Below are positions 1 through 64,000 of a stretch of 64,000 bases of DNA, in pieces. How positions within the stretch are numbered: the first letter of the stretch is position 1; each line of letters opens with the position of its first letter. This stretch comes from Candidatus Jorgensenbacteria bacterium. GTDB lineage: Bacteria; Patescibacteriota; Minisyncoccia; UBA6257; GWB1-50-10. A model generated the notes under the pieces. The model searched no databases. It saw only the letters and a program-made list of their open reading frames with translations, and was not told the origin of the DNA. The stretch covers positions 16,650-80,649 of the forward strand of contig JAZDPW010000024.1 in the NCBI GenBank assembly GCA_043797305.1, in the 5' to 3' direction. The position numbers and the translations under genes were made by a program.

Positions 1-837
1 CTCGTCAGTAACGAGGGACGGCTCGTCAATAATAACATCAAATGTAAATCCTTTGGGCAATAATTGCTGTATGCTTTTTTTAATAGACTTCGCTTCTTCC
101 GGGATAAAGCGAATATCAAGCCAAACGGTACAGTCGTCAGGAATTTTGTTGAGTGTTTTATTGGTAGTATCGATCCCGTTCACGCTCACTGTCGTTGCCC
201 AAACTTCATGATCAGGAACCGGATATTTCTTCCGTAAAATGTTGAGAAATTCGTTTATCTTCCAGATCGCGTTGTTTCCCTCCCAAGGATACGCGCCGTG
301 TGACGATTTTCCTTTGGCACGAATTTTTACCTGCAAAACTCCTTTTATCTTTCGTACAATGTCGAAATTAGTCGGTTCGCCGGCAACAACAAACTCCGCT
401 CTTACTCCTTTCTCAATTTGGTATTTCGCACCGTTAAATCCCCCGATTTCCTCGTCGGTAACCAGCTGCAGCCCAAGAGGATAAGAAACTTTTCCGGCTA
501 CCTCTTTGAAAGTCGCAATAAGACAAGCGGTATTCGCTTTCATGTCCATAGACCCGACACCATAAAGTTTGTCTCTCTCTACTTTCGGAACATATTGATT
601 CTTTTTCCCCGGGATAACGTCCAAATGGCCGGTCAAAATTATTTTAAATTTCCGGGGTCTCTTTTTTGCGTTAAAAATCAACGCACTCTTAATGCCGTTG
701 CGTTCAAACCGTTCTATTGCATACCCCTTCATACTCGACAAGGCTAATCTTAAAACCTTGTCTAACGCTTTCGCATTGCCTGCAATGGACTTTATAGAAA
801 TAAACTTTTTTGTAAGAGATACAATATCCCGTGGCAT
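1..837 (-). CDS. M20 family metallopeptidase (ArgE/DapE/LysK-like); 3' end cut by the window edge
   Basis: Hand translation of the minus strand from ATG at 837: MPRDIVSLTKKFISIKS...ILTGHLDVIPG...LYGVGSMDMKANTACL...LVTDEEIGGF. Clear paralog of the intact 363-aa M20 peptidase at 61168..62259. Absent from the ORF track because it runs off the edge; the plus-strand ORFs 239..484 and 418..747 are its antisense shadows. Confidence 0.75.
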   Translation of the reverse strand, partial: MPRDIVSLTKKFISIKSIAGNAKALDKVLRLALSSMKGYAIERFERNGIKSALIFNAKKRPRKFKIILTGHLDVIPGKKNQYVPKVERDKLYGVGSMDMKANTACLIATFKEVAGKVSYPLGLQLVTDEEIGGFNGAKYQIEKGVRAEFVVAGEPTNFDIVRKIKGVLQVKIRAKGKSSHGAYPWEGNNAIWKINEFLNILRKKYPVPDHEVWATTVSVNGIDTTNKTLNKIPDDCTVWLDIRFIPEEAKSIKKSIQQLLPKGFTFDVIIDEPSLVTDE

Positions 838-895
838 AAATTGAAAAAGCTAGCCGTGCGTTTGCGTAATTATAACGCAAACGCACGGCTTTTGC

Positions 896-2191
896 TTAAC
901 ACACAATCTCGGCATAGACCGCCGAAGAGTTTCCGTGGATTCGGCCCTTACGCACCTCTTCGGTATCCGTCGGCATGAGATTCCGAACCCCTCCAAGAAA
1001 CTTAGGGCATCCATCTACCATACCGAAGAAAACCCGGTCAATGAACGTATAGACCTTTCCGTCGTCCGTGTTGGTGACAACAGGAGTAGTTATCTCCGGC
1101 TGAACGACGTAACTTCCCCGCTGACTAATGCCTCGCGCCAATGCCTTGCTCCCGTCGCGCATAATTCCGGCCGCATGGCCGTAGCACCCGTAAGTACCCT
1201 TAGCGGGCTTGCATCGGAGCATCGCTGCCTTGGGTTTGGTATACCCCTGCTCCCGAAGAAATGCCTCGAACTCCGGGGAGCGGAGTTCCGCCATATCCTT
1301 GATCGGGAATGCCATACCCATCGGTGACATGTATTCCTTGGTGTCATTGATCCGGCGCGAATCGCCTACAGGCCAATCCGGATTATCTATGCTGAAAGTC
1401 AGGGCATTCTCCTTGATAAGCCGACGCATCTCGCTGTCGCTAAGTAGTGGGTGCGTTACCAAGAAGCTCGGGTACTGGAGTTTAATCACCGGATCCGAAG
1501 CCCTAACGTACAGTAGGTACTCGCACTTGCCTCCGTTAGAGGTGAGGTAACAACTAAACTCGTGAGGATCGAAAAAGTGGTCAAATCCAGACAACTCTCT
1601 CACCTCCGCGTCGGTTAGACGCGCGCTACCGTGCCTGCCGAATTCAGACTCCAACATAATTCTGTACTTCGGTTCGGTCACCGCCAGAAGCGCGATAGGT
1701 TTGCCGAATTGTCTTCGGATATCATCCAAGAGCACCAAGAACCGCGTCTTGAAGAAGGAATCCCGCCCGTCCTGCGGAAACAGATTCTCCAAAAGCTGAT
1801 ACATAGCGATGGAGTTTTCGATCTCGAAAACTCCCTTCCGCAGAATCTCGCGGACTGTTTCCTCGGGCATATCGCCTACCTCTTCCAAAAACGTCTCGGG
1901 CAACCCGACCATATCGACTTGGACACACCAGTTGATCGGGCTATCGCCCAAACAGTACTGATAGTCAGTGTCCCACTCGCGGTTTGCCGCCACCAAAGGA
2001 GCAAAGACCCGGTTGTACTCACTGTACAAGTTCCCCATAGCTTCAACCACCACTTCAGGGTACTTGGTCACGTAACCGGGTAGCGTTTGGAACGGCCCCA
2101 ACAAGGATTTGATATCTGTACGGACTACCACACCACCCAACGAGGCGAACGCCGGCTCATTCGCGTGCCGGTCAAGAAGCGACCTAGTCAT
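896..2191 (-). CDS. conserved hypothetical protein, putative ATP-grasp-type amide ligase; paralog of 62379..63779
   Basis: 431-aa ORF. Motifs resemble the ATP-grasp B-loop (LRCKPAKGTYGCYGH, cf. KPxxGxxGxG) and an SYVVQPEI segment. Roughly half of positions are shared by eye with the 466-aa ORF at the other end of the window. It lies immediately upstream of an M20 peptidase, as does its paralog. Confidence 0.45.
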   Translation of the reverse strand: MTRSLLDRHANEPAFASLGGVVVRTDIKSLLGPFQTLPGYVTKYPEVVVEAMGNLYSEYNRVFAPLVAANREWDTDYQYCLGDSPINWCVQVDMVGLPETFLEEVGDMPEETVREILRKGVFEIENSIAMYQLLENLFPQDGRDSFFKTRFLVLLDDIRRQFGKPIALLAVTEPKYRIMLESEFGRHGSARLTDAEVRELSGFDHFFDPHEFSCYLTSNGGKCEYLLYVRASDPVIKLQYPSFLVTHPLLSDSEMRRLIKENALTFSIDNPDWPVGDSRRINDTKEYMSPMGMAFPIKDMAELRSPEFEAFLREQGYTKPKAAMLRCKPAKGTYGCYGHAAGIMRDGSKALARGISQRGSYVVQPEITTPVVTNTDDGKVYTFIDRVFFGMVDGCPKFLGGVRNLMPTDTEEVRKGRIHGNSSAVYAEIVC

Positions 2192-2431
2192 TTTGTCTTC
2201 TCCTATGCGTAAATTGTATTGTCAAAGAACGTTTCCGTTTTAAAACAAATCGGCCGCTCAAGGAGCGGGCATTACTAAATTTCTAAAAATCGAACAAAAC
2301 TCGCTCCTCAAACGGGATACGAGTTCCACCAAACCGATGTTCTATATCGAATGTTCATCTGATTGAAGTATACCAAATACATATGCGTTGTCAATAACAG
2401 CAAAAAAACCTCTATTTCAAGGCTCTCGGAT

Positions 2432-2923
2432 TCAATTAAGGGTTAAATCCAATTTTTTCATTATAATACCGACTGTTTCTTCCGGTGTCTGGCCGGCGTT
2501 ATTAATAACCTCCCCAAAATCCGGAGTGGGTATTCCGATATCATAATGGTGTTTAATCCTGTCCTTTTCCCAATCGGTCGGCTTTCTCCGACCTTGTCCC
2601 GACATCACGGTTTCCATATCCGGAGCCAAGGTAAATACACGAATATCAACATGGCAATCTTTTAATCCTTTGTTCATAAAGTCGTAATTCTCCCGAGACA
2701 GCGGATACGGAACAATGCAGTGAATATTATTACTCACAAAATTCTTTATAACGGATAAAGCGTTTTCGAGGTTTAAAGGAACCGCCTCATCGATCGGCAT
2801 CCACTCTATCATTTCGTGAAAAACGTCTATTTCTATCAGAGCGGATTTTGGTATCTTCCCCGCAAGAATTTTTGCTACCGTGCTCTTGCCAGCGTTTATC
2901 GAACCGTTGATAAAAATAACCAT
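2432..2923 (-). CDS. P-loop kinase, chloramphenicol-phosphotransferase-like (AAA_33/zeta-toxin-like fold)
   Basis: N-terminal Walker A IFINGSINAGKST resembles the CPT-family ILNGGSSAGKS. About 160 aa, typical for this family. Confidence 0.5.
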   Translation of the reverse strand: MVIFINGSINAGKSTVAKILAGKIPKSALIEIDVFHEMIEWMPIDEAVPLNLENALSVIKNFVSNNIHCIVPYPLSRENYDFMNKGLKDCHVDIRVFTLAPDMETVMSGQGRRKPTDWEKDRIKHHYDIGIPTPDFGEVINNAGQTPEETVGIIMKKLDLTLN

Positions 2924-2929
2924 AATAAT

Positions 2930-3667
2930 TTATTCGTGCCGGCGGGCCGCTTCACGGTAAGAGCAATATTCGCAGTTCGGAGAAAGCGCCGGCAAGTCGC
3001 CGGACATGCATTTGTGGGCATCAACGACAGCTCTCTCAACCCAGGCGTCGCTCCCGGTATAAGAGATGATTTCCACCTTGAATTCCAGCTTGCCGTCGAA
3101 AGCTTTTTTGTCCTTGTCGCCGTTTGCGTAAACGAAGTAGCCGGTGTCCGAAACCTTGAATCCGTTCTGGCGCAGGAGCCAGGTATAGATTTCCATCTGC
3201 CGTTTGTAGGATTGACGGTATTCGGCATCGAGGGTTATCTTGGCGTTCGTGCTCGTCGCCTTGTAATCGACGACGATAAGTTCCTTCGCTTCGTTAATCC
3301 AGACATCATCAACCGCGCCGGTGATAAAAAGATTAGTCGGGCGATGCAAAAATCCCACACCCTTGAAGTTTTCCCGCCACTCGTCGATGTTATCGTGGGC
3401 GAAAGGAACGGCTTCCACGCCGTACGCTTTCATCAAAGGGTGAACCGAGCCCGCCGCCCGGTGAATGTCGAACTCTTTTTTCAGCAAGTAGTCCACGGCG
3501 GAATTCAGGGTGAAAGGAAAACCGGGCGGGCGGCCGACGCCCAAGCGGCGGTCAAGATAAAAACAGCGGGGGCACTCCAAAAAAAGTTCTATCTTGCTCC
3601 GCGACAGGCGAAAAGGCTCCGGCGAACCGGGATCGAAAATATTTCTGCTTCGGGTGCCGTTTGCCAT
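2930..3667 (-). CDS. PD-(D/E)XK nuclease, Cas4/RecB-like, with a 4-Cys cluster (orphan, no CRISPR nearby)
   Basis: Motifs AVDDV...EAKELIVVDYK (D/E-x-K core), an N-terminal CPRC and a C-terminal C-x13-CEYC, as in Cas4/AddB Fe-S nuclease domains. Start taken at MANGTRS (ATG at 3667); the ORF-track start at 3739 adds an unlikely leader. Confidence 0.55.
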   Translation of the reverse strand: MANGTRSRNIFDPGSPEPFRLSRSKIELFLECPRCFYLDRRLGVGRPPGFPFTLNSAVDYLLKKEFDIHRAAGSVHPLMKAYGVEAVPFAHDNIDEWRENFKGVGFLHRPTNLFITGAVDDVWINEAKELIVVDYKATSTNAKITLDAEYRQSYKRQMEIYTWLLRQNGFKVSDTGYFVYANGDKDKKAFDGKLEFKVEIISYTGSDAWVERAVVDAHKCMSGDLPALSPNCEYCSYREAARRHE

Positions 3668-4054
3668 GCATTTTAACCGGCAAAAGCGGCGCCGACTCCC
3701 ATGATGAAAATAATCAATCCGAAGAGAAAGAAAAACCAAAATTCGCCTTTCATATAGAAAGAGGATAACACAAGAAATAAAGTTTTCAACCCGGTAGTGA
3801 AAATTGGATTGCTCCGCTACGCGGAGAAGTCCAGAGGAAATCCAATTTCTACTACCGGGTCAATCCCCCGTCTACTTCCTGTTTATCTTTTGCCAAAGAT
3901 AAATGGCAAGAAAAACGCCGACAACAAGCCAGACAATCCAGGAGAGCGTAAAAAGCAGGCCGAAACCGCCGCCCCAGTTCATCATTCCGCCGTCAAATCC
4001 GTAACCCATCATATCGCGTGTATTTCAAAGTTTGATTTTTCGACCTTGCACATA

Positions 4055-6067
4055 TTACAGCTTTCTTTTTTTGAGAAAAACGGCGTTTACCGCGACAATC
4101 ACGGTGCTCATCGACATCAAAAATCCCGCAAGAGCCGGCTCGAGGAAAATACCTTTGAAAGCCAGCGCGCCCGCGGCAAGAGGAATCGCGACCACATTGT
4201 AACCGGTCGCCCAAAAAAGGTTTTGAATCATTTTATTGTAGGTAAGGCGGGATAATTTGATGATTTTGGGAATGTCGCGCGGGTCGTTTTTGACGAGAAT
4301 GATGCCGGCCGACTCGATGGCGACGTTGGTGCCGGCACCGATTGCGATTCCCACGTCGGCTTGGGTCAGGGCCGGCGCGTCGTTTATGCCATCCCCGACC
4401 ATCATCACCTTCCCGCCCTCCGACTGGAGATATTTCACTTTTTCCAGCTTCTCGCCGGGCAAAACCCGCGCGAAATATTCGTCAATTCCCAATTCCGCAG
4501 AAACTTCACGGGCTACGTCTTCCGAATCACCCGTTATCATGGCGACTTTAATCCCCAATTTCTTCAAGGCGGTTACGGCCTCTTTTGCCTCCGGCCGCAC
4601 AACGTCGGCTACCAAGATACTGCCGATTTTTCGTCCGTCCGCTTCCACTTGAATGTCCGCTCCGCCCCGGTGGCCGACGAAAACTTTTTGCCCTTCCACC
4701 TCCGCTTCTCCCCCGACGCCTGCGATGCGCCGGTAGTTTTTCGCATCCGGCACGACAAGTCCGCGAGCCCGCGCCTCCCGAACTATTGCTCTGGCGATAG
4801 GGTGCTCCGAATGGACATCCACGGCGGCGGCGAGAACAAGCGTTTCCTCGGAGCTTACCCGGGTAATTCCAAATTCCCCTTTGGTCAAAGTACCGGTCTT
4901 GTCGAAAAGAACAAGCGTCACATTCCGAGCTGCCTCAAGCGCCAAACGTCTTTTTACCAAAAACCCATTCTCGGCCGCCTTAGTAGTCGAGATTGAAGCG
5001 ACAAGAGGAATAGCAAGCCCCAGGGCGTGAGGACAAGCGACGACGAGAACCGCGACCATCCGGCTTACGGCAAAAGCCGGGTCGGATAAAGTAAGCCAGG
5101 TAATCAAGGTGATACCGCCCACCACAACGGCGATGATGGTAAGGTAATAAGCCGCCCTGTCGGAGAGTACCTGCAGGCGCGACTTCGAAGCTTCGGCTTC
5201 GCGCACCAAGCGCATCACACCGGCCAAAAACGTATCGTCACCGATTTTCGTCACTTTGACCTTGAGTGAACCGTCGCCCAAAATTGTGCCGGCAATAACC
5301 GCATCACCCGCCTTTTTGCGCACCGGCTTGGATTCACCGGTAATGATCGATTCGTCGACATCCGATTCGCCGCTCAAGACCGCTCCGTCGGCGGGAATCT
5401 TCCCGCCGGGTTTTACGAGCATCACGTCGCCGATTTTCAGTTCCGAGAGCGGAATTATTTTCGTTCCGCTCCCTATAATTACTTCCGCGGTATCCGGCAA
5501 AAGCTTCGAAAGCTCCTTTAGGGCGCCTTTTGCGCCCGTTACCGCCCGCATTTCCATCCAATGGCCCAAGAGCATCACCGTAATAAGAGTGGCAAGCTCC
5601 CAATAAAGCGGCTCGCCGCCGCCCAAAAAAGTAACGGCGACACTGTAGAGGTAAGCGGTGGAAATCGCAAGGGCGATCAATGTCATCATCCCCGGCAGCT
5701 TGGCCTTAAGTTCCCGATAGGCCGAGGTAATGAAAATCAATCCGCCGTAGAAAAAGATGACGGACGAAAGAACGAACGACAGATACTCCGAGCCCGGAAA
5801 CTTCGGCGCTTCGTATCTCAAGAGCGACTGGACGATGTCGGAATAAGCGACGACGGGCAGGGACAAAACCAAACTCACCCAAAATCTGGTTTTGAAAATA
5901 TTGGTCGAGTGCCCCTCTCTCCCGTGATTATGGCCGTGACGCTCACGAGAAACTTTCTTTTTCTCGGGGATCAGATTCATACCGCACTCCGGACAGAGCC
6001 CGGGCGCGTCCATTACCACCTTCGGGTGCATGGGACATGTGTATTTTTCCTCTTTCATACCCCGCAA
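4055..6067 (-). CDS. copB: heavy-metal translocating P1B-type ATPase, CopB-like (CPH motif)
   Basis: DKTGTLT phosphorylation motif, TGES, GDGINDAPAL hinge, and transmembrane CPH (ACPHALG). N-terminal CPMHP...CPECGM metal-binding motif. 670 aa. Confidence 0.85.
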   Translation of the reverse strand: MRGMKEEKYTCPMHPKVVMDAPGLCPECGMNLIPEKKKVSRERHGHNHGREGHSTNIFKTRFWVSLVLSLPVVAYSDIVQSLLRYEAPKFPGSEYLSFVLSSVIFFYGGLIFITSAYRELKAKLPGMMTLIALAISTAYLYSVAVTFLGGGEPLYWELATLITVMLLGHWMEMRAVTGAKGALKELSKLLPDTAEVIIGSGTKIIPLSELKIGDVMLVKPGGKIPADGAVLSGESDVDESIITGESKPVRKKAGDAVIAGTILGDGSLKVKVTKIGDDTFLAGVMRLVREAEASKSRLQVLSDRAAYYLTIIAVVVGGITLITWLTLSDPAFAVSRMVAVLVVACPHALGLAIPLVASISTTKAAENGFLVKRRLALEAARNVTLVLFDKTGTLTKGEFGITRVSSEETLVLAAAVDVHSEHPIARAIVREARARGLVVPDAKNYRRIAGVGGEAEVEGQKVFVGHRGGADIQVEADGRKIGSILVADVVRPEAKEAVTALKKLGIKVAMITGDSEDVAREVSAELGIDEYFARVLPGEKLEKVKYLQSEGGKVMMVGDGINDAPALTQADVGIAIGAGTNVAIESAGIILVKNDPRDIPKIIKLSRLTYNKMIQNLFWATGYNVVAIPLAAGALAFKGIFLEPALAGFLMSMSTVIVAVNAVFLKKRKL

Positions 6068-6888
6068 CTGCCGCCGCCTGCGCCTTCCGGCGGATTAAAT
6101 TCGGCGAGAATTCGGTTGAAACCCGAGTAACTCGAAAAATCGGGTCCTAAAATTTCTTTCGGGTCCGCCGTCGCCAAGCTCCGGCCCTTTGATTCGAGAT
6201 AATCGGCGATAACGCGGTAAGTGTCCGGAAACCATGAAGAATTCACCTGAAGCGCCGCCCGGTACATTTCTTCTTCGCTCGCCCCCTCCGCGGCCATAAG
6301 CTCCAGGAGCCCCAGCATCGCCATCCCGTGATTACAATCGGGGAAGTAAGTTGAATTGCCGCAACAAGGCCGATAAATATTCTTTGAGACGCGTAGAACG
6401 AGTTCCTGCTGTTCCTTGGTTAAAACAACAAATTCGTGGCGCGAGTAATGCTCCATCGCGTCACCGCGCGAGAACGTCCAGCCGCCGGTTGAAGCGAAAT
6501 TGCCCGCTCCGCCATAGCGGGGGTCGGCCATCGGTCCCTCCTCAAGAATCGGATTTTTGTTGGCGAGACCAAAAGCCCATAAGAGGTTCAAAACCTCACC
6601 CGAATTCTCGGGCGTCATCACCAAATTGCCGCCTTTCGCAAAGAGATTGCTTGTTTCTTCGCTCGTTCCTCCGCGATTGGAATAAAGCGCCTGGAATTTT
6701 TCTCCGTCAATTACTCCTGTTTTAACGAGCCTGTCACTCAAATCGCCCCACTTTACGGGCAAAACGAACCCGCCGGAAGGCGGAACCGCTTCGGTTTCCC
6801 TTTCATCCAAGCCATTCCGGTAAAAAAACGAAATGGCAATCAAAGAAATGGAAATTAAAATACTTATCGGAATTAATTTTTTGTTCAT
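6055..6888 (-). CDS. membrane-anchored/secreted hypothetical protein with Cys/His cluster (CCGNSTYFPDCNHG), possible metal-binding
   Basis: N-terminal hydrophobic anchor (MNKKLIPISILISISLIAISFF). Overlaps the copB 3' end by 13 nt, so it is operonic. No recognisable catalytic motif. Confidence 0.4.
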   Translation of the reverse strand: MNKKLIPISILISISLIAISFFYRNGLDERETEAVPPSGGFVLPVKWGDLSDRLVKTGVIDGEKFQALYSNRGGTSEETSNLFAKGGNLVMTPENSGEVLNLLWAFGLANKNPILEEGPMADPRYGGAGNFASTGGWTFSRGDAMEHYSRHEFVVLTKEQQELVLRVSKNIYRPCCGNSTYFPDCNHGMAMLGLLELMAAEGASEEEMYRAALQVNSSWFPDTYRVIADYLESKGRSLATADPKEILGPDFSSYSGFNRILAEFNPPEGAGGGSCGV

Positions 6889-6905
6889 AGATATATTTAG
6901 GTATA

Positions 6906-7265
6906 TTAAGGAAGTAAACAACCGCTCTCCTGCGACAACCTTTGAAGACCCTGCTCGCCCTCAAAACGGCGGCCGTCTCCGAAAATCCAGGTCGGATAAC
7001 CCTCTATCCCCGCCGCGACGCATTTTTCAGTTTCCTCGGTGCATTCAACGTAGGGCACCAACCGGAACGAATCGCCGAATCTTTTCTTTTCGTTCTGGCA
7101 GTGCGGACACGAGTAAGCGCCGTACATAACCACTTTTTTCTCCGCAAGGCAGGCGGCAAAACCGTCGTAGGCGCCGCCCTCCGGCCCGCCCGGCGAGAGA
7201 AAAATTGCCACGCCCACGATGACAACGACAATAACCGCAAAAATCAAAACAAGTTTCTTTTCCAT
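6906..7265 (-). CDS. membrane-anchored thioredoxin-fold thiol:disulfide oxidoreductase (CPHC active site)
   Basis: N-terminal TM helix followed by AYSCPHCQNEKK (CxxC of the Trx/glutaredoxin fold). Start taken at MEKK. Confidence 0.6.
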   Translation of the reverse strand: MEKKLVLIFAVIVVVIVGVAIFLSPGGPEGGAYDGFAACLAEKKVVMYGAYSCPHCQNEKKRFGDSFRLVPYVECTEETEKCVAAGIEGYPTWIFGDGRRFEGEQGLQRLSQESGCLLP

Positions 7266-7270
7266 GTCGG

Positions 7271-7741
7271 TCAGCAGCAATTTTTCATTTCATCCTCCAG
7301 TTCGGCGATTTTCCGTTTATCCTGCGCCGGCGGCCTTTCTTTAAGGAAGGGCCTCACGAAGTAAAGATACATGACCGTCATAAGAACCGCCGCTTCAATA
7401 ACGAGAGTGAGCCAGCTCACGTTTGCGAGCGCGAAATAGACAAGAACGAAACCGGGCACGATGACCGCTGTCCTGAATTTCAGGAAATTTTCCGACGCGA
7501 TGTTCAGCCTTTTCTCGCCCTGATAAGCCATACCGACAACGGAGCCTCCCATGAGTACCGCGACCAACAGCCCGTAACTTACGACCGATAACCAACCTAG
7601 AAGAATCCCAACGAGCAACAGGAACCAGGTACCGGAAACGCCGGCGCAAATGGGACAAACTTTAAACGGCAGAAGCTTATTGACGGACCAAGTAATGAAC
7701 GTAATGACCAGGATTGAGATTGTAACGATTATTATTTCCAT
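7271..7741 (-). CDS. integral membrane protein with CxxC (VCPICAG) at a TM boundary, VKOR/DsbB-like candidate
   Basis: 4-5 predicted TM helices, CPIC motif and a C-terminal CC. Sits between the Trx-like gene and ccdA. Assignment by context and motif only. Confidence 0.3.
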   Translation of the reverse strand: MEIIIVTISILVITFITWSVNKLLPFKVCPICAGVSGTWFLLLVGILLGWLSVVSYGLLVAVLMGGSVVGMAYQGEKRLNIASENFLKFRTAVIVPGFVLVYFALANVSWLTLVIEAAVLMTVMYLYFVRPFLKERPPAQDKRKIAELEDEMKNCC

Positions 7742-7758
7742 ATTTTTATTTTAACAAT

Positions 7759-8541
7759 TTAGATGAGGAATATAAGAAATCCGAGAAGGATCATCGCGAT
7801 TCCCCCGCCGAGACGCATTTCTTTTCTTTCTTCCCTCTGCCAGTTCTGCACTTTTTCAAGCAACGCATCGTTCGAAGCAATAAGAAGGATGATGACAAGC
7901 GGCAGAATGAAAATCAGGTTGTAGAGGAGAAGATAACCCAGGCCCGCGGCATAAGTCGCCGAATCGTGAAGAAGTCCCAATACCATAAGATAAGGCCCGC
8001 CGGTGCAAGGAAACTCGCAGAGTCCCACGAGCGCCCCGAGAACGAAAGCGGTCGGCACTGAGGCCTTTTCCATCAGTTCGGCAATTTTGTGATGAACGGC
8101 ACCGGGAATCTTGAGCTTAATCGGAAACCGGGGAAAAAACTCGTTTATGATGTTTATCGCTCCCAGGACGATAAGAAGCACGGCGCCGACTTTAGCCATG
8201 AAGTTCGGCGTGTTGAAAAGGTGGAGCGCCCGCAAAATCCCCAGGCCAATCATGACGTAAACGACGAAGAGTCCGGCAACGTAAGCGCCGCCGATTTTCA
8301 GTATCCCCGAGCGCAATTTTCCGATGCTGAAGAGAAAAGCGATGGTGAGAATGAGAACCGAGAACGCGCAGGGATTTATGCTGTCGATTACGGCCGCGAC
8401 CGCAATAAGCGGCAGAAGCAATTTTCCGCCGTCGCTCACGCCCCACAAAAATTCCTGTCCCGTTCCGGTGAAACGGAAGAAAAGGAAAATCCCGAGGAAC
8501 AGAGCGGCGAGAACGATTGGAACGATTATTTTCTTTCTCAT
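7759..8541 (-). CDS. ccdA: cytochrome c-type biogenesis protein CcdA / DsbD transmembrane domain
   Basis: Polytopic membrane protein carrying the two conserved cysteines of the DsbD/CcdA family (DSINPCAFSVL and CEFPCTGGPYL). Confidence 0.75.
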   Translation of the reverse strand: MRKKIIVPIVLAALFLGIFLFFRFTGTGQEFLWGVSDGGKLLLPLIAVAAVIDSINPCAFSVLILTIAFLFSIGKLRSGILKIGGAYVAGLFVVYVMIGLGILRALHLFNTPNFMAKVGAVLLIVLGAINIINEFFPRFPIKLKIPGAVHHKIAELMEKASVPTAFVLGALVGLCEFPCTGGPYLMVLGLLHDSATYAAGLGYLLLYNLIFILPLVIILLIASNDALLEKVQNWQREERKEMRLGGGIAMILLGFLIFLI

Positions 8542-9047
8542 GGAGTTACGGTCGCTTTAATTCCGAGCACGACGATTAGGTTCCCCGACTCGTCTTCAAG
8601 ATAAATTTCCCTCTCTACAGGTCCCACGCCGGCCGGACCGTGGGCAGCCGGGTCAAAAACCACCGAAATAACGGTTTCTTCCCCGGGCTCTATAACGCTC
8701 TTCAACGGCGGCACGAACCCACCGTGCCCCGGCATTCCGAAGGGACCAATTCTCCCCCCGCCGTCTTTTAAGAAATAGGCGGCGGTACACATACAGGAAG
8801 TGTACATTCTCTCTATTTTTACGACCTCGCCGCTCCCGTTCCTGATTTTGAAGTCGTGACTGACGTCACCCGAGGCCATGCTGATTGTTCCGAAGTCGAA
8901 AGACCGTTCCTCGGACACGATTGCGGAGCTTATGTCGGCACGGAAGTTTCCGCCGACTTCCGGCGCCGGCTTGGTAAGGAGTATGAGGCCGAGGCTTCCC
9001 AGGATAACCACCGCGGCGATTATTAACGATTTATTTTTTGTATTCAT
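8538..9047 (-). CDS. DUF1573 domain protein (membrane-anchored, periplasmic)
   Basis: N-terminal anchor followed by a conserved SCMCT CxC motif in an approximately 100-aa beta-rich domain typical of DUF1573. Overlaps ccdA by 4 nt. Confidence 0.55.
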   Translation of the reverse strand: MNTKNKSLIIAAVVILGSLGLILLTKPAPEVGGNFRADISSAIVSEERSFDFGTISMASGDVSHDFKIRNGSGEVVKIERMYTSCMCTAAYFLKDGGGRIGPFGMPGHGGFVPPLKSVIEPGEETVISVVFDPAAHGPAGVGPVEREIYLEDESGNLIVVLGIKATVTP

Positions 9048-9126
9048 GATTTTTTACGGTTAAAAACAAAAGGCCCCAAAATTTGGGTCAAAAAACGCGC
9101 TAAAGCGAACTTTCGAGGGTTCGGCT

Positions 9127-9522
9127 TCAACGCGCCAAAGCGAAAGTCGGGCTTGTTTCCAGAAGCGAAAACCACCTTCTTATTTTCCGCAGGGACGGCG
9201 ATTGCTCTCCGTCGCTTCCGGATGAACCCGAGAAAAACGGAACGGCAAGAACGGTTTTCCCTCGCAAACCGATTAGGGACGAGGAAAGAAAACCGAGAAT
9301 CAGAAAAAGAGTAAGAAGTCCGAGGTTATTGAAAACGGCGCTCGAAAAGTTCTTGAAAAAGCCGATGTGAAAAGAGGCGAAACCAAACAGGTTTTCCGGA
9401 CAGGCCGCTCCTTCCATAAGCGAGACGAGGCAGTGAGCCGAACCGTTCGCCATCACCGAAAAACCGAAAAGAGCCACCAGGAAAAAGCTCGAGAGTAAAA
9501 TAGATTTCAAAACAAACTCCAT
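9127..9522 (-). CDS. hypothetical membrane protein
   Basis: Start taken at MEFVLKSILL (the longer ORF-track start would overlap the enolase 3' end). Three hydrophobic segments and a Cys pair (SAHCLVSLMEGAACP). Confidence 0.35.
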   Translation of the reverse strand: MEFVLKSILLSSFFLVALFGFSVMANGSAHCLVSLMEGAACPENLFGFASFHIGFFKNFSSAVFNNLGLLTLFLILGFLSSSLIGLRGKTVLAVPFFSGSSGSDGEQSPSLRKIRRWFSLLETSPTFALAR

Positions 9523-9544
9523 ATCATAATTATACACCGGTTTT

Positions 9545-10741
9545 TCAGGAAAACAAACGGATGAACTCCCGAAACTTGGATAACCTTTCTCCGGCCGGGG
9601 CGCCGATTTTGACGCCGTAGGCGCCGGCTGCTTTTGCAAAATGAATCAGGAAATTGTCTTCTGTCTCCCCCGACCGGTGCGAGACAATACACTTTAATCC
9701 GTTCTCGTGGGCCACCGTCATTGCCGCGCAGGTTTCCGAAACGGTGCCGATTTGATTAGGTTTTATTATTACGCCGCCTATCATCTTCCCCGCGGCCGCC
9801 GCCTTGATGAGCTCCAGGTCGGTAACCGTAAGGTCGTCGCCTATCACCAGTTTTCCGCCGCCCGAACCCGAAGAAAGTTTCACAAAACCCGTTCCGTCGT
9901 TCTCGTCAAAGGGGTCTTCAATCGAACGAAGAAGCGGTGCCTTCCGGAAATAATCCGAATAAACACCCTCAAGTTCGCTCGAAGTGAGTTTCTTCCTCTC
10001 AAAAACGTAATAACCTCCTTCATAAAAACTCGAGGCAGCGGCATCAAGTCCGAGAGAGAATTCTCCGGCAAGACCGTTTTTCTCTATTTCCCCGCCCAAG
10101 AGTTCAATCGGCTCGAAGTTGTTCTTAAAGTCCAGGGAATAACCGTTTTCATCGCCGAGCTTCAGGTTCGGCAAGCCGTACCGCTCTTTCAGGGTTTGCC
10201 CCACCGATTCGTAAAGTCCCGAAAGCTTGCGGCAGGTTTCGGCAACTTTCCCCTTCGACTCGGCCACGACCAAAAATTCCTGGATATCGAGGTTGCTCTC
10301 GGCATGAACGCCACCCTCGATGAAATTGGAAAAAATCCGGGGCGGTTCCGATTCGGCACTGCGGGGGAAAAACTCGCTTCTTAACGTCTGCCAAAGCTCA
10401 AGCCCGTTTCCGCCCGCAAGAGCGCGGGCGAAAGCGAGCGACAAGCCAAGCATCAGATTCCCGCCGAGCTTGGCTTTGTTCGGCGTTCCGTCGAGAACGA
10501 TAAGAAATCCGTCAAACTCCTTGATATTCCCGAAATCTTTTCCGACAAGCTTTTCCTCTATGTTTTTGAGAGCTTTTTTCGCTTCATCCGGCGGCAAAAC
10601 CGCCGCCTCCCGGCTGCCGCGGCTCTTCCCGGAAGGGATTTGGGCGAAAAATTCGCCGCCCCCGGCTTTAATTCCGACTTCAATCGTCGGCTCTCCCCGA
10701 GAATCCGATATTCGTTTTAAAATTACGTCGTCAATTTTCAT
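9545..10741 (-). CDS. eno: enolase (phosphopyruvate hydratase), short form
   Basis: N-terminal ISDSRGEPTIEV (cf. LDSRGNPTVEV), SHRSGETED, IKPNQIGT. 398 aa. Confidence 0.9.
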   Translation of the reverse strand: MKIDDVILKRISDSRGEPTIEVGIKAGGGEFFAQIPSGKSRGSREAAVLPPDEAKKALKNIEEKLVGKDFGNIKEFDGFLIVLDGTPNKAKLGGNLMLGLSLAFARALAGGNGLELWQTLRSEFFPRSAESEPPRIFSNFIEGGVHAESNLDIQEFLVVAESKGKVAETCRKLSGLYESVGQTLKERYGLPNLKLGDENGYSLDFKNNFEPIELLGGEIEKNGLAGEFSLGLDAAASSFYEGGYYVFERKKLTSSELEGVYSDYFRKAPLLRSIEDPFDENDGTGFVKLSSGSGGGKLVIGDDLTVTDLELIKAAAAGKMIGGVIIKPNQIGTVSETCAAMTVAHENGLKCIVSHRSGETEDNFLIHFAKAAGAYGVKIGAPAGERLSKFREFIRLFS

Positions 10742-10743
10742 TC

Positions 10744-12144
10744 CTATGTTATTTTATCGGCAATAATCCTGACTGCAAAGTAAATGTAGAAAACGGCCGC
10801 AAAAATCATGACGACATTCACGAGCAAATTCGGCCTTAATTCTTTCGGCAAACGCCGATTGTTCAAAAAGATAATGAGAGGGGTGTAAATCGCCATTACG
10901 AATCCACCCAGAACGGCGCTTATGGTTAAGAGAACCAGGGGCTGCTCCAGAGGAATTAAGAGAGCGTTCAAGACGACGATTCCGACAATAAGACCGTAAT
11001 AAAGCTGACTCAAAGAAAGTTTTTTAAACCAGGAAAAATATTTTTCGAAAGGACCGGTGCGAGAATTAACGAATAAAATGTCGCTTACGATTCGGGTGAA
11101 GGCGTCTATTACGGTCCACATTACTGAAAAAAGCATCAGGAAAGCCATTACCAGAAAGACGTTGAATCCTATTTTCCCCCAGTGCTCGCCGAAAATATGC
11201 GCCTGGACGACGGCTACGTTAAGACCCTCGGGCACGAGACCGAGCGGCGTAAGAACGACATAAGCGTTGATGCTAAGAAGAAGAAGCGTAATCAAACCCA
11301 AAAACCAGAAAATAACACCCTGGTCAATGAGCACGTAGCGCATCCAGGCACGCCAGCGTTTGATATTTTCTCGGCTCGGATTAAAAGCGTAACCGGTAGC
11401 CGCAACCGCTTCCGGCCTCGCCGTAATCGGATTGATTATCCGCCCGACATAATGACCCATGCCGGCTTGCTTGTCCCGATACCAAAGCGAAGTGCAAAGA
11501 TTTAAGAGACCGCCGGCGCCGGCAAAAACAATGGCACCCAAGAAAACACCCAAATCAATGCCTTCCGGAATCCAGCCGAAGTTCAGGGCTCCCTTCAGGC
11601 CGGCAAGAAGAGAGCTTCCATCAAGCGTGAAAAAACTTATTGCAAGCAACAAAACAAAAAAAGCGGGTACGGTGATTTTGAGTGTTTTTTCCAAAACAAC
11701 GTAAGCAATCCGGCCGGCAAAAGTCAGAACCAAAACCAAGCCGAGAGTTGCCCAAGCCCAATGAAGATAGCTGCCGAAACCGAAAAGTTCGCGAAGAGTC
11801 GTGCCCATGGCCGCCGCCCAGCCGGGCCAGATGTAGAGAAGAATTGCCGAAACCAGCCAGAAAGGAACGAGCCACTTCCAAGATCGGGCGGAAGTGGTGA
11901 AAAAACTTTCGCCGGTCGCCAAAGCGTGGCGAGCCACTTCATAGTTTATGAAAAACTGGAGAGTGATGCCCAAAACCGCGGCCCACAAAAGACCAAGACC
12001 GTATTTGGTGACAAGATGCGGCCACATGATAAGTTCGCCCGTGCCGATGGCAAGACCCATAACGACAATGCCGACGCCAATAGACCTGCTCCAATGAGGC
12101 GCCGGCGGCAAGTCTCTGATTTGCAGGGGCGTATATTCGCTCAT
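10744..12144 (-). CDS. polytopic membrane transporter, possibly Nramp-related divalent-cation transporter
   Basis: 466 aa with about 11 predicted TM helices. N-terminal GxGxL...P segment is reminiscent of Nramp TM1, but the DPGN signature is absent, so the family call is weak. Confidence 0.3.
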   Translation of the reverse strand: MSEYTPLQIRDLPPAPHWSRSIGVGIVVMGLAIGTGELIMWPHLVTKYGLGLLWAAVLGITLQFFINYEVARHALATGESFFTTSARSWKWLVPFWLVSAILLYIWPGWAAAMGTTLRELFGFGSYLHWAWATLGLVLVLTFAGRIAYVVLEKTLKITVPAFFVLLLAISFFTLDGSSLLAGLKGALNFGWIPEGIDLGVFLGAIVFAGAGGLLNLCTSLWYRDKQAGMGHYVGRIINPITARPEAVAATGYAFNPSRENIKRWRAWMRYVLIDQGVIFWFLGLITLLLLSINAYVVLTPLGLVPEGLNVAVVQAHIFGEHWGKIGFNVFLVMAFLMLFSVMWTVIDAFTRIVSDILFVNSRTGPFEKYFSWFKKLSLSQLYYGLIVGIVVLNALLIPLEQPLVLLTISAVLGGFVMAIYTPLIIFLNNRRLPKELRPNLLVNVVMIFAAVFYIYFAVRIIADKIT

Positions 12145-13136
12145 TTCACCAGATTCACCGGCTTACCCGCTAAAAATCCTTCGATGTTCTCGAGTGTCTT
12201 TGCGAGAATCCTTTCCACTGCTTCCTGGGAATTGAAGGCGGTATGCGGCGTTATCAAGACATTGGGCATCCGCATCAAGACATGGTCCTCGAGCATCACT
12301 TTCATTTCTTCGGAGTCGCGTTTTTCTCTCGCAAAAACCATTTCCTCTTTGACTTCCACTTCTTCTTCAAGAACATCCAATCCTGCCCCAGCCAAAATCC
12401 CCTCCTGGAGAGCCAAAACCAGAGCTTCCGTTTCCACGATGCCGCCCCGGGCGGTATTTACCAGATACGCTCCCTTTTTAATGAGGCGGACGTTGTCTTT
12501 GTTGATGAGGTGATGGGTTTCTTTCGTATAGGGGCAGTGAATGGTGATGACGTCGCTTGAAGATAAGAGTTTTTCAAGCGGGATATATTCGTAACCCTGC
12601 TCTTTGGCGAATTTCTCGTCCGGATAGACATCGGTCGCAACCACTTTCATTCCGAAACCTTTGGCGATTTTTATCGCCTCCTTGCCGATGCGGCCGGTGC
12701 CGACAACACCGAGCGTTTTCCCCTTCAAGTCCGTCCCCCTCAAACCCTCAAACTGAAAAGAGCCCGTTTCTTTTATCCGGTCCACGGCGGCGTAAATTTT
12801 CCGGGTGAGATTCAAAATGAGGCCGAAAGCGAATTCGGCAACGGTATTATCGCCGTAGCCGGGCACGTAAGCGACCGGAATGTTGCGCTTTTTGCAGGCC
12901 TCGAGGTCGATGTGGTCAAAACCGGTGGAACGGGTGGTAAGAAACTTCAGATTCGGAAAATGCCCCAGAACTTTGTCCGTCACCCGCGAGCTACCGAAAA
13001 CGGAAATAATTTCAAACGAGTTATCCTCGGGAAGATTGTCTTCGTTCAGCGTTTCCTTACTCAAATAAACGTCGCCGAGGCGCTTCTTGATTACTTCTTC
13101 CTCCCATCCTTCAATTTCAAAAAAAGCAATCTTCAT
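12141..13136 (-). CDS. D-isomer-specific 2-hydroxyacid dehydrogenase (glycerate/hydroxypyruvate or phosphoglycerate dehydrogenase family)
   Basis: NAD-binding GVVGTGRIGKEAIKIAKGFGMKV. Catalytic R...E...H pattern (NTARGGIVE, PHTA). 331 aa. Confidence 0.85.
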   Translation of the reverse strand: MKIAFFEIEGWEEEVIKKRLGDVYLSKETLNEDNLPEDNSFEIISVFGSSRVTDKVLGHFPNLKFLTTRSTGFDHIDLEACKKRNIPVAYVPGYGDNTVAEFAFGLILNLTRKIYAAVDRIKETGSFQFEGLRGTDLKGKTLGVVGTGRIGKEAIKIAKGFGMKVVATDVYPDEKFAKEQGYEYIPLEKLLSSSDVITIHCPYTKETHHLINKDNVRLIKKGAYLVNTARGGIVETEALVLALQEGILAGAGLDVLEEEVEVKEEMVFAREKRDSEEMKVMLEDHVLMRMPNVLITPHTAFNSQEAVERILAKTLENIEGFLAGKPVNLVK

Positions 13137-13252
13137 ATGTATCTATTATACAACTTATCTAAAAATCTTTCGGAAGAATATCCTCACCTTAAATATAAAG
13201 CTTTGCCACAACGTGCGACCAAGGTAGAAGTATTTTTTGAGATACCAGAGGT

Positions 13253-15019
13253 TCATAAAAATTCCGCTTTATAGCACGCATCGCAATAAATAATTTCCGG
13301 TTTCTCGGGCGCAAATGTAGTTTCGAACTCGTTCGTGCACCGTCCATTATGACCGTGCCCAACACTCTCACACATACAAGCTCTATGCCAAAGACGAAAA
13401 CCGTTCCGCCAGGAAAACCGTTCGGCAAGCCGGCAATTCGGGCAGAGCCGCGGCAGAGTAATATTCATATCGCGGTAGAACGCCAACTCTTCCGCGGTAA
13501 TGCGGAATGCGGTTACACACTGGTCGGCGCAGGTGCCTTTATGGGCGCAACCAATAGTCTCTTTCGTAATGGAATCACCAACATCCCGAATGTGATCGGG
13601 TAATTCCTCCGGTACCAACGTTATCTCATATGACCGCCGTTCCGGTTCACGCCATTGCCATCCTTCGGCAAGCGTTTCCGCTTTCGTTTTCGGGTACCAC
13701 GGGAATGCGAAGGTTTCATTATAGGCATATGCAGAAAGCTCGATCGGGAAAAATTCGCCGTATTTGTAGATACGTCCCTTCTTATCGCGATACGGCACCT
13801 CATCCATTTGCCGCCGGATGCGCCCGATAAGCTGTTCGTATTTTTCTTTCGTATACTGTTTGTTCAAGATGCAGTGTTTCTTGTTCCGCATGCTGATACA
13901 CCCGAACATATCCGACGAACCGACTACCCAATCGCAATACCATACGTCGTGGCTCCGGCCGCCCCCCGCTGAAAAGAATATTCGTTGATTGTTGCCGGTG
14001 ATAGCCATGGTTTCGTACATCAATTCCGAAGTGTCCCCGCCCCCACTCACATCGTAGCTGTCCTTCAAATTTAATCCCCCGAAAAACAGGTATTTGCAGT
14101 TTTCCACGCCATCAAGCGCTGAAAAGCAGGTCTTGCAATTTTTCGCGTCGCGAATGATGTCACCGGTTACGTTTTGGCTATTCAGCACGTGAGCGGGGCG
14201 GTGCGGGGTTGCAAGATACAACTCCCGGAATTTTTTCTTGGCTTCCTGTAATTTTTTATAACTCCCCAAATCCCACGCCGTGAGGCGGGTTCGATATTCT
14301 TCTTTTGAGAATTGCTTGTTGAAAAGGCAATACTTTTTCTTGCGGAGATTCACGCACCCGAAGCAGTCCGAGCAACCAACGCAGTTATAAAGAAACGAAG
14401 AATCAAGACATTCATCGGAGAAATACCCGTACCGAACCCGATACATCCGGTTCGAGTGGAGAACTTCGTAGACGGAGTCAGAATTGTCGGCTACATAACA
14501 ATCGAAGGCGTTCCGAGAAAGGAGGAGGGCGTAGCAATTCTGCGCATCTTCTGAAAAATAAGACCAAAATACATTGAAGCAATTTTTCAAGTTTACCGAA
14601 GCGTGGGAGAAATCGCTGTTAATAATATTCGTTGCTCCTGTTAGGGCCGGACGCGGCACCGCCTCCATAAGACGCCGATATTGCTCAAAGAACGGTTTCT
14701 TGAAATCATAATCCCGGCCGTAATCCATGGGATCCCATTTATCGGATATGTAGCACTCGCGACAGTACACCGTAAAAGGTCCACCGGGGGCGTGAATTGT
14801 GATAATCGGCTTGCCACACAGGTCACACTTACGGCGATACAAAGAAATATATTCCCGCCACGCCATCCGGCGCATGTTCCGGCACTCCGGGCAAAACGTC
14901 GGCGGCGGGACATCAACTTTCCTGTAGAAATCAAAATCTTGAGCGTCAATGTTAAATGATGCTTTGCAATTTTGACAAACTTTTGTTTCAGAAGCAGACA
15001 TAATTCTTATGTAAAACAA
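13253..15019 (-). CDS. cysteine-rich protein with repeated zinc-ribbon-like CxxC modules, function unknown
   Basis: 588 aa with more than 30 Cys. Repeated module NCxGCSDCFGCVNLRKKKYCLFNKQFSKEEY / MFGCISMRNKKHCILNKQYTKEKY, plus N- and C-terminal CxxC pairs. Confidence 0.5.
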   Translation of the reverse strand: MFYIRIMSASETKVCQNCKASFNIDAQDFDFYRKVDVPPPTFCPECRNMRRMAWREYISLYRRKCDLCGKPIITIHAPGGPFTVYCRECYISDKWDPMDYGRDYDFKKPFFEQYRRLMEAVPRPALTGATNIINSDFSHASVNLKNCFNVFWSYFSEDAQNCYALLLSRNAFDCYVADNSDSVYEVLHSNRMYRVRYGYFSDECLDSSFLYNCVGCSDCFGCVNLRKKKYCLFNKQFSKEEYRTRLTAWDLGSYKKLQEAKKKFRELYLATPHRPAHVLNSQNVTGDIIRDAKNCKTCFSALDGVENCKYLFFGGLNLKDSYDVSGGGDTSELMYETMAITGNNQRIFFSAGGGRSHDVWYCDWVVGSSDMFGCISMRNKKHCILNKQYTKEKYEQLIGRIRRQMDEVPYRDKKGRIYKYGEFFPIELSAYAYNETFAFPWYPKTKAETLAEGWQWREPERRSYEITLVPEELPDHIRDVGDSITKETIGCAHKGTCADQCVTAFRITAEELAFYRDMNITLPRLCPNCRLAERFSWRNGFRLWHRACMCESVGHGHNGRCTNEFETTFAPEKPEIIYCDACYKAEFL

Positions 15020-15194
15020 GCGAAATCCTGAGCGAAGGCGAAGGGCTCCAGCTCAATCGTGAACGATTTTTTACAATTCTGACACCGTTTATTCTCCGAA
15101 ATCATCAACTAAAATTATACCACCGTGTTCACCAAACCCATTAAGACCTGTTTACGATAAATACTCGCCATTTATCGTGTTAAATCAAGAAGAC

Positions 15195-15222
15195 GGGGTG
15201 TTATGACATGTCATAACACCCC
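15195..15222. repeat. 28-bp perfect palindrome GGGGTGTTATGACATGTCATAACACCCC; on the minus strand it also acts as the ppsA terminator stem
   Basis: Read directly. On the minus strand it is followed by a T-rich tract, 35 nt after the ppsA stop. Confidence 0.8.
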
Positions 15223-15254
15223 GTGAAGCCTTGTTTTTTTCCGCTTACTTTGCC

Positions 15255-17627
15255 CTACTCTACTTTTTTGATGGCGACAATTGTCCTGATAACCGTATCG
15301 GGGTTCAGGGAAATGCTTTCGATTTTTTCCTTGACCAGGAATTTGGCGAACTCCGGAAAATCGCTGGGCGCCTGGCCGCAGATGCCGATGTACTTTTTCC
15401 GCTTGCGGCACTTTTCGATAACTTTGCTTACCATTTCTTTCACCGCCGGGGAATTCTCGTTCCCGATGCGGGCGACGATTCCCGAATCCCGGTCGAGGCC
15501 TAAGACGAGCTGGGTTAAATCATTCGAACCGATGGACATACCGTCGCAAACATCCAAAAATTCGTCGGCAAGAGACACGTTCGAGGGAATTTCGCACATT
15601 ATATAAACCTTCAGGCCGTCTTTGCCCCGCCGCAGGCCGTTTTTCGCCATCACCGCCAAGACTTTTTTGGCTTCTTCCGGCGTCCGACAGAAAGGAATCA
15701 TGGCGACGGCGTTTTTCAAACCGAACTTCTCGCGCACCCGCCGCAACGCCTTGCATTCCAAGCCGAAGGCTTCTTCGAATTTCGGGTCATAATAGCGCGA
15801 AGCGCCCCGCCAGCCGAGCATCGGATTTTCCTCGGCGGGCTCGTAAAGTTCGCCGCCGATGAGTTTTCTGTATTCGTTCGTCTTGAAATCCGAAAAGCGG
15901 ATTATCGCCTCCTCCGGGTAAAAGGCGGCGGCAATTTTGGCGACGCCTTCAGAGAGCTCGTCGACGTAAAACTGGGTTTTGTTCCGATAACCCGGCGTCA
16001 GGGAATCTATTTTGGCAATCAGCTTTTTATCTTTAATTTTCTTGTAGTCAATGAGCGCGTTCGGGTGAATTCTGATGTGCGATGCAATGATAAATTCCAG
16101 CCGGCCCAGACCCACTCCCTTGACCGGCAAGTAATGATTTTTGAAAGCTTCGTCCGGCGAGCCGATGTTTACCATCACCTTGGTTCTCGTCTTCGGAATT
16201 TTGTCCAGGTGGTGCTCCAAAACCTCAAATGGGACTTTGCCGGAGTAAACCAACCCCTCGCCGCTCGAGACGCAGTCGACGGTGATGACCGCTCCGGTCT
16301 TGAGCTTCCTTGTCGCGTTTTCCGTCCCGACCACGCAGGGAATGCCGAGCTCGCGCGAGACGATTGCCGCATGCGATGTCCTCCCACCCTTGTCGGTCAC
16401 GATGGCCGAGGCAATTTTCATAATCGGCTCCCAGTCCGGGTCGGTAATGTCGGTTACGAGCACCTCGTCCTTTTTGAATTTTCCGATGTCTTTGACGTCT
16501 TTTATGATTTTTGTCCGGCCGGATGCGATTTTCGTGCCGACGGCAACGCCGGAGACAAGAACTTTCCCCTTTCCCTTAAGATGATATTCGAGATAAAGCT
16601 TCTTTTTGCCCAGGGAGTGGACCGTCTCCGGTCTCGCTTGAAGAATGAAAAGTTCTTTCGTCTTGCCGTCCTTCGCCCACTCGATGTCCATCGGCTGGTA
16701 ATGTCTGTAAACGCGGGAGAAATATTTTTCTATAATCATGCTCCACTCGGCGAGTTTGATAATTTCCGCTTCGTTCAAGGAAAAGGAGTTCCTGTCGCGG
16801 GCGGAAACTTCCGCCAGCTTCGTGCCCGTCTTTCCGTAAACGAGTTTTATGTTTTTGGGGCCCAGGTTTTTCGCAATAACCGGATGAAAACCCTCCTCAA
16901 GCGTCGGTTTGAAAACGATAAATTCGTCCGGCGTCACTTTCCCCTGGACAACCATCTCACCCAAACCGTAGGAAGAGTTTATGATAATAACCTTGTCGAA
17001 ACCGGTTTCGGTGTCGATTGTAAAAATAACGCCCGATGAAGCGATGTCCGAACGAATCATTCTCTGAACGCCGACCGAAAGCGCTACGTCAAAGTGGGAA
17101 AATCCCTTATCGGCCCGGTAAGAAATCGCCCGGTCGGTGAAAAGCGAAGCGATGCATTTCCTTACGGCTATTGCGAGTTCCTCTTCGCCTCGAACGTTCA
17201 AATACGTTTCTTGCTGGCCGGCGAAAGAAGCGCCGGGCAAATCCTCCGCCGTTGCGGAAGAGCGGACCGCCACATCAACTCCCTTGCTGTACTTTTTTTC
17301 CATCCGGCGGTAAGCCAGATTGATTTCCTTGGTTATTTCCTTCGGCAAAACAAGCGACAAAATAAGCGTCCGAATCATCCGGCCGCGCTTTTTCAAATCG
17401 TTGACGTTTTTGAGGTTTAAACCCTTTAGAATCTCCTTAATTTTGAGGTCGGCTCCGTTTTCCTTGAGGAAAAAACGGTAAGCGGCGGCGGTAAGAGCAA
17501 AACCGTTGGGAATTTTCACCCCGAGTTTTGTAAGGTGGGAATACATCTCGCCTAGGGCGGCGTTTTTGCCGCCGACTTTCGGCACGTCTTTCATTCCAAT
17601 TTTCGAAAACGGGAGGATAAATTTCAT
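15255..17627 (-). CDS. ppsA: phosphoenolpyruvate synthase (pyruvate, water dikinase)
   Basis: 790 aa. N-terminal ATP-grasp nucleotide-binding domain, central phosphohistidine swivel GGRTSHAAIVSRELGIPCVVG, C-terminal PEP-utilizing TIM domain. Confidence 0.85.
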   Translation of the reverse strand: MKFILPFSKIGMKDVPKVGGKNAALGEMYSHLTKLGVKIPNGFALTAAAYRFFLKENGADLKIKEILKGLNLKNVNDLKKRGRMIRTLILSLVLPKEITKEINLAYRRMEKKYSKGVDVAVRSSATAEDLPGASFAGQQETYLNVRGEEELAIAVRKCIASLFTDRAISYRADKGFSHFDVALSVGVQRMIRSDIASSGVIFTIDTETGFDKVIIINSSYGLGEMVVQGKVTPDEFIVFKPTLEEGFHPVIAKNLGPKNIKLVYGKTGTKLAEVSARDRNSFSLNEAEIIKLAEWSMIIEKYFSRVYRHYQPMDIEWAKDGKTKELFILQARPETVHSLGKKKLYLEYHLKGKGKVLVSGVAVGTKIASGRTKIIKDVKDIGKFKKDEVLVTDITDPDWEPIMKIASAIVTDKGGRTSHAAIVSRELGIPCVVGTENATRKLKTGAVITVDCVSSGEGLVYSGKVPFEVLEHHLDKIPKTRTKVMVNIGSPDEAFKNHYLPVKGVGLGRLEFIIASHIRIHPNALIDYKKIKDKKLIAKIDSLTPGYRNKTQFYVDELSEGVAKIAAAFYPEEAIIRFSDFKTNEYRKLIGGELYEPAEENPMLGWRGASRYYDPKFEEAFGLECKALRRVREKFGLKNAVAMIPFCRTPEEAKKVLAVMAKNGLRRGKDGLKVYIMCEIPSNVSLADEFLDVCDGMSIGSNDLTQLVLGLDRDSGIVARIGNENSPAVKEMVSKVIEKCRKRKKYIGICGQAPSDFPEFAKFLVKEKIESISLNPDTVIRTIVAIKKVE

Positions 17628-17631
17628 GATT

Positions 17632-18957
17632 TTATTCTTTTAGGGCGATTATCAAATCGGAAACGTTGGAACCGGTCTTGCCGGTCGAAATCTGGTCACC
17701 TGAGGCGGCAAAAAAGTTGTAAGAGTCGTGTTCCTCGAGATACTTTTCCGGCTTGAGGCCCTTTTCCTTCGCTTTTTCTCTCGTTATTTTATCACAAATC
17801 GCGCCAGCCATATCGGTGTTGTCTTCCCCGTCGGAAGCGAGGGCCACAACCGCTTCCCCGCTTTCAATAAACCGGAGAGCCGAGAGAGCGAGCTCCTGAT
17901 TCCGGCCGCCCAACCCTGTTGGGCGAGCCTCGCCCCACTGGGGCGGGCCGCCTTGCCACAAGACCACCGTCGTCTCTCCGCCGTAAAGTAAAATCATGCC
18001 GCTTGCCGCCCGGTGGAGTTCTTCAACCAAATTCTTGCCGACCTCGCTCGCCTCGCCCTGAAGATTGGAACTGCGGATAGCCGGGGCATACCCGAGTTTT
18101 TCCGCCTCCGCCGCCATCGCCTCAAGAGCGATTTTGTTGGAGACGAAAAGAATATTGGAAACTCTTTCGAAATACTTCTTTTCTTTCGGAGTTTCGATGA
18201 GGCTGTTTTGGGAAATGCCGCAATTTTCCCAAGCCTTGTATTTTGTCAAAATTCTTTCGGCGTCCCCAACCGTTGTCGCATCGGGCACTGTCGGACCGGA
18301 TGCCACAAAGCTTAAATCATTCCCCGGCACGTCAGAAAAAATCAAAGCCACGACTTCCGACGGATAGGCGTACTTCGCCAAGTTTCCGCCCCTGGCGAGA
18401 GAAATGTGTTTTCTTACCGTATTTACTTCTTCTATAGTAGCTCCTCCGGAGTAAAGGCATTTAATAAGTTCAGCCTCGGCCGCGCAGGTGTGCTCCTTCG
18501 GCTGGCAAAGTAGGGTGGAGCCGCCGCCGGATATGAGAAAAATTATCAGGTCGTCTTTCTCCGATTTTTCCAGAAGCTTTATGACTTCTTTCGTGGCGCT
18601 GACGTTCTCTTCGGTAGGCAGAGGGTGGGTGCCGGAAAAAGTCCTGATTTTCTCGAGTTTTCCCTTGCGAAGGTCTATCACCACGCCGTCCGTAATTTTG
18701 TCTTTCAGAACCTTCTGAAGGGCCCCGGCGGCTTCGAGCGAACACTTGCCGACACCGACGACAAAGATCCTTTTCCCTTGTTCCAAATCAAAAAACCTGT
18801 CTCCGATTTTGAGTTCATTGCCCCGGAGACCGATTTTTTCGGCCACCACTCTTTCGGTATCAATTGCCTCCAGGCCGGCTTCGGCAATTTGAAGAAGGCG
18901 TTCTCGGGTAGGGCTTACCGCGAGCGCCTTGGAGTTTTTTATTTTCATTCCTTTCAT
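17632..18957 (-). CDS. glycerate 2-kinase, MOFRL family
   Basis: 441 aa. Conserved IFLISGGGSTL (MOFRL LISGGGSAL motif) and C-terminal domain. Confidence 0.7.
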   Translation of the reverse strand: MKGMKIKNSKALAVSPTRERLLQIAEAGLEAIDTERVVAEKIGLRGNELKIGDRFFDLEQGKRIFVVGVGKCSLEAAGALQKVLKDKITDGVVIDLRKGKLEKIRTFSGTHPLPTEENVSATKEVIKLLEKSEKDDLIIFLISGGGSTLLCQPKEHTCAAEAELIKCLYSGGATIEEVNTVRKHISLARGGNLAKYAYPSEVVALIFSDVPGNDLSFVASGPTVPDATTVGDAERILTKYKAWENCGISQNSLIETPKEKKYFERVSNILFVSNKIALEAMAAEAEKLGYAPAIRSSNLQGEASEVGKNLVEELHRAASGMILLYGGETTVVLWQGGPPQWGEARPTGLGGRNQELALSALRFIESGEAVVALASDGEDNTDMAGAICDKITREKAKEKGLKPEKYLEEHDSYNFFAASGDQISTGKTGSNVSDLIIALKE

Positions 18958-18969
18958 TATACCAATTGC

Positions 18970-19191
18970 TTACCAACTGGTTATTTTCCACTGAACCCGG
19001 CCGATAATGCCGTTTTTCAGGCGGACTTTGATGCCGCGCGGATGACTCGCCCCGGGACTCAAAACTTCATCCACGAACCCTTGGGTGTAATTTTTCGTTC
19101 CGTAATTCTTTTTTTCGATAATCCAGACAAAATCTCCCGGGTGAATCTCGCTGCGCTTCGGCGGCTTAGAATTATCAGTCGAGTTTCTCAT
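18970..19191 (-). CDS. YwbE/DUF2196-like small conserved protein
   Basis: 73 aa. C-terminal HPRGIKVRLKNGIIGRV matches the HprGI.V.L..G..GRV signature of the YwbE family. Confidence 0.5.
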   Translation of the reverse strand: MRNSTDNSKPPKRSEIHPGDFVWIIEKKNYGTKNYTQGFVDEVLSPGASHPRGIKVRLKNGIIGRVQWKITSW

Positions 19192-20497
19192 TCGGTTTAT
19201 CCAAGTTTGGCAGATAACCCCACTTCCTCAGCAAATTTATTTCCCAAATATTCCTCAAACCTATGTCCTGCCGGTAAAACATGTGGGGAATTTGAATGTT
19301 TCTCACCCGGCGATAGGCGATTTTTCTCGCCTCCGGAATGTCTTTGCCGCTGCCGGTAGCAATCAAGTTCCAGCCCGATATACCAGCCACTCTCCATATG
19401 CCGTTGTCATTTCTCACGTCCCCGATGTGAACTCCCTCGCGGTCTTCTTTCTCGAAACGGATGGCGATGTCCCGGTAAGTTTCCGCCGTTTCCATGTCGT
19501 TGCCTTCGGAAAGAGCCGGCGGAGTGAAAATCACCACCCCGATCTGGAATCCTTCTTTGGTCCTGAGCGTAAAATTCCGGCCGCAAGCCAGGCGATAAAG
19601 CCAGTCGCCGGCATTGTCCAAAATTCCTTCAAGCTGAATCTGAATGGTCGGGTAACCGAACCGGGCGGTGAATTCCAGCGGGTAAATGTCGTTTTTGTTG
19701 ACGATGCAGTTCAAGTCGATGTAGCCGATGTACCCGGATTTCTGGAGAACGGGCGTCATTTTCTCCAGCGTACTTTCGAAAATCTTGTTCGAATTTTCCC
19801 AAAACATCATCGTCCCCGCTTCTCCTGTCATCGGGCCGAGGTTGCCGGTAAAAATTCTTTTGTGTTCGAAGTTAACGTTGATGGGGTGGATAAATTTTTC
19901 TCCGTTAAAGAAGGCGCCGACTGCGATTTCTATCCCAGCTACGAATTCCTGAATCAGGAACCTCGGAATTTTTTTGCGCAGCGTCTTTTTGTTGTGCCGC
20001 AAAAAATCCAGCAAATCGCTCGCGTCGTCTTCTTCGGAAATTATGACCAATCTTTTGTTGTACGATTGTTCTTTTCCGCTCGGCTTGAACACATAACGCC
20101 TGGGCGTCCTTTTGATGAAACTTATCGCCGCCTTGTAATCGTTGAATTCCCGGCTGGGAAGGGTATTGATGCCGAATTTTCGCAATTCGTCCTGTCCGAA
20201 CTCGCGCTTTATTTCCAGCTTGTCCGTATAGCGGCTGCCGCCGATTACGCGTTTGCCGGCTTTGCGCAGCGCTTGAGCCGATTCGCCGTAATTCGAGTCG
20301 TCGAAAATGATGACGTCCGCCCACGAAACGTGGTGACGCCAGTTCTTGACCTTCTCGAAAAAACCGTCGTAGACGTCTTTACTCTTCGGGTCCTTGAAAT
20401 AAAACTTCACCTCGTGGCCTTCTTCCACCAGTTTCAAGGCCAGGTCACCGCTCAAACTGTCCTTGGAAACAAACAGGAATTTTCTGCGTTTTTTCAT
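19175..20497 (-). CDS. ATP-grasp enzyme, PurD (phosphoribosylamine-glycine ligase)-like
   Basis: B-loop RYVFKPSGKEQSYNKRLV, LIQEFVAGIEIAVG (cf. PurD VIEEFLDGEE), YIDLNCIVNKNDIYPLEFTARFGYP (cf. LEFNCRFGDPE). 440 aa. Confidence 0.5.
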   Translation of the reverse strand: MKKRRKFLFVSKDSLSGDLALKLVEEGHEVKFYFKDPKSKDVYDGFFEKVKNWRHHVSWADVIIFDDSNYGESAQALRKAGKRVIGGSRYTDKLEIKREFGQDELRKFGINTLPSREFNDYKAAISFIKRTPRRYVFKPSGKEQSYNKRLVIISEEDDASDLLDFLRHNKKTLRKKIPRFLIQEFVAGIEIAVGAFFNGEKFIHPINVNFEHKRIFTGNLGPMTGEAGTMMFWENSNKIFESTLEKMTPVLQKSGYIGYIDLNCIVNKNDIYPLEFTARFGYPTIQIQLEGILDNAGDWLYRLACGRNFTLRTKEGFQIGVVIFTPPALSEGNDMETAETYRDIAIRFEKEDREGVHIGDVRNDNGIWRVAGISGWNLIATGSGKDIPEARKIAYRRVRNIQIPHMFYRQDIGLRNIWEINLLRKWGYLPNLDKPNEKLD

Positions 20498-20529
20498 TTC
20501 AAAACCTTAACATCCGGTTTTTATGAAAC

Positions 20530-21231
20530 TCACTCTCTTCTTATGATTAACTCTTCCTCGGAATTCTCCTTTTTAATATTCCCGATTACGGTCTCAGCCA
20601 CAAAATCGGGCTCCATATGCTTGTCGTAATCCGCCGGCTTCTGCTCGTCGAACAAACCGGTTTTCATCCCGCCCGGGTATATTGCCAACACTTTGATATT
20701 TTCCGGCTGCACCTCGAGACGAAGCGATTTCGTGAAACCGACGGCGGCATATTTGCTCGCGCAATAACCCGAAGAACCGGGACGGCCTTGAAGCGCACTC
20801 GTGGAAAGAATGTTTATTATCGTTCCGGATTGCTGCTTTTTCATCTGAATAAGAGCCGCTTTCGAGCCGTGTATCGTGCCGAACAAATTAACCTCTATCA
20901 TGTCGTGCACTCTCTTTAAATCCATCTTTTCTACGGGGGCGTGAGGAATCCAAATCCCGGCGTTGTTGATCCAAACGTCAATGCGGCCGAATTTCTGAAT
21001 GGTAAAATTCGCCAATTTGTTTATTTCGTTCTCTTCCGTTACGTCGGCGGTGAAAAAATCTGCTTTCAATTCCCGGCCCAATTCTTCCAGTCCTTCGCCT
21101 GACCGCGAACTTAAAATCAGTCGTGCGCCCTCTTTGGTAAAAGCAAAAGCCAGCGCCCTGCCCAAGCCGCGACTTGCACCGGTGATTACGACAACTTTGC
21201 CTTTAATGGTCATTTCTGTTTTCTCTACCAT
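20530..21231 (-). CDS. SDR family short-chain dehydrogenase/reductase
   Basis: N-terminal VVVITGASRGLGRALA (TGxxxGxG), NNAG, and YxxxK (YCASKYA). Confidence 0.85.
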   Translation of the reverse strand: MVEKTEMTIKGKVVVITGASRGLGRALAFAFTKEGARLILSSRSGEGLEELGRELKADFFTADVTEENEINKLANFTIQKFGRIDVWINNAGIWIPHAPVEKMDLKRVHDMIEVNLFGTIHGSKAALIQMKKQQSGTIINILSTSALQGRPGSSGYCASKYAAVGFTKSLRLEVQPENIKVLAIYPGGMKTGLFDEQKPADYDKHMEPDFVAETVIGNIKKENSEEELIIRRE

Positions 21232-21351
21232 CTCCGCTCCCGGTTACGATAACCGTTTTGTTCTTCAGGTTCATGATACATATATATTATCACTTTCTTG
21301 ATGAAGATTTAATAGATTTTTATCCAAAAACTGGCGGGATCTGTACGCCTC

Positions 21352-21381
21352 AAAAATTATGTCCATATGGACATAATTTTT
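21352..21381. repeat. 30-bp perfect palindrome AAAAATTATGTCCATATGGACATAATTTTT at the left edge of the GC-rich island
   Basis: Read directly. Centred on CATATG. Confidence 0.9.
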
Positions 21382-21393
21382 GAGGACACGGAG

Positions 21394-21438
21394 TTTTTAA
21401 AAACAGATGCGGGGGCCGATGATTCATCGGTCCCCCGC
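21394..21438 (-). terminator. rho-independent terminator of gene 21480..21920
   Basis: Minus strand: GCGGGGGACCGATGA-ATCA-TCGGCCCCCGC followed by ATCTGTTTTTAAAAA. Confidence 0.65.
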
Positions 21439-21479
21439 CTGCTCCCGCTCTTGTTGTCCCGGGAAAGCGGAATCCGGGG

Positions 21480-21920
21480 TCAGGTCGCGCCGACCGGTCG
21501 GCCGGCGGGAACGCCGCGCATCGCCTCCTTCTCGACGACCTCCGTGCCACGGTAGGCGCGGATCATCATGATGATGGCGAGAATCAATGCCGCGATCTCC
21601 GTCTTGTAGAGAAACGGCGCGCAGAGGTTCTCCGGCACCTGATACGTCTCGCCCGCGTGGACGACGATGTCCATGTCGCTCGGACCCTTGAGCCACCGAC
21701 TCGGGTCACTGAGCGCCTTGTTGCCCCTCACCATCGGCCACCGGTACCAGCGGCCCCGACTCAGCCAGCCAGAGACACCGGAACCCGCACAGAGGGCGTT
21801 GGTAGCTGACGCCAAGCTCTCGCCTTCCTTGAAGGTATGAGTCAGCGGCAGGTTGTACCTCGACCCGGTGGCTGCGACGAGAGCGAGCGCGAGTAAAACG
21901 AGAAACCAGTCCGTCTTCAC
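21480..21920 (-). CDS. secreted/membrane-anchored hypothetical protein (GC-rich island)
   Basis: GTG start with AAGGAGG 4 nt upstream. Signal peptide VKTDWFLVLLALALVAATG and a C-terminal hydrophobic segment. High GC3. Confidence 0.55.
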   Translation of the reverse strand: MKTDWFLVLLALALVAATGSRYNLPLTHTFKEGESLASATNALCAGSGVSGWLSRGRWYRWPMVRGNKALSDPSRWLKGPSDMDIVVHAGETYQVPENLCAPFLYKTEIAALILAIIMMIRAYRGTEVVEKEAMRGVPAGRPVGAT

Positions 21921-21954
21921 TGTGCCTCCTTGGGTCAGAGTTGGACTTGTGCTG

Positions 21955-22034
21955 TCCTTAGAATGAAAAAATTTGAACAACCTGTCAAGTTTTTAAAATG
22001 GAAGCGGGGAACCGATGTTGAGTCGGCTCCCCGC
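21955..22034 (-). promoter_or_regulatory. intergenic cassette: terminator hairpin of the LysM gene, then a TTGACA -35 and a conserved CAAATTTTTTCATTCTA block upstream of gene 21480..21920
   Basis: Minus strand: GCGGGGAGCCGAC...TCGGTTCCCCGC, then TTCCATTTTAAAAAC, then TTGACA-17nt-CATTCT, then AAGGAGG-4nt-GTG. Confidence 0.5.
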
Positions 22035-22080
22035 TTTTGCTTCCGCTTGTGCTTTCCGCCTTAGTAGGCGGGTTCCCTTG

Positions 22081-23448
22081 TTAGGAGGCCGCAGGCGTCT
22101 CCACGGTCTCGGGCTCCGGCGCGGACTGGATGTCCGGCTCGGGCTCGGCGACGGGCTCGTCGACCCCTGCGAGGGTCGCGCGCCCGCTGAAACCGAGGAA
22201 GTTCGCGCCGGGCTCGACGGGCGCCTTGGTCTCGATGACGACATAATCGCCCTCGATGACCGGCTCGTCATCGAGGAACCCGATGACGCGGTTGCCGACT
22301 GCCCGCACGGTGACCCGCCGGCTCGCCTGCCGCCGCGCCCGCTCGGCCTGCTCGACGGCCTCCCAGTCGGGGGCCGAGTGGATAGCGGCGTACTCGAACG
22401 GCTCAATGAGCGCGCCCTCGATCCAGTTCCGCCGGTACTGGATCACGTTCGCGCAGAACCCGAGCACGCAGACACCCTTGAACTCGTCCACGATCTCGTC
22501 GCCCCGACGGACGACGACGTCCAGGATCCATCCCGGCTCGCGCACGAGGACGACCTCGCGACGCGTGTCGTCACCGTAGGTCACCTCGAAGGTCCGACCG
22601 GGGCGCGACGAGATGAGGACGCGCCGTTCGTTCTGGCGCTCGAAGGTGAGATCGAACATGTCCGCGCCCTGGTGAAGACGCTGGTAGGCGGCCTGTGCCG
22701 CGTCGTCGAGAATCTCTTCTCGATTCGCCTCGGTCACACCCTCGAACTGAGAGGGTGGACCAGCCATGACACCGTCCTCAACCCCATCGGGCAGCGGCGG
22801 CATGTGGCCTCGCATGATCACGAAGTCGGCCCGGCGCTGCTCGGCCAGGCGACGCTCGTGTGAGACTCGCTCATTGTCGAGCAGCTCGTCCATGTTCCTC
22901 AGCTCCGATCGGAGAGACTTGATGGTCTCCTCGAGTCTCGCGACGACCCTCCTGAAACGCCGATTGTCGGCGAAGAAGCAGACGACCGCCACGAGGGCGA
23001 TGACGAGGAGTGCCCACACCCACCAGGGGCCGAGAGAGGACGCTTCCTCTGCGCCGGCGACCGAACCGGCGGCGACGGGTACCGGCGCTTCCGAGGCCGG
23101 TACGACCACTGAGCTTGCACCCTGACATCCCACCGTGGGGATGGCGAGGTGCTCGCCCGGGAAGACCAGCACGATCTGCCGCCCGTTACGAACGGACAGC
23201 CGACCCTGCTCCTCGAGGTAGGGATTGAAACCGTAGATCTCCTCCCAGCGAAGCGCGTCACCGCACTTCTCGTAGGCGAGGTCCCAGAGGGTCGAACCCT
23301 TCACAACCACGAACTCCTCCGTGGTCACGACGACCTGCTGTGTCGGCGGCACTGCCTCATACTGGCGCAGAGCGGCCCCTCCGAAGATAAGCGGCGCTGG
23401 GATCAGACAGCCGAGGACGAAGAGCACCTTCTTGAGGAACTTCTTCAC
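22081..23448 (-). CDS. LysM domain-containing membrane protein
   Basis: GTG start with GGAGGTG upstream. Signal peptide, then LysM domain (GSTLWDLAYEKCGDALRWEEIYGFNPYL...QIVLVFPGEHLAIP), a TM helix (WWVWALLVIALVAVVCFF) and a charged coiled-coil-like segment. The plus-strand ORF 22015..22863 is its antisense shadow (GC3 supports the minus strand). Confidence 0.7.
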   Translation of the reverse strand: MKKFLKKVLFVLGCLIPAPLIFGGAALRQYEAVPPTQQVVVTTEEFVVVKGSTLWDLAYEKCGDALRWEEIYGFNPYLEEQGRLSVRNGRQIVLVFPGEHLAIPTVGCQGASSVVVPASEAPVPVAAGSVAGAEEASSLGPWWVWALLVIALVAVVCFFADNRRFRRVVARLEETIKSLRSELRNMDELLDNERVSHERRLAEQRRADFVIMRGHMPPLPDGVEDGVMAGPPSQFEGVTEANREEILDDAAQAAYQRLHQGADMFDLTFERQNERRVLISSRPGRTFEVTYGDDTRREVVLVREPGWILDVVVRRGDEIVDEFKGVCVLGFCANVIQYRRNWIEGALIEPFEYAAIHSAPDWEAVEQAERARRQASRRVTVRAVGNRVIGFLDDEPVIEGDYVVIETKAPVEPGANFLGFSGRATLAGVDEPVAEPEPDIQSAPEPETVETPAAS

Positions 23449-23507
23449 GTTCCACCTCCATATGAAATTGTGAGGTACAGAAAAACGGCTTTCACCGTTA
23501 CCTTATT

Positions 23508-23585
23508 ATTATAATTTATATTTTTGAAAATGTCAAGCTAAATTAAAAAAGAAGCGGGGGCGCGGTGTGGAAACGCACGCCCCCA
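23508..23585 (-). promoter_or_regulatory. intergenic cassette: rho-independent terminator followed by a consensus sigma70 promoter TTGACA-17-TATAAT for the LysM gene
   Basis: Minus strand: GGGGGCGTGCG...CGCGCCCCC then GCTTCTTTTTT, then TTGACA(23536..23531)-ttttcaaaaatataaat-TATAAT(23513..23508), then GGAGGTGG upstream of the GTG. Confidence 0.7.
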
Positions 23586-23604
23586 TTGCTCTTCTGCGAC
23601 CGGC

Positions 23605-23778
23605 TCACGAGATGTCCTCTCTTGCTCGCTCCTCGCGACCAATCGCCTTGAATTCCTTGACGATTGCGGGAAGGAGGAAAATCAGGAGGACAACCTTCGC
23701 TAATCGCGAAGGAATCGAAACGCAGGCGAAGAAGCCTAGCGCCACGAGAACCTCCGCGACAACTGAATTGAGCTTCAT
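23605..23778 (-). CDS. small membrane protein (57 aa)
   Basis: ATG with GAGGAGG 5 nt upstream: MKLNSVVAEVLVALGFFACV...LLIFLLPAIV. Flanked by a terminator hairpin downstream and a promoter upstream. Confidence 0.5.
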   Translation of the reverse strand: MKLNSVVAEVLVALGFFACVSIPSRLAKVVLLIFLLPAIVKEFKAIGREERAREDIS

Positions 23779-23807
23779 AACCGCCTCCTCGGGGCAAGGG
23801 TTGCTAT

Positions 23808-23885
23808 CTATAGAATGAAAAAATTGACGCGACTTGTCAAATAAAAACGAAGGAGGGGCGCGGTGCTTCCGCACTCACGCCCCTC
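23808..23885 (-). promoter_or_regulatory. intergenic cassette: terminator hairpin followed by TTGACA -35 and the same conserved CAATTTTTTCATTCTA block as at 21955..21995
   Basis: Minus strand: GAGGGGCGTGAGTGCGGAAGCACCGCGCCCCTC then CTTCGTTTTTAT, then TTGACA-17nt-CATTCT, then GAGGAGG-5nt-ATG of the 57-aa gene. Confidence 0.55.
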
Positions 23886-23910
23886 TTGCTTATTCCTCGA
23901 CGGCTTGCCG

Positions 23911-24636
23911 CTACGAACTGCGGCGGCAGTCGACGTACTCGGCCGGGTCGAGGCCGAGCTCAACGAGATCGAGTCCCCGCCGGCAGGCCTTGAAGGCGAT
24001 CAGGTCGACCACTTCTTCGGCGCCGCTGACCTCGAGAAGCTGCAGGCGGACGTCGTTCAGGACAGCCCGCTTGAACTCCGCGGACGTCGTGCCGATCGCT
24101 CCCAACTTGCCGTCTCCGTCGCTCCGGAAGAAGATGGAAACGCTGTTGGACTCGAAGACGTTGCCGGGTGGGTTCAGGAGGTAAGCGATCTCCTCAACGA
24201 CATCGAAGGGGTCGTCGAGATAGACGAGTTCCAACCCTCCGTCGGCGAGCGCATGCCAGTGGCACGGTTCGGCCTTGAGCCGGACCAGCCGCGGCATGGA
24301 GAGAACAGCGAGGAACCTCTTCGCGAGTTCCCGCCGCTCGACCTCCGCGAGCGCTTCGGAAACCGTCGGTCTCTGCGCCGGCGGAGTCCGACTCTCCTCG
24401 ATGAGCTGGTTGGTCGACTCGACTATCCGGTCGAGGCGAACCCGCTCGCGGCAGATATCCACGAACTGCCGCTCATAGTCGGAGGGCGGAGTCGCGTAGA
24501 CGGTCTCGATCTCATCACCTACTCTCGGCGTCAGCGTCCTGCCGACCGCGATGTAGATCATGATCATGAGAGATAGCGCGCCGAGTGTTGCGGCGGCGGG
24601 CTTGAGCCACACCGGGAGCCTCTTCATGGTACCCAT
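23911..24636 (-). CDS. membrane-anchored hypothetical protein
   Basis: N-terminal anchor MGTMKRLPVWLKPAAATLGALSLMIMIYIAV. High GC3 on the minus frame. The plus-strand ORFs 23834..24184 and 23863..24576 are judged antisense shadows. Confidence 0.55.
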   Translation of the reverse strand: MGTMKRLPVWLKPAAATLGALSLMIMIYIAVGRTLTPRVGDEIETVYATPPSDYERQFVDICRERVRLDRIVESTNQLIEESRTPPAQRPTVSEALAEVERRELAKRFLAVLSMPRLVRLKAEPCHWHALADGGLELVYLDDPFDVVEEIAYLLNPPGNVFESNSVSIFFRSDGDGKLGAIGTTSAEFKRAVLNDVRLQLLEVSGAEEVVDLIAFKACRRGLDLVELGLDPAEYVDCRRSS

Positions 24637-24816
24637 TCCTTTCGGTTCGGTAGAACCGCGTTGGGGAGGTATGACAATAACGCTCGCATTACACTAAACG
24701 TCTTTCACGTTTCTGTCAAGGTATTTTCCGGGTTGTGCTTGACAAATCCCCCTCTTTGGCTAACCTTACTGAACGGATTTAAGAACCCGTGAGAAAGGTC
24801 AAAAAACAACAAGCAA

Positions 24817-25008
24817 ATGGCGTTTCAGGATAACGACGGCGGCGGTTTTCAGCGGAAAATGTACCAAGGAAACTGGGTTTGCTCAAAATGCGGCAAGGAA
24901 ATCACCGAGCTGCCCTTTGAGCCCGACCCGAATCGGGCCAACCAGTTAAAGTGCAAGGACTGCTTCAAGGAAAATCTTCCTCCGAGAAGAAATTTCGGTC
25001 GCTACTAA
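24817..25008 (+). CDS. small zinc-ribbon protein (CxxC...CxxC)
   Basis: 63 aa with WVCSKCGKE...LKCKDCF. Followed immediately by a canonical hairpin+T-run terminator. Confidence 0.55.
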   Translation: MAFQDNDGGGFQRKMYQGNWVCSKCGKEITELPFEPDPNRANQLKCKDCFKENLPPRRNFGRY

Positions 25009-25020
25009 ACCGAAAAAACA

Positions 25021-25047
25021 AAAACCGCCTCTACGGCGGTTTTTGTT
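25021..25047 (+). terminator. rho-independent terminator of the zinc-ribbon gene
   Basis: AACCGCC-TCTAC-GGCGGTT followed by TTTTTG. Confidence 0.8.
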
Positions 25048-25060
25048 AAGTGTGTAAAAA

Positions 25061-25110
25061 GTGAGGAGCCCGGGCGCAGTGTGCGTCCGGGCTCTCCTCG
25101 CTTGAAAACA
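25061..25110 (-). terminator. rho-independent terminator of gene 25127..25606
   Basis: Minus strand: GAGGAGAGCCCGG...CCGGGCTCCTC followed by ACTTTTTACACAC. Confidence 0.55.
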
Positions 25111-25126
25111 CCCTCGCTCGGATCAC

Positions 25127-25606
25127 CTACACCCGGTCGAGAAATCTGCTCTCGTCGCCGATAGGAAGCCGAGTCTGAGTCGGCTGTCCCATCAGCTCCG
25201 CGAGCATCTTCTCCGCCCTGTCCGAGAAGGGCGGAACGTTGTCCCGGACATCCTTGAGCGTCCGGACGGTGAGGCATCCCCGCTCTCCGAGGAAGTCCCA
25301 GATCTCGCTCTGAAATTCGGCGAGATCCGACTCCACTTCGCAGGCCTTCTTGAGAACGGCGACAAGCTCGTCGTCGCTCGGCCGAGACCCGACGTCGCTG
25401 AACTTCGCCCGGAGGTTTTGCCAACGAGCGGAGAATTCTCTCCTCACGCTCGTTTCCGAATCGTTCGAAGTTGTCGGCTTAAGCGTCCCTCCTTTGGGGC
25501 TGCCGGGGTTGCGAAGAATCGATTCTTCGTTGGAAACGACGCTCTTGTTTAAAACGCCGCTTCCATGGTGCTTATTCAGCGTAGCATAAAACCACCATAA
25601 TGTCAA
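25127..25606 (-). CDS. hypothetical protein (GC-rich), start uncertain
   Basis: ORF of 159 aa. A TTGACA-17-TACGCT promoter-like sequence overlaps its 5' end, so the true start is probably internal. Downstream hairpin+T-run terminator. Confidence 0.35.
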   Translation of the reverse strand: MTLWWFYATLNKHHGSGVLNKSVVSNEESILRNPGSPKGGTLKPTTSNDSETSVRREFSARWQNLRAKFSDVGSRPSDDELVAVLKKACEVESDLAEFQSEIWDFLGERGCLTVRTLKDVRDNVPPFSDRAEKMLAELMGQPTQTRLPIGDESRFLDRV

Positions 25607-25611
25607 ACCAC

Positions 25612-25648
25612 CAAAAACAATCCCGCCCCGACTTTTAGTCGGGGCGGG
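25612..25648 (-). terminator. rho-independent terminator of the DUF378 gene
   Basis: Minus strand: CCCGCCCCGAC-TAAAA-GTCGGGGCGGG followed by ATTGTTTTT. Confidence 0.7.
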
Positions 25649-25675
25649 TTCTGTTCCGGAAAATTGTCCGGTTTA

Positions 25676-25885
25676 TTACATTGATGCGCCTCCCTTCGTG
25701 CAGCACTTGCAGTTCCCGCTGTGGGTAAAAATCTCGTAAAGAGCGGAAAGACCGACCAAGACGTAGACAACGGTCGCTACCGTGTCGCCCAAATACGCCA
25801 CAACGTTCCAGCCGAAAGCGGTCAAAAGCCAGTTCAAACCACCGATGACAAGAAGAACGAAGGCGATTTTGTGTAAAACCTTCAT
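25676..25885 (-). CDS. DUF378 family small membrane protein
   Basis: 69 aa, IAFVLLVIGGLNWLLTAFGWN...YVLVGLSALYEI matches the DUF378 pattern (GGLNWGL...LVGLSALY). Confidence 0.65.
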   Translation of the reverse strand: MKVLHKIAFVLLVIGGLNWLLTAFGWNVVAYLGDTVATVVYVLVGLSALYEIFTHSGNCKCCTKGGASM

Positions 25886-25980
25886 ATTACTAGTTGTTGA
25901 TTACTAGTTGATTTATAGTACCGACCTTTAATGTTTTCATTATTATAGCATAAAGCACTAAAAACCCTTTAAAAACGACA

Positions 25981-26014
25981 GAGCTCCGGGGACCCAATAG
26001 GATTCCCGGAGCTC
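25981..26014 (-). terminator. rho-independent terminator of the ParB-like gene
   Basis: Minus strand: GAGCTCCGGG-loop-CCCGGAGCTC (10-bp stem) followed by TGTCGTTTTT. Confidence 0.65.
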
Positions 26015-26048
26015 GTGCTTTCCGAAGTTAACAAGCGGATTGGTAGAC

Positions 26049-26975
26049 CTAGACATTCAGGCGCTCAAGGTACTCAAGAAACTGTCCAAGCCCGCTCAAG
26101 CATTCCCGAATCTGGCCAACCATTGCATCCCTGTCCTGAGGACTGCGATTCTCGAACATCCGGTCGAAGTTCCCTGCCGGCATATCGAGAATGGCGTCAG
26201 TGCTCTCACCGAGGCGCCGGAGGAAACTGCTCAGATTACGGTAGTCATCCGAGGGCTTCCTCACTCTGCCCTTACCAGCCGATTCCCCGGCTTCCTCGGC
26301 CACCCGCCTTGCATAAACGCGGGCTTGGTTCAGCCTCATCCCTTTCTCGACGATGTGCCGGGCAATCTTCAGTTGAAGCTCGGGAGAAAGGCTGGATAAA
26401 AAAATCGCGACAGAGAAGACGAGTCTCTTTTCTCCATTGTTGGTCGGCCCCATGAGAATCTGAACTTCCGGATGAAGCTTCAGAAGACCGAGGTGTTGGT
26501 AAATCCAGGGAATCGACCGGGCGAACATGTTGGCCACTCTCTCAACCTGCCGCGTTCTTGGGATACCCGCCACCAACCGACCTTTCAGAATCCGGTCGAT
26601 GGCATGGGCAACCTCAAGCGATGTGTGCGGCTGATGAGCCATGTTGGAAACAACCGAATGGACGAACTGCTCGTCTTCGTCTTCCGGGTCTCCGATTATC
26701 GCCTTAATCTCCTCTCGACCCATTCGGACATGACAGATCCAGCGACGCTCGCCATCGATGAGCTCGTAGTCGTGCTCGGGATCACCCTCGATGGGCATCA
26801 CCTCGACCGGTCTTCTCAGACCGACTTCCTTAATGCTTGCCTTCAACTCGCCGAGAGCAACCTCGTCGAAATGGATCCGGGGCTGACCCTTGAAGGGTCT
26901 GATCCGCTTTGTCCGTAAGAAGAGGTAGCCCATCTCTCTTCTTGTTTTGGCTTTCGCCAACGCAGTGTCGGACAT
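26049..26975 (-). CDS. ParB/Srx N-terminal domain protein (ParB-like nuclease/partition-like)
   Basis: N-terminal ParB-like domain with ELIDGERRW (ParB GERRxRA-type motif). 308 aa. Strong AGGAAGGAGG SD. Downstream 10-bp-stem terminator. Confidence 0.55.
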   Translation of the reverse strand: MSDTALAKAKTRREMGYLFLRTKRIRPFKGQPRIHFDEVALGELKASIKEVGLRRPVEVMPIEGDPEHDYELIDGERRWICHVRMGREEIKAIIGDPEDEDEQFVHSVVSNMAHQPHTSLEVAHAIDRILKGRLVAGIPRTRQVERVANMFARSIPWIYQHLGLLKLHPEVQILMGPTNNGEKRLVFSVAIFLSSLSPELQLKIARHIVEKGMRLNQARVYARRVAEEAGESAGKGRVRKPSDDYRNLSSFLRRLGESTDAILDMPAGNFDRMFENRSPQDRDAMVGQIRECLSGLGQFLEYLERLNV

Positions 26976-27061
26976 GGGTCTACCTCCTTCCTAATAAGAT
27001 TATTGTACCGGGAACTGAAATAAAAATAGCATCTCCTGCCAAGAAACGGAAGTCGCTTCCA

Positions 27062-28306
27062 CTATTCGTACCGCAGGGCTTCAATCGGGTCCTTGCGGGC
27101 GGCTTGGCGCGCCGGATAAATGCCGAAGACAAGACCAATCAGAGCCGCCGAGCCGAAACTCAAGAGCGCCGCCCCGACGGGGAAAACGAACGACAAGTTC
27201 AGATTGAAAAATTCCGTGGCAATAAAAGCGGCAACAAAAGAAAGAAGGGCGCCGAAGAAAATCCCGATTGCCCCACCGATTGCGGTAAGGGTCACCGCCT
27301 CCAGAAGAAACTGATTCAAGATGTCCTTGTTCGTCGCGCCGACCGCCTTGCGAAGTCCGATTTCCCTCGTCCGCTCGGTGACGGAAACGAGCATGATGTT
27401 CATAACTCCCACTCCGCCGACAAGAAGGGCAATCGCGACGATGAAAGAGAGAGCGAAAGTGAGAATGTTTACGATTCCGCTAACTTGTTTCAGCAAACTC
27501 TCCTGGGTCATAACGTAAAAATCGTCTTTCTTGGGGTCGGTGATGCCGTGCATTTCTCTCAAGGTGGATTTGATGTCTTCGACGGCCGAGGGCGCCGCCG
27601 CCGCGTCTTCGACCTGTACCCAGACTTCGTTGTAATAATCGATGCCCAAAAGATAAGTCCGGGCGGTGGAATAAGGAACGACAACCATATCGCCGAGATC
27701 AAAAAAGAATATCTGGCCCTCGTCGGGCAGAACGCCCACTACCCGGAAGCTGTCGTTTTTTATCCTTATATTCTTTCCAACCGCATCCGACTCGCCAAAA
27801 AGCTCATCTTTCACCTTTGCTCCGATGACCACCACCTTTTCGCGGTTTCTTATGGCAACTTCGTCAAAATAAACTCCTTCCTCGGGATAAATGTTGAAAA
27901 CCCGGCCCATGAATTCCCCGGAGAAACCCATGATGAAAGGCCGGTAGGTTTCTCCCTCGTAGGAGACACTGCCGGGCACGGAAATAGCCGGGGCAACGTC
28001 GGCAACCAAAGGAACGTTGCTTTTCTTTTTGAGCGCTTCTATGTCTCTGTCTTTCAAGGTGTTGGAAAAAGCAGTGGTGGCAAAGTCGGTTGGACCTTGC
28101 GGCTCGCGGCCGGGCTCGATCCAGACAATATCCGCTCCCAGTGAAGTAATTTCGTCGGTAATGAGGCCCTTCACGCCATCACCGATGGAAACAATGAGGA
28201 TAATGGACACTATCCCGATAACAATGCCCAAAACGGTGAGGGCCGAACGGGATTTGTGGGCAACGATGCCCCTCAAGGCGATTTTCAATGTTTGTTTGGA
28301 ATCCAT
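27062..28306 (-). CDS. ABC transporter permease, MacB/FtsX family
   Basis: N-terminal TM, large periplasmic domain, C-terminal FtsX 3-TM bundle. Paralog of the adjacent gene. Confidence 0.8.
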   Translation of the reverse strand: MDSKQTLKIALRGIVAHKSRSALTVLGIVIGIVSIILIVSIGDGVKGLITDEITSLGADIVWIEPGREPQGPTDFATTAFSNTLKDRDIEALKKKSNVPLVADVAPAISVPGSVSYEGETYRPFIMGFSGEFMGRVFNIYPEEGVYFDEVAIRNREKVVVIGAKVKDELFGESDAVGKNIRIKNDSFRVVGVLPDEGQIFFFDLGDMVVVPYSTARTYLLGIDYYNEVWVQVEDAAAAPSAVEDIKSTLREMHGITDPKKDDFYVMTQESLLKQVSGIVNILTFALSFIVAIALLVGGVGVMNIMLVSVTERTREIGLRKAVGATNKDILNQFLLEAVTLTAIGGAIGIFFGALLSFVAAFIATEFFNLNLSFVFPVGAALLSFGSAALIGLVFGIYPARQAARKDPIEALRYE

Positions 28307-28309
28307 GAT

Positions 28310-29557
28310 TTATTCGTATTGCAACGCTTCTATCGGATCTTTTTTGGCGGCGGCGCGGGCCGGATAGAGGCCGAAAACGAGCCCGACTATGATGGAGACG
28401 ACTATTCCCACAATGGCGGCATCGATCGGGAAAACAAATTTCCATTCGGTACTCACGAGACTGGAAAGAATAAGGGTAATTCCAAAAAGAAACACGATGC
28501 CCAGCAAAACACCAATCAATCCTCCAAGAGTCGTAAGAACGGCCGCCTCAAAAAGGAACTGGAGAAGAATATCACTCCGGGTCGCACCAATCGCTTTGCG
28601 CAAACCAATTTCCTGAGTTCTCTCGGTAATCGAAACAAGCATGATGTTCATAATGCCGATGCCGCCGACAATAAGCGAGATGGCCGCGACTGATGCCAAA
28701 AACAAAGTAAGGGCGCCGGTCACCGACTCGACGGTTGCGGCAATCTCGGCTTGGGTGCCGACGAAAAAGTCGTCTTTTTCCGGGTCGGTAATGTCATGGA
28801 GTGCCCGAAGAGTAACCTCGACATCATAGACGGTTCGGGGAACGTTTTCTTCGGTATCAACCTGAATTATTACCCGGTTGAAATACTTGATGCCGAAAAC
28901 GTATTGCTGGGCAAACGTATGAGGAACGATGACCGTTTCGTCAAAATTGAAAAAAAGAACCTGGCCTTTCGGTGGAGAAACGCCCACGACCTTCAAAGTA
29001 TTCGCCCCGATTCTTATTTTCTCGCCGATGGCTTCTTTGTCACCGAAAAGCTCTTTTTTGACCCGACTGCCGATCACGGCAACGGCTGTCCGGCTTTTTA
29101 CGTCATCATCCGTAAAGAAAGTTCCTGCTTCGGGATAAACGTCGAAAACTTCGGTTACAAGCGGTGAGGCGCCGAGTACCATTGGCCGGAAAGTTTCCCC
29201 TTCGTGAGAAACCGTCTCTATTCCGAAAACAATCGGCATTACTTCCGCCGCGTGGGGCACGTTGGATTTTTTCTCCAGCGCTTCAACCTCTCTTGCTTTT
29301 AATGAATCGCCGTAGAGAGTCTCAATTAGTGACGGGTCGGTCGGGCCTTCCGGCTCCCGGCCGGGAGCAACGGCAATCGTCCGCGACCCCAAGGAAGCAA
29401 CTTGGCCAAGAACCAGGCTCTCCGCCCCCCGGCCGATGGACACCACTAAAACGACGGCGGTAACGCCTATCACTATGCCCAAAATAGTGAGCATCGAGCG
29501 TGATTTATGAGCCCGAATTCCCCGAACGGATATTTTGAAAACGTCTTTTATCCGCAT
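28310..29557 (-). CDS. ABC transporter permease, MacB/FtsX family (second copy)
   Basis: Same architecture and clear similarity to 27062..28306. Confidence 0.8.
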   Translation of the reverse strand: MRIKDVFKISVRGIRAHKSRSMLTILGIVIGVTAVVLVVSIGRGAESLVLGQVASLGSRTIAVAPGREPEGPTDPSLIETLYGDSLKAREVEALEKKSNVPHAAEVMPIVFGIETVSHEGETFRPMVLGASPLVTEVFDVYPEAGTFFTDDDVKSRTAVAVIGSRVKKELFGDKEAIGEKIRIGANTLKVVGVSPPKGQVLFFNFDETVIVPHTFAQQYVFGIKYFNRVIIQVDTEENVPRTVYDVEVTLRALHDITDPEKDDFFVGTQAEIAATVESVTGALTLFLASVAAISLIVGGIGIMNIMLVSITERTQEIGLRKAIGATRSDILLQFLFEAAVLTTLGGLIGVLLGIVFLFGITLILSSLVSTEWKFVFPIDAAIVGIVVSIIVGLVFGLYPARAAAKKDPIEALQYE

Positions 29558-29562
29558 AGGAG

Positions 29563-30279
29563 CTATTTCTTAAAGTGGTCGCCGATTGTCCTTTCTACCA
29601 CTTTTTCGTCGCTTTCCACCTCACCGTCCAAAATTTTTATGATGCGTTCGGCATAATTGGCGGTATAAGTTTCGTGAGTGATAAGGACCACGGTGTGGCC
29701 GTGTTTTTCGTTTAATTCGCGGATTATTTCCATCACCTGGCGGCCCGATTTTGAGTCCAGGTTCCCGGTCGGCTCATCGGCAAAAATAACGGCCGGGTCG
29801 TTTACAAGCGCTCTTGCAATCGCCACCCGCTGGCGTTCGCCGCCGGAGAGCCTGTTCGGTTCGTAACCGGCCCGGTGGGAAAGACCGACCGCCTCAATCG
29901 CTTTTTTGGCCCGTTCCTTGCGTTCGGCCTCCTTCATTCCCCCGTAAATCAGCGGGAGTTCCACGTTTTCCAAAACGCTCACCCGCGGCAGAAGATTGAA
30001 AGTTTGAAAAATGAATCCCATTTTCCTGTTCCGGACATGAGACAGCTCTTCTTCCTTATATTCGTTGATTTCCCGGCCGTCGAAACGGTATTCGCCCGAC
30101 GTTTGCCTGTCTAAAAATCCCAAAATATGGAGAAGAGTGGACTTACCCGAACCGGAAGGCCCCATCACCGCCACAAACTCGCCTTTCTTGATATCAAAAT
30201 TCAAGCCCCGGAGGGCCGGGGTTTCGGTTCCGTCGGCAACGTAGGTTTTTTTCAAGTCCCGGACTTCAATAAGGGGCAT
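29563..30279 (-). CDS. ABC transporter ATP-binding protein (MacB/LolD-like)
   Basis: Walker A GPSGSGKSTLL, signature LSGGERQRVAIARAL, Walker B IFADEPTGNLD. Confidence 0.9.
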   Translation of the reverse strand: MPLIEVRDLKKTYVADGTETPALRGLNFDIKKGEFVAVMGPSGSGKSTLLHILGFLDRQTSGEYRFDGREINEYKEEELSHVRNRKMGFIFQTFNLLPRVSVLENVELPLIYGGMKEAERKERAKKAIEAVGLSHRAGYEPNRLSGGERQRVAIARALVNDPAVIFADEPTGNLDSKSGRQVMEIIRELNEKHGHTVVLITHETYTANYAERIIKILDGEVESDEKVVERTIGDHFKK

Positions 30280-30280
30280 C

Positions 30281-31714
30281 TTACTTGTTTATAAAAGTGA
30301 TAACTTTGTCCCCTTCGTTCAAGCCGCCCAGTATTTCAATTACGCCGTCCGAACCGCGAAGGCCGACAGTAACGTCAACTTGAGAAACCAAACCGTCTTT
30401 TTCCACCCTTACGTAAGTCCTGCCGTTCTCGCGAACCACCGCCCGTTGAGGAACGAACAAAACACCGCTTTTTACCTCGGTCAAAATGCTGATGTCGGCG
30501 GTCATGCCGGACTTTAACCGCTCGTCCTTTTCCTTGAATTGAAAAGTCGTTTTGTAAGTCGGCACCCCTTCAATTACGGTCTCAGCCGGATTGATTTCCG
30601 AAACGGTTGCTTCAAAAATCACATCCGAACCGTAGGCATCAAGAACAACCTCCGCGGCGCTGCCTATTTTAACTTTAGTGACATCAATCTCGGGAATGTT
30701 CGCTTCAATTTCCAGGCGGCTCGCGGAAATTACCGAAACAACTGATTCGTTTGCGGAAATTATTTCCCCTGTTTTCGCTTCCTGAGCCGTAACGACGCCG
30801 CTTATCGGCGAATAAATGACCGTTTTAGAAAGACGGGCTTTGATGTTGGAAACGGAAGCTTCGTAACTTTGAAGGGCGGCCTCGGAAGAATTGACAACCG
30901 CTTTCTGAAGGGCAATCGCCTGTTCTTTGTCGCTTATGGCGGTGGTGACGGTCTGAACATTGGTCCGGGCGGTGCTCAAGTTCGTCCGATAGGTGCTAAG
31001 CGACGAGTCGCTCACAATACAATCGGCGTTTATGGCTTGGTTTAAGCTATTGAGGAACTTGGCAACGACATTAAGGTAGCTCCAGCCGGTGGTAAGAGCC
31101 GCTTCGAGAGTTTCTTTTGGAGAGGCGGCGGATAAGGAAACAAGCTTTGTTTTCCACTCGTCCAGTCCGACCTCGGAAGAAAGCTTCCCCTCGGTACTCC
31201 CAATCCTCGAGGTTTCATCGCAAGTCGTAAAAGTAAGGGAATAAACCGAGTTTTTCGAGCCGCTAAAAAGTCCGCTCGTTTTCGTCCGCACCGCGTCATC
31301 CGCCTTGATGTAAGCGTCGTTTAAGACGTTCGGGATGCTCGTGTAAAGATTATCGAGCGTGGTTTTCTCTTCGCTCAATTTCGCTTTTTGGGTAGCGAGG
31401 TCCGATTCTGATTTAGAAAGCTCGGTTTCAAGCTCGGAAGAGTCGAGCCGGACAAGAGCCTGACCGGCGTAAACCCAGTCGCCGATTCCCGACGGAACGC
31501 TCGCCACCCGGCCGCTTGTTTCAAAAGCGAGGTCTACGTCCTGGGCCGGTTTTAATTTGCCGGTTACGCTTACTTCTTCCGTAACATCGCCTCTTGTTAC
31601 GGTCGCAAATTCATAGCCCGGTCCCTTGTCGCGGGTTACCAAGAAAATGACCACGATTACGGCTATGATTACGAGAGCAATAATGATGATATTCCGAGTC
31701 CTTAAGATTTTCAT
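30281..31714 (-). CDS. HlyD/MacA-family periplasmic adaptor (membrane fusion) protein
   Basis: N-terminal TM anchor, long coiled-coil region, C-terminal beta-barrel. Start overlaps the ATPase gene. Completes a macAB-like operon. Confidence 0.75.
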   Translation of the reverse strand: MKILRTRNIIIIALVIIAVIVVIFLVTRDKGPGYEFATVTRGDVTEEVSVTGKLKPAQDVDLAFETSGRVASVPSGIGDWVYAGQALVRLDSSELETELSKSESDLATQKAKLSEEKTTLDNLYTSIPNVLNDAYIKADDAVRTKTSGLFSGSKNSVYSLTFTTCDETSRIGSTEGKLSSEVGLDEWKTKLVSLSAASPKETLEAALTTGWSYLNVVAKFLNSLNQAINADCIVSDSSLSTYRTNLSTARTNVQTVTTAISDKEQAIALQKAVVNSSEAALQSYEASVSNIKARLSKTVIYSPISGVVTAQEAKTGEIISANESVVSVISASRLEIEANIPEIDVTKVKIGSAAEVVLDAYGSDVIFEATVSEINPAETVIEGVPTYKTTFQFKEKDERLKSGMTADISILTEVKSGVLFVPQRAVVRENGRTYVRVEKDGLVSQVDVTVGLRGSDGVIEILGGLNEGDKVITFINK

Positions 31715-31770
31715 TTCCCATATAATAGCAGATTTGCCGGAAAAGAGTAAAGATTTATAATCTTTATATT

Positions 31771-32256
31771 ATGCCGAAAATAAGCGCCGGACTTTTGATG
31801 TATAGAATCCGCGAGGGTAAGCCGGAGTTTTTTTTGGTCCACCCCGGCGGGCCGTTTTGGAAAAATAAGGATGAAGGCGCCTGGAGCATTCCTAAAGGCG
31901 GAATTGAAAAAGACGAAGGGGGTCTTACGGCCGCAAAACGGGAGTTTGAAGAAGAAACCGGGTTTAAGCCGACCCCGAAGGGGCCCCTTCGGGGGGAAGA
32001 ATTTAAGCCGCTTACACCCGTAAGGCAAAGAAGCGGAAAAATAATCCACGCCTGGGCTTTTGTTGGCGACTGCAACCCTGCGACTCTAAAGAGCATAACC
32101 TCCAAAATCAAAGTGCCCTGGGCGAGAGAAGAACTGGAAATTCCGGAAGTGGACAAGGCCGGCTTCTTCCGCCTTGAGGAAGCGGTCAAAAAAATAAACC
32201 CGGCCCAGGCGGCGTTTCTCAAGGAAGCGCTTGACGCCATCCAAAATAAACGCTAA
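31771..32256 (+). CDS. NUDIX hydrolase
   Basis: Nudix box GGIEKDEGGLTAAKREFEEETGF (Gx5Ex7REUxEExGU). Confidence 0.85.
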   Translation: MPKISAGLLMYRIREGKPEFFLVHPGGPFWKNKDEGAWSIPKGGIEKDEGGLTAAKREFEEETGFKPTPKGPLRGEEFKPLTPVRQRSGKIIHAWAFVGDCNPATLKSITSKIKVPWAREELEIPEVDKAGFFRLEEAVKKINPAQAAFLKEALDAIQNKR

Positions 32257-32291
32257 AACAAATACGGTAAGTTCAATCCGAGCGACGGTTT

Positions 32292-32636
32292 GTGACCAAA
32301 GGAGGCAACGTGCCTATGCCGCTCGAATATCACGATCTCTCCGCCGACTTCACTCTTTGGTTTCGCCGCAGAGCAATCGCCGAATGCCGTCTCAAGCTCG
32401 CCAAGAAGAAAGAAAACCGGAAAGACATCAAAAGAGCCAAAGGCGACATCCTGGCGGCGGAAGATGAGATCATCATACTGAGGAGCATCTCCCGCTCCAT
32501 CAAAAGACCCAAGCCGCGCCGCAATATCGGGAAACGACAACGGGACCGGCGAGGTCTCACCCGACGAGGACGGCTGGAGCGAGAGAGGAGGCGGGACCCC
32601 GACGGATGGCGCCGACGGGAAAGGTGGTGGCAGTAA
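32292..32636 (+). CDS. small hypothetical protein with Arg-rich C-terminal tail
   Basis: GGAGG SD before GTG/ATG. Strong hairpin terminator immediately downstream. No homology recognised. C-terminus RRGRLERERRRDPDGWRRRERWW is extremely basic. Confidence 0.35.
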   Translation: MTKGGNVPMPLEYHDLSADFTLWFRRRAIAECRLKLAKKKENRKDIKRAKGDILAAEDEIIILRSISRSIKRPKPRRNIGKRQRDRRGLTRRGRLERERRRDPDGWRRRERWWQ

Positions 32637-32658
32637 CACACCCCCGCAGATAAAGCGA

Positions 32659-32700
32659 GAGGCCCGAGACGAAATTCGTCTCGGGCCTCTTCACTTTCGG
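32659..32700. terminator. rho-independent terminator between convergent genes 32292..32636 (+) and 32714..32914 (-)
   Basis: GAGGCCCGAGACG-AAAT-TCGTCTCGGGCCTC (14-bp stem) followed by TTCACTTTCGG. Confidence 0.7.
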
Positions 32701-32713
32701 ATTCGGGAAAATT

Positions 32714-32914
32714 TTATTCCGCTCTTTTCGGAACGATTAAAATGGCGATTAAATAAACGATGATGGCCGGCAGAATCCCGCTCATGATTGTAATCACGAG
32801 CCAAATTAAACGAAGAAAAACCGGGTCAATTTCAAAATACTCCCCTACGCCGCCCAAGATACCGGCAAAGGTTTTGTTGTTGTTGCTCCGATAAAATTTT
32901 TTGATATGGGTCAT
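32714..32914 (-). CDS. PspC domain membrane protein
   Basis: MTHIKKFYRSNNNKTFAGILGGVGEYFEIDPVFLRLIW... matches the PspC signature (KxLYRSxxxKxIAGVCGGLAEYFGIDP). The ORF-track N-terminal extension to 32953 reads through the tRNA 3' half and is rejected. Confidence 0.75.
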   Translation of the reverse strand: MTHIKKFYRSNNNKTFAGILGGVGEYFEIDPVFLRLIWLVITIMSGILPAIIVYLIAILIVPKRAE

Positions 32915-32973
32915 ATTACGTGTCCGCCCACCAGGATTTGAACCTGGGACCATCTGCTTTCAATTGGCAGCGA

Positions 32974-33088
32974 GGCGAAAATAAATATCCCCGCTACTTG
33001 TCCCCCGTGTAGGATTTGAACCTACGACCATCTGCTTAAAAGGCAGTTGCTCTACCAGACTGAGCTAACGGGGGTATTTATTTTCGCC
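32974..33088. repeat. 14-bp perfect inverted repeat (GGCGAAAATAAATA / TATTTATTTTCGCC on the minus strand) bracketing the inner tRNA-Lys plus 13 nt
   Basis: Arms at 32974..32987 and 33075..33088 read directly from the sequence. They lie inside the intervening region of the interrupted tRNA. Confidence 0.8.
33001..33074 (-). tRNA. tRNA-Lys (anticodon UUU), 74 nt, no encoded CCA
   Basis: Hand fold: acceptor CCCCCGU/ACGGGGG (C1:G72), D-arm GCUC-AGUCUGGU-AGAGC, anticodon stem ACUGC/GCAGA with loop CUUUUAA, T-arm GUAGG-UUCAAAU-CCUAC, discriminator A. Very similar to canonical bacterial tRNA-Lys. Confidence 0.8.
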
Positions 33089-33162
33089 GAGTGAACCAAT
33101 TGCGGCGAAGCCGTAAAGGCAGTTGCTCTACCAGACTGAGCTATGGGCGGTCATTTACCGAG

Positions 33163-33546
33163 CTACGCTTTCCTTTCCTCTTTCGCTCTCTGAATCACCC
33201 TCCAGTGATAGGCAAATAGAGGAACGCCTACAATCATGAGCGCTATGGAATTTGCGGCGGTGCGCTGTCTTTGCGATTCCCTTTCTTTTTCCTGATACTC
33301 AAGCTGCTCCTGTTTGTATTTTTCCTGCTGTTCGGGCGTAAGCTCTTCTTCGGTCGTGGCCGAATCAACGCCGGGCTTTATCACCCGCGGGTACTCCGGA
33401 TAAACTACCACTCGGTCGGCTTTGGTGAATATCCAGGTCTTCAACCCTAAATCAATGAGCCGGACGGTACCGATAACTATCAAAACCAGCCCGAGGAGCG
33501 AGAAAAGGTAGAGATAAATTGTCCGTATTAATTCTTTGCGTTCCAT
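33163..33546 (-). CDS. hypothetical membrane protein (2 TM) with glutamate/lysine-rich linker
   Basis: 127 aa, TM helices near both termini. No motif recognised. Confidence 0.45.
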   Translation of the reverse strand: MERKELIRTIYLYLFSLLGLVLIVIGTVRLIDLGLKTWIFTKADRVVVYPEYPRVIKPGVDSATTEEELTPEQQEKYKQEQLEYQEKERESQRQRTAANSIALMIVGVPLFAYHWRVIQRAKEERKA

Positions 33547-33600
33547 ATTTTTACTATACCAAATTCACTTTTTTTTTGCAACAAACCACTCTAATTAAAG

Positions 33601-33638
33601 CTGCCCCATGTTTTAACATATGTTAAAACATGGGGCAG
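33601..33638. repeat. 38-bp perfect palindrome CTGCCCCATGTTTTAACAT|ATGTTAAAACATGGGGCAG
   Basis: Read directly. Centred on CATATG. Lies between the divergent gene 33163..33546 (minus) and the GIY-YIG pseudogene (plus). Confidence 0.9.
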
Positions 33639-33689
33639 ATAATAGAACTGGATTTCCGGAGTATTCAGGTTATAATCTATGAAGTTTCA

Positions 33690-33950
33690 ATAGTATATGT
33701 ATTCCCCGGCCCGCCTCGCCGAAGACAAGCTTCAGTTTCCTAAAACCTATGTCGGCAGTACCACTGACTTAAAGAGGAGGTTGGCAGAGCATAACAGCGG
33801 GAAAACCATTATTCTCCGCAAGGTATAAGCCATGGAGAGTGATTTATACGGAGGAGTTTGCTAACATAAGTGAAGCTAGAACCAGAGAAAAATATTTCAA
33901 GAGCGCAGCTGGCAGAAGATTGATAAAAAAGTTAATAAACAACGATTCCC
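33690..33950 (+). pseudogene. GIY-YIG nuclease family gene, disrupted (frameshift, N-terminal GIY motif lost)
   Basis: Frame 1 gives ...KTYVGSTTDLKRRLAEHNSGK then a stop. A shifted frame continues PWRVIYTEEFANISEARTREKYFKSAAGRRLIKKL, which matches the C-terminal half of small GIY-YIG (Uri-domain) proteins. The 3' end runs into tRNA-Asn. Confidence 0.6.
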
Positions 33951-34018
33951 CGGTAGCTCAGTGGTAGAGCGACCGCCTGTTAAGCGGTTGGCCGTAGGTT
34001 CGAATCCTACCCGGGGAG
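33947..34018 (+). tRNA. tRNA-Asn (anticodon GUU), 72 nt
   Basis: Hand fold: acceptor UCCCCGG/CCGGGGA, D-arm GCUC-AGUGGUA-GAGC, anticodon stem ACCGC/GCGGU with loop CUGUUAA, T-arm GUAGG-UUCGAAU-CCUAC, discriminator G. Confidence 0.8.
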
Positions 34019-34050
34019 CAATCCTTCGCTAAAGCTTCGGAATTGCAGGC

Positions 34051-34353
34051 ATGTATTATTGTTATATTTTACTAAGCTCAAAATCTCATATCTTCTATTT
34101 TGGTTCTACAAATAATATTGAGGGGAGATTAAAATTGCATAATTCTGGTCAAGTTCAATCAACAAAACCTCACATGCCGTGGAAGTTGGTATGGTATGGC
34201 TCTTTTGAAACAGAAAAACAAGCAAGAGATTTTGAGCAATATCTTAAAACTGGTTCTGGTAAGGCATTTGCATACAAGCGTCTAGTTGCCGAGGCTTTAG
34301 AGAAGGATTTTCTGGAGGGTAGAAAAGGTAGTCCGAAGTCTAAGAAGACGTAG
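34051..34353 (+). CDS. GIY-YIG nuclease family protein (small, Uri-domain only)
   Basis: YYCYILLSSKSHIFYFGSTNNIEGRLKLHNSG...KPWKLVWYGSFETEKQARDFEQYLKTGSGKAF. Intact paralog of the upstream pseudogene. Confidence 0.75.
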   Translation: MYYCYILLSSKSHIFYFGSTNNIEGRLKLHNSGQVQSTKPHMPWKLVWYGSFETEKQARDFEQYLKTGSGKAFAYKRLVAEALEKDFLEGRKGSPKSKKT

Positions 34354-34659
34354 GATACCCTACCCGGGGAGCTGATTAGAAAATCAATGCCGCCTTTTTG
34401 GGCGGCGTTAGATTTTCAATCATCCGGCGAATGCAATGAGCCGGATACAATACCTGGCCTTATGTCAGGTGTTTTTGGTTTCCGATTTTTTGCGGGTGAG
34501 AAGCAAATCGCTAAAGCACTGCTGTTTACACGTCAATCATTCCTCTTGAGTAAGCAAGGAGCCTACCCGCAGAGCCACACTTGACAGAACACTAATAATA
34601 TGATATGCTTAAAGGAGTAGGGTTGCTAAATCGGCCTGTTGACATACGGAGAGTTGCAG

Positions 34660-34863
34660 ATGACTACCACATGGGACAAGGCTGGATCGATCGTCCTGGG
34701 CTTGCTCATGAGCCTGTTCTTCAGAGCCCCGGGAGCGATCCTGATCCTTCTGATCATCTTCGTGTATCAGAGGCACACGAAGAAGAAGGTTTTCTTCTAC
34801 TGCGTTCGTGGTGTGGGGCTGGGATTTGCCATCTTCGTCCTGGCGTACCTGCGCCAGATGTAG
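34660..34863 (+). CDS. small hypothetical membrane protein
   Basis: GGAGAG 7 nt upstream of ATG (MTTTWDKAGSIVLGLLMSLFF...). Followed by a hairpin+T-run terminator. GC-rich patch. The overlapping minus-strand ORF 34609..34923 is judged spurious. Confidence 0.4.
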   Translation: MTTTWDKAGSIVLGLLMSLFFRAPGAILILLIIFVYQRHTKKKVFFYCVRGVGLGFAIFVLAYLRQM

Positions 34864-34873
34864 CACCGTCCTC

Positions 34874-34917
34874 CGCCCGCAGAAGCCGCTCGGCTCTGTC
34901 GGGCGGTTTTCTTTTTC
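34874..34917 (+). terminator. rho-independent terminator
   Basis: CCGCCCG...CGGGCGG stem followed by TTTTCTTTTT. Confidence 0.6.
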
Positions 34918-35045
34918 ATACAAAGCTTAAAACCTCTTCTAATTCTCTCCCCAACTGATGCCAGTCAACAGTTCTAAACACATCCAACAGGCGGAGCACT
35001 TCGACAAGCTCAGTGCAAACCAAAACGTAGGGGTAAATGTAATAT

Positions 35046-36200
35046 CTATTTTTTATTCTTCTCGGATTTACCTGAATTAAGTAGTTTCTTGGGTACTCGC
35101 GGTTCTTCTTCAATTCTTTTTATTCCTTCGCCAACAGGAATATTACCACCAAGGTCATTGATTCGATCTATTTCGGGTCGTACTCTAGTTTCAAAGGAAC
35201 CGATAGCTTCGTTAAACTTTTTCGTCGCCTGTGAAATATTTAGACCTATTCCGCCAACATGACCAAAAAATGTTTCCAATCTACCTTTTAATTCCTCAAC
35301 CTCATTTTTAATCTTCGTTGCATTTTCTGTAACTCTGTACTGTTCCCATCCATTACGGATTAAAAGTATCAGCGGTATTATTATAGACCGACTTGCCAAC
35401 ATTACATTCTTACTTTGGGCTTCAGAGTATAGATCATTGTCGTGTTGAAGAGCTTCTAGTAATGCACTTTCAATCGGGACAAACATAACTACATATGGAA
35501 TTTTCGTGTCAACATATTTCTGATATTCCTTACTCGACAAATCCCTAATTTTCTTTCTTAGGCCGTCAATAAAATTCTCGATGTGCTTAATTCTTTCTTC
35601 TGGTTGTTCTTCTTCGCGTGCTTTCTCGAACTCATACAAACTTGCCAAGCTCGCTTTGGAATCCACCGCGAGGGTCATCCCTCCTGGAAGACGAATAGTA
35701 AAATCTGGCCTTAAAATAGACGAACCTTCACCCGAAACAGTTTCTTGAACATCAAAATCCGTTCCTTTGGCCATCCCCGCTTTCTCAAGTAAATTACTTA
35801 GGGTTGCCTCTCCCCATCTGCCTATAGCAGTACCACTGGAAGAAAGCACCGTCTTGAGCATCTTGGCTGAATCGCTTATTTCCTGACCAGTTTTCAGAAC
35901 TTGCCCAATGCCGGCAACCAGTTTACCCACTTGTTCGTTTTGTTCCTTCTCCAACTTATCAACCCTCGTTCCTACCGATTCAACCAGATTTTTAACGTTT
36001 TTTTCCGCGTCGCCGAATTTCGTGCCAGCTAGTCGCAGAAAATCCTCCGAACTTTGGCGGAGGACGTCGCCTGCAATAACTTTAAATTTATCCTCAAGTT
36101 CCTCCGGGCTCTTTCCTTTACGTTTAAATAAGAACCAACCCGCCAATAAACCGATGACGCCACCCACAACAAACGATATTAAAAACTCTAAATAGATCAT
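35046..36200 (-). CDS. rmuC: DNA recombination protein RmuC family
   Basis: N-terminal TM helix, long coiled-coil, and the RmuC core with TAIGRWGEATLSNLLEKAG (cf. RGNWGExxLERVLE). 384 aa. The start overlaps the stop of the upstream gene (ATGA). Confidence 0.75.
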   Translation of the reverse strand: MIYLEFLISFVVGGVIGLLAGWFLFKRKGKSPEELEDKFKVIAGDVLRQSSEDFLRLAGTKFGDAEKNVKNLVESVGTRVDKLEKEQNEQVGKLVAGIGQVLKTGQEISDSAKMLKTVLSSSGTAIGRWGEATLSNLLEKAGMAKGTDFDVQETVSGEGSSILRPDFTIRLPGGMTLAVDSKASLASLYEFEKAREEEQPEERIKHIENFIDGLRKKIRDLSSKEYQKYVDTKIPYVVMFVPIESALLEALQHDNDLYSEAQSKNVMLASRSIIIPLILLIRNGWEQYRVTENATKIKNEVEELKGRLETFFGHVGGIGLNISQATKKFNEAIGSFETRVRPEIDRINDLGGNIPVGEGIKRIEEEPRVPKKLLNSGKSEKNKK

Positions 36201-38977
36201 TTTAGGGAGTCCTTAATTTTTTGAACTTCGGTGCTTAGTTTTAAATCAATCGTAAGATTATTCTTGATCTTCTCATAAGCATATATTGCCGTAGTATGAT
36301 CGAAGCCAAACAGCTTGCTTATAGACGGGAAAGACAAACCGATTAAATCACGAAGTAGGTAAACGGCAATTTGTCTGGGAATAGCCACGTATGCTTGCCG
36401 TGTCCTTCTCTTTATTTCAGAAACACTAATTCCATAAAATTTAGCCACATTGGCGATTATTCTTTCCTGCAAGCCGAGTAAATTATTTTCCCCTTCTTTT
36501 ATTAGACCCCATCCCTTTGCAGGGAACTTAGCGGTTTGCTTGTATCCATATTTTTTTTCGAGCGCACCTTCTATAATCTGCCTAACCCTCTCTCTTGTAA
36601 TAGGTTGGAATTTTTTAGCGATTTCTTCTAGGGTATGTGGTCTTTGCTCATTTAACCCGAATTTAAGCTCAACCATAAGTTTTTCTCTATCCCCAAGGCC
36701 CTCAGTTATCGTTTTCCACGGGGCATATTGAGTTTTCTCGGCTAATTTAAGTTCTTGCTTCTCCAAATAATTAATCTCTGTTACGAAGTGCTTATAAATA
36801 GATGGGCCGTATTCGTACTTTTTTTGAGAAATGTAGTAAAGCACATCGTAATCTGATCTCTTAGGCAAGGTTCCTTTCTGGATAGCTTCTGGGATCGTTA
36901 CGTTTAACGATTCATTTAGTATTGTTTCTGCTAAGTAAAGTTGTGCAATCGTTGATTTCTCAACGTCAGATTTCTTAGGATTTTCCCCAAAGTACTTAAC
37001 ATTGATGGGGTGGTTTGGGTTAATTAGAATGAAACTGCACGTTGGACTTTCCTGATAAGGATCATATGTGGCCTGGAATGGCATAGTGACTTTTTCATCA
37101 AAATCCCAACCCCGAAATTTGCCAACGAGCCCACTGGGATTTCTAACGGGTTTGTCTTTAATATCAACCCTGGCTTGGGCAGAGTATTCTTTACAATACG
37201 CCTCTATGATTCCAGATTCTTCTGTTTTTTCTCCGATAAAAATAACTGGATATTTAACAATCACTCCGTGCCTGAAATGTTTAGGAGACAAGATGAGCTT
37301 TTGGAGTTTAAGTTTTATATATTTATTTGAACTGGTGAATTTGATCTCGTCACCATTTTTAACGAATCGTGAATCTATGTATAAATTCAGTTTACTTTCT
37401 CTGTTAACAATTGCGCTGAAATAGTCGGGGCTAAAAGCAATACTATTTTCTGGATAGAAAATGTCCTGATGTATAACGGTAACTACCACAGAAGCTTTCC
37501 TTCGTTCAAACGTAGCTACTAACGTGTCTACGGTTTCCGGTCGCGTGCCATAGATTGTAACTGTCTTGATTAAAATATCATCAGCATCTTTATTTGGTTT
37601 TTCGACTTTTATTAATTCCGGAGTAAAGCCAATACTTTTCTTAGAAGAATTTACTCTTATAAGAGAACCTGGTTTAATGACCCGCGTATCTATAGCAAGT
37701 TGGAGCCCATATTTTTTCTTAGCTGTAATCATAATTTGACCTCTGGCGAATTCAATGCCACCTGCCGGTCTTTTCTTGATCACCGCCCTAATCGTCCCAC
37801 TAGCATTTTCGCCTGTAAGTTGAGAATACAATTTATTAAGTTCGTCGAATGCAAGCTTGTGTCTTTCTTGAGTTTCCTCTGACAACCCATCATTGGTGAG
37901 ATTTCGACGCCCTTTATTTAAAATCGGGTATAGCCAATCCTTAATAATTTGTTGTAAGTTTTTATAAAACTCGTGCTGTTGATTAAATCCATCGCGCGTA
38001 TCTGACAGTATTTCCTCAGGATGTTTTTTGCTATTAATCTTAGCCAGAATTATTTCTCTTACACCCGTCAATCTCATGAAACCGTAATACTTATCTGCAC
38101 CAGGAAAATTATCCAAACCGAAAAAGGTCTGATCATATACAGCATCCTTATCGTCATAGACCAATAATCCACTTTCTCTTTCGTCACCAATCATCGATAA
38201 AGGATTACTTGATCTATAGAGGTCCACATCTATTTTTACTGGGGCATAATTTTCAAATTGCATAGGAAATTCTTTGTGTTCCACTAGCTCTCCCTTCTGA
38301 GGGACATATTTTATTACAGCCTCTCTTTTCCCCCCTTTCCGGTTTGTATGCTGTAAAATAATTCTTCGATTATCATTTGTGTTTATTAATCGGAGCGTGT
38401 AAAAACCACTTAGTTTATCGGCCATGTTTTCAAATTCATGGAGGACAGTATCTTTATCGGCAATGAACTCAACAACCGTTCCACTCGAGGAATTTATTCC
38501 CCACTCTTTCGAGAGTATGTTTATATCTTTTCTAATTCTCTCAACATTGATAAATCTTTTTTCTCCTCTCTCATAAAATTTACAAATTGAAGCTTCACCA
38601 TCCTTAATGGATTTAATTGTGCCTTGAGAGTGATAGAAAAGGACATCGGAAATGCCTTGTCCAAATATTCCTCGCACGCCATATCCCGCATAAGCTCCAC
38701 TTTTTTCTGCCCCATAAGTTTCAAATTTATTCTCGAGACCCTTAGTCGTCATACCTTCTGCTTGATCGATTATCCGGACCAGCCGACTCTCCTTGTTTAT
38801 CTGGATAATAATTGGATGTATTGCCTCATTATTGTTGCTTTTAGTTGTTAAAATACGATAACTATCATCAGAATTTGTTATTGGCTCTGTGAGCGTCTTA
38901 AGAATGTTTTTACCAACAGCATTTGAGCTCTTGCGTTTTATATAGCGTGATGCAATTTTGACTTCTATTTCTGACAT
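36197..38977 (-). CDS. 926-aa multidomain protein: N-terminal GHKL (Bergerat-fold, HATPase_c-like) ATPase, large unknown middle, then a sigma-70 region-4-like HTH, then a DnaA domain-IV-like DNA-binding domain
   Basis: GHKL motifs: N-box TEPITNSDDS (ExxxNxxD), G1-like IIDQAEGM, G2 GYGVRGIFGQGIS, SSSGTVVEF. Near the C-terminus, TLEEIAKKFQPITRERVRQIIEGALEKK matches sigma-70 region 4.2. The final 90 aa, ISVSEIKRRTRQAYVAIPRQIAVYLLRDLIGLSFPSISKLFG-FDHTTAIYAYEKIKNNL, align with DnaA domain IV (...[46 protein letters not shown]...). Confidence 0.6.
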   Translation of the reverse strand: MSEIEVKIASRYIKRKSSNAVGKNILKTLTEPITNSDDSYRILTTKSNNNEAIHPIIIQINKESRLVRIIDQAEGMTTKGLENKFETYGAEKSGAYAGYGVRGIFGQGISDVLFYHSQGTIKSIKDGEASICKFYERGEKRFINVERIRKDINILSKEWGINSSSGTVVEFIADKDTVLHEFENMADKLSGFYTLRLINTNDNRRIILQHTNRKGGKREAVIKYVPQKGELVEHKEFPMQFENYAPVKIDVDLYRSSNPLSMIGDERESGLLVYDDKDAVYDQTFFGLDNFPGADKYYGFMRLTGVREIILAKINSKKHPEEILSDTRDGFNQQHEFYKNLQQIIKDWLYPILNKGRRNLTNDGLSEETQERHKLAFDELNKLYSQLTGENASGTIRAVIKKRPAGGIEFARGQIMITAKKKYGLQLAIDTRVIKPGSLIRVNSSKKSIGFTPELIKVEKPNKDADDILIKTVTIYGTRPETVDTLVATFERRKASVVVTVIHQDIFYPENSIAFSPDYFSAIVNRESKLNLYIDSRFVKNGDEIKFTSSNKYIKLKLQKLILSPKHFRHGVIVKYPVIFIGEKTEESGIIEAYCKEYSAQARVDIKDKPVRNPSGLVGKFRGWDFDEKVTMPFQATYDPYQESPTCSFILINPNHPINVKYFGENPKKSDVEKSTIAQLYLAETILNESLNVTIPEAIQKGTLPKRSDYDVLYYISQKKYEYGPSIYKHFVTEINYLEKQELKLAEKTQYAPWKTITEGLGDREKLMVELKFGLNEQRPHTLEEIAKKFQPITRERVRQIIEGALEKKYGYKQTAKFPAKGWGLIKEGENNLLGLQERIIANVAKFYGISVSEIKRRTRQAYVAIPRQIAVYLLRDLIGLSFPSISKLFGFDHTTAIYAYEKIKNNLTIDLKLSTEVQKIKDSLK

Positions 38978-38982
38978 ATTAG

Positions 38983-39633
38983 TTATTGAAACAGGTTTTT
39001 AAATTCTTTCTCTAGCCAGTCCAAGAACGCTAGGACTTTTTTATTCTTAGCCGCCGCGGCCGATTGTTTTAGCTGTTCAAGGTATTTAGATAATAGGTGT
39101 TGGGGAGTATACGGCACAGCTTTCAGGAAGGACAAAACTTCGTAATCAGTAACCGAAAAATCCTTGTTTTGCCATTTTTGGAACAAATGAGATTTTTCCA
39201 TTTCTAAAACGTCATCTTGCGGAGATCGTCCGCGCGAACGTTTTGATGATGAAGCCGCACTTAGTTTTAGTCTGGTGGGATGTTTTAGTAGATCCTCAGT
39301 TTGTAATGCAACCTCCTTTCCCGTTTCTGTCAGACAAAATCCATTCTCGATGTTACCGGTTGCCCAATTTTTTCGTTTAGGATCCGCTAATCTTCTAAGG
39401 GACTTATTGATCCTGTTCGTATCTGGATACTCTTTGAAATTAGCCATGGAGAATTTATTTGGAAACATTTTGAAAAGACCAACAACTATGTGATCGAAAT
39501 ATAGGGGTATTTTTTTTCTTTCTAAGACGATGAGGCTATAAACCACCAATCTGTCCAAATCAAAATTTTCGTAGCTCTTAACAGAGAGTGGTCTGAAACT
39601 AAATATTATTTTTTTGTAATCGATGTTTTTCAT
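38983..39633 (-). CDS. hypothetical protein (216 aa), second gene of the AT-rich operon
   Basis: Long ORF in an AT-rich context, 6 nt upstream of the 926-aa gene, and overlapped by the 72-aa gene by 4 nt. No motif recognised. Confidence 0.45.
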   Translation of the reverse strand: MKNIDYKKIIFSFRPLSVKSYENFDLDRLVVYSLIVLERKKIPLYFDHIVVGLFKMFPNKFSMANFKEYPDTNRINKSLRRLADPKRKNWATGNIENGFCLTETGKEVALQTEDLLKHPTRLKLSAASSSKRSRGRSPQDDVLEMEKSHLFQKWQNKDFSVTDYEVLSFLKAVPYTPQHLLSKYLEQLKQSAAAAKNKKVLAFLDWLEKEFKNLFQ

Positions 39634-39848
39634 AATTTAAATTCTGTTCCGCGTTTTTGCTCACCTCTAAATCTGGCTTCGGCTTTCATTAGTGAATCAC
39701 GGAGCGCTCCGAATATTTTTCGCAGCTGCTCCGGTGTATATTCGTATAAACTTTTATTAGACAGATTTGAAAGGACCCTGATCTCGTTTAAGACTTTTCT
39801 GGTCCTTTTTTCTGCCAAACGTTTAAATCTTTCACTTTTGTTCTCCAT
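39630..39848 (-). CDS. hypothetical small protein (72 aa), first gene of the AT-rich operon
   Basis: ORF with a charged helical character. Its stop overlaps the start of the next gene. Confidence 0.35.
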   Translation of the reverse strand: MENKSERFKRLAEKRTRKVLNEIRVLSNLSNKSLYEYTPEQLRKIFGALRDSLMKAEARFRGEQKRGTEFKL

Positions 39849-39924
39849 AATATTTAATATACTCTTTAATATTATGTTGTAAAGTATATCACAAATACTT
39901 TTATAAAGTCAATACCACGACCTG

Positions 39925-39933
39925 TGGATAACT
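39925..39933 (-). promoter_or_regulatory. perfect DnaA box (TTATCCACA on the minus strand) about 80 nt upstream of the operon start. A second 7/9 match (TTATCCAAT) lies near 40116..40124
   Basis: Plus-strand tgtggataa read directly. An AT-rich tract lies between the box and the first gene. Confidence 0.5.
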
Positions 39934-40244
39934 TCCCTCCGAGGATGCGCCGAAAGGAGGGGTTTTAGGGGAGGAATTGCGGCGCGCCCGAGGCGAAGCC
40001 CCGAAGCCCCGAAGGCCGCCAGCAGGCGGACGAGGGGCGGAGAGGCTGAACAGCTTAATCAATCCCCGAATCAGGGTATTGTCGGGGGTAACGACTTTCC
40101 AGAGAAGCCGCATTTTAATTGGATAAAAATTAGATTTACCCCTTCGTTCTAGAACGTAGGGGTCAACGAAGGGGTAGACGACCCCCTTTTGGGTCAGGAA
40201 TTTTCCATAAAATACCCTCGGACTTGTTCATATGAGCGAGCTAA

Positions 40245-40994
40245 TTATTTTTTAGACTGTTTCCACATGTACCAAAACCACGTGCGATAACTTTCGGCGA
40301 GGTTTTTGCTTTTTATGATAAAGAACGCCGTATTGTCACTGAGTTTTTTTATTTCCAATCCGGTATAAGTGATGAAATAATCGCTAAAAACATGAATGAG
40401 CGAATTTGTCGAATACTCTTTGGGTAAGAAGCGGTATTGCAGATTCCCCGGAAATTTTTTTGGAAATCCCGGGTCAATAACCTTAATTTCATGGTCAAAT
40501 AATTGGAAAAATTTGATTTTCTTGCGACTTGCTTCCTTAAAGAAAGTGATTCGACTTGCTTCAAGCTTGGGCTCAAACCAGCCGCCCTTGGCGCCGACCG
40601 CATAGCTGTCGGCTCCGGTTCTTATAAGATCCCGCCAGATGTTTTTCTGCCCCTCAAGACCGCGATAAATATAGGCCTCTTCCGGGGCAAACCGCTCACT
40701 AAATTTCTTCTTGAGGATGGGAAGGGCTTTTGAAAGCTCCTTTTCTTTTTCGGCGACTATTTCCTTAAGCTTGTCGGGGTCAACGGCGTTGTATTTGTTT
40801 TCTACGGCGGAGAAAACCTGAAAACACAGTCCTTTATTAAGTAGGCGTTGAATTGCATCGTAAGCATTGCGCCTGTGAATCTTGGCCGCAACGGAAATAT
40901 CACTCACGGAAGATTCCCCTCTTTCAACGAGTGTTTCGTAAATTTTTGCCTCGTTGGGGCTCAACCCCAATTCCTCCAGCAGTTTTTGATACAT
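40245..40994 (-). CDS. TrmB family transcriptional regulator
   Basis: N-terminal wHTH LGLSPNEAKIYETLVERGESSVSDISVAAKIHRRNAYDAIQRLLNKGL, typical of TrmB-family HTH. 249 aa. Confidence 0.7.
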   Translation of the reverse strand: MYQKLLEELGLSPNEAKIYETLVERGESSVSDISVAAKIHRRNAYDAIQRLLNKGLCFQVFSAVENKYNAVDPDKLKEIVAEKEKELSKALPILKKKFSERFAPEEAYIYRGLEGQKNIWRDLIRTGADSYAVGAKGGWFEPKLEASRITFFKEASRKKIKFFQLFDHEIKVIDPGFPKKFPGNLQYRFLPKEYSTNSLIHVFSDYFITYTGLEIKKLSDNTAFFIIKSKNLAESYRTWFWYMWKQSKK

Positions 40995-41094
40995 AGATGA
41001 TAATTATATGGCAGGTGTGGTGGTGTTGGCCACTCCATAAGGAGGATATACGATGCGGTTTAGAACGTCAACAATCTAACGAAGGGGGTTTCCG

Positions 41095-41742
41095 ATGAAC
41101 CGGTATCTCTTGATTTTGGGCGGTCTCTTGAGCTTTACGGCACAGACGGGACTGGCCCAGTCCGGGCCGGATTACCAACTGCGAATCCCGACCCACTTCC
41201 AGTTTGGGGCGAGCGGAAACGGAGAGACCGGGAACCAATTTGGACTCGCCGGTTGGGCCATCTTCCCTAACGTCATGGCGGACAAGGGACAGGGCTCATT
41301 CCTGTTTGTAGCCGGAGCGCTGTGGCGAGCCAACCCGAGCGGGAGCTGGATTGAGTTCATGGTTGGGAACCGGTTTAACCGAAGCGGCTACACCGACCCG
41401 CTCGTAAACATCCGCTTCTCCAACAACCACCCCAAAGGCGTCAATCTCTATGGTGAGGCAGGATACTTCTTCCGGGAAATAAGGAAAAGGTCCTACGCGC
41501 TGGTAGCGGTTGACGTGCCGGTGCCAATCGGCAAATCGGGCTTGAGATTGGGGATCGAATCGGAGAACACTCACTTCCCCACCAAGCCGGATTCCTGGGG
41601 CATTGGTCCTCGGGTCGTAATTCCACTTCCACCGGTGCTGTTCTCTAAAATGAGGTTTTCGGTTGCGACGGCGTATCAGTGCTTCCGGACCGACCGGGCC
41701 TTCATAAGGACATACGTCACCACCACCATCAAGAACCCTTAG
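41095..41742 (+). CDS. secreted hypothetical protein (signal peptide, GC-rich gene)
   Basis: MNRYLLILGGLLSFTAQTGLAQS signal peptide. Followed by a terminator at 41796..41830. Confidence 0.5.
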   Translation: MNRYLLILGGLLSFTAQTGLAQSGPDYQLRIPTHFQFGASGNGETGNQFGLAGWAIFPNVMADKGQGSFLFVAGALWRANPSGSWIEFMVGNRFNRSGYTDPLVNIRFSNNHPKGVNLYGEAGYFFREIRKRSYALVAVDVPVPIGKSGLRLGIESENTHFPTKPDSWGIGPRVVIPLPPVLFSKMRFSVATAYQCFRTDRAFIRTYVTTTIKNP

Positions 41743-41795
41743 TGGTAGGAGAAGAGAGCTTTTACCAAACGCACGCAGACCGTGCAAGCACAAGA

Positions 41796-41830
41796 AAGAC
41801 CGTATGGTTTGCCCAGCGGTCTTTTGCTTT
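41796..41830 (+). terminator. rho-independent terminator
   Basis: AAGACCG...CGGTCTT hairpin followed by TTGCTTT. Confidence 0.55.
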
Positions 41831-41996
41831 ATATAAAAGCCAAGACTTTTTCTAAATCTAACTTGATTTGATACCAATCGATGGTTCTAAACGCGTCCAA
41901 CAGAGCAAGCAAAGTATTAACGGAGTATAATAACAAATAATAGAGTTTCTAAAGGTCGCAAGGTAAATCAGAAAGAATTAAAATAAAGATAATAAT

Positions 41997-42449
41997 ATGA
42001 GCAAGAAAGCAATTATTATTGCTTTAGTTGTAATTATCCTTTTAGTCGGCGGCTATTTCATCTTTATAAAGTCGGGTTCGACTCCGGTCACCGGTCAACC
42101 AGAACAGACCAACCCGATCGCCTATACCGATGCGCCTGCTTTCGCCCCAAGCTTCTTGCAATGCAGTCCAAGCGAACTTAAGATACCGTTTACTGGAAAC
42201 AATACGTACGTGATTACTGTCTTTGGCGTAGAAAACGGTAATTGCCATTATGCAGTTAAGGTTGTGGATCAGAATGATGTAGTAATACAAGGCGGAGTAG
42301 TCGGAATCGATTGTAATGTTCCAGAAGGATTAATCACCGAAGATGTTCTCGGCCATCTCTTTGGCGTGGATAAGGCCGAGGGCAAGGAAGCGGTGAAAGC
42401 AGTGCAGGACAAAGTAGAAGCCGACTATTGCAAGAGTTCAGGCCAGTAA
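41997..42449 (+). CDS. membrane-anchored hypothetical protein
   Basis: N-terminal TM helix (AIIIALVVIILLVGGYFIFI), Cys-containing extracytoplasmic domain. Confidence 0.45.
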   Translation: MSKKAIIIALVVIILLVGGYFIFIKSGSTPVTGQPEQTNPIAYTDAPAFAPSFLQCSPSELKIPFTGNNTYVITVFGVENGNCHYAVKVVDQNDVVIQGGVVGIDCNVPEGLITEDVLGHLFGVDKAEGKEAVKAVQDKVEADYCKSSGQ

Positions 42450-42537
42450 TTACATCTGAAATCTCGACAGTCGAAGCTAAACCAAAACCAGCGTGACGAT
42501 GGCAGCCGAGGCTAAGTGGCGTTAGATTCCTGGGCTT

Positions 42538-43515
42538 TTAAAGAATCTTCTTTAGATTCTTAATCATTTCCTCCGAAATCCGGTCAAGGTTGAATTCGTG
42601 CCGCCAACCCCAATCGCTTCTCGCTTTTGAATCGTCGATCGTCTTTGGCCACGAATCGGCTATTTTCTGCCGGTCATCCGGCGTGAAAGTACACTTAAAA
42701 CCCGGAATGTGCCCTGCGACGTTCTCGGCAAGCTCCTTGGCGGAAAAACTGATGGCCGCCAAATTATAAGAAGTCCTTACCGTTATCTTCTCCGGCGGAG
42801 CTTCCATCAACTCCAGGGTGGCCTTGACTGCATCGTCCATATACATCATCGGAAGAACCGTTTTTTCGCCGACGAAACAATCGTAGCTCCCCTTCCTTAG
42901 GGCTTCATAATATATGGCCACCGCATAATCGGTGGTTCCGCCGCCCGGCGGGGTTTTCCAGGATATTATCCCCGGATACCTCAAACTCCTTACATCCAAT
43001 CCGTATTTAATGTGGTAATACTGGCACAATAATTCTCCGGCAACTTTCGTAACTCCGTACATGGTTGTCGGTTCCAGAACCGTTTGCTGGGGGGTGTCGT
43101 AAAGGGGGGTGGTCGGGCCGAAGGCGGCAATCGAACTTGGCCAGAACATTCTCTCTATCTTGTATTCCACCGCCAAATCCAGAACATTTTTCAAGCTCTT
43201 CATATTTACATCCCAGGCAAGGTTGGGACTTTTTTCTCCGACAGCCGACAGGATACCAACCAGATGGTAAACGGTATTGATTTGGTATTTTTCCATCAGT
43301 GATTTTATTTCCTCCTTATTGCCGGCGTCGGCTTTCTCGAAAGGCCCGGCGGCGCGGAACTCATCGCTCGGCTCTTTGCTGTGGCCTACGGCAACAACAT
43401 TACCGCTGCCGAATTTCTCCCGAAGAGCCGGGATAAGCTCGGAACCGATTTGGCCCAAGGCCCCCGTTACCAATATTTTTCTTTCCATACGATGATTATA
43501 CCTCTTCGAAGCCAA
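42538..43515 (-). CDS. NAD-dependent epimerase/dehydratase family protein, L-threonine 3-dehydrogenase-like
   Basis: ILVTGALGQIGSELIPALREKFG closely resembles extended-SDR L-threonine dehydrogenases. YxxxK present (YGVTKVAGE). Confidence 0.6.
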   Translation of the reverse strand: MASKRYNHRMERKILVTGALGQIGSELIPALREKFGSGNVVAVGHSKEPSDEFRAAGPFEKADAGNKEEIKSLMEKYQINTVYHLVGILSAVGEKSPNLAWDVNMKSLKNVLDLAVEYKIERMFWPSSIAAFGPTTPLYDTPQQTVLEPTTMYGVTKVAGELLCQYYHIKYGLDVRSLRYPGIISWKTPPGGGTTDYAVAIYYEALRKGSYDCFVGEKTVLPMMYMDDAVKATLELMEAPPEKITVRTSYNLAAISFSAKELAENVAGHIPGFKCTFTPDDRQKIADSWPKTIDDSKARSDWGWRHEFNLDRISEEMIKNLKKIL

Positions 43516-43550
43516 ACGCCGTTCCCACTGTACGCAAGTCGTATCTTAAT

Positions 43551-43583
43551 ACAAAAAAGCGCCCGTAACGGGCGCTTTTTTGT
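43551..43583. terminator. bidirectional rho-independent terminator
   Basis: AAAAAAGCGCCCGTAACGGGCGCTTTTTT, with A-run and T-run on either side, between convergent genes. Confidence 0.75.
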
Positions 43584-43600
43584 ATTGCAGAGACTTTATT

Positions 43601-44071
43601 TTAGGTAACTTTCCTGGAACGGATGAATTTAACGTAACCCAGGACAAAAGCGATTATGATGCCGATAGTCACGACGAGAAACCTGAACTCGGAATTCTCG
43701 GTCATAAGCCCCCGGACGATGCTGTACATGGTGGTAAAAACTCCGCCCAAAAGAATTCCGTCGGCAATCACCTGAATTTTATTGAGAAGAGTCAAGCTCA
43801 CCACCAAGATGATAATGGAAGCCGCAAGCGAGACAATCGAGACAGTTTGATTATAGGGTTTTATGTCCTCCTGGTATTTTCTCTGGGCCTGGTCGAATTC
43901 CAATCTTATTTCCCCCTGTTCCGCCGTTTCCTCGCAGCAGGATTCCACCTTTTCCAATTCCACCGGGTACTCGGGGGCTTTGGGGCCGGGATAAAAAGTA
44001 TCGATACCCAATCCCACGAAAAGAGCGATAAGCAGAGCCAAAAATATCGTATAGATGAATTTTATTGCCAT
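43601..44071 (-). CDS. hypothetical membrane protein
   Basis: Three TM segments, internal CC pair. No motif recognised. Confidence 0.4.
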   Translation of the reverse strand: MAIKFIYTIFLALLIALFVGLGIDTFYPGPKAPEYPVELEKVESCCEETAEQGEIRLEFDQAQRKYQEDIKPYNQTVSIVSLAASIIILVVSLTLLNKIQVIADGILLGGVFTTMYSIVRGLMTENSEFRFLVVTIGIIIAFVLGYVKFIRSRKVT

Positions 44072-44122
44072 ATCCCTATCTTAACATAAACGCGGTAAAG
44101 GTGTTAGAATAACAAAACAAAA

Positions 44123-44641
44123 ATGGACCGGAAGAAGCGAATATTGATTTTAATCATCGTTCTTATCGCCTTTGCCGGTATTTTTGTCTGGCCGAAAATT
44201 TCCGACAGAAACGGCGATACTGGGTGGCAAACCTTCACCGATAATGAAACCGGAATTTTCTTCAAGTATCCGGAAAAATTCTCCACAACCTACATCGAGG
44301 CCTATGACTGGCCGCCGCGGGTGGAGGTGCTCGACGAACGCTTTTCCTGCACGGAGGCGGGAGAAGAAACGGCCCGGGCGGGAGAAACCAGGAAAGTCGC
44401 GGTTGGCAATCGCGAGTATTGCGTAACAAGCGTGGTTGGGGCGGCCGCCGGGAGCATCTACACCCAATACGCTTTTGCCTTTCCTAAAAACGACAAAACG
44501 GTGATTTTGACTTTCACCGTCCGTTCGGTCCAGTGCGGCAACTATGATGAGCCGCAAAAAATATTATGCGAAGCCGAACGCGAAACGTTCGACGTCAACA
44601 TCGTAATTGATTACATCGCACAATCGGTTTCATTAAATTGA
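44123..44641 (+). CDS. membrane-anchored hypothetical protein
   Basis: N-terminal anchor ILILIIVLIAFAGIFVW. Overlaps the following NUDIX gene by 4 nt. Confidence 0.4.
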   Translation: MDRKKRILILIIVLIAFAGIFVWPKISDRNGDTGWQTFTDNETGIFFKYPEKFSTTYIEAYDWPPRVEVLDERFSCTEAGEETARAGETRKVAVGNREYCVTSVVGAAAGSIYTQYAFAFPKNDKTVILTFTVRSVQCGNYDEPQKILCEAERETFDVNIVIDYIAQSVSLN

Positions 44642-45108
44642 GAAGGCAAATGAAAGACAATATGCCAAAAGTAGGTTTGGGTGTGGTTCTCGTAAATAAG
44701 GAGGGTAAAATTTTGGTGGAGAAAAGAATAGGAAGCCATGCCCAAAAATATTCAATTCCGGGTGGCCATTTGGAGCTTGGAGAAACCTTCGAACACGGCG
44801 CCATCAGGGAAATCAAGGAAGAAACAAGTCTTAATGCCAAAAACCCGAAAGTGATAGGCGTAACGAACAATTTGGAAACTTACGAGTCCGAAGGAGTACA
44901 CTACATATCCGTGATATTATTGGTAACCGAATATACGGGTGAACTGAAAATAATGGAGCCCGATAAGTGCGAAAAGCAGTTATGGGTTGACCCAAAAAAT
45001 CTCCCGGAGCCCCACTTTGACGCAAGCAGGCTGGGAGTGAAGTGCTATCTCAACGGAACTTTCTACGAACAACCGCCGGAAGTGCCGCCGCATTCAAGAC
45101 ATGTGTAG
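44638..45108 (+). CDS. NUDIX hydrolase
   Basis: Nudix box GGHLELGETFEHGAIREIKEETSL. Confidence 0.85.
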   Translation: MRRQMKDNMPKVGLGVVLVNKEGKILVEKRIGSHAQKYSIPGGHLELGETFEHGAIREIKEETSLNAKNPKVIGVTNNLETYESEGVHYISVILLVTEYTGELKIMEPDKCEKQLWVDPKNLPEPHFDASRLGVKCYLNGTFYEQPPEVPPHSRHV

Positions 45109-47786
45109 CAAGAACCGCTCTGGATCATCATGCCGCCGCAGTTGCGGCAAACCGTGCCGGCAAGAGCAAAGCCGTTTTGAAGCTTTTTGCCGTTTACGGA
45201 AACGACGCGAGGCTCCGGTTTTAAGAAATCCTTGTCATCGGGGAGCATTGCCGGCATCTCTTCCTCAAGATGGGCGAGACCCAGTTCGGCCAAATCTTCT
45301 TTCGATAAGTATTTCAGAGCGAGATAGCGGAAAATATAATCAACGATACTTGTCGCAACCATAATGTCCGGGTTTTCGGTGTAACCGGCCGGTTCAAAAC
45401 GGCTGCGAATATATTTATCCGCGAAAACCTTGAGCGGCACGCCGTACTGAAGGGATATCGAAATCGAAAGAGCGAAAGCGTCCAGGAGTCCGGCAAGAGT
45501 GCTCCCCTGCTTCGCCATCCGAATGAAAATTTCCGCGAGGCGTCCGTCGTCATAAGCGCTGTAAGTGAGATAACCGTTGTGACCGGCGATAACGAACTTG
45601 TGAGTTTCGGAACTTCGGGTTGCCGGCAGTCTTTGCCGGCCGTTGGTTTTCACCGCTCCCTTCTTCGAACTCTTTGAGTGCTCGGTCTGAAGCGGTTGGG
45701 AATGCTTCGAACCGTCACGGTAAACGGCAAAAGCCTTGATGCCGAGACGCCATGCCATCACGTAAGCTTCCTGAATTTCTTCTTTGGTTGCCTCATAAGA
45801 CATATTGAAAGTTTTGGAAATGGCGCCGGAGATGAAAGGCTGGACGGAAGCCACCATCCTCACGTGGCCCTGCCAGGAAATCGCCCGCTTGCCTTCCTTC
45901 GGCTTTACGGCCGTGTCAAAAACCGACAAATGTTCTTCCCGAATGTGCGGGGCGCCTTCGACCGTCCCGTGATTTTTAATCCGGTCGGAAATTTCGCTTA
46001 CTTCTTCCGGAGTGTAGCCGAGATTCAAAAGCGCCTGCGGCACGGCTTCGTTCACGATTCTCATCCAGCCGCCGCCGACCAATTGCTTCATCTTGACGAG
46101 TGAGAAATCGGGTTCGATGCCGGTCGTGGCGCAGTCCATCATGAAAGCGATGGTGCCGGTCGGCGCAATCACCGTCACCTGCGAATTCCTAAAACCCTGC
46201 TCTTTGCCCAATTTCAGGGCTTCGTCCCAAACGTTTCTCGCTTCACTTAAGAGGTTCGCGTCGTCAATGAAAGAATCGTCGATTGCCAAAGACGCTTCAC
46301 GGTGCTTTTTGATTACTCTTTCCATCGGTTCGCGATTCAATTCGTAACCGTTGAAAGGCTTCATTTTGCCGGCAATTTCGGCCGAGTAGCGGTAGGCCTC
46401 GCCGCCCATCAAGGATGATATCGCCCCGGCCCAAGCCCGAGCTTCATCCGAATTGTAGGCAAAGCCCTTGGTCATAAGAAGCGCCCCCAGATTGGCAAAA
46501 CCCAAGCCCAATTCCCTGAAATCGCGGGCGTTTTTGGCGATTTTGTCGGTGGGATAGCTTGAACCGTCAACGATAATATCCTGGGCAAGAATGAAGACGC
46601 GAACCGCCTGCTCGAATTCCCGGACGTTGAAAGTGCCGTCGGCATTCAAGAATTTCAAAAGATTAATGGAAGCCAGGTTGCAAGCGGAGTTGTCGAGATG
46701 CATATACTCGCTGCAGGGATTGGAAGCGTTAATCCGGCCGGAATTGGGGCAGGTATGCCAGTCGTTTATAATCGTATCGAATTGAACGCCCGGATCGCCG
46801 GACTCCCAAGCGGCTTGGGCGATTTCCGAAAGATACTCGCGGGCTCTGCGGGTTTCGGCAACTTCTCCCGAGAGCCGAAAACGGGTTTGCCAGTCACCGT
46901 CCTTCTCAACCGCTTTCATGAAATCGTCGGTGATGCGAACGGAGTTGTTGGCATTCTGAAACTGAATTGAATTCCAAGCTTCGTTGTTCAAGTCACTCAT
47001 GTCATAACCGGCTTCCATGAGCGCTTTGACCTTCTTTTCTTCTTCGGCTTTGCAGCGAATGAAATCCAATACGTCGGGGTGGTCGATGTTCATCACCACC
47101 ATCTTGGCGGCGCGACGAGTAGTGCCGCCGGATTTAATCATGCCGGCAACCGAGTCGGCGCCGCGCATAAAAGAAATCGGACCGGAAGAAGAACCACCGC
47201 CGGAGAGAAGTTCGCGCTTCGAACGGAGCGGTGAAACGTTGATACCCGAACCGGAACCGCCTTTGAAAATAATCCCTTCGGTTTTAATCCAATCGAGAAT
47301 GGAATACATGTCGTCTTCAACCGAGAGAATAAAACAAGCGGCGCACTGCGGATTTTCTTTGGCGCCGACATTAAACCAAACCGGCGAGTTGAAAGAAGCT
47401 TTTTGAGTGACGAGAAGGTAAACAAGTTCGTCTTCAAAAATTTGGGCTTGAGCTTTCGTTTCGAAATAACCGAAGTTCTCTCCCCAACCGCGAATCGTTT
47501 TCGCCACCCGGCTTATCATCTGCTTCACGCTCCATTCGCGCCCGGGAGTGTTCAGTTTTCCGCGGAAATATTTGGAGGCGGTGATGTTTACGGCGTTTTC
47601 CGACCAAAAATCGGGAAATTCAACGTCTTTTTGCTCGAATTTGCCGACTTGAGCGGCGCGCTTCACCCAATTTATCTCATCGTAAGGGTGAACGTCTTTT
47701 TTCGTAAAAAATCTTTTAATTTTAAAACCGAAATCGGCGGCGACTTTTTTGGAAACACTGATTGTTGGGTTTTTTATTTCCGACAT
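45063..47786 (-). CDS. nrdJ: ribonucleoside-triphosphate/diphosphate reductase, adenosylcobalamin-dependent (class II)
   Basis: 907 aa. Active-site NPCSEYMHLDNSACNLASINL. C-terminal Zn-ribbon CRNCGG...CYTCLECGG. No nrdB partner present. Confidence 0.7.
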   Translation of the reverse strand: MSEIKNPTISVSKKVAADFGFKIKRFFTKKDVHPYDEINWVKRAAQVGKFEQKDVEFPDFWSENAVNITASKYFRGKLNTPGREWSVKQMISRVAKTIRGWGENFGYFETKAQAQIFEDELVYLLVTQKASFNSPVWFNVGAKENPQCAACFILSVEDDMYSILDWIKTEGIIFKGGSGSGINVSPLRSKRELLSGGGSSSGPISFMRGADSVAGMIKSGGTTRRAAKMVVMNIDHPDVLDFIRCKAEEEKKVKALMEAGYDMSDLNNEAWNSIQFQNANNSVRITDDFMKAVEKDGDWQTRFRLSGEVAETRRAREYLSEIAQAAWESGDPGVQFDTIINDWHTCPNSGRINASNPCSEYMHLDNSACNLASINLLKFLNADGTFNVREFEQAVRVFILAQDIIVDGSSYPTDKIAKNARDFRELGLGFANLGALLMTKGFAYNSDEARAWAGAISSLMGGEAYRYSAEIAGKMKPFNGYELNREPMERVIKKHREASLAIDDSFIDDANLLSEARNVWDEALKLGKEQGFRNSQVTVIAPTGTIAFMMDCATTGIEPDFSLVKMKQLVGGGWMRIVNEAVPQALLNLGYTPEEVSEISDRIKNHGTVEGAPHIREEHLSVFDTAVKPKEGKRAISWQGHVRMVASVQPFISGAISKTFNMSYEATKEEIQEAYVMAWRLGIKAFAVYRDGSKHSQPLQTEHSKSSKKGAVKTNGRQRLPATRSSETHKFVIAGHNGYLTYSAYDDGRLAEIFIRMAKQGSTLAGLLDAFALSISISLQYGVPLKVFADKYIRSRFEPAGYTENPDIMVATSIVDYIFRYLALKYLSKEDLAELGLAHLEEEMPAMLPDDKDFLKPEPRVVSVNGKKLQNGFALAGTVCRNCGGMMIQSGSCYTCLECGGTSGGCS

Positions 47787-47890
47787 ATTAAGAAAAAAAA
47801 TGGGGGTTGACCTCCCTCATTATGGAGGGGGTGGGGGTAAGACCGCAAGTGTTGATAACTCCCCAAAACGACATAACTTGACAGCGTTGT

Positions 47891-49057
47891 CTATTTTGAG
47901 CTCCGGGGAGTGGGCGCGGATTGGACTTCGAACCGGTTTTCTTCCCAGGACGAACGTTCCAAGCTCGAGCCCTTGGGAATTTCCGTCCAAAAAACCGAAT
48001 CGGCAACAGTCCCATCACTCTTATATAGGTAAAGACCGTTTTCGGCATAAGCCAAAGCATAGGAAGCCGGCCATTCGAGGTCCGGCGACGGAGTCCCCGG
48101 CCAGCCGACCGGGTTTACGATGAGAAAATATCTGTTCGCCCCGATGGTTTTCCCCTCCAGGCGGCTTGCGACCACAAAACTTGACTCGCTGCCGGTCGAG
48201 CTCCGCTTCTTTATGTTCCACCCAGTCATGTCCACGGCCAAGGAACCGGGATTGTAGAGTTCCACGAATTCGTATTTTGAATTTTCCGCCGTTCCGACCA
48301 TAATTTCGCTGATTAAAATGCCCACCGCTTCGCTTTTCGGAAGTTCGACTTCCGAAACGTTGCTTTCAACTTCGGAAGTTTTAACTTCTTGGGAAACCGA
48401 ACCTGAGGAAGGCGCGGAATTTTCCTTATCGGGCGTACCACCGGCAACGCTTGCGGTGTACCATGAAAAATCCTTACCCGCTCGCTCCATCGTAAATTTG
48501 TTTTTATTGTCGCCGGCCGGCCAGTCGGGAGCGGCGAGTACTTCGTCGATTAAGTTGCACTCATCGTCGAACAACCGCAAACCCTCTTCGCTGTTTCTCA
48601 AGTTGCCGCTAAAATCTTCGTCGCGCCGGAGAACCAAGAATTCTCCTGAATCTATTTCGTTTGCGGAAAAAATAATTTTTATCTGCTCGTCCTTGTCCAA
48701 AACCTGCCAGCCGGAAATATCAACCGCCCGCCCGCCGATATTTTTGAGTTCAATCCACTCGTTCGAAAAATCTTCTTTACCACCCATCCAGGCGACTTCG
48801 TTAAAAATAATAGGACCTGTAAGGTCTATGGGACTTATAGAATTAATAAAAGAACAGGTTTTTGTTTTAGAGAACTCTTCCGAACTTACCGTTTTCTTTT
48901 TTTCCGCCGCTTCTTCGCTTTTGCCGCTCAAGGAAATTTGGGCAATCATCTTTTCTTCGGGGAAAAACGTCCGGGTAACGACATCGGTATTGCCGGCAAT
49001 AAGAAACCCCAAGATAAGAAAAACGGCCGCAACGAGGGTATGCTTAATCCCCCACAT
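47891..49057 (-). CDS. lamin tail domain (LTD) protein, secreted/membrane-anchored
   Basis: Two LTD-like segments (IIFNEVAWMG...EWIELKNIG and ISEIMVGTAENSKYEFVELYNPG...MTGWNIK). Start taken at MWGIKHTLVAAVFLILGFL because the longer ORF-track start overlaps the divergent gene and its TATAAT. Confidence 0.55.
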   Translation of the reverse strand: MWGIKHTLVAAVFLILGFLIAGNTDVVTRTFFPEEKMIAQISLSGKSEEAAEKKKTVSSEEFSKTKTCSFINSISPIDLTGPIIFNEVAWMGGKEDFSNEWIELKNIGGRAVDISGWQVLDKDEQIKIIFSANEIDSGEFLVLRRDEDFSGNLRNSEEGLRLFDDECNLIDEVLAAPDWPAGDNKNKFTMERAGKDFSWYTASVAGGTPDKENSAPSSGSVSQEVKTSEVESNVSEVELPKSEAVGILISEIMVGTAENSKYEFVELYNPGSLAVDMTGWNIKKRSSTGSESSFVVASRLEGKTIGANRYFLIVNPVGWPGTPSPDLEWPASYALAYAENGLYLYKSDGTVADSVFWTEIPKGSSLERSSWEENRFEVQSAPTPRSSK

Positions 49058-49116
49058 AACAAAAGTATATCCCGCCGCAAACCCGCCCTCAACCGGGAAT
49101 TGGTATAATTTAATCA

Positions 49117-50067
49117 ATGCCAAAGAAACTGCTTTTTATCTTCCTTTTCTCGGCGGCTCTAACAATTAGCGCCTACTTGGGCTTCCAGGAAATCCAAAGA
49201 GCGGCGGCCGACGACAATCCCGGCACCGATATCAGCTCCACCAACAAATACGCCTGGTCGGACATAAGCGAGTGGTGGGATTTTCACTATTACCACAACG
49301 TCGACGTGGGAACGTCCACTATTTCCGGCTACGCTTCCTCCTCGGTCGGCGAAATATCGCTTGATTGCGCGACAAGCCCCTTGGGCAACATCTGCGGTAC
49401 TTCCAATTATAAGGTCACCAACCCGTCGGGCTCCGGCAGTCTTTCCGGCTGCGGCTGGAATGATTCCATCGGCTGGGTAAGCTTTTGGTGCGGCGACGGC
49501 AATTGTGACGGCAGCGGCACCGAAGATGCCTCAAGCGTTTGCGCCAGTTCCAACTACCGGGTAACGATTGACGCGAACGGCCTTTTTAACGGTTACGCCT
49601 GGAGCGACGTTGACGGCTGGGTAAGTTTCAATTGCGCCAACCCGGGTGTCTGCGCCGATTCCAACTACAAAGTTGAGACAAGCTGGCGGGCGGGAGAACT
49701 CACCGGTACATTGGAGTCTTCGATTTTCGACACTCAGGTCGTGGGGGGCGCCACCTTAAACAGCATCCTCTGGCAAGGAGTGCAACCGGCCGGCACCTGC
49801 GTCAAATTCCAAATTGCCGTTTCCGAAAATTCGAGCGGCCCCTGGAATTTCTGGGGACCGGATGCGGCCTGTGACGGCTCGGGCGATACCAATCAATATT
49901 TCGGCAGTTCTTGTCCGGGGCCGGACAGCACGATTCAAATTTCCGGCTGCAACCGCGATTGGATAAAAGACAATCGTTATCTCCGCTACCGGGTGATTCT
50001 CGAATCCGACACGGCGCAAAGTTTGACGCCGAGAATCGACGACATCATTTTGAACTGGTCCAGATAA
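49117..50067 (+). CDS. secreted repeat protein (three ~50-aa Cys/Trp-rich repeats with GWVSF(W/N)C)
   Basis: Signal peptide. Repeats YAWSDISEWWDF, GCGWNDSIGWVSFWC, YAWSDVDGWVSFNC. TATAAT 7 nt upstream of the ATG. Confidence 0.5.
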   Translation: MPKKLLFIFLFSAALTISAYLGFQEIQRAAADDNPGTDISSTNKYAWSDISEWWDFHYYHNVDVGTSTISGYASSSVGEISLDCATSPLGNICGTSNYKVTNPSGSGSLSGCGWNDSIGWVSFWCGDGNCDGSGTEDASSVCASSNYRVTIDANGLFNGYAWSDVDGWVSFNCANPGVCADSNYKVETSWRAGELTGTLESSIFDTQVVGGATLNSILWQGVQPAGTCVKFQIAVSENSSGPWNFWGPDAACDGSGDTNQYFGSSCPGPDSTIQISGCNRDWIKDNRYLRYRVILESDTAQSLTPRIDDIILNWSR

Positions 50068-51494
50068 TGAAATTATATAATTCTCTTTCCAGGAAAAAAG
50101 AGGTTTTCAAGCCGATTAACAAAAGTTACGTCGGGTTGTATACCTGCGGCCCAACGGTTTACAACTACGCCCACATAGGAAATCTCCGAACTTTCATTTT
50201 TGAGGATGTTTTAGAAAAAACTCTTCGGTGGAACGGCTATGACGTGAAAAGAGTAATGAACATAACCGATGTCGGACACCTAACCGGGGATGTCGACACG
50301 GGCAGCGATAAAATCGAAGAAAGCGCCAAAGCTCAAAAGAAAACGCCGGCACAAGTAGCGGCTTTTTACACCCGCGCTTTTCTTAACGACCTCGAGAAGG
50401 TGAACATCAAACGACCGCCCGCCCTTGCTCCCGCAACCAAGTACGTAAAAGAGATGCAGTCGCTCATAAAAGAGCTTTTAAAAAAGGGTTACGCTTATGA
50501 AACCCCGCAAGCGATTTACTTTGATGTGACCAAATTCAAAAACTACGGAAAGCTCTCCGGGCAGTCGCTGAAAGAAAAAATAAAATCAGCTCGCAAAGAA
50601 GTAATTGACGATCCTGCGAAAAAAAATGCGGCTGATTTCGCTCTTTGGTTTAAGCTCGCCGGTCGTTTTAAAAACCATCTCCAGTACTGGAAGTCGCCAT
50701 GGGGTGAAGGGTTCCCGGGCTGGCACATCGAGTGTTCGGCGATTTCCCGCAAATTCCTCGGCCAACCGTTCGACATTCACACCGGCGGAGTCGACCACAT
50801 CGGAACCCACCACGAAAACGAAATTGCTCAGTCAGAAGCCGCTTACGGAAAACCGCTCGCAAAAATATGGATGCATGGGGAATTTTTGATAATAAACAAA
50901 AAACGTATGGGGAAATCCGAGGGTAATTTCATAACGCTCAAGGATATGGAATATAAAGGATACAACCCTCTCGCATTCCGTTATCTGGTTTTAAACACGC
51001 ACTACAGAAAGGGATTAAACTTTGACTGGGAAAGTTTGAAAAATGCGGCTAAAGCATTGAAGAGCATTTATCAATCCATCACTGCTTTTGCGATAAGACA
51101 GGGCGACGATCCTGGAAAATTTGCACTGCCTAAGAAAGCGGAGGAATACAAGAATAAATTTGAGTCGGCAATAAACTCCGATTTAAACACTCCCGGCGCG
51201 CTTGCTATCCTGCATTCGGTAATTAACGCCGAAGATATAAGTCTCGCTGAGAAGATTTTTTTAACCCTGGAGTTCGACAAGGTTTTGGGACTCGGGTTTG
51301 GTAAACACGGAATCGCTCCAAAAATACCCGCGGAAATAAGGAAATTAATCGAAAAGCGGGAGTTATTCAGAGCCAATAAACAGTTTACGCAGGCCGACGC
51401 CTTGAGAAAAAGAATCCGGGTGTTAGGATATGAAGTGGAAGACACGCCCTTAGGGCCGCTAATTTTCCCCATCAGACAAAATTCGTATGGCTAA
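50067..51494 (+). CDS. cysS: cysteine--tRNA ligase
   Basis: [16 protein letters not shown]...[18 protein letters not shown] (HIGH), KMSKS as KMGKSEGN. ATG overlaps the upstream stop (TAATG). The ORF-track 5' extension is rejected. Confidence 0.9.
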
Positions 51495-52836
51495 AGACAA
51501 GATAAAAGTTCCGCCGCAGGACCTTGAAGCCGAACGCTCGGTTTTAGGTTCGGTTCTCATTGATAAAAACGCGATTCTTAAAATCGTGGACACCTTGGAG
51601 CCTTCGGATTTTTATCATCCCCACCATCAGGAAATATACGAATGCGCAGTGGAGCTTTTCGAGAAAGGCGAACCGATTGATATCTTGACCGTTTCCACCC
51701 GCCTCAAGGAAAAGAAAAAGCTGGGCGAAATCGGCGGCGCCGACTATCTTTCGGAACTGGTGAGCGTCGTCCCTACCTCCGCTCACGTAGATCATTATGC
51801 CAGCATCGTCCGGGAAAACCGGGTCCGTCGCGACCTTATTAGGGCCTCATCGGAGATAAACGAGCAAGCCCTCGACCAGGAAGACTTCGAATCGCTTTTG
51901 GACAGGGTTGAAGAAAAAGTTTTCAACATCTCCAGCCGCTCCAAGGCCCAGAAATTCATCCACGTAAAAGACGAATTGACCACTGCCTACGAACGGCTGG
52001 AAAATCTCCACCGCGGCGAAGGTAAAACTCTCCGGGGAATCCCGACTTATTTCAACAGCCTTGATAATATCCTCTCCGGCTTCCAAAAATCGGACCTCAT
52101 TATCATCGGCGCCCGGCCTTCTTTCGGAAAAACTACTTTCGCCCTCGATGTGGCAAGACAAGCCACCCTCCACGGGCACACGGTCGGCGTCTTTTCGCTC
52201 GAAATGTCCCGCGACCAGATAATCGACCGCCTGATTGCGGCTCAGGCCCAAATCCCGCTCTGGCGCCTCCGGACCGGCCGTTTGAACGACGAAATAGAGT
52301 TTGCCTTGATCCAGCAGGCGCTGGACGAAATTTCCAAAACGAACCTCTTTATCGACGATACGCCTTCGCCGGACATTCTTCAGATGCGGTCAATGGCAAG
52401 GCGCCTCCAGGTTGAGCGCGGGCTTGATATGCTCGTCATCGATTATCTCCAGCTTATCCGGCCGCGAACCGATTCGGACAGCATGGTTCACCAGGTTACC
52501 GAAATTTCCCGGGGCCTGAAATCGCTTGCCCGGGAACTTTCTATTCCCATTCTCGCCGTTTCTCAGCTTTCGAGAGGGGTTGAACAAAGAGAAGGCAAAG
52601 TCCCCCGCCTCTCCGATTTGCGGGAATCCGGCTCGCTCGAACAGGATGCCGATGTCGTGCTTTTCCTCTACCGCAAAGACCGCGGTTCAATCGACGTGCC
52701 GGAAGAAGACCAAAACATAGTGGAGGTAATTATCGCCAAACACCGGAACGGGCCCCTGGGCACCGTAAAACTCCGATTCGACCAGGAGAAAGTAACTTTC
52801 CGAAACATCGACACGAAACATATCTTGGAAGAGTAA
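51487..52836 (+). CDS. dnaB: replicative DNA helicase
   Basis: N-terminal DnaB domain (ERSVLGSVLID), Walker A GARPSFGKTTFAL, RecA-like C-terminal domain. 449 aa. Confidence 0.9.
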   Translation: MAKDKIKVPPQDLEAERSVLGSVLIDKNAILKIVDTLEPSDFYHPHHQEIYECAVELFEKGEPIDILTVSTRLKEKKKLGEIGGADYLSELVSVVPTSAHVDHYASIVRENRVRRDLIRASSEINEQALDQEDFESLLDRVEEKVFNISSRSKAQKFIHVKDELTTAYERLENLHRGEGKTLRGIPTYFNSLDNILSGFQKSDLIIIGARPSFGKTTFALDVARQATLHGHTVGVFSLEMSRDQIIDRLIAAQAQIPLWRLRTGRLNDEIEFALIQQALDEISKTNLFIDDTPSPDILQMRSMARRLQVERGLDMLVIDYLQLIRPRTDSDSMVHQVTEISRGLKSLARELSIPILAVSQLSRGVEQREGKVPRLSDLRESGSLEQDADVVLFLYRKDRGSIDVPEEDQNIVEVIIAKHRNGPLGTVKLRFDQEKVTFRNIDTKHILEE

Positions 52837-53433
52837 ATGTTGCCGGAGCCGATTAAAAAATTCATAGAGGTTTTTTCCAAACTCCCCGCCATCGGCCCCC
52901 GGATGGCGACGCGGCTTTCTTTTTACCTTTCCAGCCTGGACAAAAACAGCCTGAAAGAACTGGAAGACGCCTTGGGCGACCTGAAAAAAATAAGCCGCTG
53001 TCCGAATTGTTTCTTTTTGAAAAGCGGCGGTCACCTCTGCCCGATTTGTTCCGACCCCAGAAGGGACAAGAGCCTCATTGCAGTTTTAGAGAAAGATACC
53101 GACCTTTTGTCGATTGAAAAGACCGGAAATTTCAAGGGGCAGTATCTTATAATCGGCGAGTTGAACGAAAGGGAAGGTTTGGGCAGCGCCCACAAACTCC
53201 GAATCAAGCACCTGAAAGAAAGAATCAAGCGCGACCTTAATGGAAAAGCGAAAGAAATAATTCTGGCCTTAAACCCGACCGTTTTCGGAAATTTCACTTC
53301 CGACCTCCTTCGCAAAGAGTTTGAGGGTTACGCCCTAAAAATCACCCGTCTTGGCCGGGGAATCCCCACTGGCGGCGAAATAGAATTCGCCGACGAAGAA
53401 ACCCTCTCGCAAGCGCTTGAGAGACGGAATTAA
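52837..53433 (+). CDS. recR: recombination protein RecR
   Basis: HhH N-terminus (LPAIGPRMATRLSFYL), C4 zinc finger (CPNC...CPIC), Toprim domain. Confidence 0.85.
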   Translation: MLPEPIKKFIEVFSKLPAIGPRMATRLSFYLSSLDKNSLKELEDALGDLKKISRCPNCFFLKSGGHLCPICSDPRRDKSLIAVLEKDTDLLSIEKTGNFKGQYLIIGELNEREGLGSAHKLRIKHLKERIKRDLNGKAKEIILALNPTVFGNFTSDLLRKEFEGYALKITRLGRGIPTGGEIEFADEETLSQALERRN

Positions 53434-53469
53434 ACTCCGCAAGAGGGAGGGAATGGTTTTCCCGACTAT

Positions 53470-53778
53470 TTAGGAAATCTTGGTGATTTCCACCTCGGTG
53501 TAATACTGGCGGTGAGTGTTTTTCACGCGCCGGCGGGTCTTCGAGCTGTATTTAAAAACGATTTTCTTCCTGCTCCGGCCGCTCCCTGCAACCTTCGCCT
53601 CCACTTTGGAGCCTAGGATATAAGGCGAGCCGATTTCCGCATTCTTACCGTCGCCCTTGAAGAGAACTTTGTCAAAAACCACAATCTCGCCGTCCCCGGT
53701 TTCAAGCTTTTCCACTTTCAACTTGTCGCCCGGGGCGACTTTATATTGCTTGCCTCCTGTTTCAATAATCGCGAACAT
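53470..53778 (-). CDS. rplU: 50S ribosomal protein L21
   Basis: MFAIIETGGKQYKVAPGDKLKVEKL matches L21 N-terminus (MYAVIETGGKQY). The ORF-track N-terminal extension is rejected. Confidence 0.85.
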   Translation of the reverse strand: MFAIIETGGKQYKVAPGDKLKVEKLETGDGEIVVFDKVLFKGDGKNAEIGSPYILGSKVEAKVAGSGRSRKKIVFKYSSKTRRRVKNTHRQYYTEVEITKIS

Positions 53779-53866
53779 AGAACGAAATATACCAGCACTC
53801 CTTAAAAAACGCAAACCCCGCCTGTTCATGGACAGGCGGGGTTCTTTAAACAAACAATAGCTCGAG

Positions 53867-54556
53867 CTACCTTTCCGTGTGCTCTCTCAACTTACCGATG
53901 AGATGCACCGCGTAATCCTTACCACCCAGGCCGAAAGCAATACCGCCGGCAATGGCGAGCATCGCTACAAACCCGGTCACGATGGAATTAAGGATGGAAA
54001 CGGCAATACCGAGCTGGGACAGAGCCGCAAAGAATCCGAAGATAACAATCGCCCACCACGTAAGCGTAGCCAAAAAGCTCGCTCCGTGAAGTTTGGTGCT
54101 CTTTACGGACGCTTTGACGACGTGGCGAAGGAAATTACCAACCACAACGGCCGCCAGCATTATAAGGACTGCTCCAATCACATTCCTGCCGATAAAGGTC
54201 GCAATGTCTCTCAAGAAACTGGAGAGAGTAAAGAGGCCAAGAATGTCAGTAGCCGCCAAAAGGAAGACTACCACCAAAAACCAGTAAACCAACCGCCCCA
54301 GGAATTTGCCGCTGTTTATGGAAAGGCCTGCTCTCTCGAAGTATTCCTCGATACCTAAGCTCGTAAGAAGTCTGTCGAGTTTGACAGCCGCGATTATTCT
54401 CTCAACCAAAGCTCCCAAGCCGGAAGCGACGATAAGACCGACGATGAGCACGATAAGCGCGCCCACGATGTCGCCCAAAACGCCGACTGCCGCGACCCAA
54501 AGGTCTTGCAGGGATCCCACAATAACCGATACCCAATCTTGGATAACCATAATCAA
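53867..54556 (-). CDS. membrane protein with repeated conserved TM-helix motif (MscS-N-terminal-like)
   Basis: Several TM helices with repeated GxxLxxxIxxxVxxLxxxGI-like pattern. No channel domain recognised. Confidence 0.35.
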   Translation of the reverse strand: MIMVIQDWVSVIVGSLQDLWVAAVGVLGDIVGALIVLIVGLIVASGLGALVERIIAAVKLDRLLTSLGIEEYFERAGLSINSGKFLGRLVYWFLVVVFLLAATDILGLFTLSSFLRDIATFIGRNVIGAVLIMLAAVVVGNFLRHVVKASVKSTKLHGASFLATLTWWAIVIFGFFAALSQLGIAVSILNSIVTGFVAMLAIAGGIAFGLGGKDYAVHLIGKLREHTER

Positions 54557-54674
54557 TAACTTATGACTTTTGACTCATAACTAACGACAAGTTACTTGTC
54601 ATTAGTCATTTGTCGTTTACAATCGACCTTTTAGCTTTAATGCTTTGCTATTATTATAAACAATCGCGATTGTT

Positions 54675-55076
54675 ATGGAAAACAAACATTTCCACAGGCA
54701 AAAAGGGCTTGAAAAGGAGTTAATTGCCGTAGGTTTGGTCCTGATTTTGGGTCATATTCTCGGTTCGTTTTATGACGGGTACGACCGTTACTTCTTCCTT
54801 GACATCATCGTCCATTTTGCCGGCGGCGCCTGGCTTGCCCTTGCCGTTCTTGCTATTTTCCCTTTCTTCAAGAAAGTTTCCGGTTTCAAAGGATTTCTGC
54901 TACCGATGATTCTAATCATTTTTGCGGCCGGAGCGGCTTGGGAAGTTTTCGAATTCGCGGTTGAACGATATTATTCGGTGAATTTCCAGGGACCGCCGCT
55001 TGATACCCTATCGGACTTAATAATTGACACGCTTGGCGGCATCACCGCCGCGCTCTACGTTAAATTTCGTGGCTGA
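54675..55076 (+). CDS. hypothetical membrane protein
   Basis: 3-4 TM helices. No motif recognised. Confidence 0.35.
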   Translation: MENKHFHRQKGLEKELIAVGLVLILGHILGSFYDGYDRYFFLDIIVHFAGGAWLALAVLAIFPFFKKVSGFKGFLLPMILIIFAAGAAWEVFEFAVERYYSVNFQGPPLDTLSDLIIDTLGGITAALYVKFRG

Positions 55077-56736
55077 CCTTTTCAAGAAGTGACTTGTCCC
55101 GCTCCCGAAGCTGGTCCAACATTTTCATTTCCGGGTCAATGGCAATCGTTTTCCCCAAATACTGACCGGCGGTAAAGTGGGGAAGAAGAACATAATCGGC
55201 GCCGGCCTCATAGAGCGCCTCCGTTTCCCTTTCGGTTCTTGCCCGAACAATCACTTTCGGCCGGCGCGGTAGTTTCCGCATTTCCTTAAGCAGAACGACG
55301 CTGCTTTCAAAATCTGGACTGGTTGAAACAAGCAAAGTTGCATTTGCCAAATTCGCCTTTTCGATAATTTCGGGGTCGGCAATATCACCGAGTAAGACAT
55401 CGAAACCGTGGCGTTTCAGGGAAGCGACTGCTTCGGGGTCGAAGTCAACGACAAGAAGCTTGTCCTTGGGAAGGTTTTGGGCAATGCTCCGGCCGGTCCG
55501 GCCAACGCCAGCAAGAACAATCATTTTTTCGAATTTTTCCTCAGCTCCTTCTTCTTTTGCGTTCTTGCGTTCAAAAATCGAAAGCGGTTTTGAAATTACT
55601 TTGAAAATTTTCTCGGCGTGCAGAATAAGGTAAGTCGAGAGAGTGATGGTAATAATGCCTACGGCGGTAACGAGCGCGACAACGTTCTCGCCGATGTGGC
55701 CGACTTTGAATCCCAGGGCGACGATAATCAAACTGAACTCCGAAATCTGAGCGACGGTCACGCCCGACAAGAAGCTTGTCCGCTTCCGATAACCCAAAAG
55801 CCCCATGATGACAAGGACGATAAGCGGGTTACCAATTAAAACGAAGAGGGATAAAACAATAATGGGGACGGTGAGACCCTCGAAACTCGTAAAAACAATT
55901 GAAGAACCCAGGATTACGAAGAAAATGAGGATGAAAAAGTCCCGCAGGGGCCGAACCCGGCTCGCGATTTGGAAATTCTCCGATGAGTTGGCAAGAGCAA
56001 AACCGGCCAGAAGCCCGGCAATTTCAATCGAAAGGCCGACTTTGGAAACGGCCCCGGCAAAAAGAAATACCCAAGCCAGGCTCACAATGAAAAGGAGGTC
56101 TTCGTGACGAGCAATCTTGTCGAAAAGCCAGGGGAAAAACCGCCTGGAGAGCCAAAAGACCGCTGCAAAGAGGACGAGGCCTTTCAAAACGGCAGAAACC
56201 AGAGTGCTGACGGCAAAACTGCCGCCGGATTCAACGCCGGCCAAAATAATCAAAATCAAAACCGCCGCGAAGTCCTGAATCAAAAGGGAGCCGATGCTTA
56301 TCCGGCCGTACAAACTCGATAAGTCCTTTTTGTCCGACAGGAGCTTAACGATAATAATCGTGCTCGAAAAAGTGAGCGCTGTCGCAATATAGGCGGCCGG
56401 CAGGTAACCAAATCCCAGCTGGCCCGCGATTAAAAACCCAATGAGGAAAGTGAAAATAATTTGGCCCAAACCGACGAGGACCACCGCCTTGCCGGAAACG
56501 AGGAGAGACGAGTAGTTCAACTCAAGACCAACGAGAAACAAAAGAAACATTATTCCCAAATCGGAAAAGACTTGGAAAGTTTCCTTGTCGGCAAGATTGA
56601 AAAAATCGAAATAAGCGATTAAAACTCCGGCGGCGAGATAGGCCAAAATTACCGGCTGGCGCAGCGCTTTGGCGAGAATCCCCAAGATGGCCGCCACAAG
56701 CACCACAATCGCAAGTTCCAGAACGCCGGTTGTCAT
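55060..56736 (-). CDS. cation:proton antiporter (CPA2, KefB-like) with C-terminal TrkA-N/RCK domain
   Basis: About 12 TM helices followed by Rossmann GxGxxG (IVLAGVGRTGRSIAQNL). Confidence 0.8.
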   Translation of the reverse strand: MTTGVLELAIVVLVAAILGILAKALRQPVILAYLAAGVLIAYFDFFNLADKETFQVFSDLGIMFLLFLVGLELNYSSLLVSGKAVVLVGLGQIIFTFLIGFLIAGQLGFGYLPAAYIATALTFSSTIIIVKLLSDKKDLSSLYGRISIGSLLIQDFAAVLILIILAGVESGGSFAVSTLVSAVLKGLVLFAAVFWLSRRFFPWLFDKIARHEDLLFIVSLAWVFLFAGAVSKVGLSIEIAGLLAGFALANSSENFQIASRVRPLRDFFILIFFVILGSSIVFTSFEGLTVPIIVLSLFVLIGNPLIVLVIMGLLGYRKRTSFLSGVTVAQISEFSLIIVALGFKVGHIGENVVALVTAVGIITITLSTYLILHAEKIFKVISKPLSIFERKNAKEEGAEEKFEKMIVLAGVGRTGRSIAQNLPKDKLLVVDFDPEAVASLKRHGFDVLLGDIADPEIIEKANLANATLLVSTSPDFESSVVLLKEMRKLPRRPKVIVRARTERETEALYEAGADYVLLPHFTAGQYLGKTIAIDPEMKMLDQLRERDKSLLEKVSHEI

Positions 56737-56778
56737 TATTTTTTATGATAGCACACCGCCCGGCCGGAATTCTTTCCC

Positions 56779-57711
56779 CTACGCGCTTATAACGTGCTGC
56801 ATCTGCATTTCCTTTTTGGAAAGGTAGAAAAACAAACCAACGACGAGAAAGGTGACAAGGGGCGGCACCCAAGAGTAAATGTGGAGCCCGAAACTTTCGA
56901 AAATCATTATTAATCCCAAAAATCCCACCGAATACATCGCGCCGTTTTTGAGATAAGCGTATTTCCTTACGGTTTTAACTCCGTGAATCGTGAAATACCG
57001 GACTATAAACGCGCCGAGCCCGTTACCGATAAGAATAAGCGGCACGGAGAGGGTGAAAGCGAAAGCGCCGAGGATACCGTCGATTGAGAACGCCATATCA
57101 ATGAGCTCCAAATAAAGAATCTTGCTGATGTCGGTCATACGCCCCTCCGTCAGTTCTTTTTCCTTTTCTTCGGCGTTTTTCTTAAAACCGCTCACAATAA
57201 AAAACGCCGTTGAGCCGATAACGGCGCCGAGCGAGATTAAGGGGTCTGTTTTTATCGTCGACCAGACGATTACGAGCAAAATGATTGAAGCAAGGGCGTA
57301 AAACCAAAAATGGTAGTGCTTGTGAAGGTGGCGTTCGAGAAAGAAAGCGTATTTCTTGGTTTCGATGAAAAGCCAATGGAGAAAAAGGAAAATCAGGAAA
57401 ACGCCGCCGCCGGCAAGTAAAACCGGTGCCTGGCGCTCAATAACTTCGGCCGCTTCCCCGCCCGATTGAAAAGTTGCCGTAAACGCGTCAACGATGCCGA
57501 TGCCGGGTGTCGATAAATAAATGATGAGAAGCGGCAGAATGCCGCGGACCACGAAAACGGCAAACAGAATCCCCCAAAACAGGAACCAGCGCCGCCATTT
57601 TTCCGACATGCCGACCAGGACGTCAGCGTTAACAACAGCGTTGTCAATGCTCGAAATCGTCTCGAAGAGAACGAGTCCCAAAACAACAACGATGATTTCA
57701 CTTAAACCCAT
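56779..57711 (-). CDS. TerC family integral membrane protein
   Basis: Polytopic. TISSIDNAVVNADVL-type motif characteristic of TerC/YkoY proteins. Confidence 0.5.
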   Translation of the reverse strand: MGLSEIIVVVLGLVLFETISSIDNAVVNADVLVGMSEKWRRWFLFWGILFAVFVVRGILPLLIIYLSTPGIGIVDAFTATFQSGGEAAEVIERQAPVLLAGGGVFLIFLFLHWLFIETKKYAFFLERHLHKHYHFWFYALASIILLVIVWSTIKTDPLISLGAVIGSTAFFIVSGFKKNAEEKEKELTEGRMTDISKILYLELIDMAFSIDGILGAFAFTLSVPLILIGNGLGAFIVRYFTIHGVKTVRKYAYLKNGAMYSVGFLGLIMIFESFGLHIYSWVPPLVTFLVVGLFFYLSKKEMQMQHVISA

Positions 57712-57729
57712 TGAAGTTTTATTTAAGCA

Positions 57730-58044
57730 TTACTTCTTTTCTCCGCCGTATCTATTCTTGTCGCGTTTAATGACTTTATCGAAACTTTTTCTTACGGCTT
57801 TGTCCAAATCGATATTGTTAGAGTTTGCGAAGCAAATGAGAGTATAAATAATGTCCCCGATTTCTTCTTCCAGTTCCTGTTCTTTCTCGTCGCTTTTTTT
57901 CGGCTTGTCGCCGTAGAGGTGATTGACCAGTCTCGCGAACTCGCCACATTCCTCATAAAGTCGCGCCAAAATCGACAAAGGCGACCAGTACTTCCAATCG
58001 TTTTCCTTAAACCACTTATCCAGTTCTTCCTGGTACTTTTTCAT
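57730..58044 (-). CDS. MazG-like nucleotide pyrophosphohydrolase (YpjD-type, ~100 aa)
   Basis: EExGE...EExGDxxYTLICFAN...IDLDKAVRKSFDKVIKRDKNR. Matches the all-alpha NTP-PPase pattern. Confidence 0.7.
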   Translation of the reverse strand: MKKYQEELDKWFKENDWKYWSPLSILARLYEECGEFARLVNHLYGDKPKKSDEKEQELEEEIGDIIYTLICFANSNNIDLDKAVRKSFDKVIKRDKNRYGGEKK

Positions 58045-58273
58045 ACGTATATATTAACGCAGTGGATTTTGTAGTGTTTGTTTGAAAAAGTCAGAACCCA
58101 TTTTGAACGGAACTGACCGTCTCCGCTTCCCGCCTGCGCCAAGGCTTCGGCGGGCAGGCGCTCCGGCGGGACGCCCGGGCGAATTTCTGAAAAGGCGATT
58201 GCAGATGAATTTTAGCAGAGAAAATTCAAAAGAAAAAGACCGATCGGTTGTTACACCAATCGGCCACCTCGTA

Positions 58274-59134
58274 TTAGAGGATTTTGTGAAGAACATCCGC
58301 GTAGGGCCTTCCGTCCATCGGCAACCCGACAACTTTCCGGCCGAGGTCTCGGCAAAGAATCGGTCTGCCGGAGTACCGCTCGATTTCATCAAACAGAGTT
58401 GCCGTTTGATGAAGACAGAAACGCGAGAAACCCATTGCCTGTTCGGAGGGGATGGACGCCCAACTTTCCGGCTTGCCGAACGGAAGGAGATACGGAACAC
58501 CGACGTTGTCGCCGCCAACGAGAAGCCGTCCCGAGAGCGGCACGCCGGGGTAAAAATCGCGTTCGCACACTTCGTCAATAACTTCATCGTAAGTGCGAAC
58601 GCAACGGATCTCTCGCTTCGTGCCGTTGATGCGATTGATTCCCTCGACGATTCCGATACCGGCGCAGATGAGCGGCACACGAATGTGTATTCTTGAGAGT
58701 AATTCGATGATTCTCTCAAGAAGCGCACCAGTGAAAACCACATCATCTACAACCACCACTTCGCGCACACCGCTCATCTGCAACCGCCTGATTTGTTGAG
58801 CGAGTGGCGGCGTTCCAGCACGATGGCCTAGTCCACGCGCCTTTCCATCTCTGTCCACCAAGCGAGCGATTTCAATATTGAGTTCGCTCTCAAAGTAGAC
58901 GCGATCCAGCGATAGCGCGGGCAGACCGCTCCCCAAGACCAATTTTGCAAGACCGCGAGAAATTTCATCCTCCGAGACAAACTCGAAGTTTGAAAAAATG
59001 CGGCACATGTAGTCCGAGAATTCTCCCCGCAGTTGGGAGAAGAATTCTCTCGCGGGCAACACGAAGCTGTGTTGCGTTGCCCACTTTTCCATCAGCGAGT
59101 AGATGTCAGCTGACACGACATATGGCTTGTCCAT
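58274..59134 (-). CDS. phosphoribosyltransferase (type I PRTase) domain protein
   Basis: PRPP-binding motif VREVVVVDDVVFTGALL. Start taken at MDKPY, with AGGAGG 5 nt upstream. The gene is visibly GC-richer than its operon neighbours. Overlapping ORFs 58054..58746 and 58082..58696 are rejected. Confidence 0.6.
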   Translation of the reverse strand: MDKPYVVSADIYSLMEKWATQHSFVLPAREFFSQLRGEFSDYMCRIFSNFEFVSEDEISRGLAKLVLGSGLPALSLDRVYFESELNIEIARLVDRDGKARGLGHRAGTPPLAQQIRRLQMSGVREVVVVDDVVFTGALLERIIELLSRIHIRVPLICAGIGIVEGINRINGTKREIRCVRTYDEVIDEVCERDFYPGVPLSGRLLVGGDNVGVPYLLPFGKPESWASIPSEQAMGFSRFCLHQTATLFDEIERYSGRPILCRDLGRKVVGLPMDGRPYADVLHKIL

Positions 59135-59241
59135 GACTTCCTCCTTTTTGTGTTTGTTAAAGAACTCTCCCTTCCCAGAAATAAAAAATCCCTTCTGGGA
59201 AAAGATTGAACGCGGAGGAGTGCAAAAAATATTTAACACCG

Positions 59242-60003
59242 CTAACCACAACCAATCTCTTCCAGGAAGAGTTGATTGTGATGGTGCTTATTTTGGGCGG
59301 AAAGAAACGCCGAAGTTTTCTTCACGGCATATTTTGCGCTATCAAGAACTTTCGCTGTTTTTGCATAACGCAATACAAAGTAAGCAAAGAATGTATCGCC
59401 AGCTCCTATCGTATTTTTGCTTGTGATGATTTTCGATGGTTTAATGGTGTGACGCTTACCGAAAGCAAAAATTTCACATCCTAGTTTGCCATCTGTGATT
59501 AACAAAAGTTTTTGTTTTTGAGCTTCTACATATTGCTTCGGCATATTTTGTAATTCCTCTTTTGTACCTTTGAGGCAAAAAATATTTGCAAAAACTTCCT
59601 TATTCGGCTTCCAAAATTTTTTCTTCCCAAAATCATCACCATTTCTGACATAACCTTGAACATCCAAAAATACTCTGCCTTTGAATGTAGATAAATTCAT
59701 TAAATCGAACTCATCGAGTACGGAAGAAATAAGCAAAAGGGGCGTTTTGATTTGAGAAAACCGAACCCCTTTTTGAGTAGGTCTTTTGAGGACTCTACCA
59801 AATTCTCCTTTTCTTGTTATTAAAATTTGGACTTTCATTTTGGGTCCGGTTTTCATGGCGAAAGACACCCCTTCATTTTTTAGAGCCCGATTCAGATAAA
59901 AAGCAGGCCCGCCATTTTGCTTATCAATGATGAAGCCGTTTTCACTAACAAGCTGATCGGTAGCGAATGTAGAAATAATTGTGATTTTATTTTTTTGTGC
60001 CAT
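59242..60003 (-). CDS. PfkB family carbohydrate/nucleoside kinase (ribokinase-like)
   Basis: C-terminal GAGDTFFAYF (PfkB GAGD signature). Start MAQKNKITIIS overlaps the upstream gene's 3' end by 17 nt. Confidence 0.65.
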   Translation of the reverse strand: MAQKNKITIISTFATDQLVSENGFIIDKQNGGPAFYLNRALKNEGVSFAMKTGPKMKVQILITRKGEFGRVLKRPTQKGVRFSQIKTPLLLISSVLDEFDLMNLSTFKGRVFLDVQGYVRNGDDFGKKKFWKPNKEVFANIFCLKGTKEELQNMPKQYVEAQKQKLLLITDGKLGCEIFAFGKRHTIKPSKIITSKNTIGAGDTFFAYFVLRYAKTAKVLDSAKYAVKKTSAFLSAQNKHHHNQLFLEEIGCG

Positions 60004-60544
60004 ATTTTTGCCTTCCCAACTTAACAGCGAGATCAACTGCTTCTTTAGGATTTTTGGCAACTTCAATTTTTATTCTGTTTCGGCTATCAAGATATTGGCC
60101 TCCAAGTTTTTCACTCCAACCTCCAGTATTTTTTATTACCACAATAGGGATATTTGCTTGATAGGCGATAGCAATTTCTGTGAGCGTTCCAGAGCCGCCG
60201 TTCAGCGCAATTATAGCATCACAACTTAAAACAAGAGTTAGCTCTCTGCCGCCGCCGCGTTCAAGCCCGCTTGCAATAACGACATCAACATTCTTTTTCT
60301 CAAAAATATCAAAACCTTTTCCATAAGTTACGCCGATAGTAAGACCGCGGGCCTTCTTTGCCCCGCGGCAGGCGGCAGTCGAGAGAGAATCGTAATCTTT
60401 TTCCGCGCCAAAAATCAGAGATGCTCCATTTTTGGCAACCCAATATCCGATTTCTTCCGCCAGTTTCTCAAATTTTTTTGAGTATTTGAGATCGGCGACA
60501 GAACCCATTACTCCGATTTGTAGTTTTCTTGATGATTTTTTCAT
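59987..60544 (-). CDS. LOG-family/TIGR00725-type Rossmann-fold protein (SLOG, nucleotide N-glycosidase-like)
   Basis: GVMGSVAD...LNGGSGTLTEIAIAY (PGGxGTxxE-type LOG motif). 185 aa. Confidence 0.6.
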   Translation of the reverse strand: MKKSSRKLQIGVMGSVADLKYSKKFEKLAEEIGYWVAKNGASLIFGAEKDYDSLSTAACRGAKKARGLTIGVTYGKGFDIFEKKNVDVVIASGLERGGGRELTLVLSCDAIIALNGGSGTLTEIAIAYQANIPIVVIKNTGGWSEKLGGQYLDSRNRIKIEVAKNPKEAVDLAVKLGRQKYGTKK

Positions 60545-60585
60545 ATGATTACTTTAGTTTAATAAAGCGACGTGGACAAAAAAAT

Positions 60586-60924
60586 TTAGCGATTCTCTTT
60601 CAACCTTTCCAAGATAAGTTTATAACCACCCATGCCCTTTTTGAGCCATTTATGAACTCGGGCAATAGTGGTAGAACTCATTCCGGTTTCTTGTGCAATT
60701 TTGGTGTAGCGCATTCGCTTCGCCAACATTCGAGCCACCTTCCACCTTTGACCGAGTTCCACTAACTCCTTTTCGGTGAGCAAGTCCCTGAAAAATCGAC
60801 GAGCTTCGTCAACGTCTTTTAATTTAAGAATAACTCCAAAAAGGGCGTCCGTATCTTGGTTTATCCACCTATTATGTTTGTTCTTGACTTCTTTCATACG
60901 CTTTACTATGCTAAAGTGTAGCAA
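60586..60924 (-). CDS. TrpR-related YerC/YecD family protein
   Basis: About 110 aa, LLTEKELVELGQRWKVARMLAKRMRYTKIAQETGMSSTTIARV, matches the YerC/YecD HTH pattern. Confidence 0.6.
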   Translation of the reverse strand: MLHFSIVKRMKEVKNKHNRWINQDTDALFGVILKLKDVDEARRFFRDLLTEKELVELGQRWKVARMLAKRMRYTKIAQETGMSSTTIARVHKWLKKGMGGYKLILERLKENR

Positions 60925-61060
60925 GGAATTAAATTTATGTCAACTTTGCAATCGCCTTTTCAAAACCCCCTGGAATTTCTTGGCGAAAACCAATGCCGAA
61001 GAGTCCTTCCTTCGTCAGGATAAACTCCGCCCCGAGGCAACTTCTTCGGCAAATCAAATT

Positions 61061-61134
61061 TGGTGGACCTAGCGAGAATCGAACTCGCGTCTCGACAATG
61101 CGAATGTCGCGTCATGCCACTAGACCATAGGCCC
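61061..61134 (-). tRNA. tRNA-Ala (anticodon CGC), 74 nt with encoded CCA
   Basis: Hand fold: acceptor GGGCCUA/UAGGUCC with G3:U70 wobble (Ala identity element), 3-bp D-stem, anticodon stem CGACA/UGUCG with loop UUCGCAU, T-arm GCGAG-UUCGAUU-CUCGC, discriminator A, CCA. Confidence 0.65.
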
Positions 61135-61167
61135 CTGCCTACCGACAGGCCGGGCATTTTTTAGATA

Positions 61168-62259
61168 TTAACGGACCTTTGGGGAAATTGAAAGACTGAC
61201 CAAGAAATCCGCGAGGATGCGACTGTATTTTTCCAAACTGGGAATATCGACCCATTCTTCGTCGCTCGCTATTCCCCCGCCGACCGGTCCGAATTCGACT
61301 CCCGGACAACCAACAAGCGTGAAATGTCTTGCGTCCGAAGAGCCGTTTGCGGAAAGCACATTCACCCGCTTTTTCGTGAGTTCTTCCGTCTTTTTCTTTA
61401 GGAGCCGGAGGTAAGGGTTTTTGGCGTCCGTTGCAAGCGCCGGTTCCTTTACTAAAACTTCCAACTTTAGACCTTTGGGAAGAATCTTCTTTAGGTTACC
61501 GACGATTTCTCCCCCTTCTTCCGGAACGTAACGCACGTCGAGCCAAACTTCGCAATCGTCGGGTATTTTATTGAAAGCCTTATTATTCGTACCGATCTTC
61601 GCCACGTTCACGGTAGTGACCCATTTCTCTTTTTCGGGGACCGGATAGTGACTCTCCAGGTTTTTTAAGAACTCGCTGATTTTCCAAATCGCATTTTCTC
61701 CCCGCCAGGGGTAGGCGCCGTGAGCCGTTTTTCCTTTTGCCGAAACTTTTGCCCAAAGAATTCCCTTTGCCTTGTTTTTAATGTTGAAGTCGGTACTTTC
61801 TGCGGCAATAACGAACTCAGCCCCGACTCCTTTTTCTATCTGATATTTCGTGCCGTCGAACCCTCCCACTTCCTCGTCGGTTACAAGCTGCAACCCGAGC
61901 GGATAATCGATTTTCTTCACGACCTCCTTAAAGACGGCAATGAGGCAAGCCACATTCGCTTTCATATCCATGGAACCGACCCCGTATAGCCGGTTACCTT
62001 TTATCCGGGGCAGATATTGGTTTTCCTTACCCGGAATCACATCCAGGTGGCCGTTTAATATGACTTTGAATTTTTTCGGCCTCTTGGGCGTATTGTAAAT
62101 AAGGGCGCTTTTCACGCCTCTGCGTTCGAACTTCTCGACCGTGTATCCTTTCAGGTCCGACAGAGCAAGGTTCAATGCTTTTTCTAAAGCCTCCCTGTCA
62201 TCCGGCGTCGATTTCATCGAAATCAATTTTTTTGCCAGAGGCAATATTTTTTTCAACAT
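61168..62259 (-). CDS. M20 family metallopeptidase (ArgE/DapE/LysK-like)
   Basis: 363 aa. GHLDVIPG, GVGSMDMKANVACL, VTDEEVGG, and a dimerisation-domain insert. Paralog of 1..837. Confidence 0.75.
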   Translation of the reverse strand: MLKKILPLAKKLISMKSTPDDREALEKALNLALSDLKGYTVEKFERRGVKSALIYNTPKRPKKFKVILNGHLDVIPGKENQYLPRIKGNRLYGVGSMDMKANVACLIAVFKEVVKKIDYPLGLQLVTDEEVGGFDGTKYQIEKGVGAEFVIAAESTDFNIKNKAKGILWAKVSAKGKTAHGAYPWRGENAIWKISEFLKNLESHYPVPEKEKWVTTVNVAKIGTNNKAFNKIPDDCEVWLDVRYVPEEGGEIVGNLKKILPKGLKLEVLVKEPALATDAKNPYLRLLKKKTEELTKKRVNVLSANGSSDARHFTLVGCPGVEFGPVGGGIASDEEWVDIPSLEKYSRILADFLVSLSISPKVR

Positions 62260-62378
62260 AAAAACAATGAATTCATACTAAGGCAGTTTTTCTTCGCTTT
62301 CAATACGCTTGTAAAAATGAGTGGGGCCGTGCGCTCGTAAAGTGAGCGCACGGCCCCGTGCTGTAGGCTGGACGAAAG

Positions 62379-63779
62379 TCAGGGCTCGATTTCCGCACAG
62401 ACCGTGGACTTCGAACCGTGGTTCCTGCCTTTCTCCGCCTCCACAGAGTCGAGGGGCATGAGCGACCGGAGACCGCCCAGGAACCGAGGCGCTCCGTTGG
62501 TGAGAGAGAGGAAGTTCCGGTCGATGAAGTTGTACCCTCTCCCTTCGGTCTCGTTCCACACCACTGGAAGCGAGAGCTCCACCTGAATAACGTAGGAGCC
62601 GCGCTTCTTGAGATTCCGGCGAAGCTCGGAGCGGAAGTCCCGGTCCGAAAGCGCTCCGCTCACATGCCCGTAGCACCCGTAAGTACCTTTCATGGGCTTG
62701 CAGCGGAGAAACACCCGGCCTGCTTCCACTTCCCCGACGCTTACCCCGCACGAAACGAGGTATCGTCTCATACCGAAGGACAGGCGAGAACCGTCTTCGA
62801 ACTCCGCATACGACTTCCCTTCCGCCACGTGCCTCGCGAACTCCGGAGAGTAAAAATCCTCCTCGCTCGCGATCGGGCAGGCCATACCCATTGAAGGCAT
62901 GTACTCCTTGGTGTCGTTGATCCTCCTCGCATGCTCCATCCCGGGCGCATCGACGTTCAGGGTGAGAGTGTGGGCCTTGATGACCCGCCGCACTCCGGAG
63001 TCGCCGAGAAGCGGGTGCTCGACCTCGATTTCCGGCCTCTTAAGCTTCCGGACAGGGTCGGAGGTACGGGCATACAAGAGGCAACCGCACTCGCCTCCGT
63101 TCTCTTCGAGATGCTTCCGGAAATCTTCCGGACCGAAGAACCGGTCGAAACCGGAAAGCTCAAAGACTTCGGCGTCGGAGAGAGGTTCGCCTTCCTCCTT
63201 GCCGAATTCCGACTCCCGCATTGCCCTGTACTTCTCGTCGGTGACCGCGAGGAGTGCAATCGGTTTGCCAAACCTCTGCCGAAGTTCGGCAAGCGAAGTC
63301 CGGAACTGGCGCCAGAAGAACGTCTCCTCGCCGTTCCACGCAAATATCCGCTCGAGAAGTTGGTACATGGCCAGCGAATTCTCGAATTCGAAGACCATTC
63401 CCCGCAGAACTTCTCGCACTTCGGCGACGCTCATCTCGGATGCGGTGGCGAGGAAGTCCGACGACAGACCGACCATGTCGACCTGAACACCGAAGTTCAC
63501 GGGCGAGCCACCGGGAAGCCGGCAGTACCGATAGTCGGTTTCCCATTCCCGGTTCGCCTCGATGAGCGGATCGAACGCCCGGTTGTACTCGATGTAGAGC
63601 TCTCCGAGCGCCCGGATAATCGCATCGGGATACCGAACCCGGTATTCCGAGAGGGCGAAGAAGGGGCTAAGAGAAGAGCGGATATCGCTCTTCTCCACCA
63701 CGGGACCCAACGCGGCCTGCGCCGGGCCCCACGCTTCTCCGTCCAAGGCAGCGAAACCATTTTTGCTCTCGAAACTCAT
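62379..63779 (-). CDS. conserved hypothetical protein, putative ATP-grasp-type amide ligase; paralog of 896..2191
   Basis: 466 aa. LRCKPMKGTYGCYGH, SYVIQVEL, shared blocks YNRAFDPLIEANREWETDY, GKPIALLAVT, RRINDTKEYMPSMGMA. The 3' overlapping ORF 62278..62751 is rejected. Confidence 0.45.
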   Translation of the reverse strand: MSFESKNGFAALDGEAWGPAQAALGPVVEKSDIRSSLSPFFALSEYRVRYPDAIIRALGELYIEYNRAFDPLIEANREWETDYRYCRLPGGSPVNFGVQVDMVGLSSDFLATASEMSVAEVREVLRGMVFEFENSLAMYQLLERIFAWNGEETFFWRQFRTSLAELRQRFGKPIALLAVTDEKYRAMRESEFGKEEGEPLSDAEVFELSGFDRFFGPEDFRKHLEENGGECGCLLYARTSDPVRKLKRPEIEVEHPLLGDSGVRRVIKAHTLTLNVDAPGMEHARRINDTKEYMPSMGMACPIASEEDFYSPEFARHVAEGKSYAEFEDGSRLSFGMRRYLVSCGVSVGEVEAGRVFLRCKPMKGTYGCYGHVSGALSDRDFRSELRRNLKKRGSYVIQVELSLPVVWNETEGRGYNFIDRNFLSLTNGAPRFLGGLRSLMPLDSVEAEKGRNHGSKSTVCAEIEP

Positions 63780-64000
63780 AACGCGACCTCCTTGGGGATG
63801 ATTGGGGTGTTTTCGTCCATCTATTTATAAACGCAACTGCTGTCAGACCACAGAACAGTGCTTTTTTAATGAACTTTCTCGGTCTGAAAGTTATTCACGG
63901 ATTGCAGCGGACAACTTTCAACTCAAGAAAAACAAGAACCTCCCCGACGGGGAGGTTCTTTGGATTTCAACTTACGAATTTTCGCCTAAACTGCCTTGAT

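Follow-up and report, generated by a model that had tools for sequence, protein, structure and literature searches.

Both ends of the analysed window, a 64-kb stretch of DNA from a Candidatus Jorgensenbacteria genome, carry on the minus strand the same two-gene operon, in which the gene for a large protein (the ligase discussed below) is followed by a gene for an M20 hydrolase, as seen in the ORF listing and by direct translation. The features of the two module copies are:

1..837, minus strand: M20 hydrolase, copy 1; start at 837, reading past the window start, with the N-terminal 279 aa visible
852..890, minus strand: hairpin of copy 1; 16-bp perfect stem AGCCGTGCGTTTGCGT / ACGCAAACGCACGGCT, then a T-run, between the ligase stop and the M20 start
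896..2191, minus strand: ATP-grasp-fold ligase, copy 1; 431 aa, member of an unnamed CPR-specific family
2367..2394, minus strand: promoter-like site 5' of ligase copy 1; TTGACA-16-TATACT with an extended -10 TG, proposed from 11/12 consensus matches only
61061..61134, minus strand: tRNA-Ala(CGC), directly 3' of M20 copy 2; end of the module
61168..62259, minus strand: M20 hydrolase, copy 2; 363 aa, ArgE/DapE type with a dimerisation domain
62275..62303, minus strand: weak promoter-like site in the interval between the hairpin and M20 copy 2; TTGAAA-17-TAGTAT, proposed from 9/12 consensus matches only
62323..62357, minus strand: hairpin of copy 2; 14-bp perfect stem GGGGCCGTGCGCTC / GAGCGCACGGCCCC, then a T-run
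62379..63779, minus strand: ATP-grasp-fold ligase, copy 2; 466 aa

A 65-aa ORF that was called at the position of the tRNA gene is spurious. The second ligase copy has an insertion of ~27 aa ahead of its K-P-x-x-G-x-Y-G loop. In BLASTP comparisons, the two ligases are 50% identical (E 2e-153) and the two M20 proteins 62% identical over 278 aa (E 3e-135). The diverged two-gene duplication that an earlier note had read from the sequence is real: order and strand match, and pairwise alignment of the two modules shows clear homology for both genes. The shared motif blocks listed in that note all recur in the BLASTP alignments, except that the QPE motif is found in copy 1 only and reads QVE in copy 2. 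No third copy of the module is present in the 64-kb window. Among NCBI proteins, both ligases and M20 copy 2 have 100% identical matches from a Candidatus Jorgensenbacteria MAG, where the locus tags of the two ligases lie 69 genes apart on an 81,929-bp contig. The 61 kb separating the copies is filled with ordinary chromosomal genes, which include those for enolase, a PEP-utilising enzyme, glycerate kinase, a MacB-type ABC system, class II ribonucleotide reductase, CysRS, DnaB and RecR, and the genes flanking copy 1 differ from those flanking copy 2.

The ligases have no Pfam match at E values up to 1, including to PF03738 (GSP_synth); NCBIfam and PADLOC scans of both copies gave zero matches, and neither a single ligase sequence nor a profile of the family matched any PDB sequence. 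The family alignment behind this profile (A1) comprises 36 members with a mean column identity of 52%, and its 63 invariant residues are all kept in both window copies. The AlphaFold2 model built from A1 (pLDDT 91, pTM 0.91) is predicted to adopt a three-subdomain ATP-grasp fold, the structural neighbours of which are glutathionylspermidine synthetase (score 14.8), trypanothione synthetase (14.1) and 3n6x, a “putative GSP synthase” (13.8), followed by eukaryotic glutathione and homoglutathione synthetases (~13) and the fungal E-64 ligase Cp1B (12.4). Foldseek returned the same top matches for the model, whereas RimK and TTL-type enzymes are distant structural matches only. As modelled, the closest structural neighbours therefore belong to the GSP_synth family (GspS, TryS, YgiC, YjfC), and the predicted fold places the ligase in the glutathionylspermidine-synthetase/YgiC branch, which also holds the eukaryotic glutathione synthetases (GS), and not in the LysX branch. 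The earlier guess of an ATP-grasp enzyme was thus right at the level of the fold, as the structural neighbours indicate, but pointed to the wrong branch. At the level of sequence, the outcome was negative: besides the missing Pfam match, hhalign of A1 against an alignment of YgiC (A2) gave a probability of 0.2%, a test limited by the shallowness of A2 (≥77% identity). An HMM search of 1.84 billion representative proteins recovered 190 clusters of the ligase family (178 at E ≤ 1e-10). The matches do not trail off into weaker ones that would join the family to others, and all those with a specific taxonomic name belong to the Patescibacteria. Judged by sequence comparison, the family stands alone.

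In TryS and GspS, seven strictly conserved ATP/Mg residues occur in the order R-x-D, E-x-N, K, K, Q, R (PMC2427367). Invariant residues of the module ligase can be mapped by eye onto the same order, as Q91-x-D93, E123-x-E125, K285, K328, Q364 and R403, with K328 sitting in LRCKPxKGTYGCYGH. If this putative assignment holds, Gln stands in place of the Arg of R-x-D, and Glu in place of the Asn of E-x-N. Many members of the ligase family carry large N-terminal extensions of unknown fold, and a Pfam scan of these extensions in the long members gave zero matches.

The second gene is easier to place. M20 copy 2 matches the catalytic (PF01546, E 4.6e-24) and dimerisation (PF07687, E 1.3e-17) domains in Pfam, and its best family scores are to DapE and ArgE models, although it reaches 155 bits against TIGR01910, the DapE-ArgE subfamily (cut-off 217.6), and passes no NCBIfam equivalog cut-off, the best score being 161 bits against a cut-off of 381 (NF006399). 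Its nearest PDB sequence is 2rb7, followed by DapE structures. The module hydrolases form a subfamily of ~356–360 aa, at least 60% identical across more than 120 clusters that, as for the ligase, come from CPR metagenomes. All members of this subfamily share the catalytic Glu, four of the metal ligands and the His of the dimer domain, with H71, D98, E129/E130 and E154 as the conserved metal/catalytic residues, and the substrate-binding Arg of the DapE SDxR motif is retained. However, the full set of five ligands (His, Asp, Glu, Glu, His) is absent from all 51 members examined, since the C-terminal metal-binding His is gone: the position of DapE H349, the Zn2 ligand, is occupied by Gly in 48 of the 51, by Ala in one and by Ser in one, and never by His. 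An extra invariant His is found in the motif SSDARHF. The loss of a canonical metal ligand means that the activity of the enzyme may be altered.

The association of the two genes extends far beyond this genome. In ~50 of 54 other species-level genome loci, which span Microgenomates, Paceibacteria, Moranbacteria, Kerfeldbacteria, Peregrinibacteria, Dojkabacteria and others, the ligase gene is followed on its strand by a downstream M20 gene, in most cases with a gap of less than 130 nt. The same holds for all four contigs retrieved by protein look-up, where the M20 gene is directly adjacent in three and separated by a gene for a 321-aa protein in the fourth (L005). Clustering of the ORFs within ~6 kb found the ligase at 59 loci, the M20 protein at 52 and the next family at 4, so that no third gene is conserved near the module and the M20 gene is the sole conserved neighbour; nor is any leader conserved 5' of the ligase, near-identical relatives aside. 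Both proteins are ~50–60% identical across classes, about the level of housekeeping proteins, and the operon order is kept in genomes that otherwise share no synteny. Two loci depart from the simple pair. In a close relative (L006), the M20 gene behind a copy-1-type ligase is gone: after its first ~50 nt homology to the window stops, and a NUDIX-methyltransferase gene comes next, which implies that this copy lost its hydrolase. At L013, two tandem ligase genes precede a single M20 gene. Together, these cases indicate that ligase paralogy recurs and that one hydrolase can apparently suffice.

The two copies in the window are old. Their DNA identity of 59–63% and their third-codon identity at conserved residues of 0.44–0.50 speak against a wrap-around or an assembly repeat. 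In the NJ tree of the ligases, copy 1 groups with L006 (89%), L001/L007, L009 and L012 (L001 being 58% identical), and copy 2 groups with L023 (76%) and then with L019 (~60%), L022 and L029. Some relatives in other genomes are thus nearer to each window copy than the second copy of its own genome is (50% identity between the ligases). The NJ tree of the M20 proteins places the partner genes in the same way, with M20 copy 1 among the partners of copy-1-type ligases; a phylogeny of the peptidases had been proposed earlier as a check, and its agreement with that of the ligases supports duplication of the pair. Matching trees and closer outside relatives indicate that the module was duplicated, or transferred, as a unit long ago. 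The split between the copies would then be older than the separation of these lineages, unless one copy came from another CPR lineage. Lateral transfer of the second module from another CPR lineage, instead of duplication within the lineage, is possible, though it is given somewhat less than an even chance: the closer outside relatives would fit it, as would the GC3 of ligase copy 2 (0.75), which is above that of the rest of the window, but a closely related MAG, CAZGRD01, carries both ligase types (L006 and L023) in syntenic positions, and duplication of the ligase is seen elsewhere as well, in the tandem pair of L013. The NJ trees are star-like, fit either scenario and do not distinguish duplication from transfer. 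An assembly artefact, or the ends of a small circular replicon sequenced twice, has practically no chance of being correct and is ruled out by the divergence of the copies (50–62% identity in protein), by their differing flanks, by the housekeeping genes between them and by a source contig of 81.9 kb, the positions of the modules at the window ends being all that speaks for it. On the same grounds, the earlier note was correct in reading an old segmental duplication and no wrap-around. The duplication itself is an ordinary evolutionary event.

Between the two genes, each copy carries a hairpin that begins 5–21 nt past the ligase stop codon. Both hairpins are terminator-like, that of copy 1 having an MFE of -33.9 and a z-score of -7.4. 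Sites of the form CCGTG-N8-30-CACGG occur twice in the 64-kb window, against 1.1 expected by chance, and both are the module hairpins. The exact CCGTG/CACGG motif lies at the ligase-M20 junction of 11 other loci, and compensated variants (CCATG/CATGG, CCGCG/CGCGG, CCGTA/TACGG) at ~10 more, so that the hairpin recurs in more than 20 other genomes. In an alignment of 24 hairpins, the nine outer pairs are 94% paired and eight of the nine show changes on both sides, values that were reached by 0 of 500 shuffles and that compare with 22–48% pairing in slid registers; the 24 sequences were selected for forming hairpins, which makes this covariation test partly circular. Searches of the window and of 21 related loci against Rfam found no riboswitch or leader, only tRNAs, and the hairpin itself belongs to no Rfam family. 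In the simplest reading, the hairpin would be an intrinsic terminator or attenuator placed between the cistrons, which would hold the M20 gene to a lower expression than the ligase gene, and the lower GC3 of the M20 genes (0.44 and 0.56) compared with the ligases (0.65 and 0.75, like local housekeeping genes) agrees with such an expression difference. A protein-binding role for the conserved base of the stem is also possible. Taken together, the module joins a strongly conserved, CPR-specific ATP-grasp family to an atypical M20 partner that is fixed, with a conserved hairpin between the genes. The family is undescribed, in that no description of it was found in the searchable literature.

What the module might do is best approached through the chemistry of its relatives. 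The general scheme favoured here, at a probability of roughly 60%, is that of a synthetase/amidase pair that makes and removes one amide-linked compound. The first gene would encode an ATP-grasp carboxylate-amine ligase of the GspS/YgiC structural branch. Relatives of the GspS type use ATP-Mg to form an acyl-phosphate on a carboxylate, which is then attacked by an amine. By analogy, the module ligase would phosphorylate the carboxylate of its substrate with ATP-Mg, and attack of an amine on the acyl-phosphate would yield an amide together with ADP and Pi. M20 enzymes of the ArgE/DapE/CPG2/LysK type cleave amides of the form R-CO-NH-CH(COO-)-R', in which the amine part is an alpha-amino acid, and the second gene would encode an ArgE/DapE-type zinc amidohydrolase that removes the same amide-linked small molecule. 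A candidate product is a basic amino acid or a polyamine conjugated to a peptide or an amino acid, and the pair might represent a split analogue of the bifunctional glutathionylspermidine synthetase/amidase. The fold, the limits of the family, the conserved pairing, the age of the duplication and the hairpin are established here, whereas the chemistry, a common substrate and a regulatory function of the hairpin are inferred. A ligase and a hydrolase acting on one product would run a futile cycle unless regulated; in the proposed scheme, the terminator-like hairpin would hold hydrolase expression below ligase expression. Other points weigh on this scheme as well. Pfam, NCBIfam, the PDB profile search and hhalign provide no sequence-level link to any characterised ligase, two motif residues of the ligase appear to be exchanged in the by-eye mapping, the M20 protein has lost its canonical C-terminal metal-binding His, and adjacency is no proof of a shared substrate, all the more as L006 has a ligase without an M20 gene and L013 has two ligases for one.

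The same genes could instead act in sequence. CPR bacteria rely on scavenging, and the M20 enzyme might act on an N-acyl or peptide precursor obtained in this way, releasing an amino acid or diamino acid from it much as DapE or ArgE would. The ligase would then couple this product onward, for example to a cell-wall or cofactor precursor. This salvage route is considered unlikely. The top scores of the M20 protein to DapE and ArgE models, its retained SDxR Arg and the general dependence of CPR on scavenging are consistent with it; those scores, however, lie far under all DapE/ArgE equivalog cut-offs and one metal ligand is absent, while the ligase-first order and the hairpin ahead of the M20 gene fit a regulator or eraser better than a first step.

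The product might also be a macromolecule. RimK, tubulin-tyrosine ligase and the peptide-spermidine ligases are writer-type enzymes, and the module ligase could likewise add an amine or amino acid to a C-terminal or side-chain carboxylate of a conserved protein or cell-wall peptide, from which the M20 enzyme would remove it as a carboxypeptidase. The nearest structural relatives act on peptide C-terminal carboxylates, the high conservation of both proteins across a very divergent superphylum fits a macromolecular substrate, and the large N-terminal extensions of many members could be docking domains. This modification system is nevertheless considered distinctly improbable, as no candidate substrate gene is conserved nearby and RimK/TTL-type enzymes are only distant structural matches. 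Carrier-protein chemistry of the LysX/LysK type, in which the C-terminal Glu of a small LysW-like carrier would receive an amino acid from the ligase and the M20 enzyme would release the product, had been inferred in the earlier note from the combination of an ATP-grasp ligase with an ArgE/DapE/LysK-type M20 enzyme, which is indeed the same at superfamily level, but it was not borne out and has a very slim chance of being correct: none of the 1104 small ORFs within 1.5 kb of ~55 modules is LysW-like or conserved across lineages, neighbourhood clustering found no LysY/LysZ/LysJ-type genes beside the module, and the ligase, being of another branch, does not qualify as a RimK/LysX-type enzyme, so that the LysW pathway is essentially excluded. 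A defence system was likewise rejected, with no PADLOC match and no mobile-element context.

Returning to the synthetase/amidase pair, a more specific version can be sketched, although it is doubtful in this detail: an amide conjugate peculiar to the lineage would be made and removed by a system found throughout the CPR. The conjugate might be a metabolite of the peptide-polyamine or peptide-diamino-acid kind, comparable to glutathionylspermidine or trypanothione, or else a modification placed reversibly on a conserved protein or cell-wall peptide. The system would act through an unrecognised ATP-grasp family for the synthesis, an M20 enzyme with a lost metal ligand and the hairpin for tuning, and the two modules would differ in substrate specificity. 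In the very small genomes of CPR/Patescibacteria, few biosynthetic pathways can be recognised and a large share of the genes lack a known function. Conservation at housekeeping level, fixed gene order and occasional duplication indicate that the operon likely performs a core function specific to this lineage. Once the “hypothetical protein” is recognised as a GspS/YgiC-like ATP-grasp ligase, a family without annotation becomes a directly testable enzyme, for the product of which the M20 partner provides a built-in probe.

Among known systems, YgiC and YjfC are peptide-spermidine ligases according to their RefSeq product name and to Pederick et al. (2023), as cited in PMC12568646. The module ligase has no detectable sequence similarity to these proteins or to the synthetase domains of GspS and TryS (PF03738; no Pfam match, hhalign 0.2%); it further differs from GspS, TryS and YgiC in belonging to a CPR-restricted family and in the putative replacement of the motif Arg by Gln and of the E-x-N Asn by Glu, and its hydrolase partner is a separate M20 metalloenzyme, whereas GspS and TryS have a fused CHAP cysteine amidase. 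Identity to eukaryotic glutathione and homoglutathione synthetases and to Cp1B of the E-64 pathway is only ~10–14%; domain decorations and organisms differ, and none of those enzymes has an M20 partner. By sequence, the module M20 protein is closest to DapE and to 2rb7, an uncharacterised M20 protein of Desulfovibrio. It has kept the catalytic Glu of DapE, four of the metal ligands, the dimer-domain His and the SDxR motif, but it stays under half of each DapE equivalog cut-off, H349 is replaced and the His in SSDARHF is additional. The pairing itself has parallels: LysX/ArgX with LysK/ArgE also join an ATP-grasp ligase to an M20 enzyme of the ArgE/DapE/LysK type, and the hmrA-ldmS operon of S. 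aureus combines an M20D carboxypeptidase with an ATP-grasp L-amino-acid ligase, which are thought to make and cleave related dipeptides (PMC9486568). Like the module described here, hmrA-ldmS is a two-gene operon of an M20 peptidase and an ATP-grasp ligase, and it provides a precedent for such a pair.

Each of the two modules, in which a putative ATP-grasp ligase gene is followed by an M20 hydrolase gene, carries a terminator-like hairpin that follows the stop codon of the ligase and precedes the start of the M20 gene:

852..890, intercistronic hairpin of copy 1 (module on the minus strand)
62323..62357, intercistronic hairpin of copy 2 (module on the minus strand)

The base of the stem is conserved as RCCGTGY...RCACGGY with covarying pairs, and the hairpin recurs at this junction in many CPR lineages, at loci L001, L006, L009, L012, L013, L016, L017, L019-L023, L027, L029-L031, L033, L038, L040, L041, L052 and L058. 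The element has no match in Rfam. Its role could simply be that of an attenuating terminator, or it could be more specific, in regulation or in protein binding.

The composition of the module varies between genomes. In the closest relative, L006, positions 1950..3374 are 90.7% identical to window 789..2394, but the similarity stops ~50 nt inside M20 copy 1, and a gene for a NUDIX-methyltransferase fusion then begins. This genome has retained the copy-1 ligase together with the hairpin and has lost the M20 gene; alternatively, the junction might stem from a chimeric contig. Locus L013 (5998..10539) contains tandem ligase genes (5998..7380 and 7936..9318) followed by one M20 gene (9448..10539), a ligase duplication of independent origin with one hydrolase common to both. 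In four further loci, the module is adjoined by a gene for a P-loop NTPase (~320 aa, motif GTVGAGKSTL), whose Pfam matches are AAA-type and weak:

L005 7566..8531, between ligase and M20
L018 7315..8283, between ligase and M20
L035 7424..8344, between ligase and M20
L032 2802..3746, directly downstream of M20

The ligases themselves differ considerably in length. Many family members, above all those of Microgenomates, possess an in-frame N-terminal extension of ~500 aa or longer, for which no Pfam match was obtained. Dojkabacteria-type members carry a ~200-aa insertion immediately ahead of the Lys/Gly-rich loop. Such extended or inserted members are encoded at L008, L010, L011 and L014 (ORFs of 850-960 aa) and at L053, L054 and L056, and include the protein records P0122-P0128, P0161 and P0184. 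For ligase copy 1 (896..2191), the start in the NCBI call P0001 (391 aa) is placed 40 codons too late: family conservation within the 431-aa ORF sets in from ~residue 18 onward.

The GC3 values of the ligases (0.65 and 0.75 for copies 1 and 2) are far above those of their M20 partners (0.44 and 0.56), with housekeeping genes of the same window at 0.60-0.65; this gap may mirror unequal expression levels. Ligase copy 2 is GC-rich, and the numerous long ORFs antisense to it (within 62278..63830) are base-composition artefacts. Elsewhere in the window, GC content peaks at 0.625 (22001..24000) over a 455-aa ORF without Pfam match (22081..23448), and falls to 0.38 (36001..40000) over a 926-aa protein (36197..38977) that combines sigma-70 region 4 and DnaA C-terminal HTH domains and is encoded beside RmuC. 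Both segments may be foreign.

Beside module 2, the gene block at 57719..61059 is an indel island: the relative L023, syntenic elsewhere, has ~960 bp in its place. Its genes encode MazG, a PRTase-like protein, a PfkB kinase, a SLOG/LOG-like protein and a TrpR/YerC-like regulator, lending the island a nucleotide-metabolism flavour. A 65-aa ORF downstream of M20 copy 2 (60960..61157) overlaps tRNA-Ala(CGC) at 61061..61134 and is spurious.

The M20 partners depart from DapE at the metal site. At the position where M20 enzymes canonically have a C-terminal His that binds metal (DapE H349), all 51 partners in the family alignment carry Gly, Ala or Ser (A331 in M20 copy 2, 61168..62259). The His of their SSDARHF motif (H312), which corresponds to Phe in DapE, is invariant (n=51). 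These two substitutions suggest a metal site that is mononuclear or rewired.

Follow-up and report, generated by a model that had tools for sequence, protein, structure and literature searches.

Four minus-strand genes (A, B, C and D), distinguished by their GC content within the 64-kb window (the whole stretch of DNA analysed here), are best read as a chromosomal envelope gene cluster limited to Patescibacteria, and the interpretation of this region as an imported island is rejected. Neither recent horizontal acquisition nor assembly chimerism is supported. The fuller proposition, that the cluster encodes an old, vertically inherited and strongly transcribed envelope complex that is diversifying and keeps its GC excess in situ, is one that we judge about evenly balanced.

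Composition and chromosomal setting of the GC-rich genes

The initial annotation had suggested a horizontally acquired, GC-rich island at 21232-27061, with a composition jump relative to its flanks and, by eye, more than 60% GC over most of 21.4-25.6 kb. Computed GC and GC3 do differ from the flanks, and sliding windows establish that the excess is real, but it is patchy, being carried by four CDSs with spacers at background, and it stops short of the right-hand third of positions 21232-27061. Against a window mean of 49.4% GC, the richest 1-kb bin (22001-23000) reached 66.7%. In 300-bp windows, GC ranged from 0.58 to 0.72 over 21.35-23.45 kb, from 0.60 to 0.65 over 23.75-24.65 kb and from 0.59 to 0.62 over 25.1-25.55 kb. 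The intervals 23.3-23.9 kb and 24.5-25.1 kb dipped to 0.48-0.54, and values of 0.44-0.57 prevailed between 25.55 kb and 27.06 kb. The excess is limited to the CDSs of C, B, A and D (GC 0.58-0.67, GC3 0.79-0.84). Compared with the 54 other ORFs of the window (mean GC3 0.57, sd 0.083), C, B and A displayed GC3 values of 0.82, 0.84 and 0.83 (z = 3.1-3.3), and D reached 0.72 on its full ORF (z = 1.8) and 0.79 on its likely CDS. The ParB (0.66), DUF378 (0.66), zinc-ribbon (0.64) and 57-aa (0.64) genes lay within ~1 sd of background and the spacers had a GC of 0.39-0.54, a composition like that of the rest of the genome. The anomaly therefore switches gene by gene, background-composition genes being interleaved with GC-rich ones, and a contiguous island including ParB and DUF378 is not what the DNA contains.

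The surrounding window is core chromosome, encoding enolase, a PEP-utilising enzyme, ribonucleotide reductase, CysRS, DnaB, L21 and RecR. In agreement with the initial annotation, which had reported no integrase, transposase or direct-repeat ends, we found no integrase, transposase or reverse transcriptase among the long ORFs (covering much of the 64-kb window, several of them without Pfam match), and no flanking direct repeats, att-like repeats or tRNA at the borders.

Gene products, regulatory elements and interleaved genes

Gene B (22081..23448, minus strand; 455 aa, GC 0.67) encodes a product 100% identical to NCBI V2A55_02430 of Candidatus Jorgensenbacteria. Based on the family alignment and its conserved motifs, AlphaFold secondary structure and family-profile LysM homology, it is predicted to begin with a signal peptide, after which come a divergent LysM ectodomain, a linker, a transmembrane helix and a coiled coil of ~60 aa; an alpha/beta domain, cytoplasmic, conserved and new, then precedes a small beta domain and a tail rich in acidic residues and proline. 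This layout suggests a bitopic membrane protein. Pfam did not detect the LysM, whereas the family profile matched bona fide multi-LysM proteins with Pfam-called LysM (E = 1e-13 to 1e-15) and, weakly, the wall-binding region of an endolysin PHROG, which supports LysM homology of the ectodomain. An exhaustive profile search retrieved only ~10 of 1.84 billion 50%-identity cluster representatives matching B full-length or across its cytoplasmic domain, and IMG/VR held no member of the family.

The other GC-rich genes encode smaller predicted proteins. Gene A (23911..24627, minus strand; GC 0.64), 238 aa long from its second ATG as in the NCBI gene model, would combine an N-terminal membrane anchor with a ~190-aa extracytoplasmic domain containing cysteine; it had no match in Pfam, PHROG, NCBIfam or PDB, and its homologues adjoin B in related loci L004, L007, L010, L006 and L011. 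Gene C (21480..21920, minus strand; 146 aa, GC 0.64), read from a GGAGG-GTG start, is predicted to encode a signal peptide and an ectodomain of ~95 aa, in which two cysteines are conserved, ahead of a C-terminal transmembrane helix with a short tail. It matched no protein family and no PDB entry; in L004, L007 and L010, homologues with 53-57% identity are located downstream of B. Gene D (25127..25447, minus strand) is predicted to encode a small cytoplasmic protein of ~106 aa. Its start is uncertain: the mechanical ORF reaches 25606, where its TTG belongs to the TTGACA -35 box of D's own promoter, and the L010 counterpart, at the same position, has 117 aa and 53% identity. The cell-surface theme initially proposed is thus borne out by signal peptides, transmembrane anchors and the LysM-like ectodomain; among the named domains, DUF378, ParB and the zinc ribbon were confirmed by Pfam, and the LysM, without Pfam hit, is backed by the family profile. 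A Shine-Dalgarno and a hairpin terminator (here a hairpin plus T-run), said to accompany every gene, are visible for most; no clear Shine-Dalgarno precedes DUF378, however, and where D starts is uncertain.

The promoter and leader of B (23449..23536, minus strand) carry a TTGACA-17-TATAAT promoter (23508-23536), then a hairpin (ACGGTGAAAGCCGT) with a T-run (23481-23498), a GGAGG Shine-Dalgarno and the GTG start. It is the sole perfect-consensus promoter (TTGACA-N16-18-TATAAT) in the 64 kb, where 0.02 were expected, and exactly one occurred in each of 12 related loci, in every case immediately ahead of B or a B-like gene. All loci whose upstream sequence is available have the TTGACA-N17-TATAAT form before B. 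The leader hairpin, unique within the window and without Rfam match, is conserved across loci; promoter, 5'-proximal hairpin and Shine-Dalgarno are kept before every B, even at 30-45% protein identity. These motifs suggest that B is strongly transcribed and highly expressed. The B-C spacer (21921..22080, minus strand; GC 0.49), homologous in four loci (the window, L004, L007 and L010), contains a small hairpin, the B terminator, a T-run, a TTGACA promoter and the C Shine-Dalgarno, and its module has a paralogue at 23802-23892.

Between A and B, a 57-aa two-helix membrane peptide gene (23605..23778, minus strand) has its own Shine-Dalgarno, promoter and terminator, the terminator-promoter module upstream of it duplicating the one upstream of C (repeat families D1 and D3). 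By tblastn it had no counterpart in any related locus, where A-B spacers span just 141-202 nt; on these comparisons, it is found in the window only and lies outside the conserved cluster. The zinc-ribbon gene (24817..25008, plus strand; 63 aa, CxxC-x17-CxxC, TIGR04272; zf_Tbcl_2 score 29.7 against a cut-off of 27) encodes a protein 89-90% identical in L010 and L004 (tblastn), and the DUF378 membrane protein (25676..25885, minus strand; 69 aa, Pfam E = 8.8e-14) is 90-92% identical in L010. The ParB/Spo0J-family gene (26049..26975, minus strand; 308 aa, ParB_N E = 9e-14, TIGR00180 74.4 bits against a cut-off of 58.45), without adjacent ParA, matches the background in composition and is missing at the syntenic L010 locus; it is not a member of the GC-rich set to which it had been assigned. 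In L013, a ParB_N gene lies two genes away from a remote B-like gene. The palindrome initially taken as a 30-bp left edge measures 38 bp (19+19, perfect; 21348..21385, repeat I4) and is unique in the window, between the C terminator and the SDR promoter. At the orthologous place in L004 (3251-3284), a palindrome shares its ends and centre (GTCCATATGGAC), with co-varying inner bases. It is probably part of the SDR regulatory region rather than an island boundary.

Synteny, divergence and mosaic alleles among related loci

In independently assembled relatives among the Patescibacteria, the block recurs, flanked as in the window by the ABC-transporter operon and the SDR gene, in the order HlyD-ABC-MacB-DUF378-D-ZnR-A-B-C in L010 and ZnR-A-B-C-SDR-ATP-grasp in L004 (ZnR, zinc ribbon), which speaks against horizontal acquisition and also against an assembly chimera. 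Amino-acid identity to L010 was 78% for HlyD, 73% for ABC, 92% for DUF378 and 90% for the zinc ribbon, against 53%, 56%, 48% and 57% for D, A, B and C, a contrast likewise found against L004. Synonymous divergence was alike for neighbours and GC-rich genes (dS 0.7-1.1), whereas dN reached 0.33-0.48 for D, A, B and C against 0.06-0.22 for HlyD, ABC, DUF378 and the zinc ribbon (~0.06 for the last two), amino-acid change being ~6 times faster in the four GC-rich genes than in neighbouring ones. For the cluster genes, excess codon identity at conserved residues came to 0.23-0.29, against 0.41-0.48 for the flanks. Synonymous sites being unsaturated, the GC-rich genes therefore diverged in place, with ~1.7-fold more synonymous turnover; the codon identity shows that their common ancestry with the L004 and L010 counterparts dates back about as far as that of the flanks, contrary to the proposed acquisition. 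The suggested search for a donor lineage likewise returned no GC-rich donor among the 1.84 billion cluster representatives.

B alleles are mosaics. L006 and L011 share 93% identity in the signal peptide, 84% in the cytoplasmic core and 86% in the C-terminal region, against 24% in the ectodomain; L004 and L007 share 82% in the ectodomain and 94% in the core, against 42% in the C-terminal region. L008 and L009 retain 79% in the core and 16% in the ectodomain, and the window and P0010 55% in the ectodomain and 26% in the core. Furthermore, A alleles re-assort relative to B alleles. A PHI-type test on amino acids gave z = -12, a value that spatial autocorrelation of evolutionary rate can inflate. 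The ectodomain, cytoplasmic core and C-terminal modules of B would have been re-assorted as related strains exchanged them by homologous recombination.

The GC excess characterises the family as a whole and is found wherever its rare relatives occur. In 8 loci with a background GC3 of 0.38-0.66, B had a GC3 of 0.65-0.90, i.e. 0.15-0.35 above its neighbours, with a mean logit shift of 1.31 (sd 0.44) and a correlation with background of r = 0.66.

Origin of the GC excess and putative role of the complex

The excess may be an equilibrium, upheld by a GC-favouring fixation bias acting on these ORFs only (logit shift ~1.3), most likely through biased gene conversion accompanying the frequent fixing of recombinant tracts. 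Lassalle et al. (2015, PMC4450053) reported elevated GC3 in those bacterial genes that show evidence of recombination. A regional form of conversion bias would, however, be expected to affect the spacers and the 190-210-bp DUF378 and zinc-ribbon genes interleaved with the cluster, all at background, unless purifying selection acts there or only variable-gene recombinants are fixed. In addition, the GC3 shift seen here (+0.15 to +0.35) is, as far as is known, much larger than the mean difference published for bacterial genes with and without recombination, and GC3 is equally high in the B core (0.85) and ectodomain (0.79), so that it does not follow the visibly mosaic parts. Recombination-linked biased gene conversion remains the leading candidate for this putative force.

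Selection on transcripts, which would keep very strongly transcribed genes, B above all, GC-rich for translation or for a longer mRNA life with fewer AU-rich RNase targets, the fast protein evolution arising separately from surface exposure, appears rather unlikely. It would agree with the regulatory signals kept before every B, with a GC shift that ends exactly at ORF boundaries and is uniform along B, with a similar logit size in differing backgrounds, as a constant selection coefficient would give, and with the joint rise of C- and G-ending codons and strong CTC and GTC preference, alike in all loci. However, high GC is not seen in other genes for which strong expression is expected (GC3 of 0.61 for L21 and 0.60 for enolase in the window, 0.37 for L19 in L001 against a background of 0.41), the shifts in GC1 and in the Arg/Lys ratio of the GC-rich genes exceed the effect of codon choice alone, and A, C and D are equally GC-rich without perfect promoters. 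Repeated import from a GC-rich pool not yet sampled, be it a host organism, a phage or a Patescibacteria clade of high GC, with resident alleles replaced by recombination in the conserved spacers and every lineage holding a recent import, is improbable. The positional composition of B (GC1 0.72, GC2 0.44, GC3 0.84) is what a ~66% GC genome would give, exchange of alleles and modules is demonstrable, the B of the window is no closer to that of a close genome (46%, L004) than to that of a distant one (45%, L001), and neighbourhoods around B differ in L001, L008, L009 and L013. Yet no family member has a GC-rich context, all B loci with sequenced flanks sitting in lower-GC surroundings; IMG/VR has no members, the borders lack mobility genes, the spacers are homologous and AT-rich, and B GC3 follows the background, down to 0.65-0.69 in genomes with 38-41% GC3. 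Co-inheritance is moreover indicated by flank-like dS and by the codon identity that remains with the orthologues in L004 and L010.

A locus-specific mutator with an AT-to-GC bias, raising both substitution rate and GC of these ORFs, would account for the gene-by-gene coincidence of amino-acid rate, synonymous turnover and GC enrichment, with sharp ORF boundaries, in many lineages. We consider it very improbable: no reverse transcriptase, template repeat or deaminase gene was found in the window or the loci examined, the synonymous rate is raised only modestly, strand asymmetry is not evident at third positions, and we know of no such mechanism in bacteria. As for a GC-rich stretch mis-joined from another organism, for which the composition jump itself is the one argument, its probability is, as far as sequence comparison allows, vanishingly small, since the same junctions recur in assemblies of other samples (C-SDR in L004, MacB-DUF378-D-ZnR-A-B-C in L010, A-B-C in L007) and GC alternates at several ORF boundaries, which implies more than one breakpoint pair.

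Under our preferred reading of a vertically inherited envelope complex, the consensus promoter, conserved leader hairpin and strong Shine-Dalgarno would drive B, the anchor gene. Its ectodomain would hold peptidoglycan, its transmembrane helix would cross the membrane, and its long coiled coil and family-specific alpha/beta domain, both cytoplasmic, would oligomerise or dock partners, B serving as a scaffold or as a tether linking wall and membrane, built in this model like the FimV/HubP hub proteins. Its partners in the Jorgensenbacteria-like lineage would be the single-pass membrane proteins A and C, with their cysteine-containing ectodomains, and the small cytoplasmic protein D. Either relaxed constraint or diversifying selection could underlie the elevated dN/dS of the GC-rich genes (0.36-0.54); the latter, which we infer for D, A, B and C, would fit the combination of mosaicism and fast change, a pattern expected for exposed proteins pressed to diversify by host cells or phages.

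Composition, gene order and chromosomal setting of the GC-rich genes

Against a GC content of 49.4% for the whole window, 1-kb bins peaked at 66.7% (22001-23000), and 300-bp windows resolved three rich stretches (0.58-0.72 at 21.35-23.45 kb, 0.60-0.65 at 23.75-24.65 kb and 0.59-0.62 at 25.1-25.55 kb), separated by values of 0.48-0.54 and followed by 0.44-0.57 from 25.55 kb to the right end of the region. Gene by gene, the excess belonged to four minus-strand coding sequences only: C (21480-21920), B (22081-23448, a 455-aa ORF encoding a LysM-like anchor), A (23911-24627) and D (25127-25447, GC-rich on its likely coding sequence). GC3 reached 0.82-0.84 in C, B and A (z = 3.1-3.3 relative to the 54 other ORFs of the window, 0.57 +/- 0.083), with GC1, the Arg/(Arg+Lys) ratio and the GARP/FYMINK balance moved in the same direction, and 0.79 on the likely coding sequence of D. 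The 57-aa gene (23605-23778, minus strand), the plus-strand zinc-ribbon gene (ZnR, 24817-25008), the DUF378 gene (25676-25885, minus strand) and the ParB gene displayed GC3 of 0.64-0.66, within about one standard deviation of the background, and all nine spacers contained 39-54% GC. The initial annotation had proposed a contiguous GC-rich island at 21232-27061; the excess is real, but it is a patchwork of four coding sequences, with spacers and interleaved genes at background. GC3 is also raised elsewhere in the window, where a plus-strand gene without Pfam family (41095-41742, GC3 0.72) carries a signal peptide and looks like it encodes a secreted beta-rich protein, and a minus-strand gene, also without Pfam family (62379-63779, GC3 0.75), encodes a 466-aa soluble protein.

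The B protein is identical to NCBI V2A55_02430, encoded on an 81.9-kb contig from a metagenome-assembled genome of Candidatus Jorgensenbacteria (CPR/Patescibacteria). Its relatives are few: seven 90%-identity clusters among 5.8 billion proteins, about ten 50%-identity cluster representatives of 1.84 billion (exhaustive HMMER, full-length or cytoplasmic-domain matches), one locus in the scan of GTDB species representatives, two contigs in the JGI metagenome scan and none in IMG/VR viral contigs. A second search using the B-family alignment added no relatives, and a word-indexed homologue search with A returned only itself.

In the window, the genes are arranged as HlyD-ABC-MacB-MacB-ParB-DUF378-D-(ZnR)-A-57aa-B-C-SDR-ATP-grasp. 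Among the related loci on other contigs and genomes, L010 (9.7 kb) reads NUDIX / HlyD-ABC-MacB-DUF378-D-(ZnR, opposite strand)-A-B-C, its DUF378 and ZnR being uncalled as genes there and located by tblastn, and L004 reads ZnR-A-B-C-SDR-ATP-grasp. The others are shorter or more divergent, with A-B-C in L007, B-A'(-SDR) in L006 and L011, and L19-B-AbrB-like-SDR in L001 (a 729-kb genome, 42% GC in the stretch read). The ABC-transporter operon and the SDR gene therefore flank the same genes in L010 and L004, respectively, as in the window, and the SDR gene also adjoins in L011 and L001. Local additions in the window are ParB, the second MacB and the 57-aa gene with its duplicated terminator-promoter module, and the B-C spacer (terminator, TTGACA promoter, Shine-Dalgarno) can be aligned in four loci. 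Since these junctions are common to independent assemblies, a chimeric assembly appears very unlikely as the source of the GC-rich stretch.

Several further features of these loci were recorded. In four lineages, the B cluster is closely followed by an SDR gene (window 20530-21231, L004 3374-4066, L011 2570-2662, L001 11773-12489); the SDR proteins are only 33-87% identical, but the B-SDR linkage may be conserved. In the window, the terminator-plus-promoter modules that precede C and the 57-aa gene (21950-22036 and 23802-23892, also 23541-23567) are 77-85% identical copies, and the 57-aa gene, specific to the window, seems to have arrived along with the duplicated module. In L010, a minus-strand 94-aa ORF beside the NUDIX gene (1311-1595) has a GC of 0.61 and a GC3 of 0.78 in surroundings of 0.47-0.50 GC. 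Ten small family-less genes directly downstream of B-AbrB-SDR in L001 (12938-17045; GC 0.26-0.36, the first gene 0.44, locus average 0.42) look like a separate variable region. Finally, the B-carrying contigs L004, L006-L009, L011 and L012 are mostly 1.5-4.4 kb long and end at or near the cluster, which would fit assembly breakage by strain heterogeneity at the locus, although short contigs are also normal in these collections.

The surroundings are those of an ordinary chromosome, encoding enolase, a PEP-utilising enzyme, glycerate kinase, a P-type ATPase, ribonucleotide reductase, CysRS, DnaB, RecR and ribosomal protein L21. Pfam searches of the region and of the scanned window ORFs recovered neither an integrase nor a transposase nor a reverse transcriptase, and no direct repeats flanked the GC-rich region; the lack of integrase, transposase and direct-repeat ends had been reported initially from the sequence. 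Three tRNA genes are located at 33.0, 33.9 and 61.1 kb, none at the region borders, the nearest being that at 33.0 kb. The locus thus resembles a classical genomic island by its atypical composition relative to the genome and its surface-related products, but differs from it in being non-contiguous, without mobility genes and without tRNA or repeat borders, and in occupying the same site in relatives with spacers and interleaved genes at background. Nor did a donor emerge: the approximately ten cluster representatives retrieved by homology to the LysM-like protein included none in a GC-rich context, and all loci with sequenced flanks sit in lower-GC surroundings. The proposal of a horizontally acquired island is consequently not supported, the block being present at the same site in relatives and the anomaly non-contiguous. 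A practical lesson is that a composition jump by itself can lead to such loci being wrongly labelled as horizontally acquired islands.

The palindrome described as a 30-bp mark of the island's left edge is a perfect 38-bp repeat (19+19) at 21348-21385, upstream of the SDR gene. In L004, the orthologous C-SDR spacer harbours a perfect palindrome of 34 bp (3251-3284) that shares the outer bases (CCTCAAAA...TTTTGAGG) and the centre (GTCCATATGGAC), the inner bases differing from those of the window while remaining mutually complementary. This co-variation led us to reject the palindrome as an island border and suggests a conserved operator or hairpin of the SDR/ATP-grasp unit.

Elsewhere, a low-GC block at 35046-39633 (GC 0.37-0.40 and GC3 0.34-0.38, where the window averages 0.49 and 0.57) codes for RmuC, for a 926-aa protein that combines sigma-70 region 4 with a DnaA C-terminal HTH, and for a family-less protein of 216 aa; tRNA-Lys (33000-33074) and tRNA-Asn (33947-34019) lie just to its left. 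Being contiguous and near tRNA genes, this block is a better island candidate than the reported GC-rich region. A PfkB-family kinase gene (59242-60066; GC 0.37, GC3 0.36), likewise far under the mean of the window, overlaps the end of its neighbouring gene.

Architecture and expression signals of the anchor protein B

B is organised as a signal peptide, a LysM-like domain, a Pro/Ala/Ser linker, a transmembrane helix followed by positive-inside residues, and a long coiled coil, the structural model placing the transmembrane helix and coiled coil in one helix (residues 142-214). The coiled coil is followed by a conserved segment (MPPLPDGV..AGPP..FEGVT..NR), then by an alpha+beta domain with a helix on a five-stranded sheet (motifs VSSRPGETFEVTFGD, VTLVREPGWI, CVLGFCAN and EPYEYAAVHS.PDW), a small beta domain and an acidic, Pro-rich tail. 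Fold searches with B gave nothing significant. The LysM assignment made initially fared unevenly: Pfam PF01476 matched neither B nor isolated ectodomains, even at E <= 1, but the B-family profile links B to bona fide LysM proteins. Positions ~40-90 of this profile match hundreds to more than 1000 proteins, often as several repeats, and the four repeat-containing matches sampled (P0013, P0016, P0017 and P0030; E = 1e-10 to 1e-15 to the profile against 1.84 billion sequences) were all LysM by Pfam (E = 1e-21 to 1e-47). Since the profile retrieves multi-LysM proteins, the ectodomain of B is best read as a divergent LysM.

Of the accompanying proteins, A is anchored at its N-terminus and has up to four conserved cysteines in its outside domain, C is anchored at its C-terminus and combines a signal peptide with a two-cysteine ectodomain, and D is small and soluble. 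With A, B and C all predicted to be membrane or exported proteins, the cell-envelope theme first put forward for the region is supported. No relatives of A, B, C or D were found in Pfam, PHROG, NCBIfam, PADLOC or the PDB, apart from weak similarity of the LysM region of B to an endolysin wall-binding region and weak partial matches to SLATT, TAC and JetA, which were disregarded. The JetA match, to D (E = 0.0037), was the only one returned by PADLOC for anti-phage defence.

Proteobacterial FimV/HubP proteins carry an export signal at the N-terminus, bind peptidoglycan through a LysM-like domain in the periplasm, cross the membrane once and extend into a large, partly acidic cytoplasmic region; beyond these general features, their sequences are poorly conserved (PMC12918733). 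The predicted topology of B follows the same order of parts as in these FimV/HubP/TspA polar hubs. By contrast, its cytoplasmic part is made of the coiled coil and the family-specific alpha/beta domain, it ends in a beta-rich domain and an acidic tail instead of a C-terminal TPR, and the organisms that carry it are monoderm-like Patescibacteria. FimV and HubP models in Pfam and NCBIfam did not match B, and the absence of the FimV TPR domain places it outside that family. B would therefore be an architectural analogue of FimV/HubP, not a member.

The three interleaved families named initially (DUF378, ParB, zinc ribbon) were each confirmed by family models, including the ParB gene at 26049-26975 (PF02195, E = 9e-14; TIGR00180, 74.4 bits against a cut-off of 58.45). 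No ParA ATPase lies beside it, its neighbours being the MacB permease and DUF378. HubP tethers the ParAB-bound origin. In the window, ~2.6 kb separate the ParB gene from B; the syntenic locus of L010 is without ParB, and a ParB_N gene (34% identical) lies in L013 at 8042-9013, two genes from a remote B-like gene; this proximity could be due to chance or, by analogy, to a functional link like that of HubP with ParAB.

The only perfect TTGACA-N16-18-TATAAT site of the 64-kb window (0.02 expected) is the B promoter at 23508-23536. Each of the 12 related loci with upstream sequence also contains one perfect site, immediately upstream of the B or B-like gene, including the loci L001, L009 and L013. 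Directly after the -10 box, most aligned loci display a hairpin (ACGG(T)-loop-(A)CCGT) followed by a T-run, replaced in L009 by a different hairpin at the same place, and most share a GGAGGTG Shine-Dalgarno upstream of B. The leader hairpin occurs once in the window, and Rfam contains no family for it, the palindrome or the terminators. As promoter and leader are kept across loci, the control region of B is better conserved than its protein. These motifs point to very strong expression, the leader possibly forming a 5' stabilising stem-loop. In E. coli, Lpp and OmpA are abundant proteins that tether wall and membrane and are expressed from strong promoters and stabilised mRNAs. B resembles them by its predicted peptidoglycan-binding module joined to a membrane anchor, its perfect consensus promoter and its 5'-proximal leader hairpin, but it is unrelated in sequence and fold, spans the cytoplasmic membrane and carries a large cytoplasmic domain.

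Irregular start signals were observed at neighbouring genes. In the interval 25447-25606, the TTG that opens the mechanical ORF of D also begins a TTGACA -35 box. Within this ORF, a strong sequence resembling a Shine-Dalgarno (AAAGGAGGG) has no canonical start codon at the usual distance, and a GTG at 25447 is the first plausible candidate. DUF378 has no recognisable Shine-Dalgarno (25886-25915), its start being preceded by the near-repeat ATCAACTAGTAA / TCAACAACTAGTAA.

Protein divergence and mosaic alleles

Interleaved genes of the block have diverged at very different rates. Between the window and L010, amino-acid identity was 92% for DUF378, 90% for ZnR, 78% for HlyD, 73% for ABC and 56% for MacB, against 57% for C, 56% for A, 53% for D and 48% for B. 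Between the window and L004, it was 87% for SDR and 91% for ATP-grasp, against 54% for A, 46% for B and 54% for C. The corresponding GC3 (window/L010) was 0.66/0.54 for DUF378 and 0.64/0.55 for ZnR, against 0.79/0.79 for D, 0.83/0.78 for A, 0.84/0.86 for B and 0.82/0.75 for C. Nei-Gojobori dS was 0.7-1.1 in all pairs but MacB (1.85), a gene duplicated in the window, and dN rose from 0.06 (DUF378, ZnR) through 0.14-0.22 (HlyD, ABC) to 0.33-0.48 (D, A, B, C; dN/dS 0.36-0.54), so that the proteins of the GC-rich genes evolve about six-fold faster than their neighbours. Within 5 kb, genes with a common history, strand and neighbourhood thus differ by ~0.2-0.3 in GC3 and by ~six-fold in dN.

Because skewed GC3 lowers the saturation ceiling, we also compared codon identity at identical residues with its saturated expectation (window against L004 and L010). 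The excess amounted to 0.41-0.48 for the flanks and 0.23-0.29 for the cluster, indicating unsaturated synonymous sites. The GC-rich genes and their L004/L010 counterparts have common ancestry on roughly the timescale of the genomes, with a synonymous turnover about 1.7 times that of the flanks.

Segment identities within B are incongruent between pairs. In the order signal peptide, ectodomain, cytoplasmic core and C-terminal part, they were 93%, 24%, 84% and 86% for L006 vs L011, 67%, 82%, 94% and 42% for L004 vs L007, 22%, 16%, 79% and 14% for L008 vs L009, and 21%, 55%, 26% and 18% for the window vs the protein match P0010. Two ectodomain types are present ('GSTLWDL..KCGDA.RW' and 'G.N.WDLS.EMY..GV.WP.IYGWNV'). 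L007 is 79% identical to L004 in B and 92% in C, and the available part of its A is 60% identical to that of the window and 44% to that of L004, so A alleles re-assort against B and C alleles. A PHI-type compatibility test gave z = -12 (213 informative amino-acid columns, 2000 permutations), a score to which rate autocorrelation can contribute. Incongruent segments, re-assortment of A and this score together indicate frequent homologous recombination of diverged alleles at the locus.

A diversity-generating retroelement was also sought; the window ORFs scanned contained no RT and no long direct repeat occurred in or near the genes. In Gracilibacteria (CPR), a surface-protein gene has been reported to be hypervariable within and between populations and to fragment assemblies (Sieber et al. 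2019, PMC6851277). B is likewise a CPR envelope protein gene with strong variation, but the Gracilibacteria gene varies by the number and sequence of a 9-nt repeat with its peptide preserved, whereas the B locus is without repeats and combines amino-acid divergence, module swapping and a GC shift.

Persistence and possible causes of the GC excess

Across eight loci, neighbouring genes have GC3 of 0.38-0.66 and the B or B-like gene 0.65-0.90, i.e. +0.15 to +0.35 over background, with a logit shift of 1.31 +/- 0.44 and B following its background (r = 0.66). Even the remote, paralogue-like member of L013, 30% identical with the same architecture, has a GC3 of 0.65 in a 0.38 background. The shift is uniform along B (ectodomain 0.79, conserved cytoplasmic core 0.85, C-terminal part 0.91), and C- and G-ending codons are both raised, alike in all loci. 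With a flank synonymous divergence of ~0.4 per lineage and faster turnover in the cluster, a passively inherited GC3 of 0.85 would be expected to have decayed well toward ~0.55-0.60 in each lineage, and none did. This lack of decay calls for a fixation bias in favour of GC whose scaled strength is roughly constant; under a Li-Bulmer model, this strength would equal the logit shift, ~1.3. The locus is a conserved, hypervariable and persistently GC-rich envelope cluster of new protein families. Literature searches yielded no description of the B family or of GC-rich envelope genes in CPR; the related phenomena, hypervariable surface loci and recombination-linked GC heterogeneity, are known, and the composition pattern is unusually sharp.

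We propose that B would be an abundant tether or scaffold between wall and membrane in the FimV/HubP arrangement, its LysM domain facing outside, a single helix crossing the membrane and its cytoplasmic region serving for docking, and that it would act with A, C and D in the Jorgensenbacteria-like lineage. Its exposed parts would be under diversifying pressure, recombination would shuffle the alleles, and the GC excess would be maintained in place. The candidate force is recombination-linked biased gene conversion, a step that we put forward tentatively, as possible rather than probable. It is favoured because bacterial recombining genes are GC3-richer: genes with signs of intragenic recombination have higher GC, chiefly at third codon positions and independently of codon optimisation (Lassalle et al. 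2015, PMC4450053). Here too, the mosaic genes are the GC3-rich ones, but the effect is far larger (+0.15 to +0.35 GC3), confined to four ORFs amid unaffected genes and persistent across background GC3 of 0.38-0.66. Biased gene conversion is hard to square with this effect size, with the sparing of the small interleaved genes and with a GC3 that is just as high in the conserved core.

Its main rival, which we consider unlikely, is selection acting on the transcripts of genes with very high expression; against it, GC3 is ordinary for L21 (0.61) and enolase (0.60) in the window, as it is for L19 in L001 (0.37, background 0.41). As these L21, L19 and enolase genes are not GC-rich, codon optimisation was rejected as a general cause. 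Recurrent import from an unsampled GC-rich pool is improbable and finds no support in the data; codon identity to the L004/L010 counterparts is unlike a wholesale swap-in from a remote donor. We give a similarly small chance to a gene-specific, GC-directed diversification targeting a few envelope genes throughout Patescibacteria and leaving neighbours 100-200 bp away untouched; just as doubtfully, it would jointly drive the ~six-fold faster proteins and a GC3 0.15-0.35 above the genome in every lineage, with exceptionally strong selection-focused biased conversion or a targeted mutator as candidate agents. An overlapping antisense gene over B was rejected, its antisense ORFs being no longer than in synonymous-codon shuffles and hence a by-product of GC richness.

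With an offset that recurs across base compositions, the locus is an unusually clean natural experiment on the determinants of GC content. The contrast in GC3 and dN within 5 kb means that population data from existing metagenomes could separate biased gene conversion from selection, a long-standing argument in bacteria. If true, GC-directed diversification would be a new means by which minimal episymbionts continually vary their exposed surface. CPR/Patescibacteria presumably live attached to other cells, and very few of their envelope components are known. B is a concrete, very rare envelope candidate, with the strongest-looking promoter of the window, a predicted peptidoglycan-binding ectodomain and module-swapping alleles, properties that one would expect where a protein faces a host cell or a phage.

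Follow-up and report, generated by a model that had tools for sequence, protein, structure and literature searches.

To our knowledge, group I introns are the only interruptions of bacterial tRNA genes, apart from integrating elements that displace the genes at their ends, and we know of no archaeal intron that contains a tRNA. In rRNA-operon-type processing stems a leader-trailer duplex surrounds a structured RNA, and in tRNA punctuation the excision of tRNAs by RNase P and RNase Z cuts the surrounding transcript. The literature search turned up no earlier account of one tRNA nested in another. Patescibacteria carry group I introns at position 35/36 of tRNA genes, spliced after U35; they have been reported in the Asn and Asp tRNAs, and Lys is not mentioned (Nakagawa et al. 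2026, PMC13011429). In the tRNA-dependent lysogeny of actinobacteriophages, mycobacteriophages integrate into and disrupt the host tRNA-Lys-TTT and supply a phage tRNA-Lys-TTT; the integrating element is an entire prophage that has a tyrosine integrase and a roughly 10-bp common core (Guerrero-Bustamante and Hatfull 2024, PMC10865867). Disrupted tRNA genes of archaea include those with multiple BHB introns as well as split and permuted tRNAs, in Nanoarchaeota and Thermoproteales (PMC4090602, PMC4390854). Turnover of phage tRNA clusters can be driven by homing endonucleases such as T4 SegB, with break-induced gene conversion copying tRNA genes together with their flanks (PMC2330249; PMC13096335).

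In this study we analysed a stretch of 64,000 nucleotides from Candidatus Jorgensenbacteria (the window), in which a replacement cassette of 154 bp, carrying a second tRNA-Lys(UUU) of a different allele, has probably cut a resident Patescibacteria (CPR) tRNA-Lys(UUU) gene between positions 35 and 36. The nest has in common with the Patescibacteria group I introns the phylum, the junction after U35, the absence of a homing-endonuclease gene and the fact that standard tRNA finders miss it, but it lacks a catalytic core, has only about 80 nt of leader plus trailer and carries a tRNA as cargo. As in tRNA-dependent lysogeny, a host tRNA-Lys(UUU) is inactivated and not rebuilt, and a tRNA of matching isotype is carried as compensation; here, however, the short insert holds no protein gene and no core repeat and lies in the anticodon loop, so that one tRNA is nested in the other. 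The archaeal genes are similar in their loop interruptions, in a leader/trailer-type helix that brings the halves together and in the hairpin inserts of related loci, whereas the host here is bacterial, the junction has no BHB and no splicing endonuclease was seen. With SegB-type turnover the locus shares small GIY-YIG or HNH genes near several rearranged loci (34051..34353 in the window, L136 and L060; L numbers designate related loci and contigs), an anecdotal association; unlike there, the cassette has no endonuclease gene of its own. Like rRNA-operon stems, leader and trailer pair as a long duplex around a tRNA, but the surrounding transcript is here itself a tRNA gene, and the unit appears mobile or replaceable.

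Anatomy of the nested tRNA genes

The outer tRNA consists of two halves on the minus strand, 33150..33115 and 32960..32923. The 154-nt gap between them holds an intact tRNA-Lys(UUU) (33074..33001) with a leader in front of it and a trailer behind, 40 nt each. A preliminary description of this DNA had placed both halves and the 74-nt inner gene at these coordinates, and all of them were recovered. The features of the locus in transcriptional order are:

33553..33581, minus strand: sigma-70-like promoter match upstream of the DUF5671 gene (consensus match only)
33163..33546, minus strand: DUF5671 membrane-protein gene, upstream synteny anchor (Pfam, homologues)
33115..33150, minus strand: 5' half of the outer (resident, A-type) tRNA-Lys, positions 1-35, 36 nt, CCGCCCATAGCTCAGTCTGGTAGAGCAACTGCCTTT; acceptor strand CCGCCCA, D-arm, 5' strand of the anticodon stem, loop CUUU
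33103..33113, minus strand: leader hairpin P1, CGGC-TTC-GCCG, beginning 1 nt past the junction
33096..33102, minus strand: leader strand of helix P2, CAATTGG, partner of 32961..32967
33089..33095, minus strand: conserved internal-loop strand in the leader, TTCACTC (consensus across the family GGTTCRYTCGG)
33075..33088, minus strand: leader strand of helix P3, GGCGAAAATAAATA, with its last base at position -1 of the inner tRNA
33001..33074, minus strand: inner intact tRNA-Lys(UUU), B-type (ARAGORN tRNA-Lys(ttt); Rfam tRNA, 71.5 bits)
32988..33000, minus strand: trailer spacer, CAAGTAGCGGGGA, including a pseudo-acceptor strand
32974..32987, minus strand: trailer strand of helix P3, TATTTATTTTCGCC (inverted-repeat search)
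32968..32973, minus strand: conserved internal-loop strand in the trailer, TCGCTG (consensus across the family CCTCGCTGCC)
32961..32967, minus strand: trailer strand of helix P2, CCAATTG, its final base adjoining the outer 3' half
32923..32960, minus strand: 3' half of the outer tRNA-Lys, positions 36-73, 38 nt, AAAGCAGATGGTCCCAGGTTCAAATCCTGGTGGGCGGA; first base A (T36 in relatives), 3' strand of the anticodon stem, variable loop, T-arm CCAGG-TTCAAAT-CCTGG, acceptor strand TGGGCGG, A73
32714..32914, minus strand: PspC-domain gene, downstream synteny anchor (Pfam)
32658..32690, minus strand: terminator-like hairpin after PspC (consensus match only)

The acceptor strands of the outer halves are paired at 7 of 7 positions and the T-stem at 5 of 5, as previously described. 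The inner gene scored far above the RF00005 cut-off of 29 bits. It has the acceptor stem CCCCCGT/ACGGGGG, the T-stem GTAGG/CCTAC and discriminator A73, CCA is not encoded, and relatives have free-standing B-type tRNA-Lys genes with which it is 93-96% identical. Between inner and outer gene, 63 of 74 positions agree. The reported identity of D-arm and anticodon stem extends over positions 8-35, and the differences in acceptor stem and T-stem are compensatory. Judged by its sequence, the inner gene is a different allele and no copy of the outer gene. When the 228 nt from 32923 to 33150 were folded, a cloverleaf nested in a cloverleaf was obtained at -93.8 kcal/mol (z = -5.4 against shuffles).

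The perfect 14-bp inverted repeat noticed earlier around the inner tRNA (P3) was found again, and a second one of 7 bp (P2), absent from the preliminary description, lies outside it; a sequence-conserved internal loop separates the two helices. Together with the 5' end of the inner tRNA, the pseudo-acceptor strand of the spacer can lengthen P3 to a 23-nt duplex that is 91% complementary. P2 ends the cassette with its right arm; the left arm is set back by 13-30 nt from the other end, with the variable P1 hairpin in front of it. The P1/P2/loop/P3 layout was predicted in four cassettes. At the position of P1, inverted repeats of unrelated sequence were also present in the other five leaders examined (L143, L128, L125); RNAfold gave a hairpin there in 5 of 6 leaders, four of these exceeding almost every shuffle in stability. 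When the window was compared with L125e, both sides had changed with pairing kept in 4 of 7 P2 pairs and 5 of 14 P3 pairs; the pairs were counted by script, since a MAFFT alignment of the flanks was not structure-aware. G.T and A.C intermediates were equally frequent in the flank helices (4 and 4), thus the helices could act in RNA or in DNA. The G.T pairs in P2 and P3 are therefore no sign of an RNA-level helix, as A.C mismatches, which are G.T on the other strand, are equally common. P1 and P2 adjoin the exon junction and are distant from the inner tRNA, whose mere release would not require their conservation. Free-standing tRNA-Lys genes of the same clade have this leader as their native 5' flank (L117).

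Immediately upstream of the outer tRNA, the stop codon of the DUF5671 gene overlaps a remnant of a cassette-type leader (GCTCGGTAAATGA). The PspC gene follows in the same order in L118, L119, L121, L142 and L143. The sole sigma-70-like match near the locus on the minus strand was the one upstream of DUF5671, with no separate match for the nest. Since this predicted promoter precedes DUF5671 and a terminator-like hairpin follows PspC, the arrangement suggests that DUF5671, the tRNA nest and PspC may form one transcription unit. A low-GC island with a GIY-YIG gene adjoins a tRNA-Asn about 900 bp away, where L117 has a serine recombinase. RNase III is encoded in a relative (L147).

Ancestry of the outer gene and cassettes in relatives

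An uninterrupted tRNA-Lys(UUU) with the acceptor and T-arm of the outer gene was found in the same gene order in L115/L116 and L122 (DUF5671 amino-acid identity to the window 94%), L121 (88%) and L117-L120 (79%). Joined, the outer halves match the intact tRNA-Lys of L115 at 72 of 74 positions, far more than chance would give, and the neighbouring gene has 88.8% nucleotide identity; the 5' half equals the intact syntenic gene of L115/L122 apart from G27A. Because close relatives with the order DUF5671, tRNA, PspC have this uninterrupted copy, the comparison shows the outer gene to be the ancestral resident of the locus. The alignment with the empty site likewise shows a precise insertion without target duplication. 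With only 2 of 74 positions differing from the intact orthologue, the outer gene was either very recently disrupted or is still constrained.

In place, the outer gene was not reported by ARAGORN with intron options, presumably due to the overlapping inner tRNA, and Rfam gave a partial match of 14.5 bits only. After the halves were joined by hand ARAGORN folded them into a cloverleaf, with an anticodon that is not a sense anticodon: T36 has changed to A, thus the joined halves carry UUA in the loop CUUUAAA proposed earlier and were named tRNA-Stop(tta). TAA is indeed used as a stop in the window and is the commonest one (18 of 38 long ORFs). In L143 the outer gene has a 2-nt deletion and anticodon-stem strands that are not complementary. 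We read the outer halves of the window as probable relics and the inner tRNA as the putative working gene, because of the UUA anticodon, the prevalence of TAA stops and the damage to the outer gene of L143 as well. Taken across the loci, the comparison shows that outer copies decay. The level 3 outer gene of L128 is flawless and rejoins to a perfect Lys(UUU) loop (CTTTTAA).

Comparison of the related loci also shows cassettes with homologous flanks at the same 35/36 junction in other Patescibacteria tRNA-Lys genes, about five independent cassettes being available, and either allelic type taking the role of cargo or of target. L143 (80%, same synteny) holds the reciprocal nest, an A-type gene within a decayed B-type gene with homologous flanks and the junctions CCCTTT/...CCAATTG/TAAGCAGA (slashes mark the junctions). 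In two assemblies, L128 and L133, three successive 5' halves, each ending in CTCCCTTT at the junction and continuing into a leader, are followed by an intact tRNA, a trailer and the matching 3' half. A search of L128 found no 3' halves for its two outermost 5' halves, so the stack is not a perfect Russian doll. The L128 contig also has a suspicious 130-bp terminal inverted duplication. L125 carries a cassette without a tRNA at the same 35/36 site, and its outer acceptor strands are mismatched. In L142 and L117 the outer halves are wholly lost, and these loci look like eroded cassettes. Several independent copies have leaders of 41-58 nt and trailers of 34-42 nt, with no element body in any. 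In L135, L142 and L146, B- and C-type genes are the native alleles at the DUF5671 locus. A tandem partial copy was present at the L122 locus, and 5' tRNA fragments were found upstream of real tRNAs in L081 and in Bacteroidales genomes. Short hairpin inserts occur in D-, anticodon- and T-loops of related loci. No other copy of the cassette was found in the window, and a scan of genome contigs for the general pattern D-arm, CTTTV, D-arm gave mostly Bacteroidales pseudo-tRNA repeats and one Paceibacterota 5' fragment, with no nest.

Known element classes and rival explanations

The insert was compared with the known classes of interrupting elements. No Rfam Intron_gpI match was obtained at the gathering score, nor at E up to 10 on a 401-nt region; the same search is able to detect group I introns, as a true one was found elsewhere in L126. 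Permissive Rfam scans of the inserts in the window region and seven related loci gave no ribozyme or intron family. The base before every insert is U35, and the last base of the insert is G in the window, L143, L125e and L142 and T in L128/L133. A group I P1 pairing at the junction was rejected by inspection. A BHB motif was rejected as well: MFE and centroid folds gave a three-way junction of anticodon stem, P1 and P2, and no BHB register was found manually. No splicing endonuclease EndA was present among the annotated ORFs of the window. Its 30-50 kb part showed no gene for an integrase, a transposase or a reverse transcriptase, and no recombinase is close to the nest. The insert has no ORF and no prophage or island body; with tRNA-dependent lysogeny it shares the split outer gene and the inner tRNA-Lys(UUU). 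The two junctions, CCTTT/ACGGC and AATTG/AAAGC, contain no direct repeat that could serve as a common core. Of the traits of MITEs and IS elements, terminal inverted repeats at both ends and a target-site duplication were absent. In the comparison with IS200/IS605 elements, every insertion was seen to lie 3' of CTTT and to create no duplication, but each copy has a 5' hairpin with a sequence of its own and a 3' hairpin is absent. The leader and trailer motifs gave 0 matches and 1 chance match within a coding region in IMG/VR viral contigs.

The preliminary description had left three readings: an intron that itself encodes a tRNA, insertion of a tRNA-carrying mini-element, and a duplication or recombination scar; it doubted a functional spliced product and leaned to the latter two. 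The mini-element is favoured by the empty site in relatives and by the homologous cassettes at the same 35/36 site in other tRNA-Lys genes, while a one-off scar would not explain their recurrence. Its doubt about splicing is shared here, in view of the product reading UAA that A36 would give and of the lack of a known intron signature. We consider it unlikely that the cassette is a genuine nested intron, removed from the RNA so that one transcript yields two tRNAs, be it by a new small ribozyme formed from P1, P2, loop and P3 or by RNase P and RNase Z cuts followed by trimming and an RNA ligase (RtcB or Rnl-type). Such splicing would fit the junction, exactly 35/36 in every case as at the Patescibacteria group I splice site after U35 (PMC13011429), an insert that in the window follows U and ends in G, the conservation and covariation of P1 and P2 at the exon junction, and the intact level 3 outer gene of L128. 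It would also fit two phage contigs (L060, L148) in which a tRNA-Lys(UUU) has another tRNA in its anticodon loop, the outer stems as well as the rejoined loops being perfect, but these nests had no full-length match among 50,697 deposited phage records. Moreover, the rejoined loop of the window would be an ochre-suppressor anticodon where TAA is the commonest stop, the outer anticodon stem of L143 is unable to form, the outer acceptor strands of L125 are mismatched and L142 and L117 have no outer halves at all. The absence of Rfam matches up to E 10 and the three-way fold also speak against it, and RNase P and RNase Z cuts would leave the 40-nt leader and trailer on the halves.

That the insert is what remains of a larger mobile element of the tRNA-dependent-lysogeny kind, reduced by a later deletion that spared the tRNA and its flanks, is slightly more unlikely still. 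Mycobacteriophages set a precedent at tRNA-Lys-TTT (PMC10865867), and the region is a hotspot, given the GIY-YIG island near tRNA-Asn and the serine recombinase in L117; against this, several independent cassettes are equally compact and without an element body, the junctions lack a core repeat, the leader is native to free-standing tRNA-Lys genes of the clade and the flank motifs have no true match in the IMG/VR viral contigs. It appears very unlikely that the structure is merely the scar of a single local duplication or illegitimate recombination, without an element family behind it or any function beyond chance. The identity of positions 8-35 suggests gene conversion, and messy mosaics exist at related loci (the tandem copy of L122, the mismatched halves of L125, the fragments of L081 and Bacteroidales), L125 and L122 being clearly reshuffled by recombination. 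Yet a scar leaves unexplained why the inner gene is a different allele with compensatory stem differences, why independent genomes repeat the junction and the conserved homologous flanks, whichever allele is the cargo, and why the flank helices covary. Hardly credible is a metagenome-assembly artefact in which reads of co-occurring A-type and B-type strains were joined. The two genes have 28 identical bases in common, and the terminal duplication of L128 is of the kind that raises suspicion, but the junctions CTTT/ACGG and AATTG/AAAG lie outside the shared repeat, therefore a repeat-induced chimera would not create them, and independent assemblies of different samples gave this architecture again in L143, L128 and L133.

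Proposed replacement cycle and its meaning

The replacement cassette is our preferred reading, and both the ancestral status of the outer gene and the existence of a cassette family, each resting on the relatives, go beyond the preliminary description. Related cassettes at the same spot in relatives point to an undescribed way of replacing tRNA genes. In the proposed cycle the nest would be transcribed as part of the DUF5671-tRNA-PspC unit. RNase III would perhaps first cut the leader/trailer duplex, and the inner tRNA would be freed by RNase P and a 3' endo- or exonuclease and supply tRNA-Lys(UUU). The outer halves would be by-products; in the window a joined product would bear the anticodon UUA. 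The cassette may spread among tRNA-Lys alleles by a site-specific or homing-like process, either gene conversion or insertion at 35/36, with an enzyme that would not be encoded near the locus. The relic halves would later erode, and the cycle could start again.

A bolder reading, which we regard as doubtful, is that Patescibacteria and perhaps some phages possess a new class of protein-less, intron-like tRNA-cargo cassette that homes to position 35/36 of its own isoacceptor gene and is excised by punctuation, with the halves re-ligated at least while the insertion is young. If true, the usual enzymes of tRNA processing would carry out the excision by acting on the nested tRNA, with the conserved leader/trailer structure as their guide, and this would amount to a bacterial splicing pathway punctuated by tRNAs and to a tRNA gene that replaces itself.

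The locus presents a complete tRNA gene inside the anticodon loop of its own isoacceptor gene, an arrangement that is recurrent, reciprocal and sometimes stacked at one syntenic locus. It also exposes a blind spot of annotation, since standard tRNA finders see neither the outer gene nor similar genes on phage contigs. Should the cassette turn out to be spliced, or to be actively mobile with no protein of its own, it would be a new kind of genetic element. The nest offers a concrete system for testing the origin of split and intron-containing tRNA genes and the targeting of anticodon loops, and nested replacement may be a turnover route for essential single-copy tRNA genes in minimal genomes.

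The nested tRNA-Lys genes and their uninterrupted relatives

The preliminary description of a tRNA-Lys gene split in its anticodon loop around a second, complete tRNA-Lys(UUU) was accurate; both halves, the inner tRNA and the 14-bp inverted repeat were confirmed. The parts of the nest are:

33150..33115, minus: outer tRNA 5' half, loop end CUUU (36 nt)
33114..33075, minus: leader (40 nt)
33074..33001, minus: inner complete tRNA-Lys(UUU) (74 nt)
33000..32961, minus: trailer (40 nt)
32960..32923, minus: outer tRNA 3' half (38 nt)

A tRNA finder with intron options had been proposed as a check, and it recovered part of the feature: the inner tRNA was called by ARAGORN and by Rfam (71.5 bits), but ARAGORN did not report the outer gene in place, intron options included. 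When the outer halves were joined by hand they did form the expected cloverleaf, fully paired in acceptor (7/7) and T-stem (5/5), which ARAGORN called tRNA-Stop(tta). Folding of the interval agreed, and the 228 nt of the nest were predicted as a cloverleaf within a cloverleaf (z = -5.4). The repeat search that recovered the 14-bp repeat in the insert also detected a 7-bp inverted repeat, CAATTGG/CCAATTG, at its outer edge. Within the trailer spacer lies a pseudo-acceptor strand, AGCGGGGA, so that the 14-bp leader/trailer helix can extend to 23 nt (91% complementarity; 32974..32996 / 33066..33088) via the 5' end of the inner tRNA. This predicted duplex, found in the window's cassette only, would compete with the real acceptor stem of the inner tRNA.

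Syntenic loci (L numbers) were retrieved via homologues of the neighbouring DUF5671 gene, which came from Patescibacteria/CPR MAGs named Jorgensenbacteria, Terrybacteria, Minisyncoccia and Doudnabacteria. In this comparison, which the preliminary description had proposed, an uninterrupted tRNA-Lys(UUU) was present between DUF5671 and PspC/NUDIX in L115/L116 and L122 (94% DUF5671 amino-acid identity to the window), L121 (88%) and L117-L120 (79%). It has the acceptor CCGCCCA/TGGGCGG and the T-arm CCAGG-TTCAAAT-CCTGG, and the joined outer halves equalled the L115 gene at 72/74 positions (differences G27A and T36A), while the DUF5671 genes of window and L115 were 88.8% identical in nucleotides. 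Because relatives carry the gene uninterrupted and so closely matching, we conclude that the window holds an insertion allele of an otherwise ordinary gene, and it is highly probable that the outer gene is the ancestral resident. The preliminary description had weighed a tRNA-encoding intron, disruption by a tRNA-carrying mini-element and a duplication or recombination scar. Of these, disruption is the best reading, given the empty site in relatives and the recurrent cassettes described below.

In the acceptor stem (CCCCCGT/ACGGGGG) and T-stem (GTAGG/CCTAC) the inner gene (B-type) showed paired changes relative to the outer one (A-type), and 63/74 of its positions equalled the A-type gene. Judged from these sequences, it is another allele and not a copy of the outer gene. 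Other relatives (L135, L142) have the B-type gene as their native tRNA-Lys immediately behind DUF5671, and a third allele, C-type (CCCCCCA), occupies the same site in L146. Between the DUF5671 stop codon and the tRNA, window and L115 differ in sequence, which suggests that the whole nested allele may have been imported or inherited as a block. In L132 and L140 the DUF5671 gene upstream of tRNA-Lys appeared internally deleted, its N-terminal codons (MERKE.IRTIYLY) being fused directly to the C-terminal ones.

A recurrent cassette family at a fixed site

Scanning metagenomes for the B-type gene's 5' end gave 17 loci, which were examined together with the syntenic loci. They revealed a compact family of tRNA-Lys cassettes with structured flanks and a fixed site, in which the alleles exchange roles as cargo and target. 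L143, with the same synteny, is the reciprocal nest: an A-type tRNA-Lys inside a B-type gene, with a 56-nt leader, a 42-nt trailer and the junction ...CCCTTT / ...GCCTCGCTGCCAATTG / TAAGCAGA. L128 and L133, from two assemblies that differ in one base, contain three 5' halves in series, each ending in CTCCCTTT and followed by a leader; behind the third leader lie, in order, an intact B-type tRNA, a trailer, the matching 3' half (C-type) and a further trailer. The inner pair of halves rejoins to a perfect tRNA-Lys(ttt), and no 3' halves were found in L128 for the two outermost 5' halves. In L125 a leader is fused to a trailer without tRNA at the same junction of a relic gene. L142 retains the B-type gene, the trailer and 12 nt of the outer 3' half, L117 carries a free-standing A-type gene between the leader and 15 nt from the start of an L143-type trailer, and a leader remnant, GCTCGGTAAATGA, precedes the window's own outer gene.

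In 7/7 readable junctions the insert lies between T35 and position 36 without duplication. The leaders share GGTTCRYTCGG followed by N-R-AAAAYAAAT, and the trailers ATTTATTTT-NN-CCTCGCTGCC-AAYTG. The insert belongs to a recurrent cassette system, apparently undescribed, in which tRNA-Lys genes are replaced by nesting.

With the tRNA swapped for GAAA, the flanks of four cassettes were predicted to fold alike, into a 5' hairpin (P1) of unrelated sequence between copies, a helix connecting the two outer ends (P2), a conserved internal loop and a helix abutting the tRNA (P3). Between the L125 cassette and the window, 4/7 pairs of P2 and 5/14 of P3 had changed on both sides with pairing kept. RNAfold predicted a hairpin in 5/6 P1 segments, four of them more stable than nearly all shuffles. 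Since G.T and A.C intermediates were equally frequent, the helices may play their part at the RNA level or as DNA, whether single-stranded or cruciform. The flanks matched no Rfam family.

Further features were observed in these loci. In L128 a 130-bp inverted duplication of a gene end (1-130 versus 1760-1890) flanks the nest; it may reflect fold-back during assembly or else an invertible segment, and three long hairpins with common arms, CCCCGTTAGAAA/TTTCTAACGGGG, lie at 1410-1745. In L142 (739-800) the PspC start codon, the ATG in ...TAAGCAAATGGTAAAAAAT, falls within the 12-nt remnant, by which a relic tRNA piece would have been co-opted as translation start.

Outer halves and genomic setting

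Outer copies decay. In the window, position 36 is A and the joined anticodon UUA, while TAA ends 18/38 long ORFs; in L143 the outer gene has lost 2 nt and its anticodon-stem strands do not complement each other; the outer acceptor strands of L125 are mismatched, and in L142 and L117 the outer halves are lost. Against this stand the window's outer gene with two changes only, the flawless third level of L128 and the conservation of P1 and P2 at the exon junction, all of which count towards either function or recent insertion. We consider splicing of young nests quite improbable and conclude that the outer halves are relics at differing stages of decay.

The nest is flanked by genes for a DUF5671 membrane protein and a PspC-domain protein. 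By consensus matches only, the sole promoter-like site on the nest strand is located 5' of DUF5671, and PspC is followed by a terminator-like hairpin, so the nest is probably co-transcribed with both.

About 900 bp from the nest a stand-alone GIY-YIG gene (100 aa) follows a tRNA:

33947..34019, plus: tRNA-Asn, 32 nt upstream of the GIY-YIG gene
34051..34353, plus: GIY-YIG gene

In L136 a rearranged tRNA-Lys(CUU) is followed at a distance of 136 nt by a GIY-YIG gene (8456-8728), and small GIY-YIG genes may be linked to rearranged tRNA loci. A low-GC island (about 34000..40000; 38-43% vs about 49%) adjoins tRNA-Asn and encodes RmuC, several ORFs without Pfam match and a 926-aa protein with C-terminal sigma-70 region 4 and DnaA C-terminal HTH domains. 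L117 has a large serine recombinase at the equivalent position, and the site looks like an island integration hotspot. The composition profile also gave a local GC peak at 22001..24000 (62.5% vs about 49% elsewhere).

Related arrangements and a proposed nested-replacement model

Two phage contigs contain comparable nests. In L060 (IMGVR_UViG_3300029904_000003, about 8060-8285, minus) a tRNA-Pro(UGG) with a 12-nt trailer sits at 35/36 of a tRNA-Lys(UUU) whose acceptor (GACTCCT/AGGAGTC) and anticodon stem are perfect and whose joined halves were called tRNA-Lys(ttt). It has no leader, so an RNase P cut would fall at the junction; an HNH-like ORF lies ~40 nt downstream. In L148 (IMGVR_UViG_3300013947_000465, 6105-6255, plus) a tRNA-Asn(GUU) plus CC interrupts a tRNA-Lys(UUU) anticodon loop at 36/37 (outer acceptor GAAGATG/CATCTTC; rejoined loop CTTTTAA); none of 50,697 deposited phage genomes matched it over its full length.

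Short GC-rich hairpins are inserted at fixed places in relic tRNA-Lys copies of related Patescibacteria:

L122, 651-744: relic copy with hairpin insert
L125, 6143-6217: the same
L126, 6440-6560: the same
L123, about 690-770: the same
L136, 7898-7950: the same
L139, about 1100-1200, minus: the same

The sites are the T-loop after GGTTC (homologous inserts in L122 and L139), the D-stem/D-loop, the anticodon loop and the acceptor strand (L126); the inserts look like a family of small palindromic elements targeting tRNA loops. In Bacteroidales/Rikenellaceae MAGs (L079-L114; for example L082 1002-1630, L093), 1 to ~10 tandem truncated pseudo-tRNA-Lys units lie directly upstream of a real tRNA-Lys(UUU), each with acceptor, D-arm, a GCTTTGC tetraloop-like anticodon arm and a broken T-arm; a small GIY-YIG ORF (MFTVYILYS...) often follows. 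In L081 (Candidatus Paceibacterota MAG JAGLIM010000016.1, 1686-1831) a 35-nt 5' half, GCCGTCT...ACGCACTTT, lies 37 nt upstream of tRNA-Thr(CGU), whose D-arm and anticodon-stem 5' strand it repeats identically; no 3' half was found downstream.

The nested-replacement model, comprising insertion into the ancestral gene, a cassette family, release of the inner tRNA and decay of the outer, is as a whole moderately probable. RNase P together with processing at the 3' side would free the inner tRNA from the operon transcript, and RNase III, which a relative encodes, is a candidate for opening the leader/trailer duplex (reaching 23 bp in the window). At 30-50 kb of the window, no gene for an integrase, a transposase or a reverse transcriptase was found, the insert has neither terminal inverted repeats at both ends nor a target-site duplication, and a motif scan detected no cassette motifs in viral contigs. 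Entry may have occurred by homing-like gene conversion through the conserved tRNA core either side of 35/36, by a site-specific enzyme acting in trans, or by an RNA-level route.

We found no literature report of a tRNA gene nested in another; the only match for "nested tRNA" was tRNA-Sec within the selB coding sequence. The closest functional parallel is tRNA-dependent lysogeny, where a phage disrupts the host tRNA-Lys-TTT and brings its own (PMC10865867), although there a whole prophage with integrase is involved. The closest positional parallel is given by the group I introns at 35/36 of Patescibacteria tRNA-Asn and tRNA-Asp (PMC13011429), whereas the nest lacks a catalytic core. Archaeal BHB introns and split tRNAs have the logic of an interrupted gene in common with the nest but differ in motif and domain of life. 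That the cassette is a categorically new thing, a protein-less mobile tRNA intron, is unlikely; it joins known kinds, namely tRNA-targeting elements that carry a replacement tRNA and anticodon-loop insertions at 35/36.
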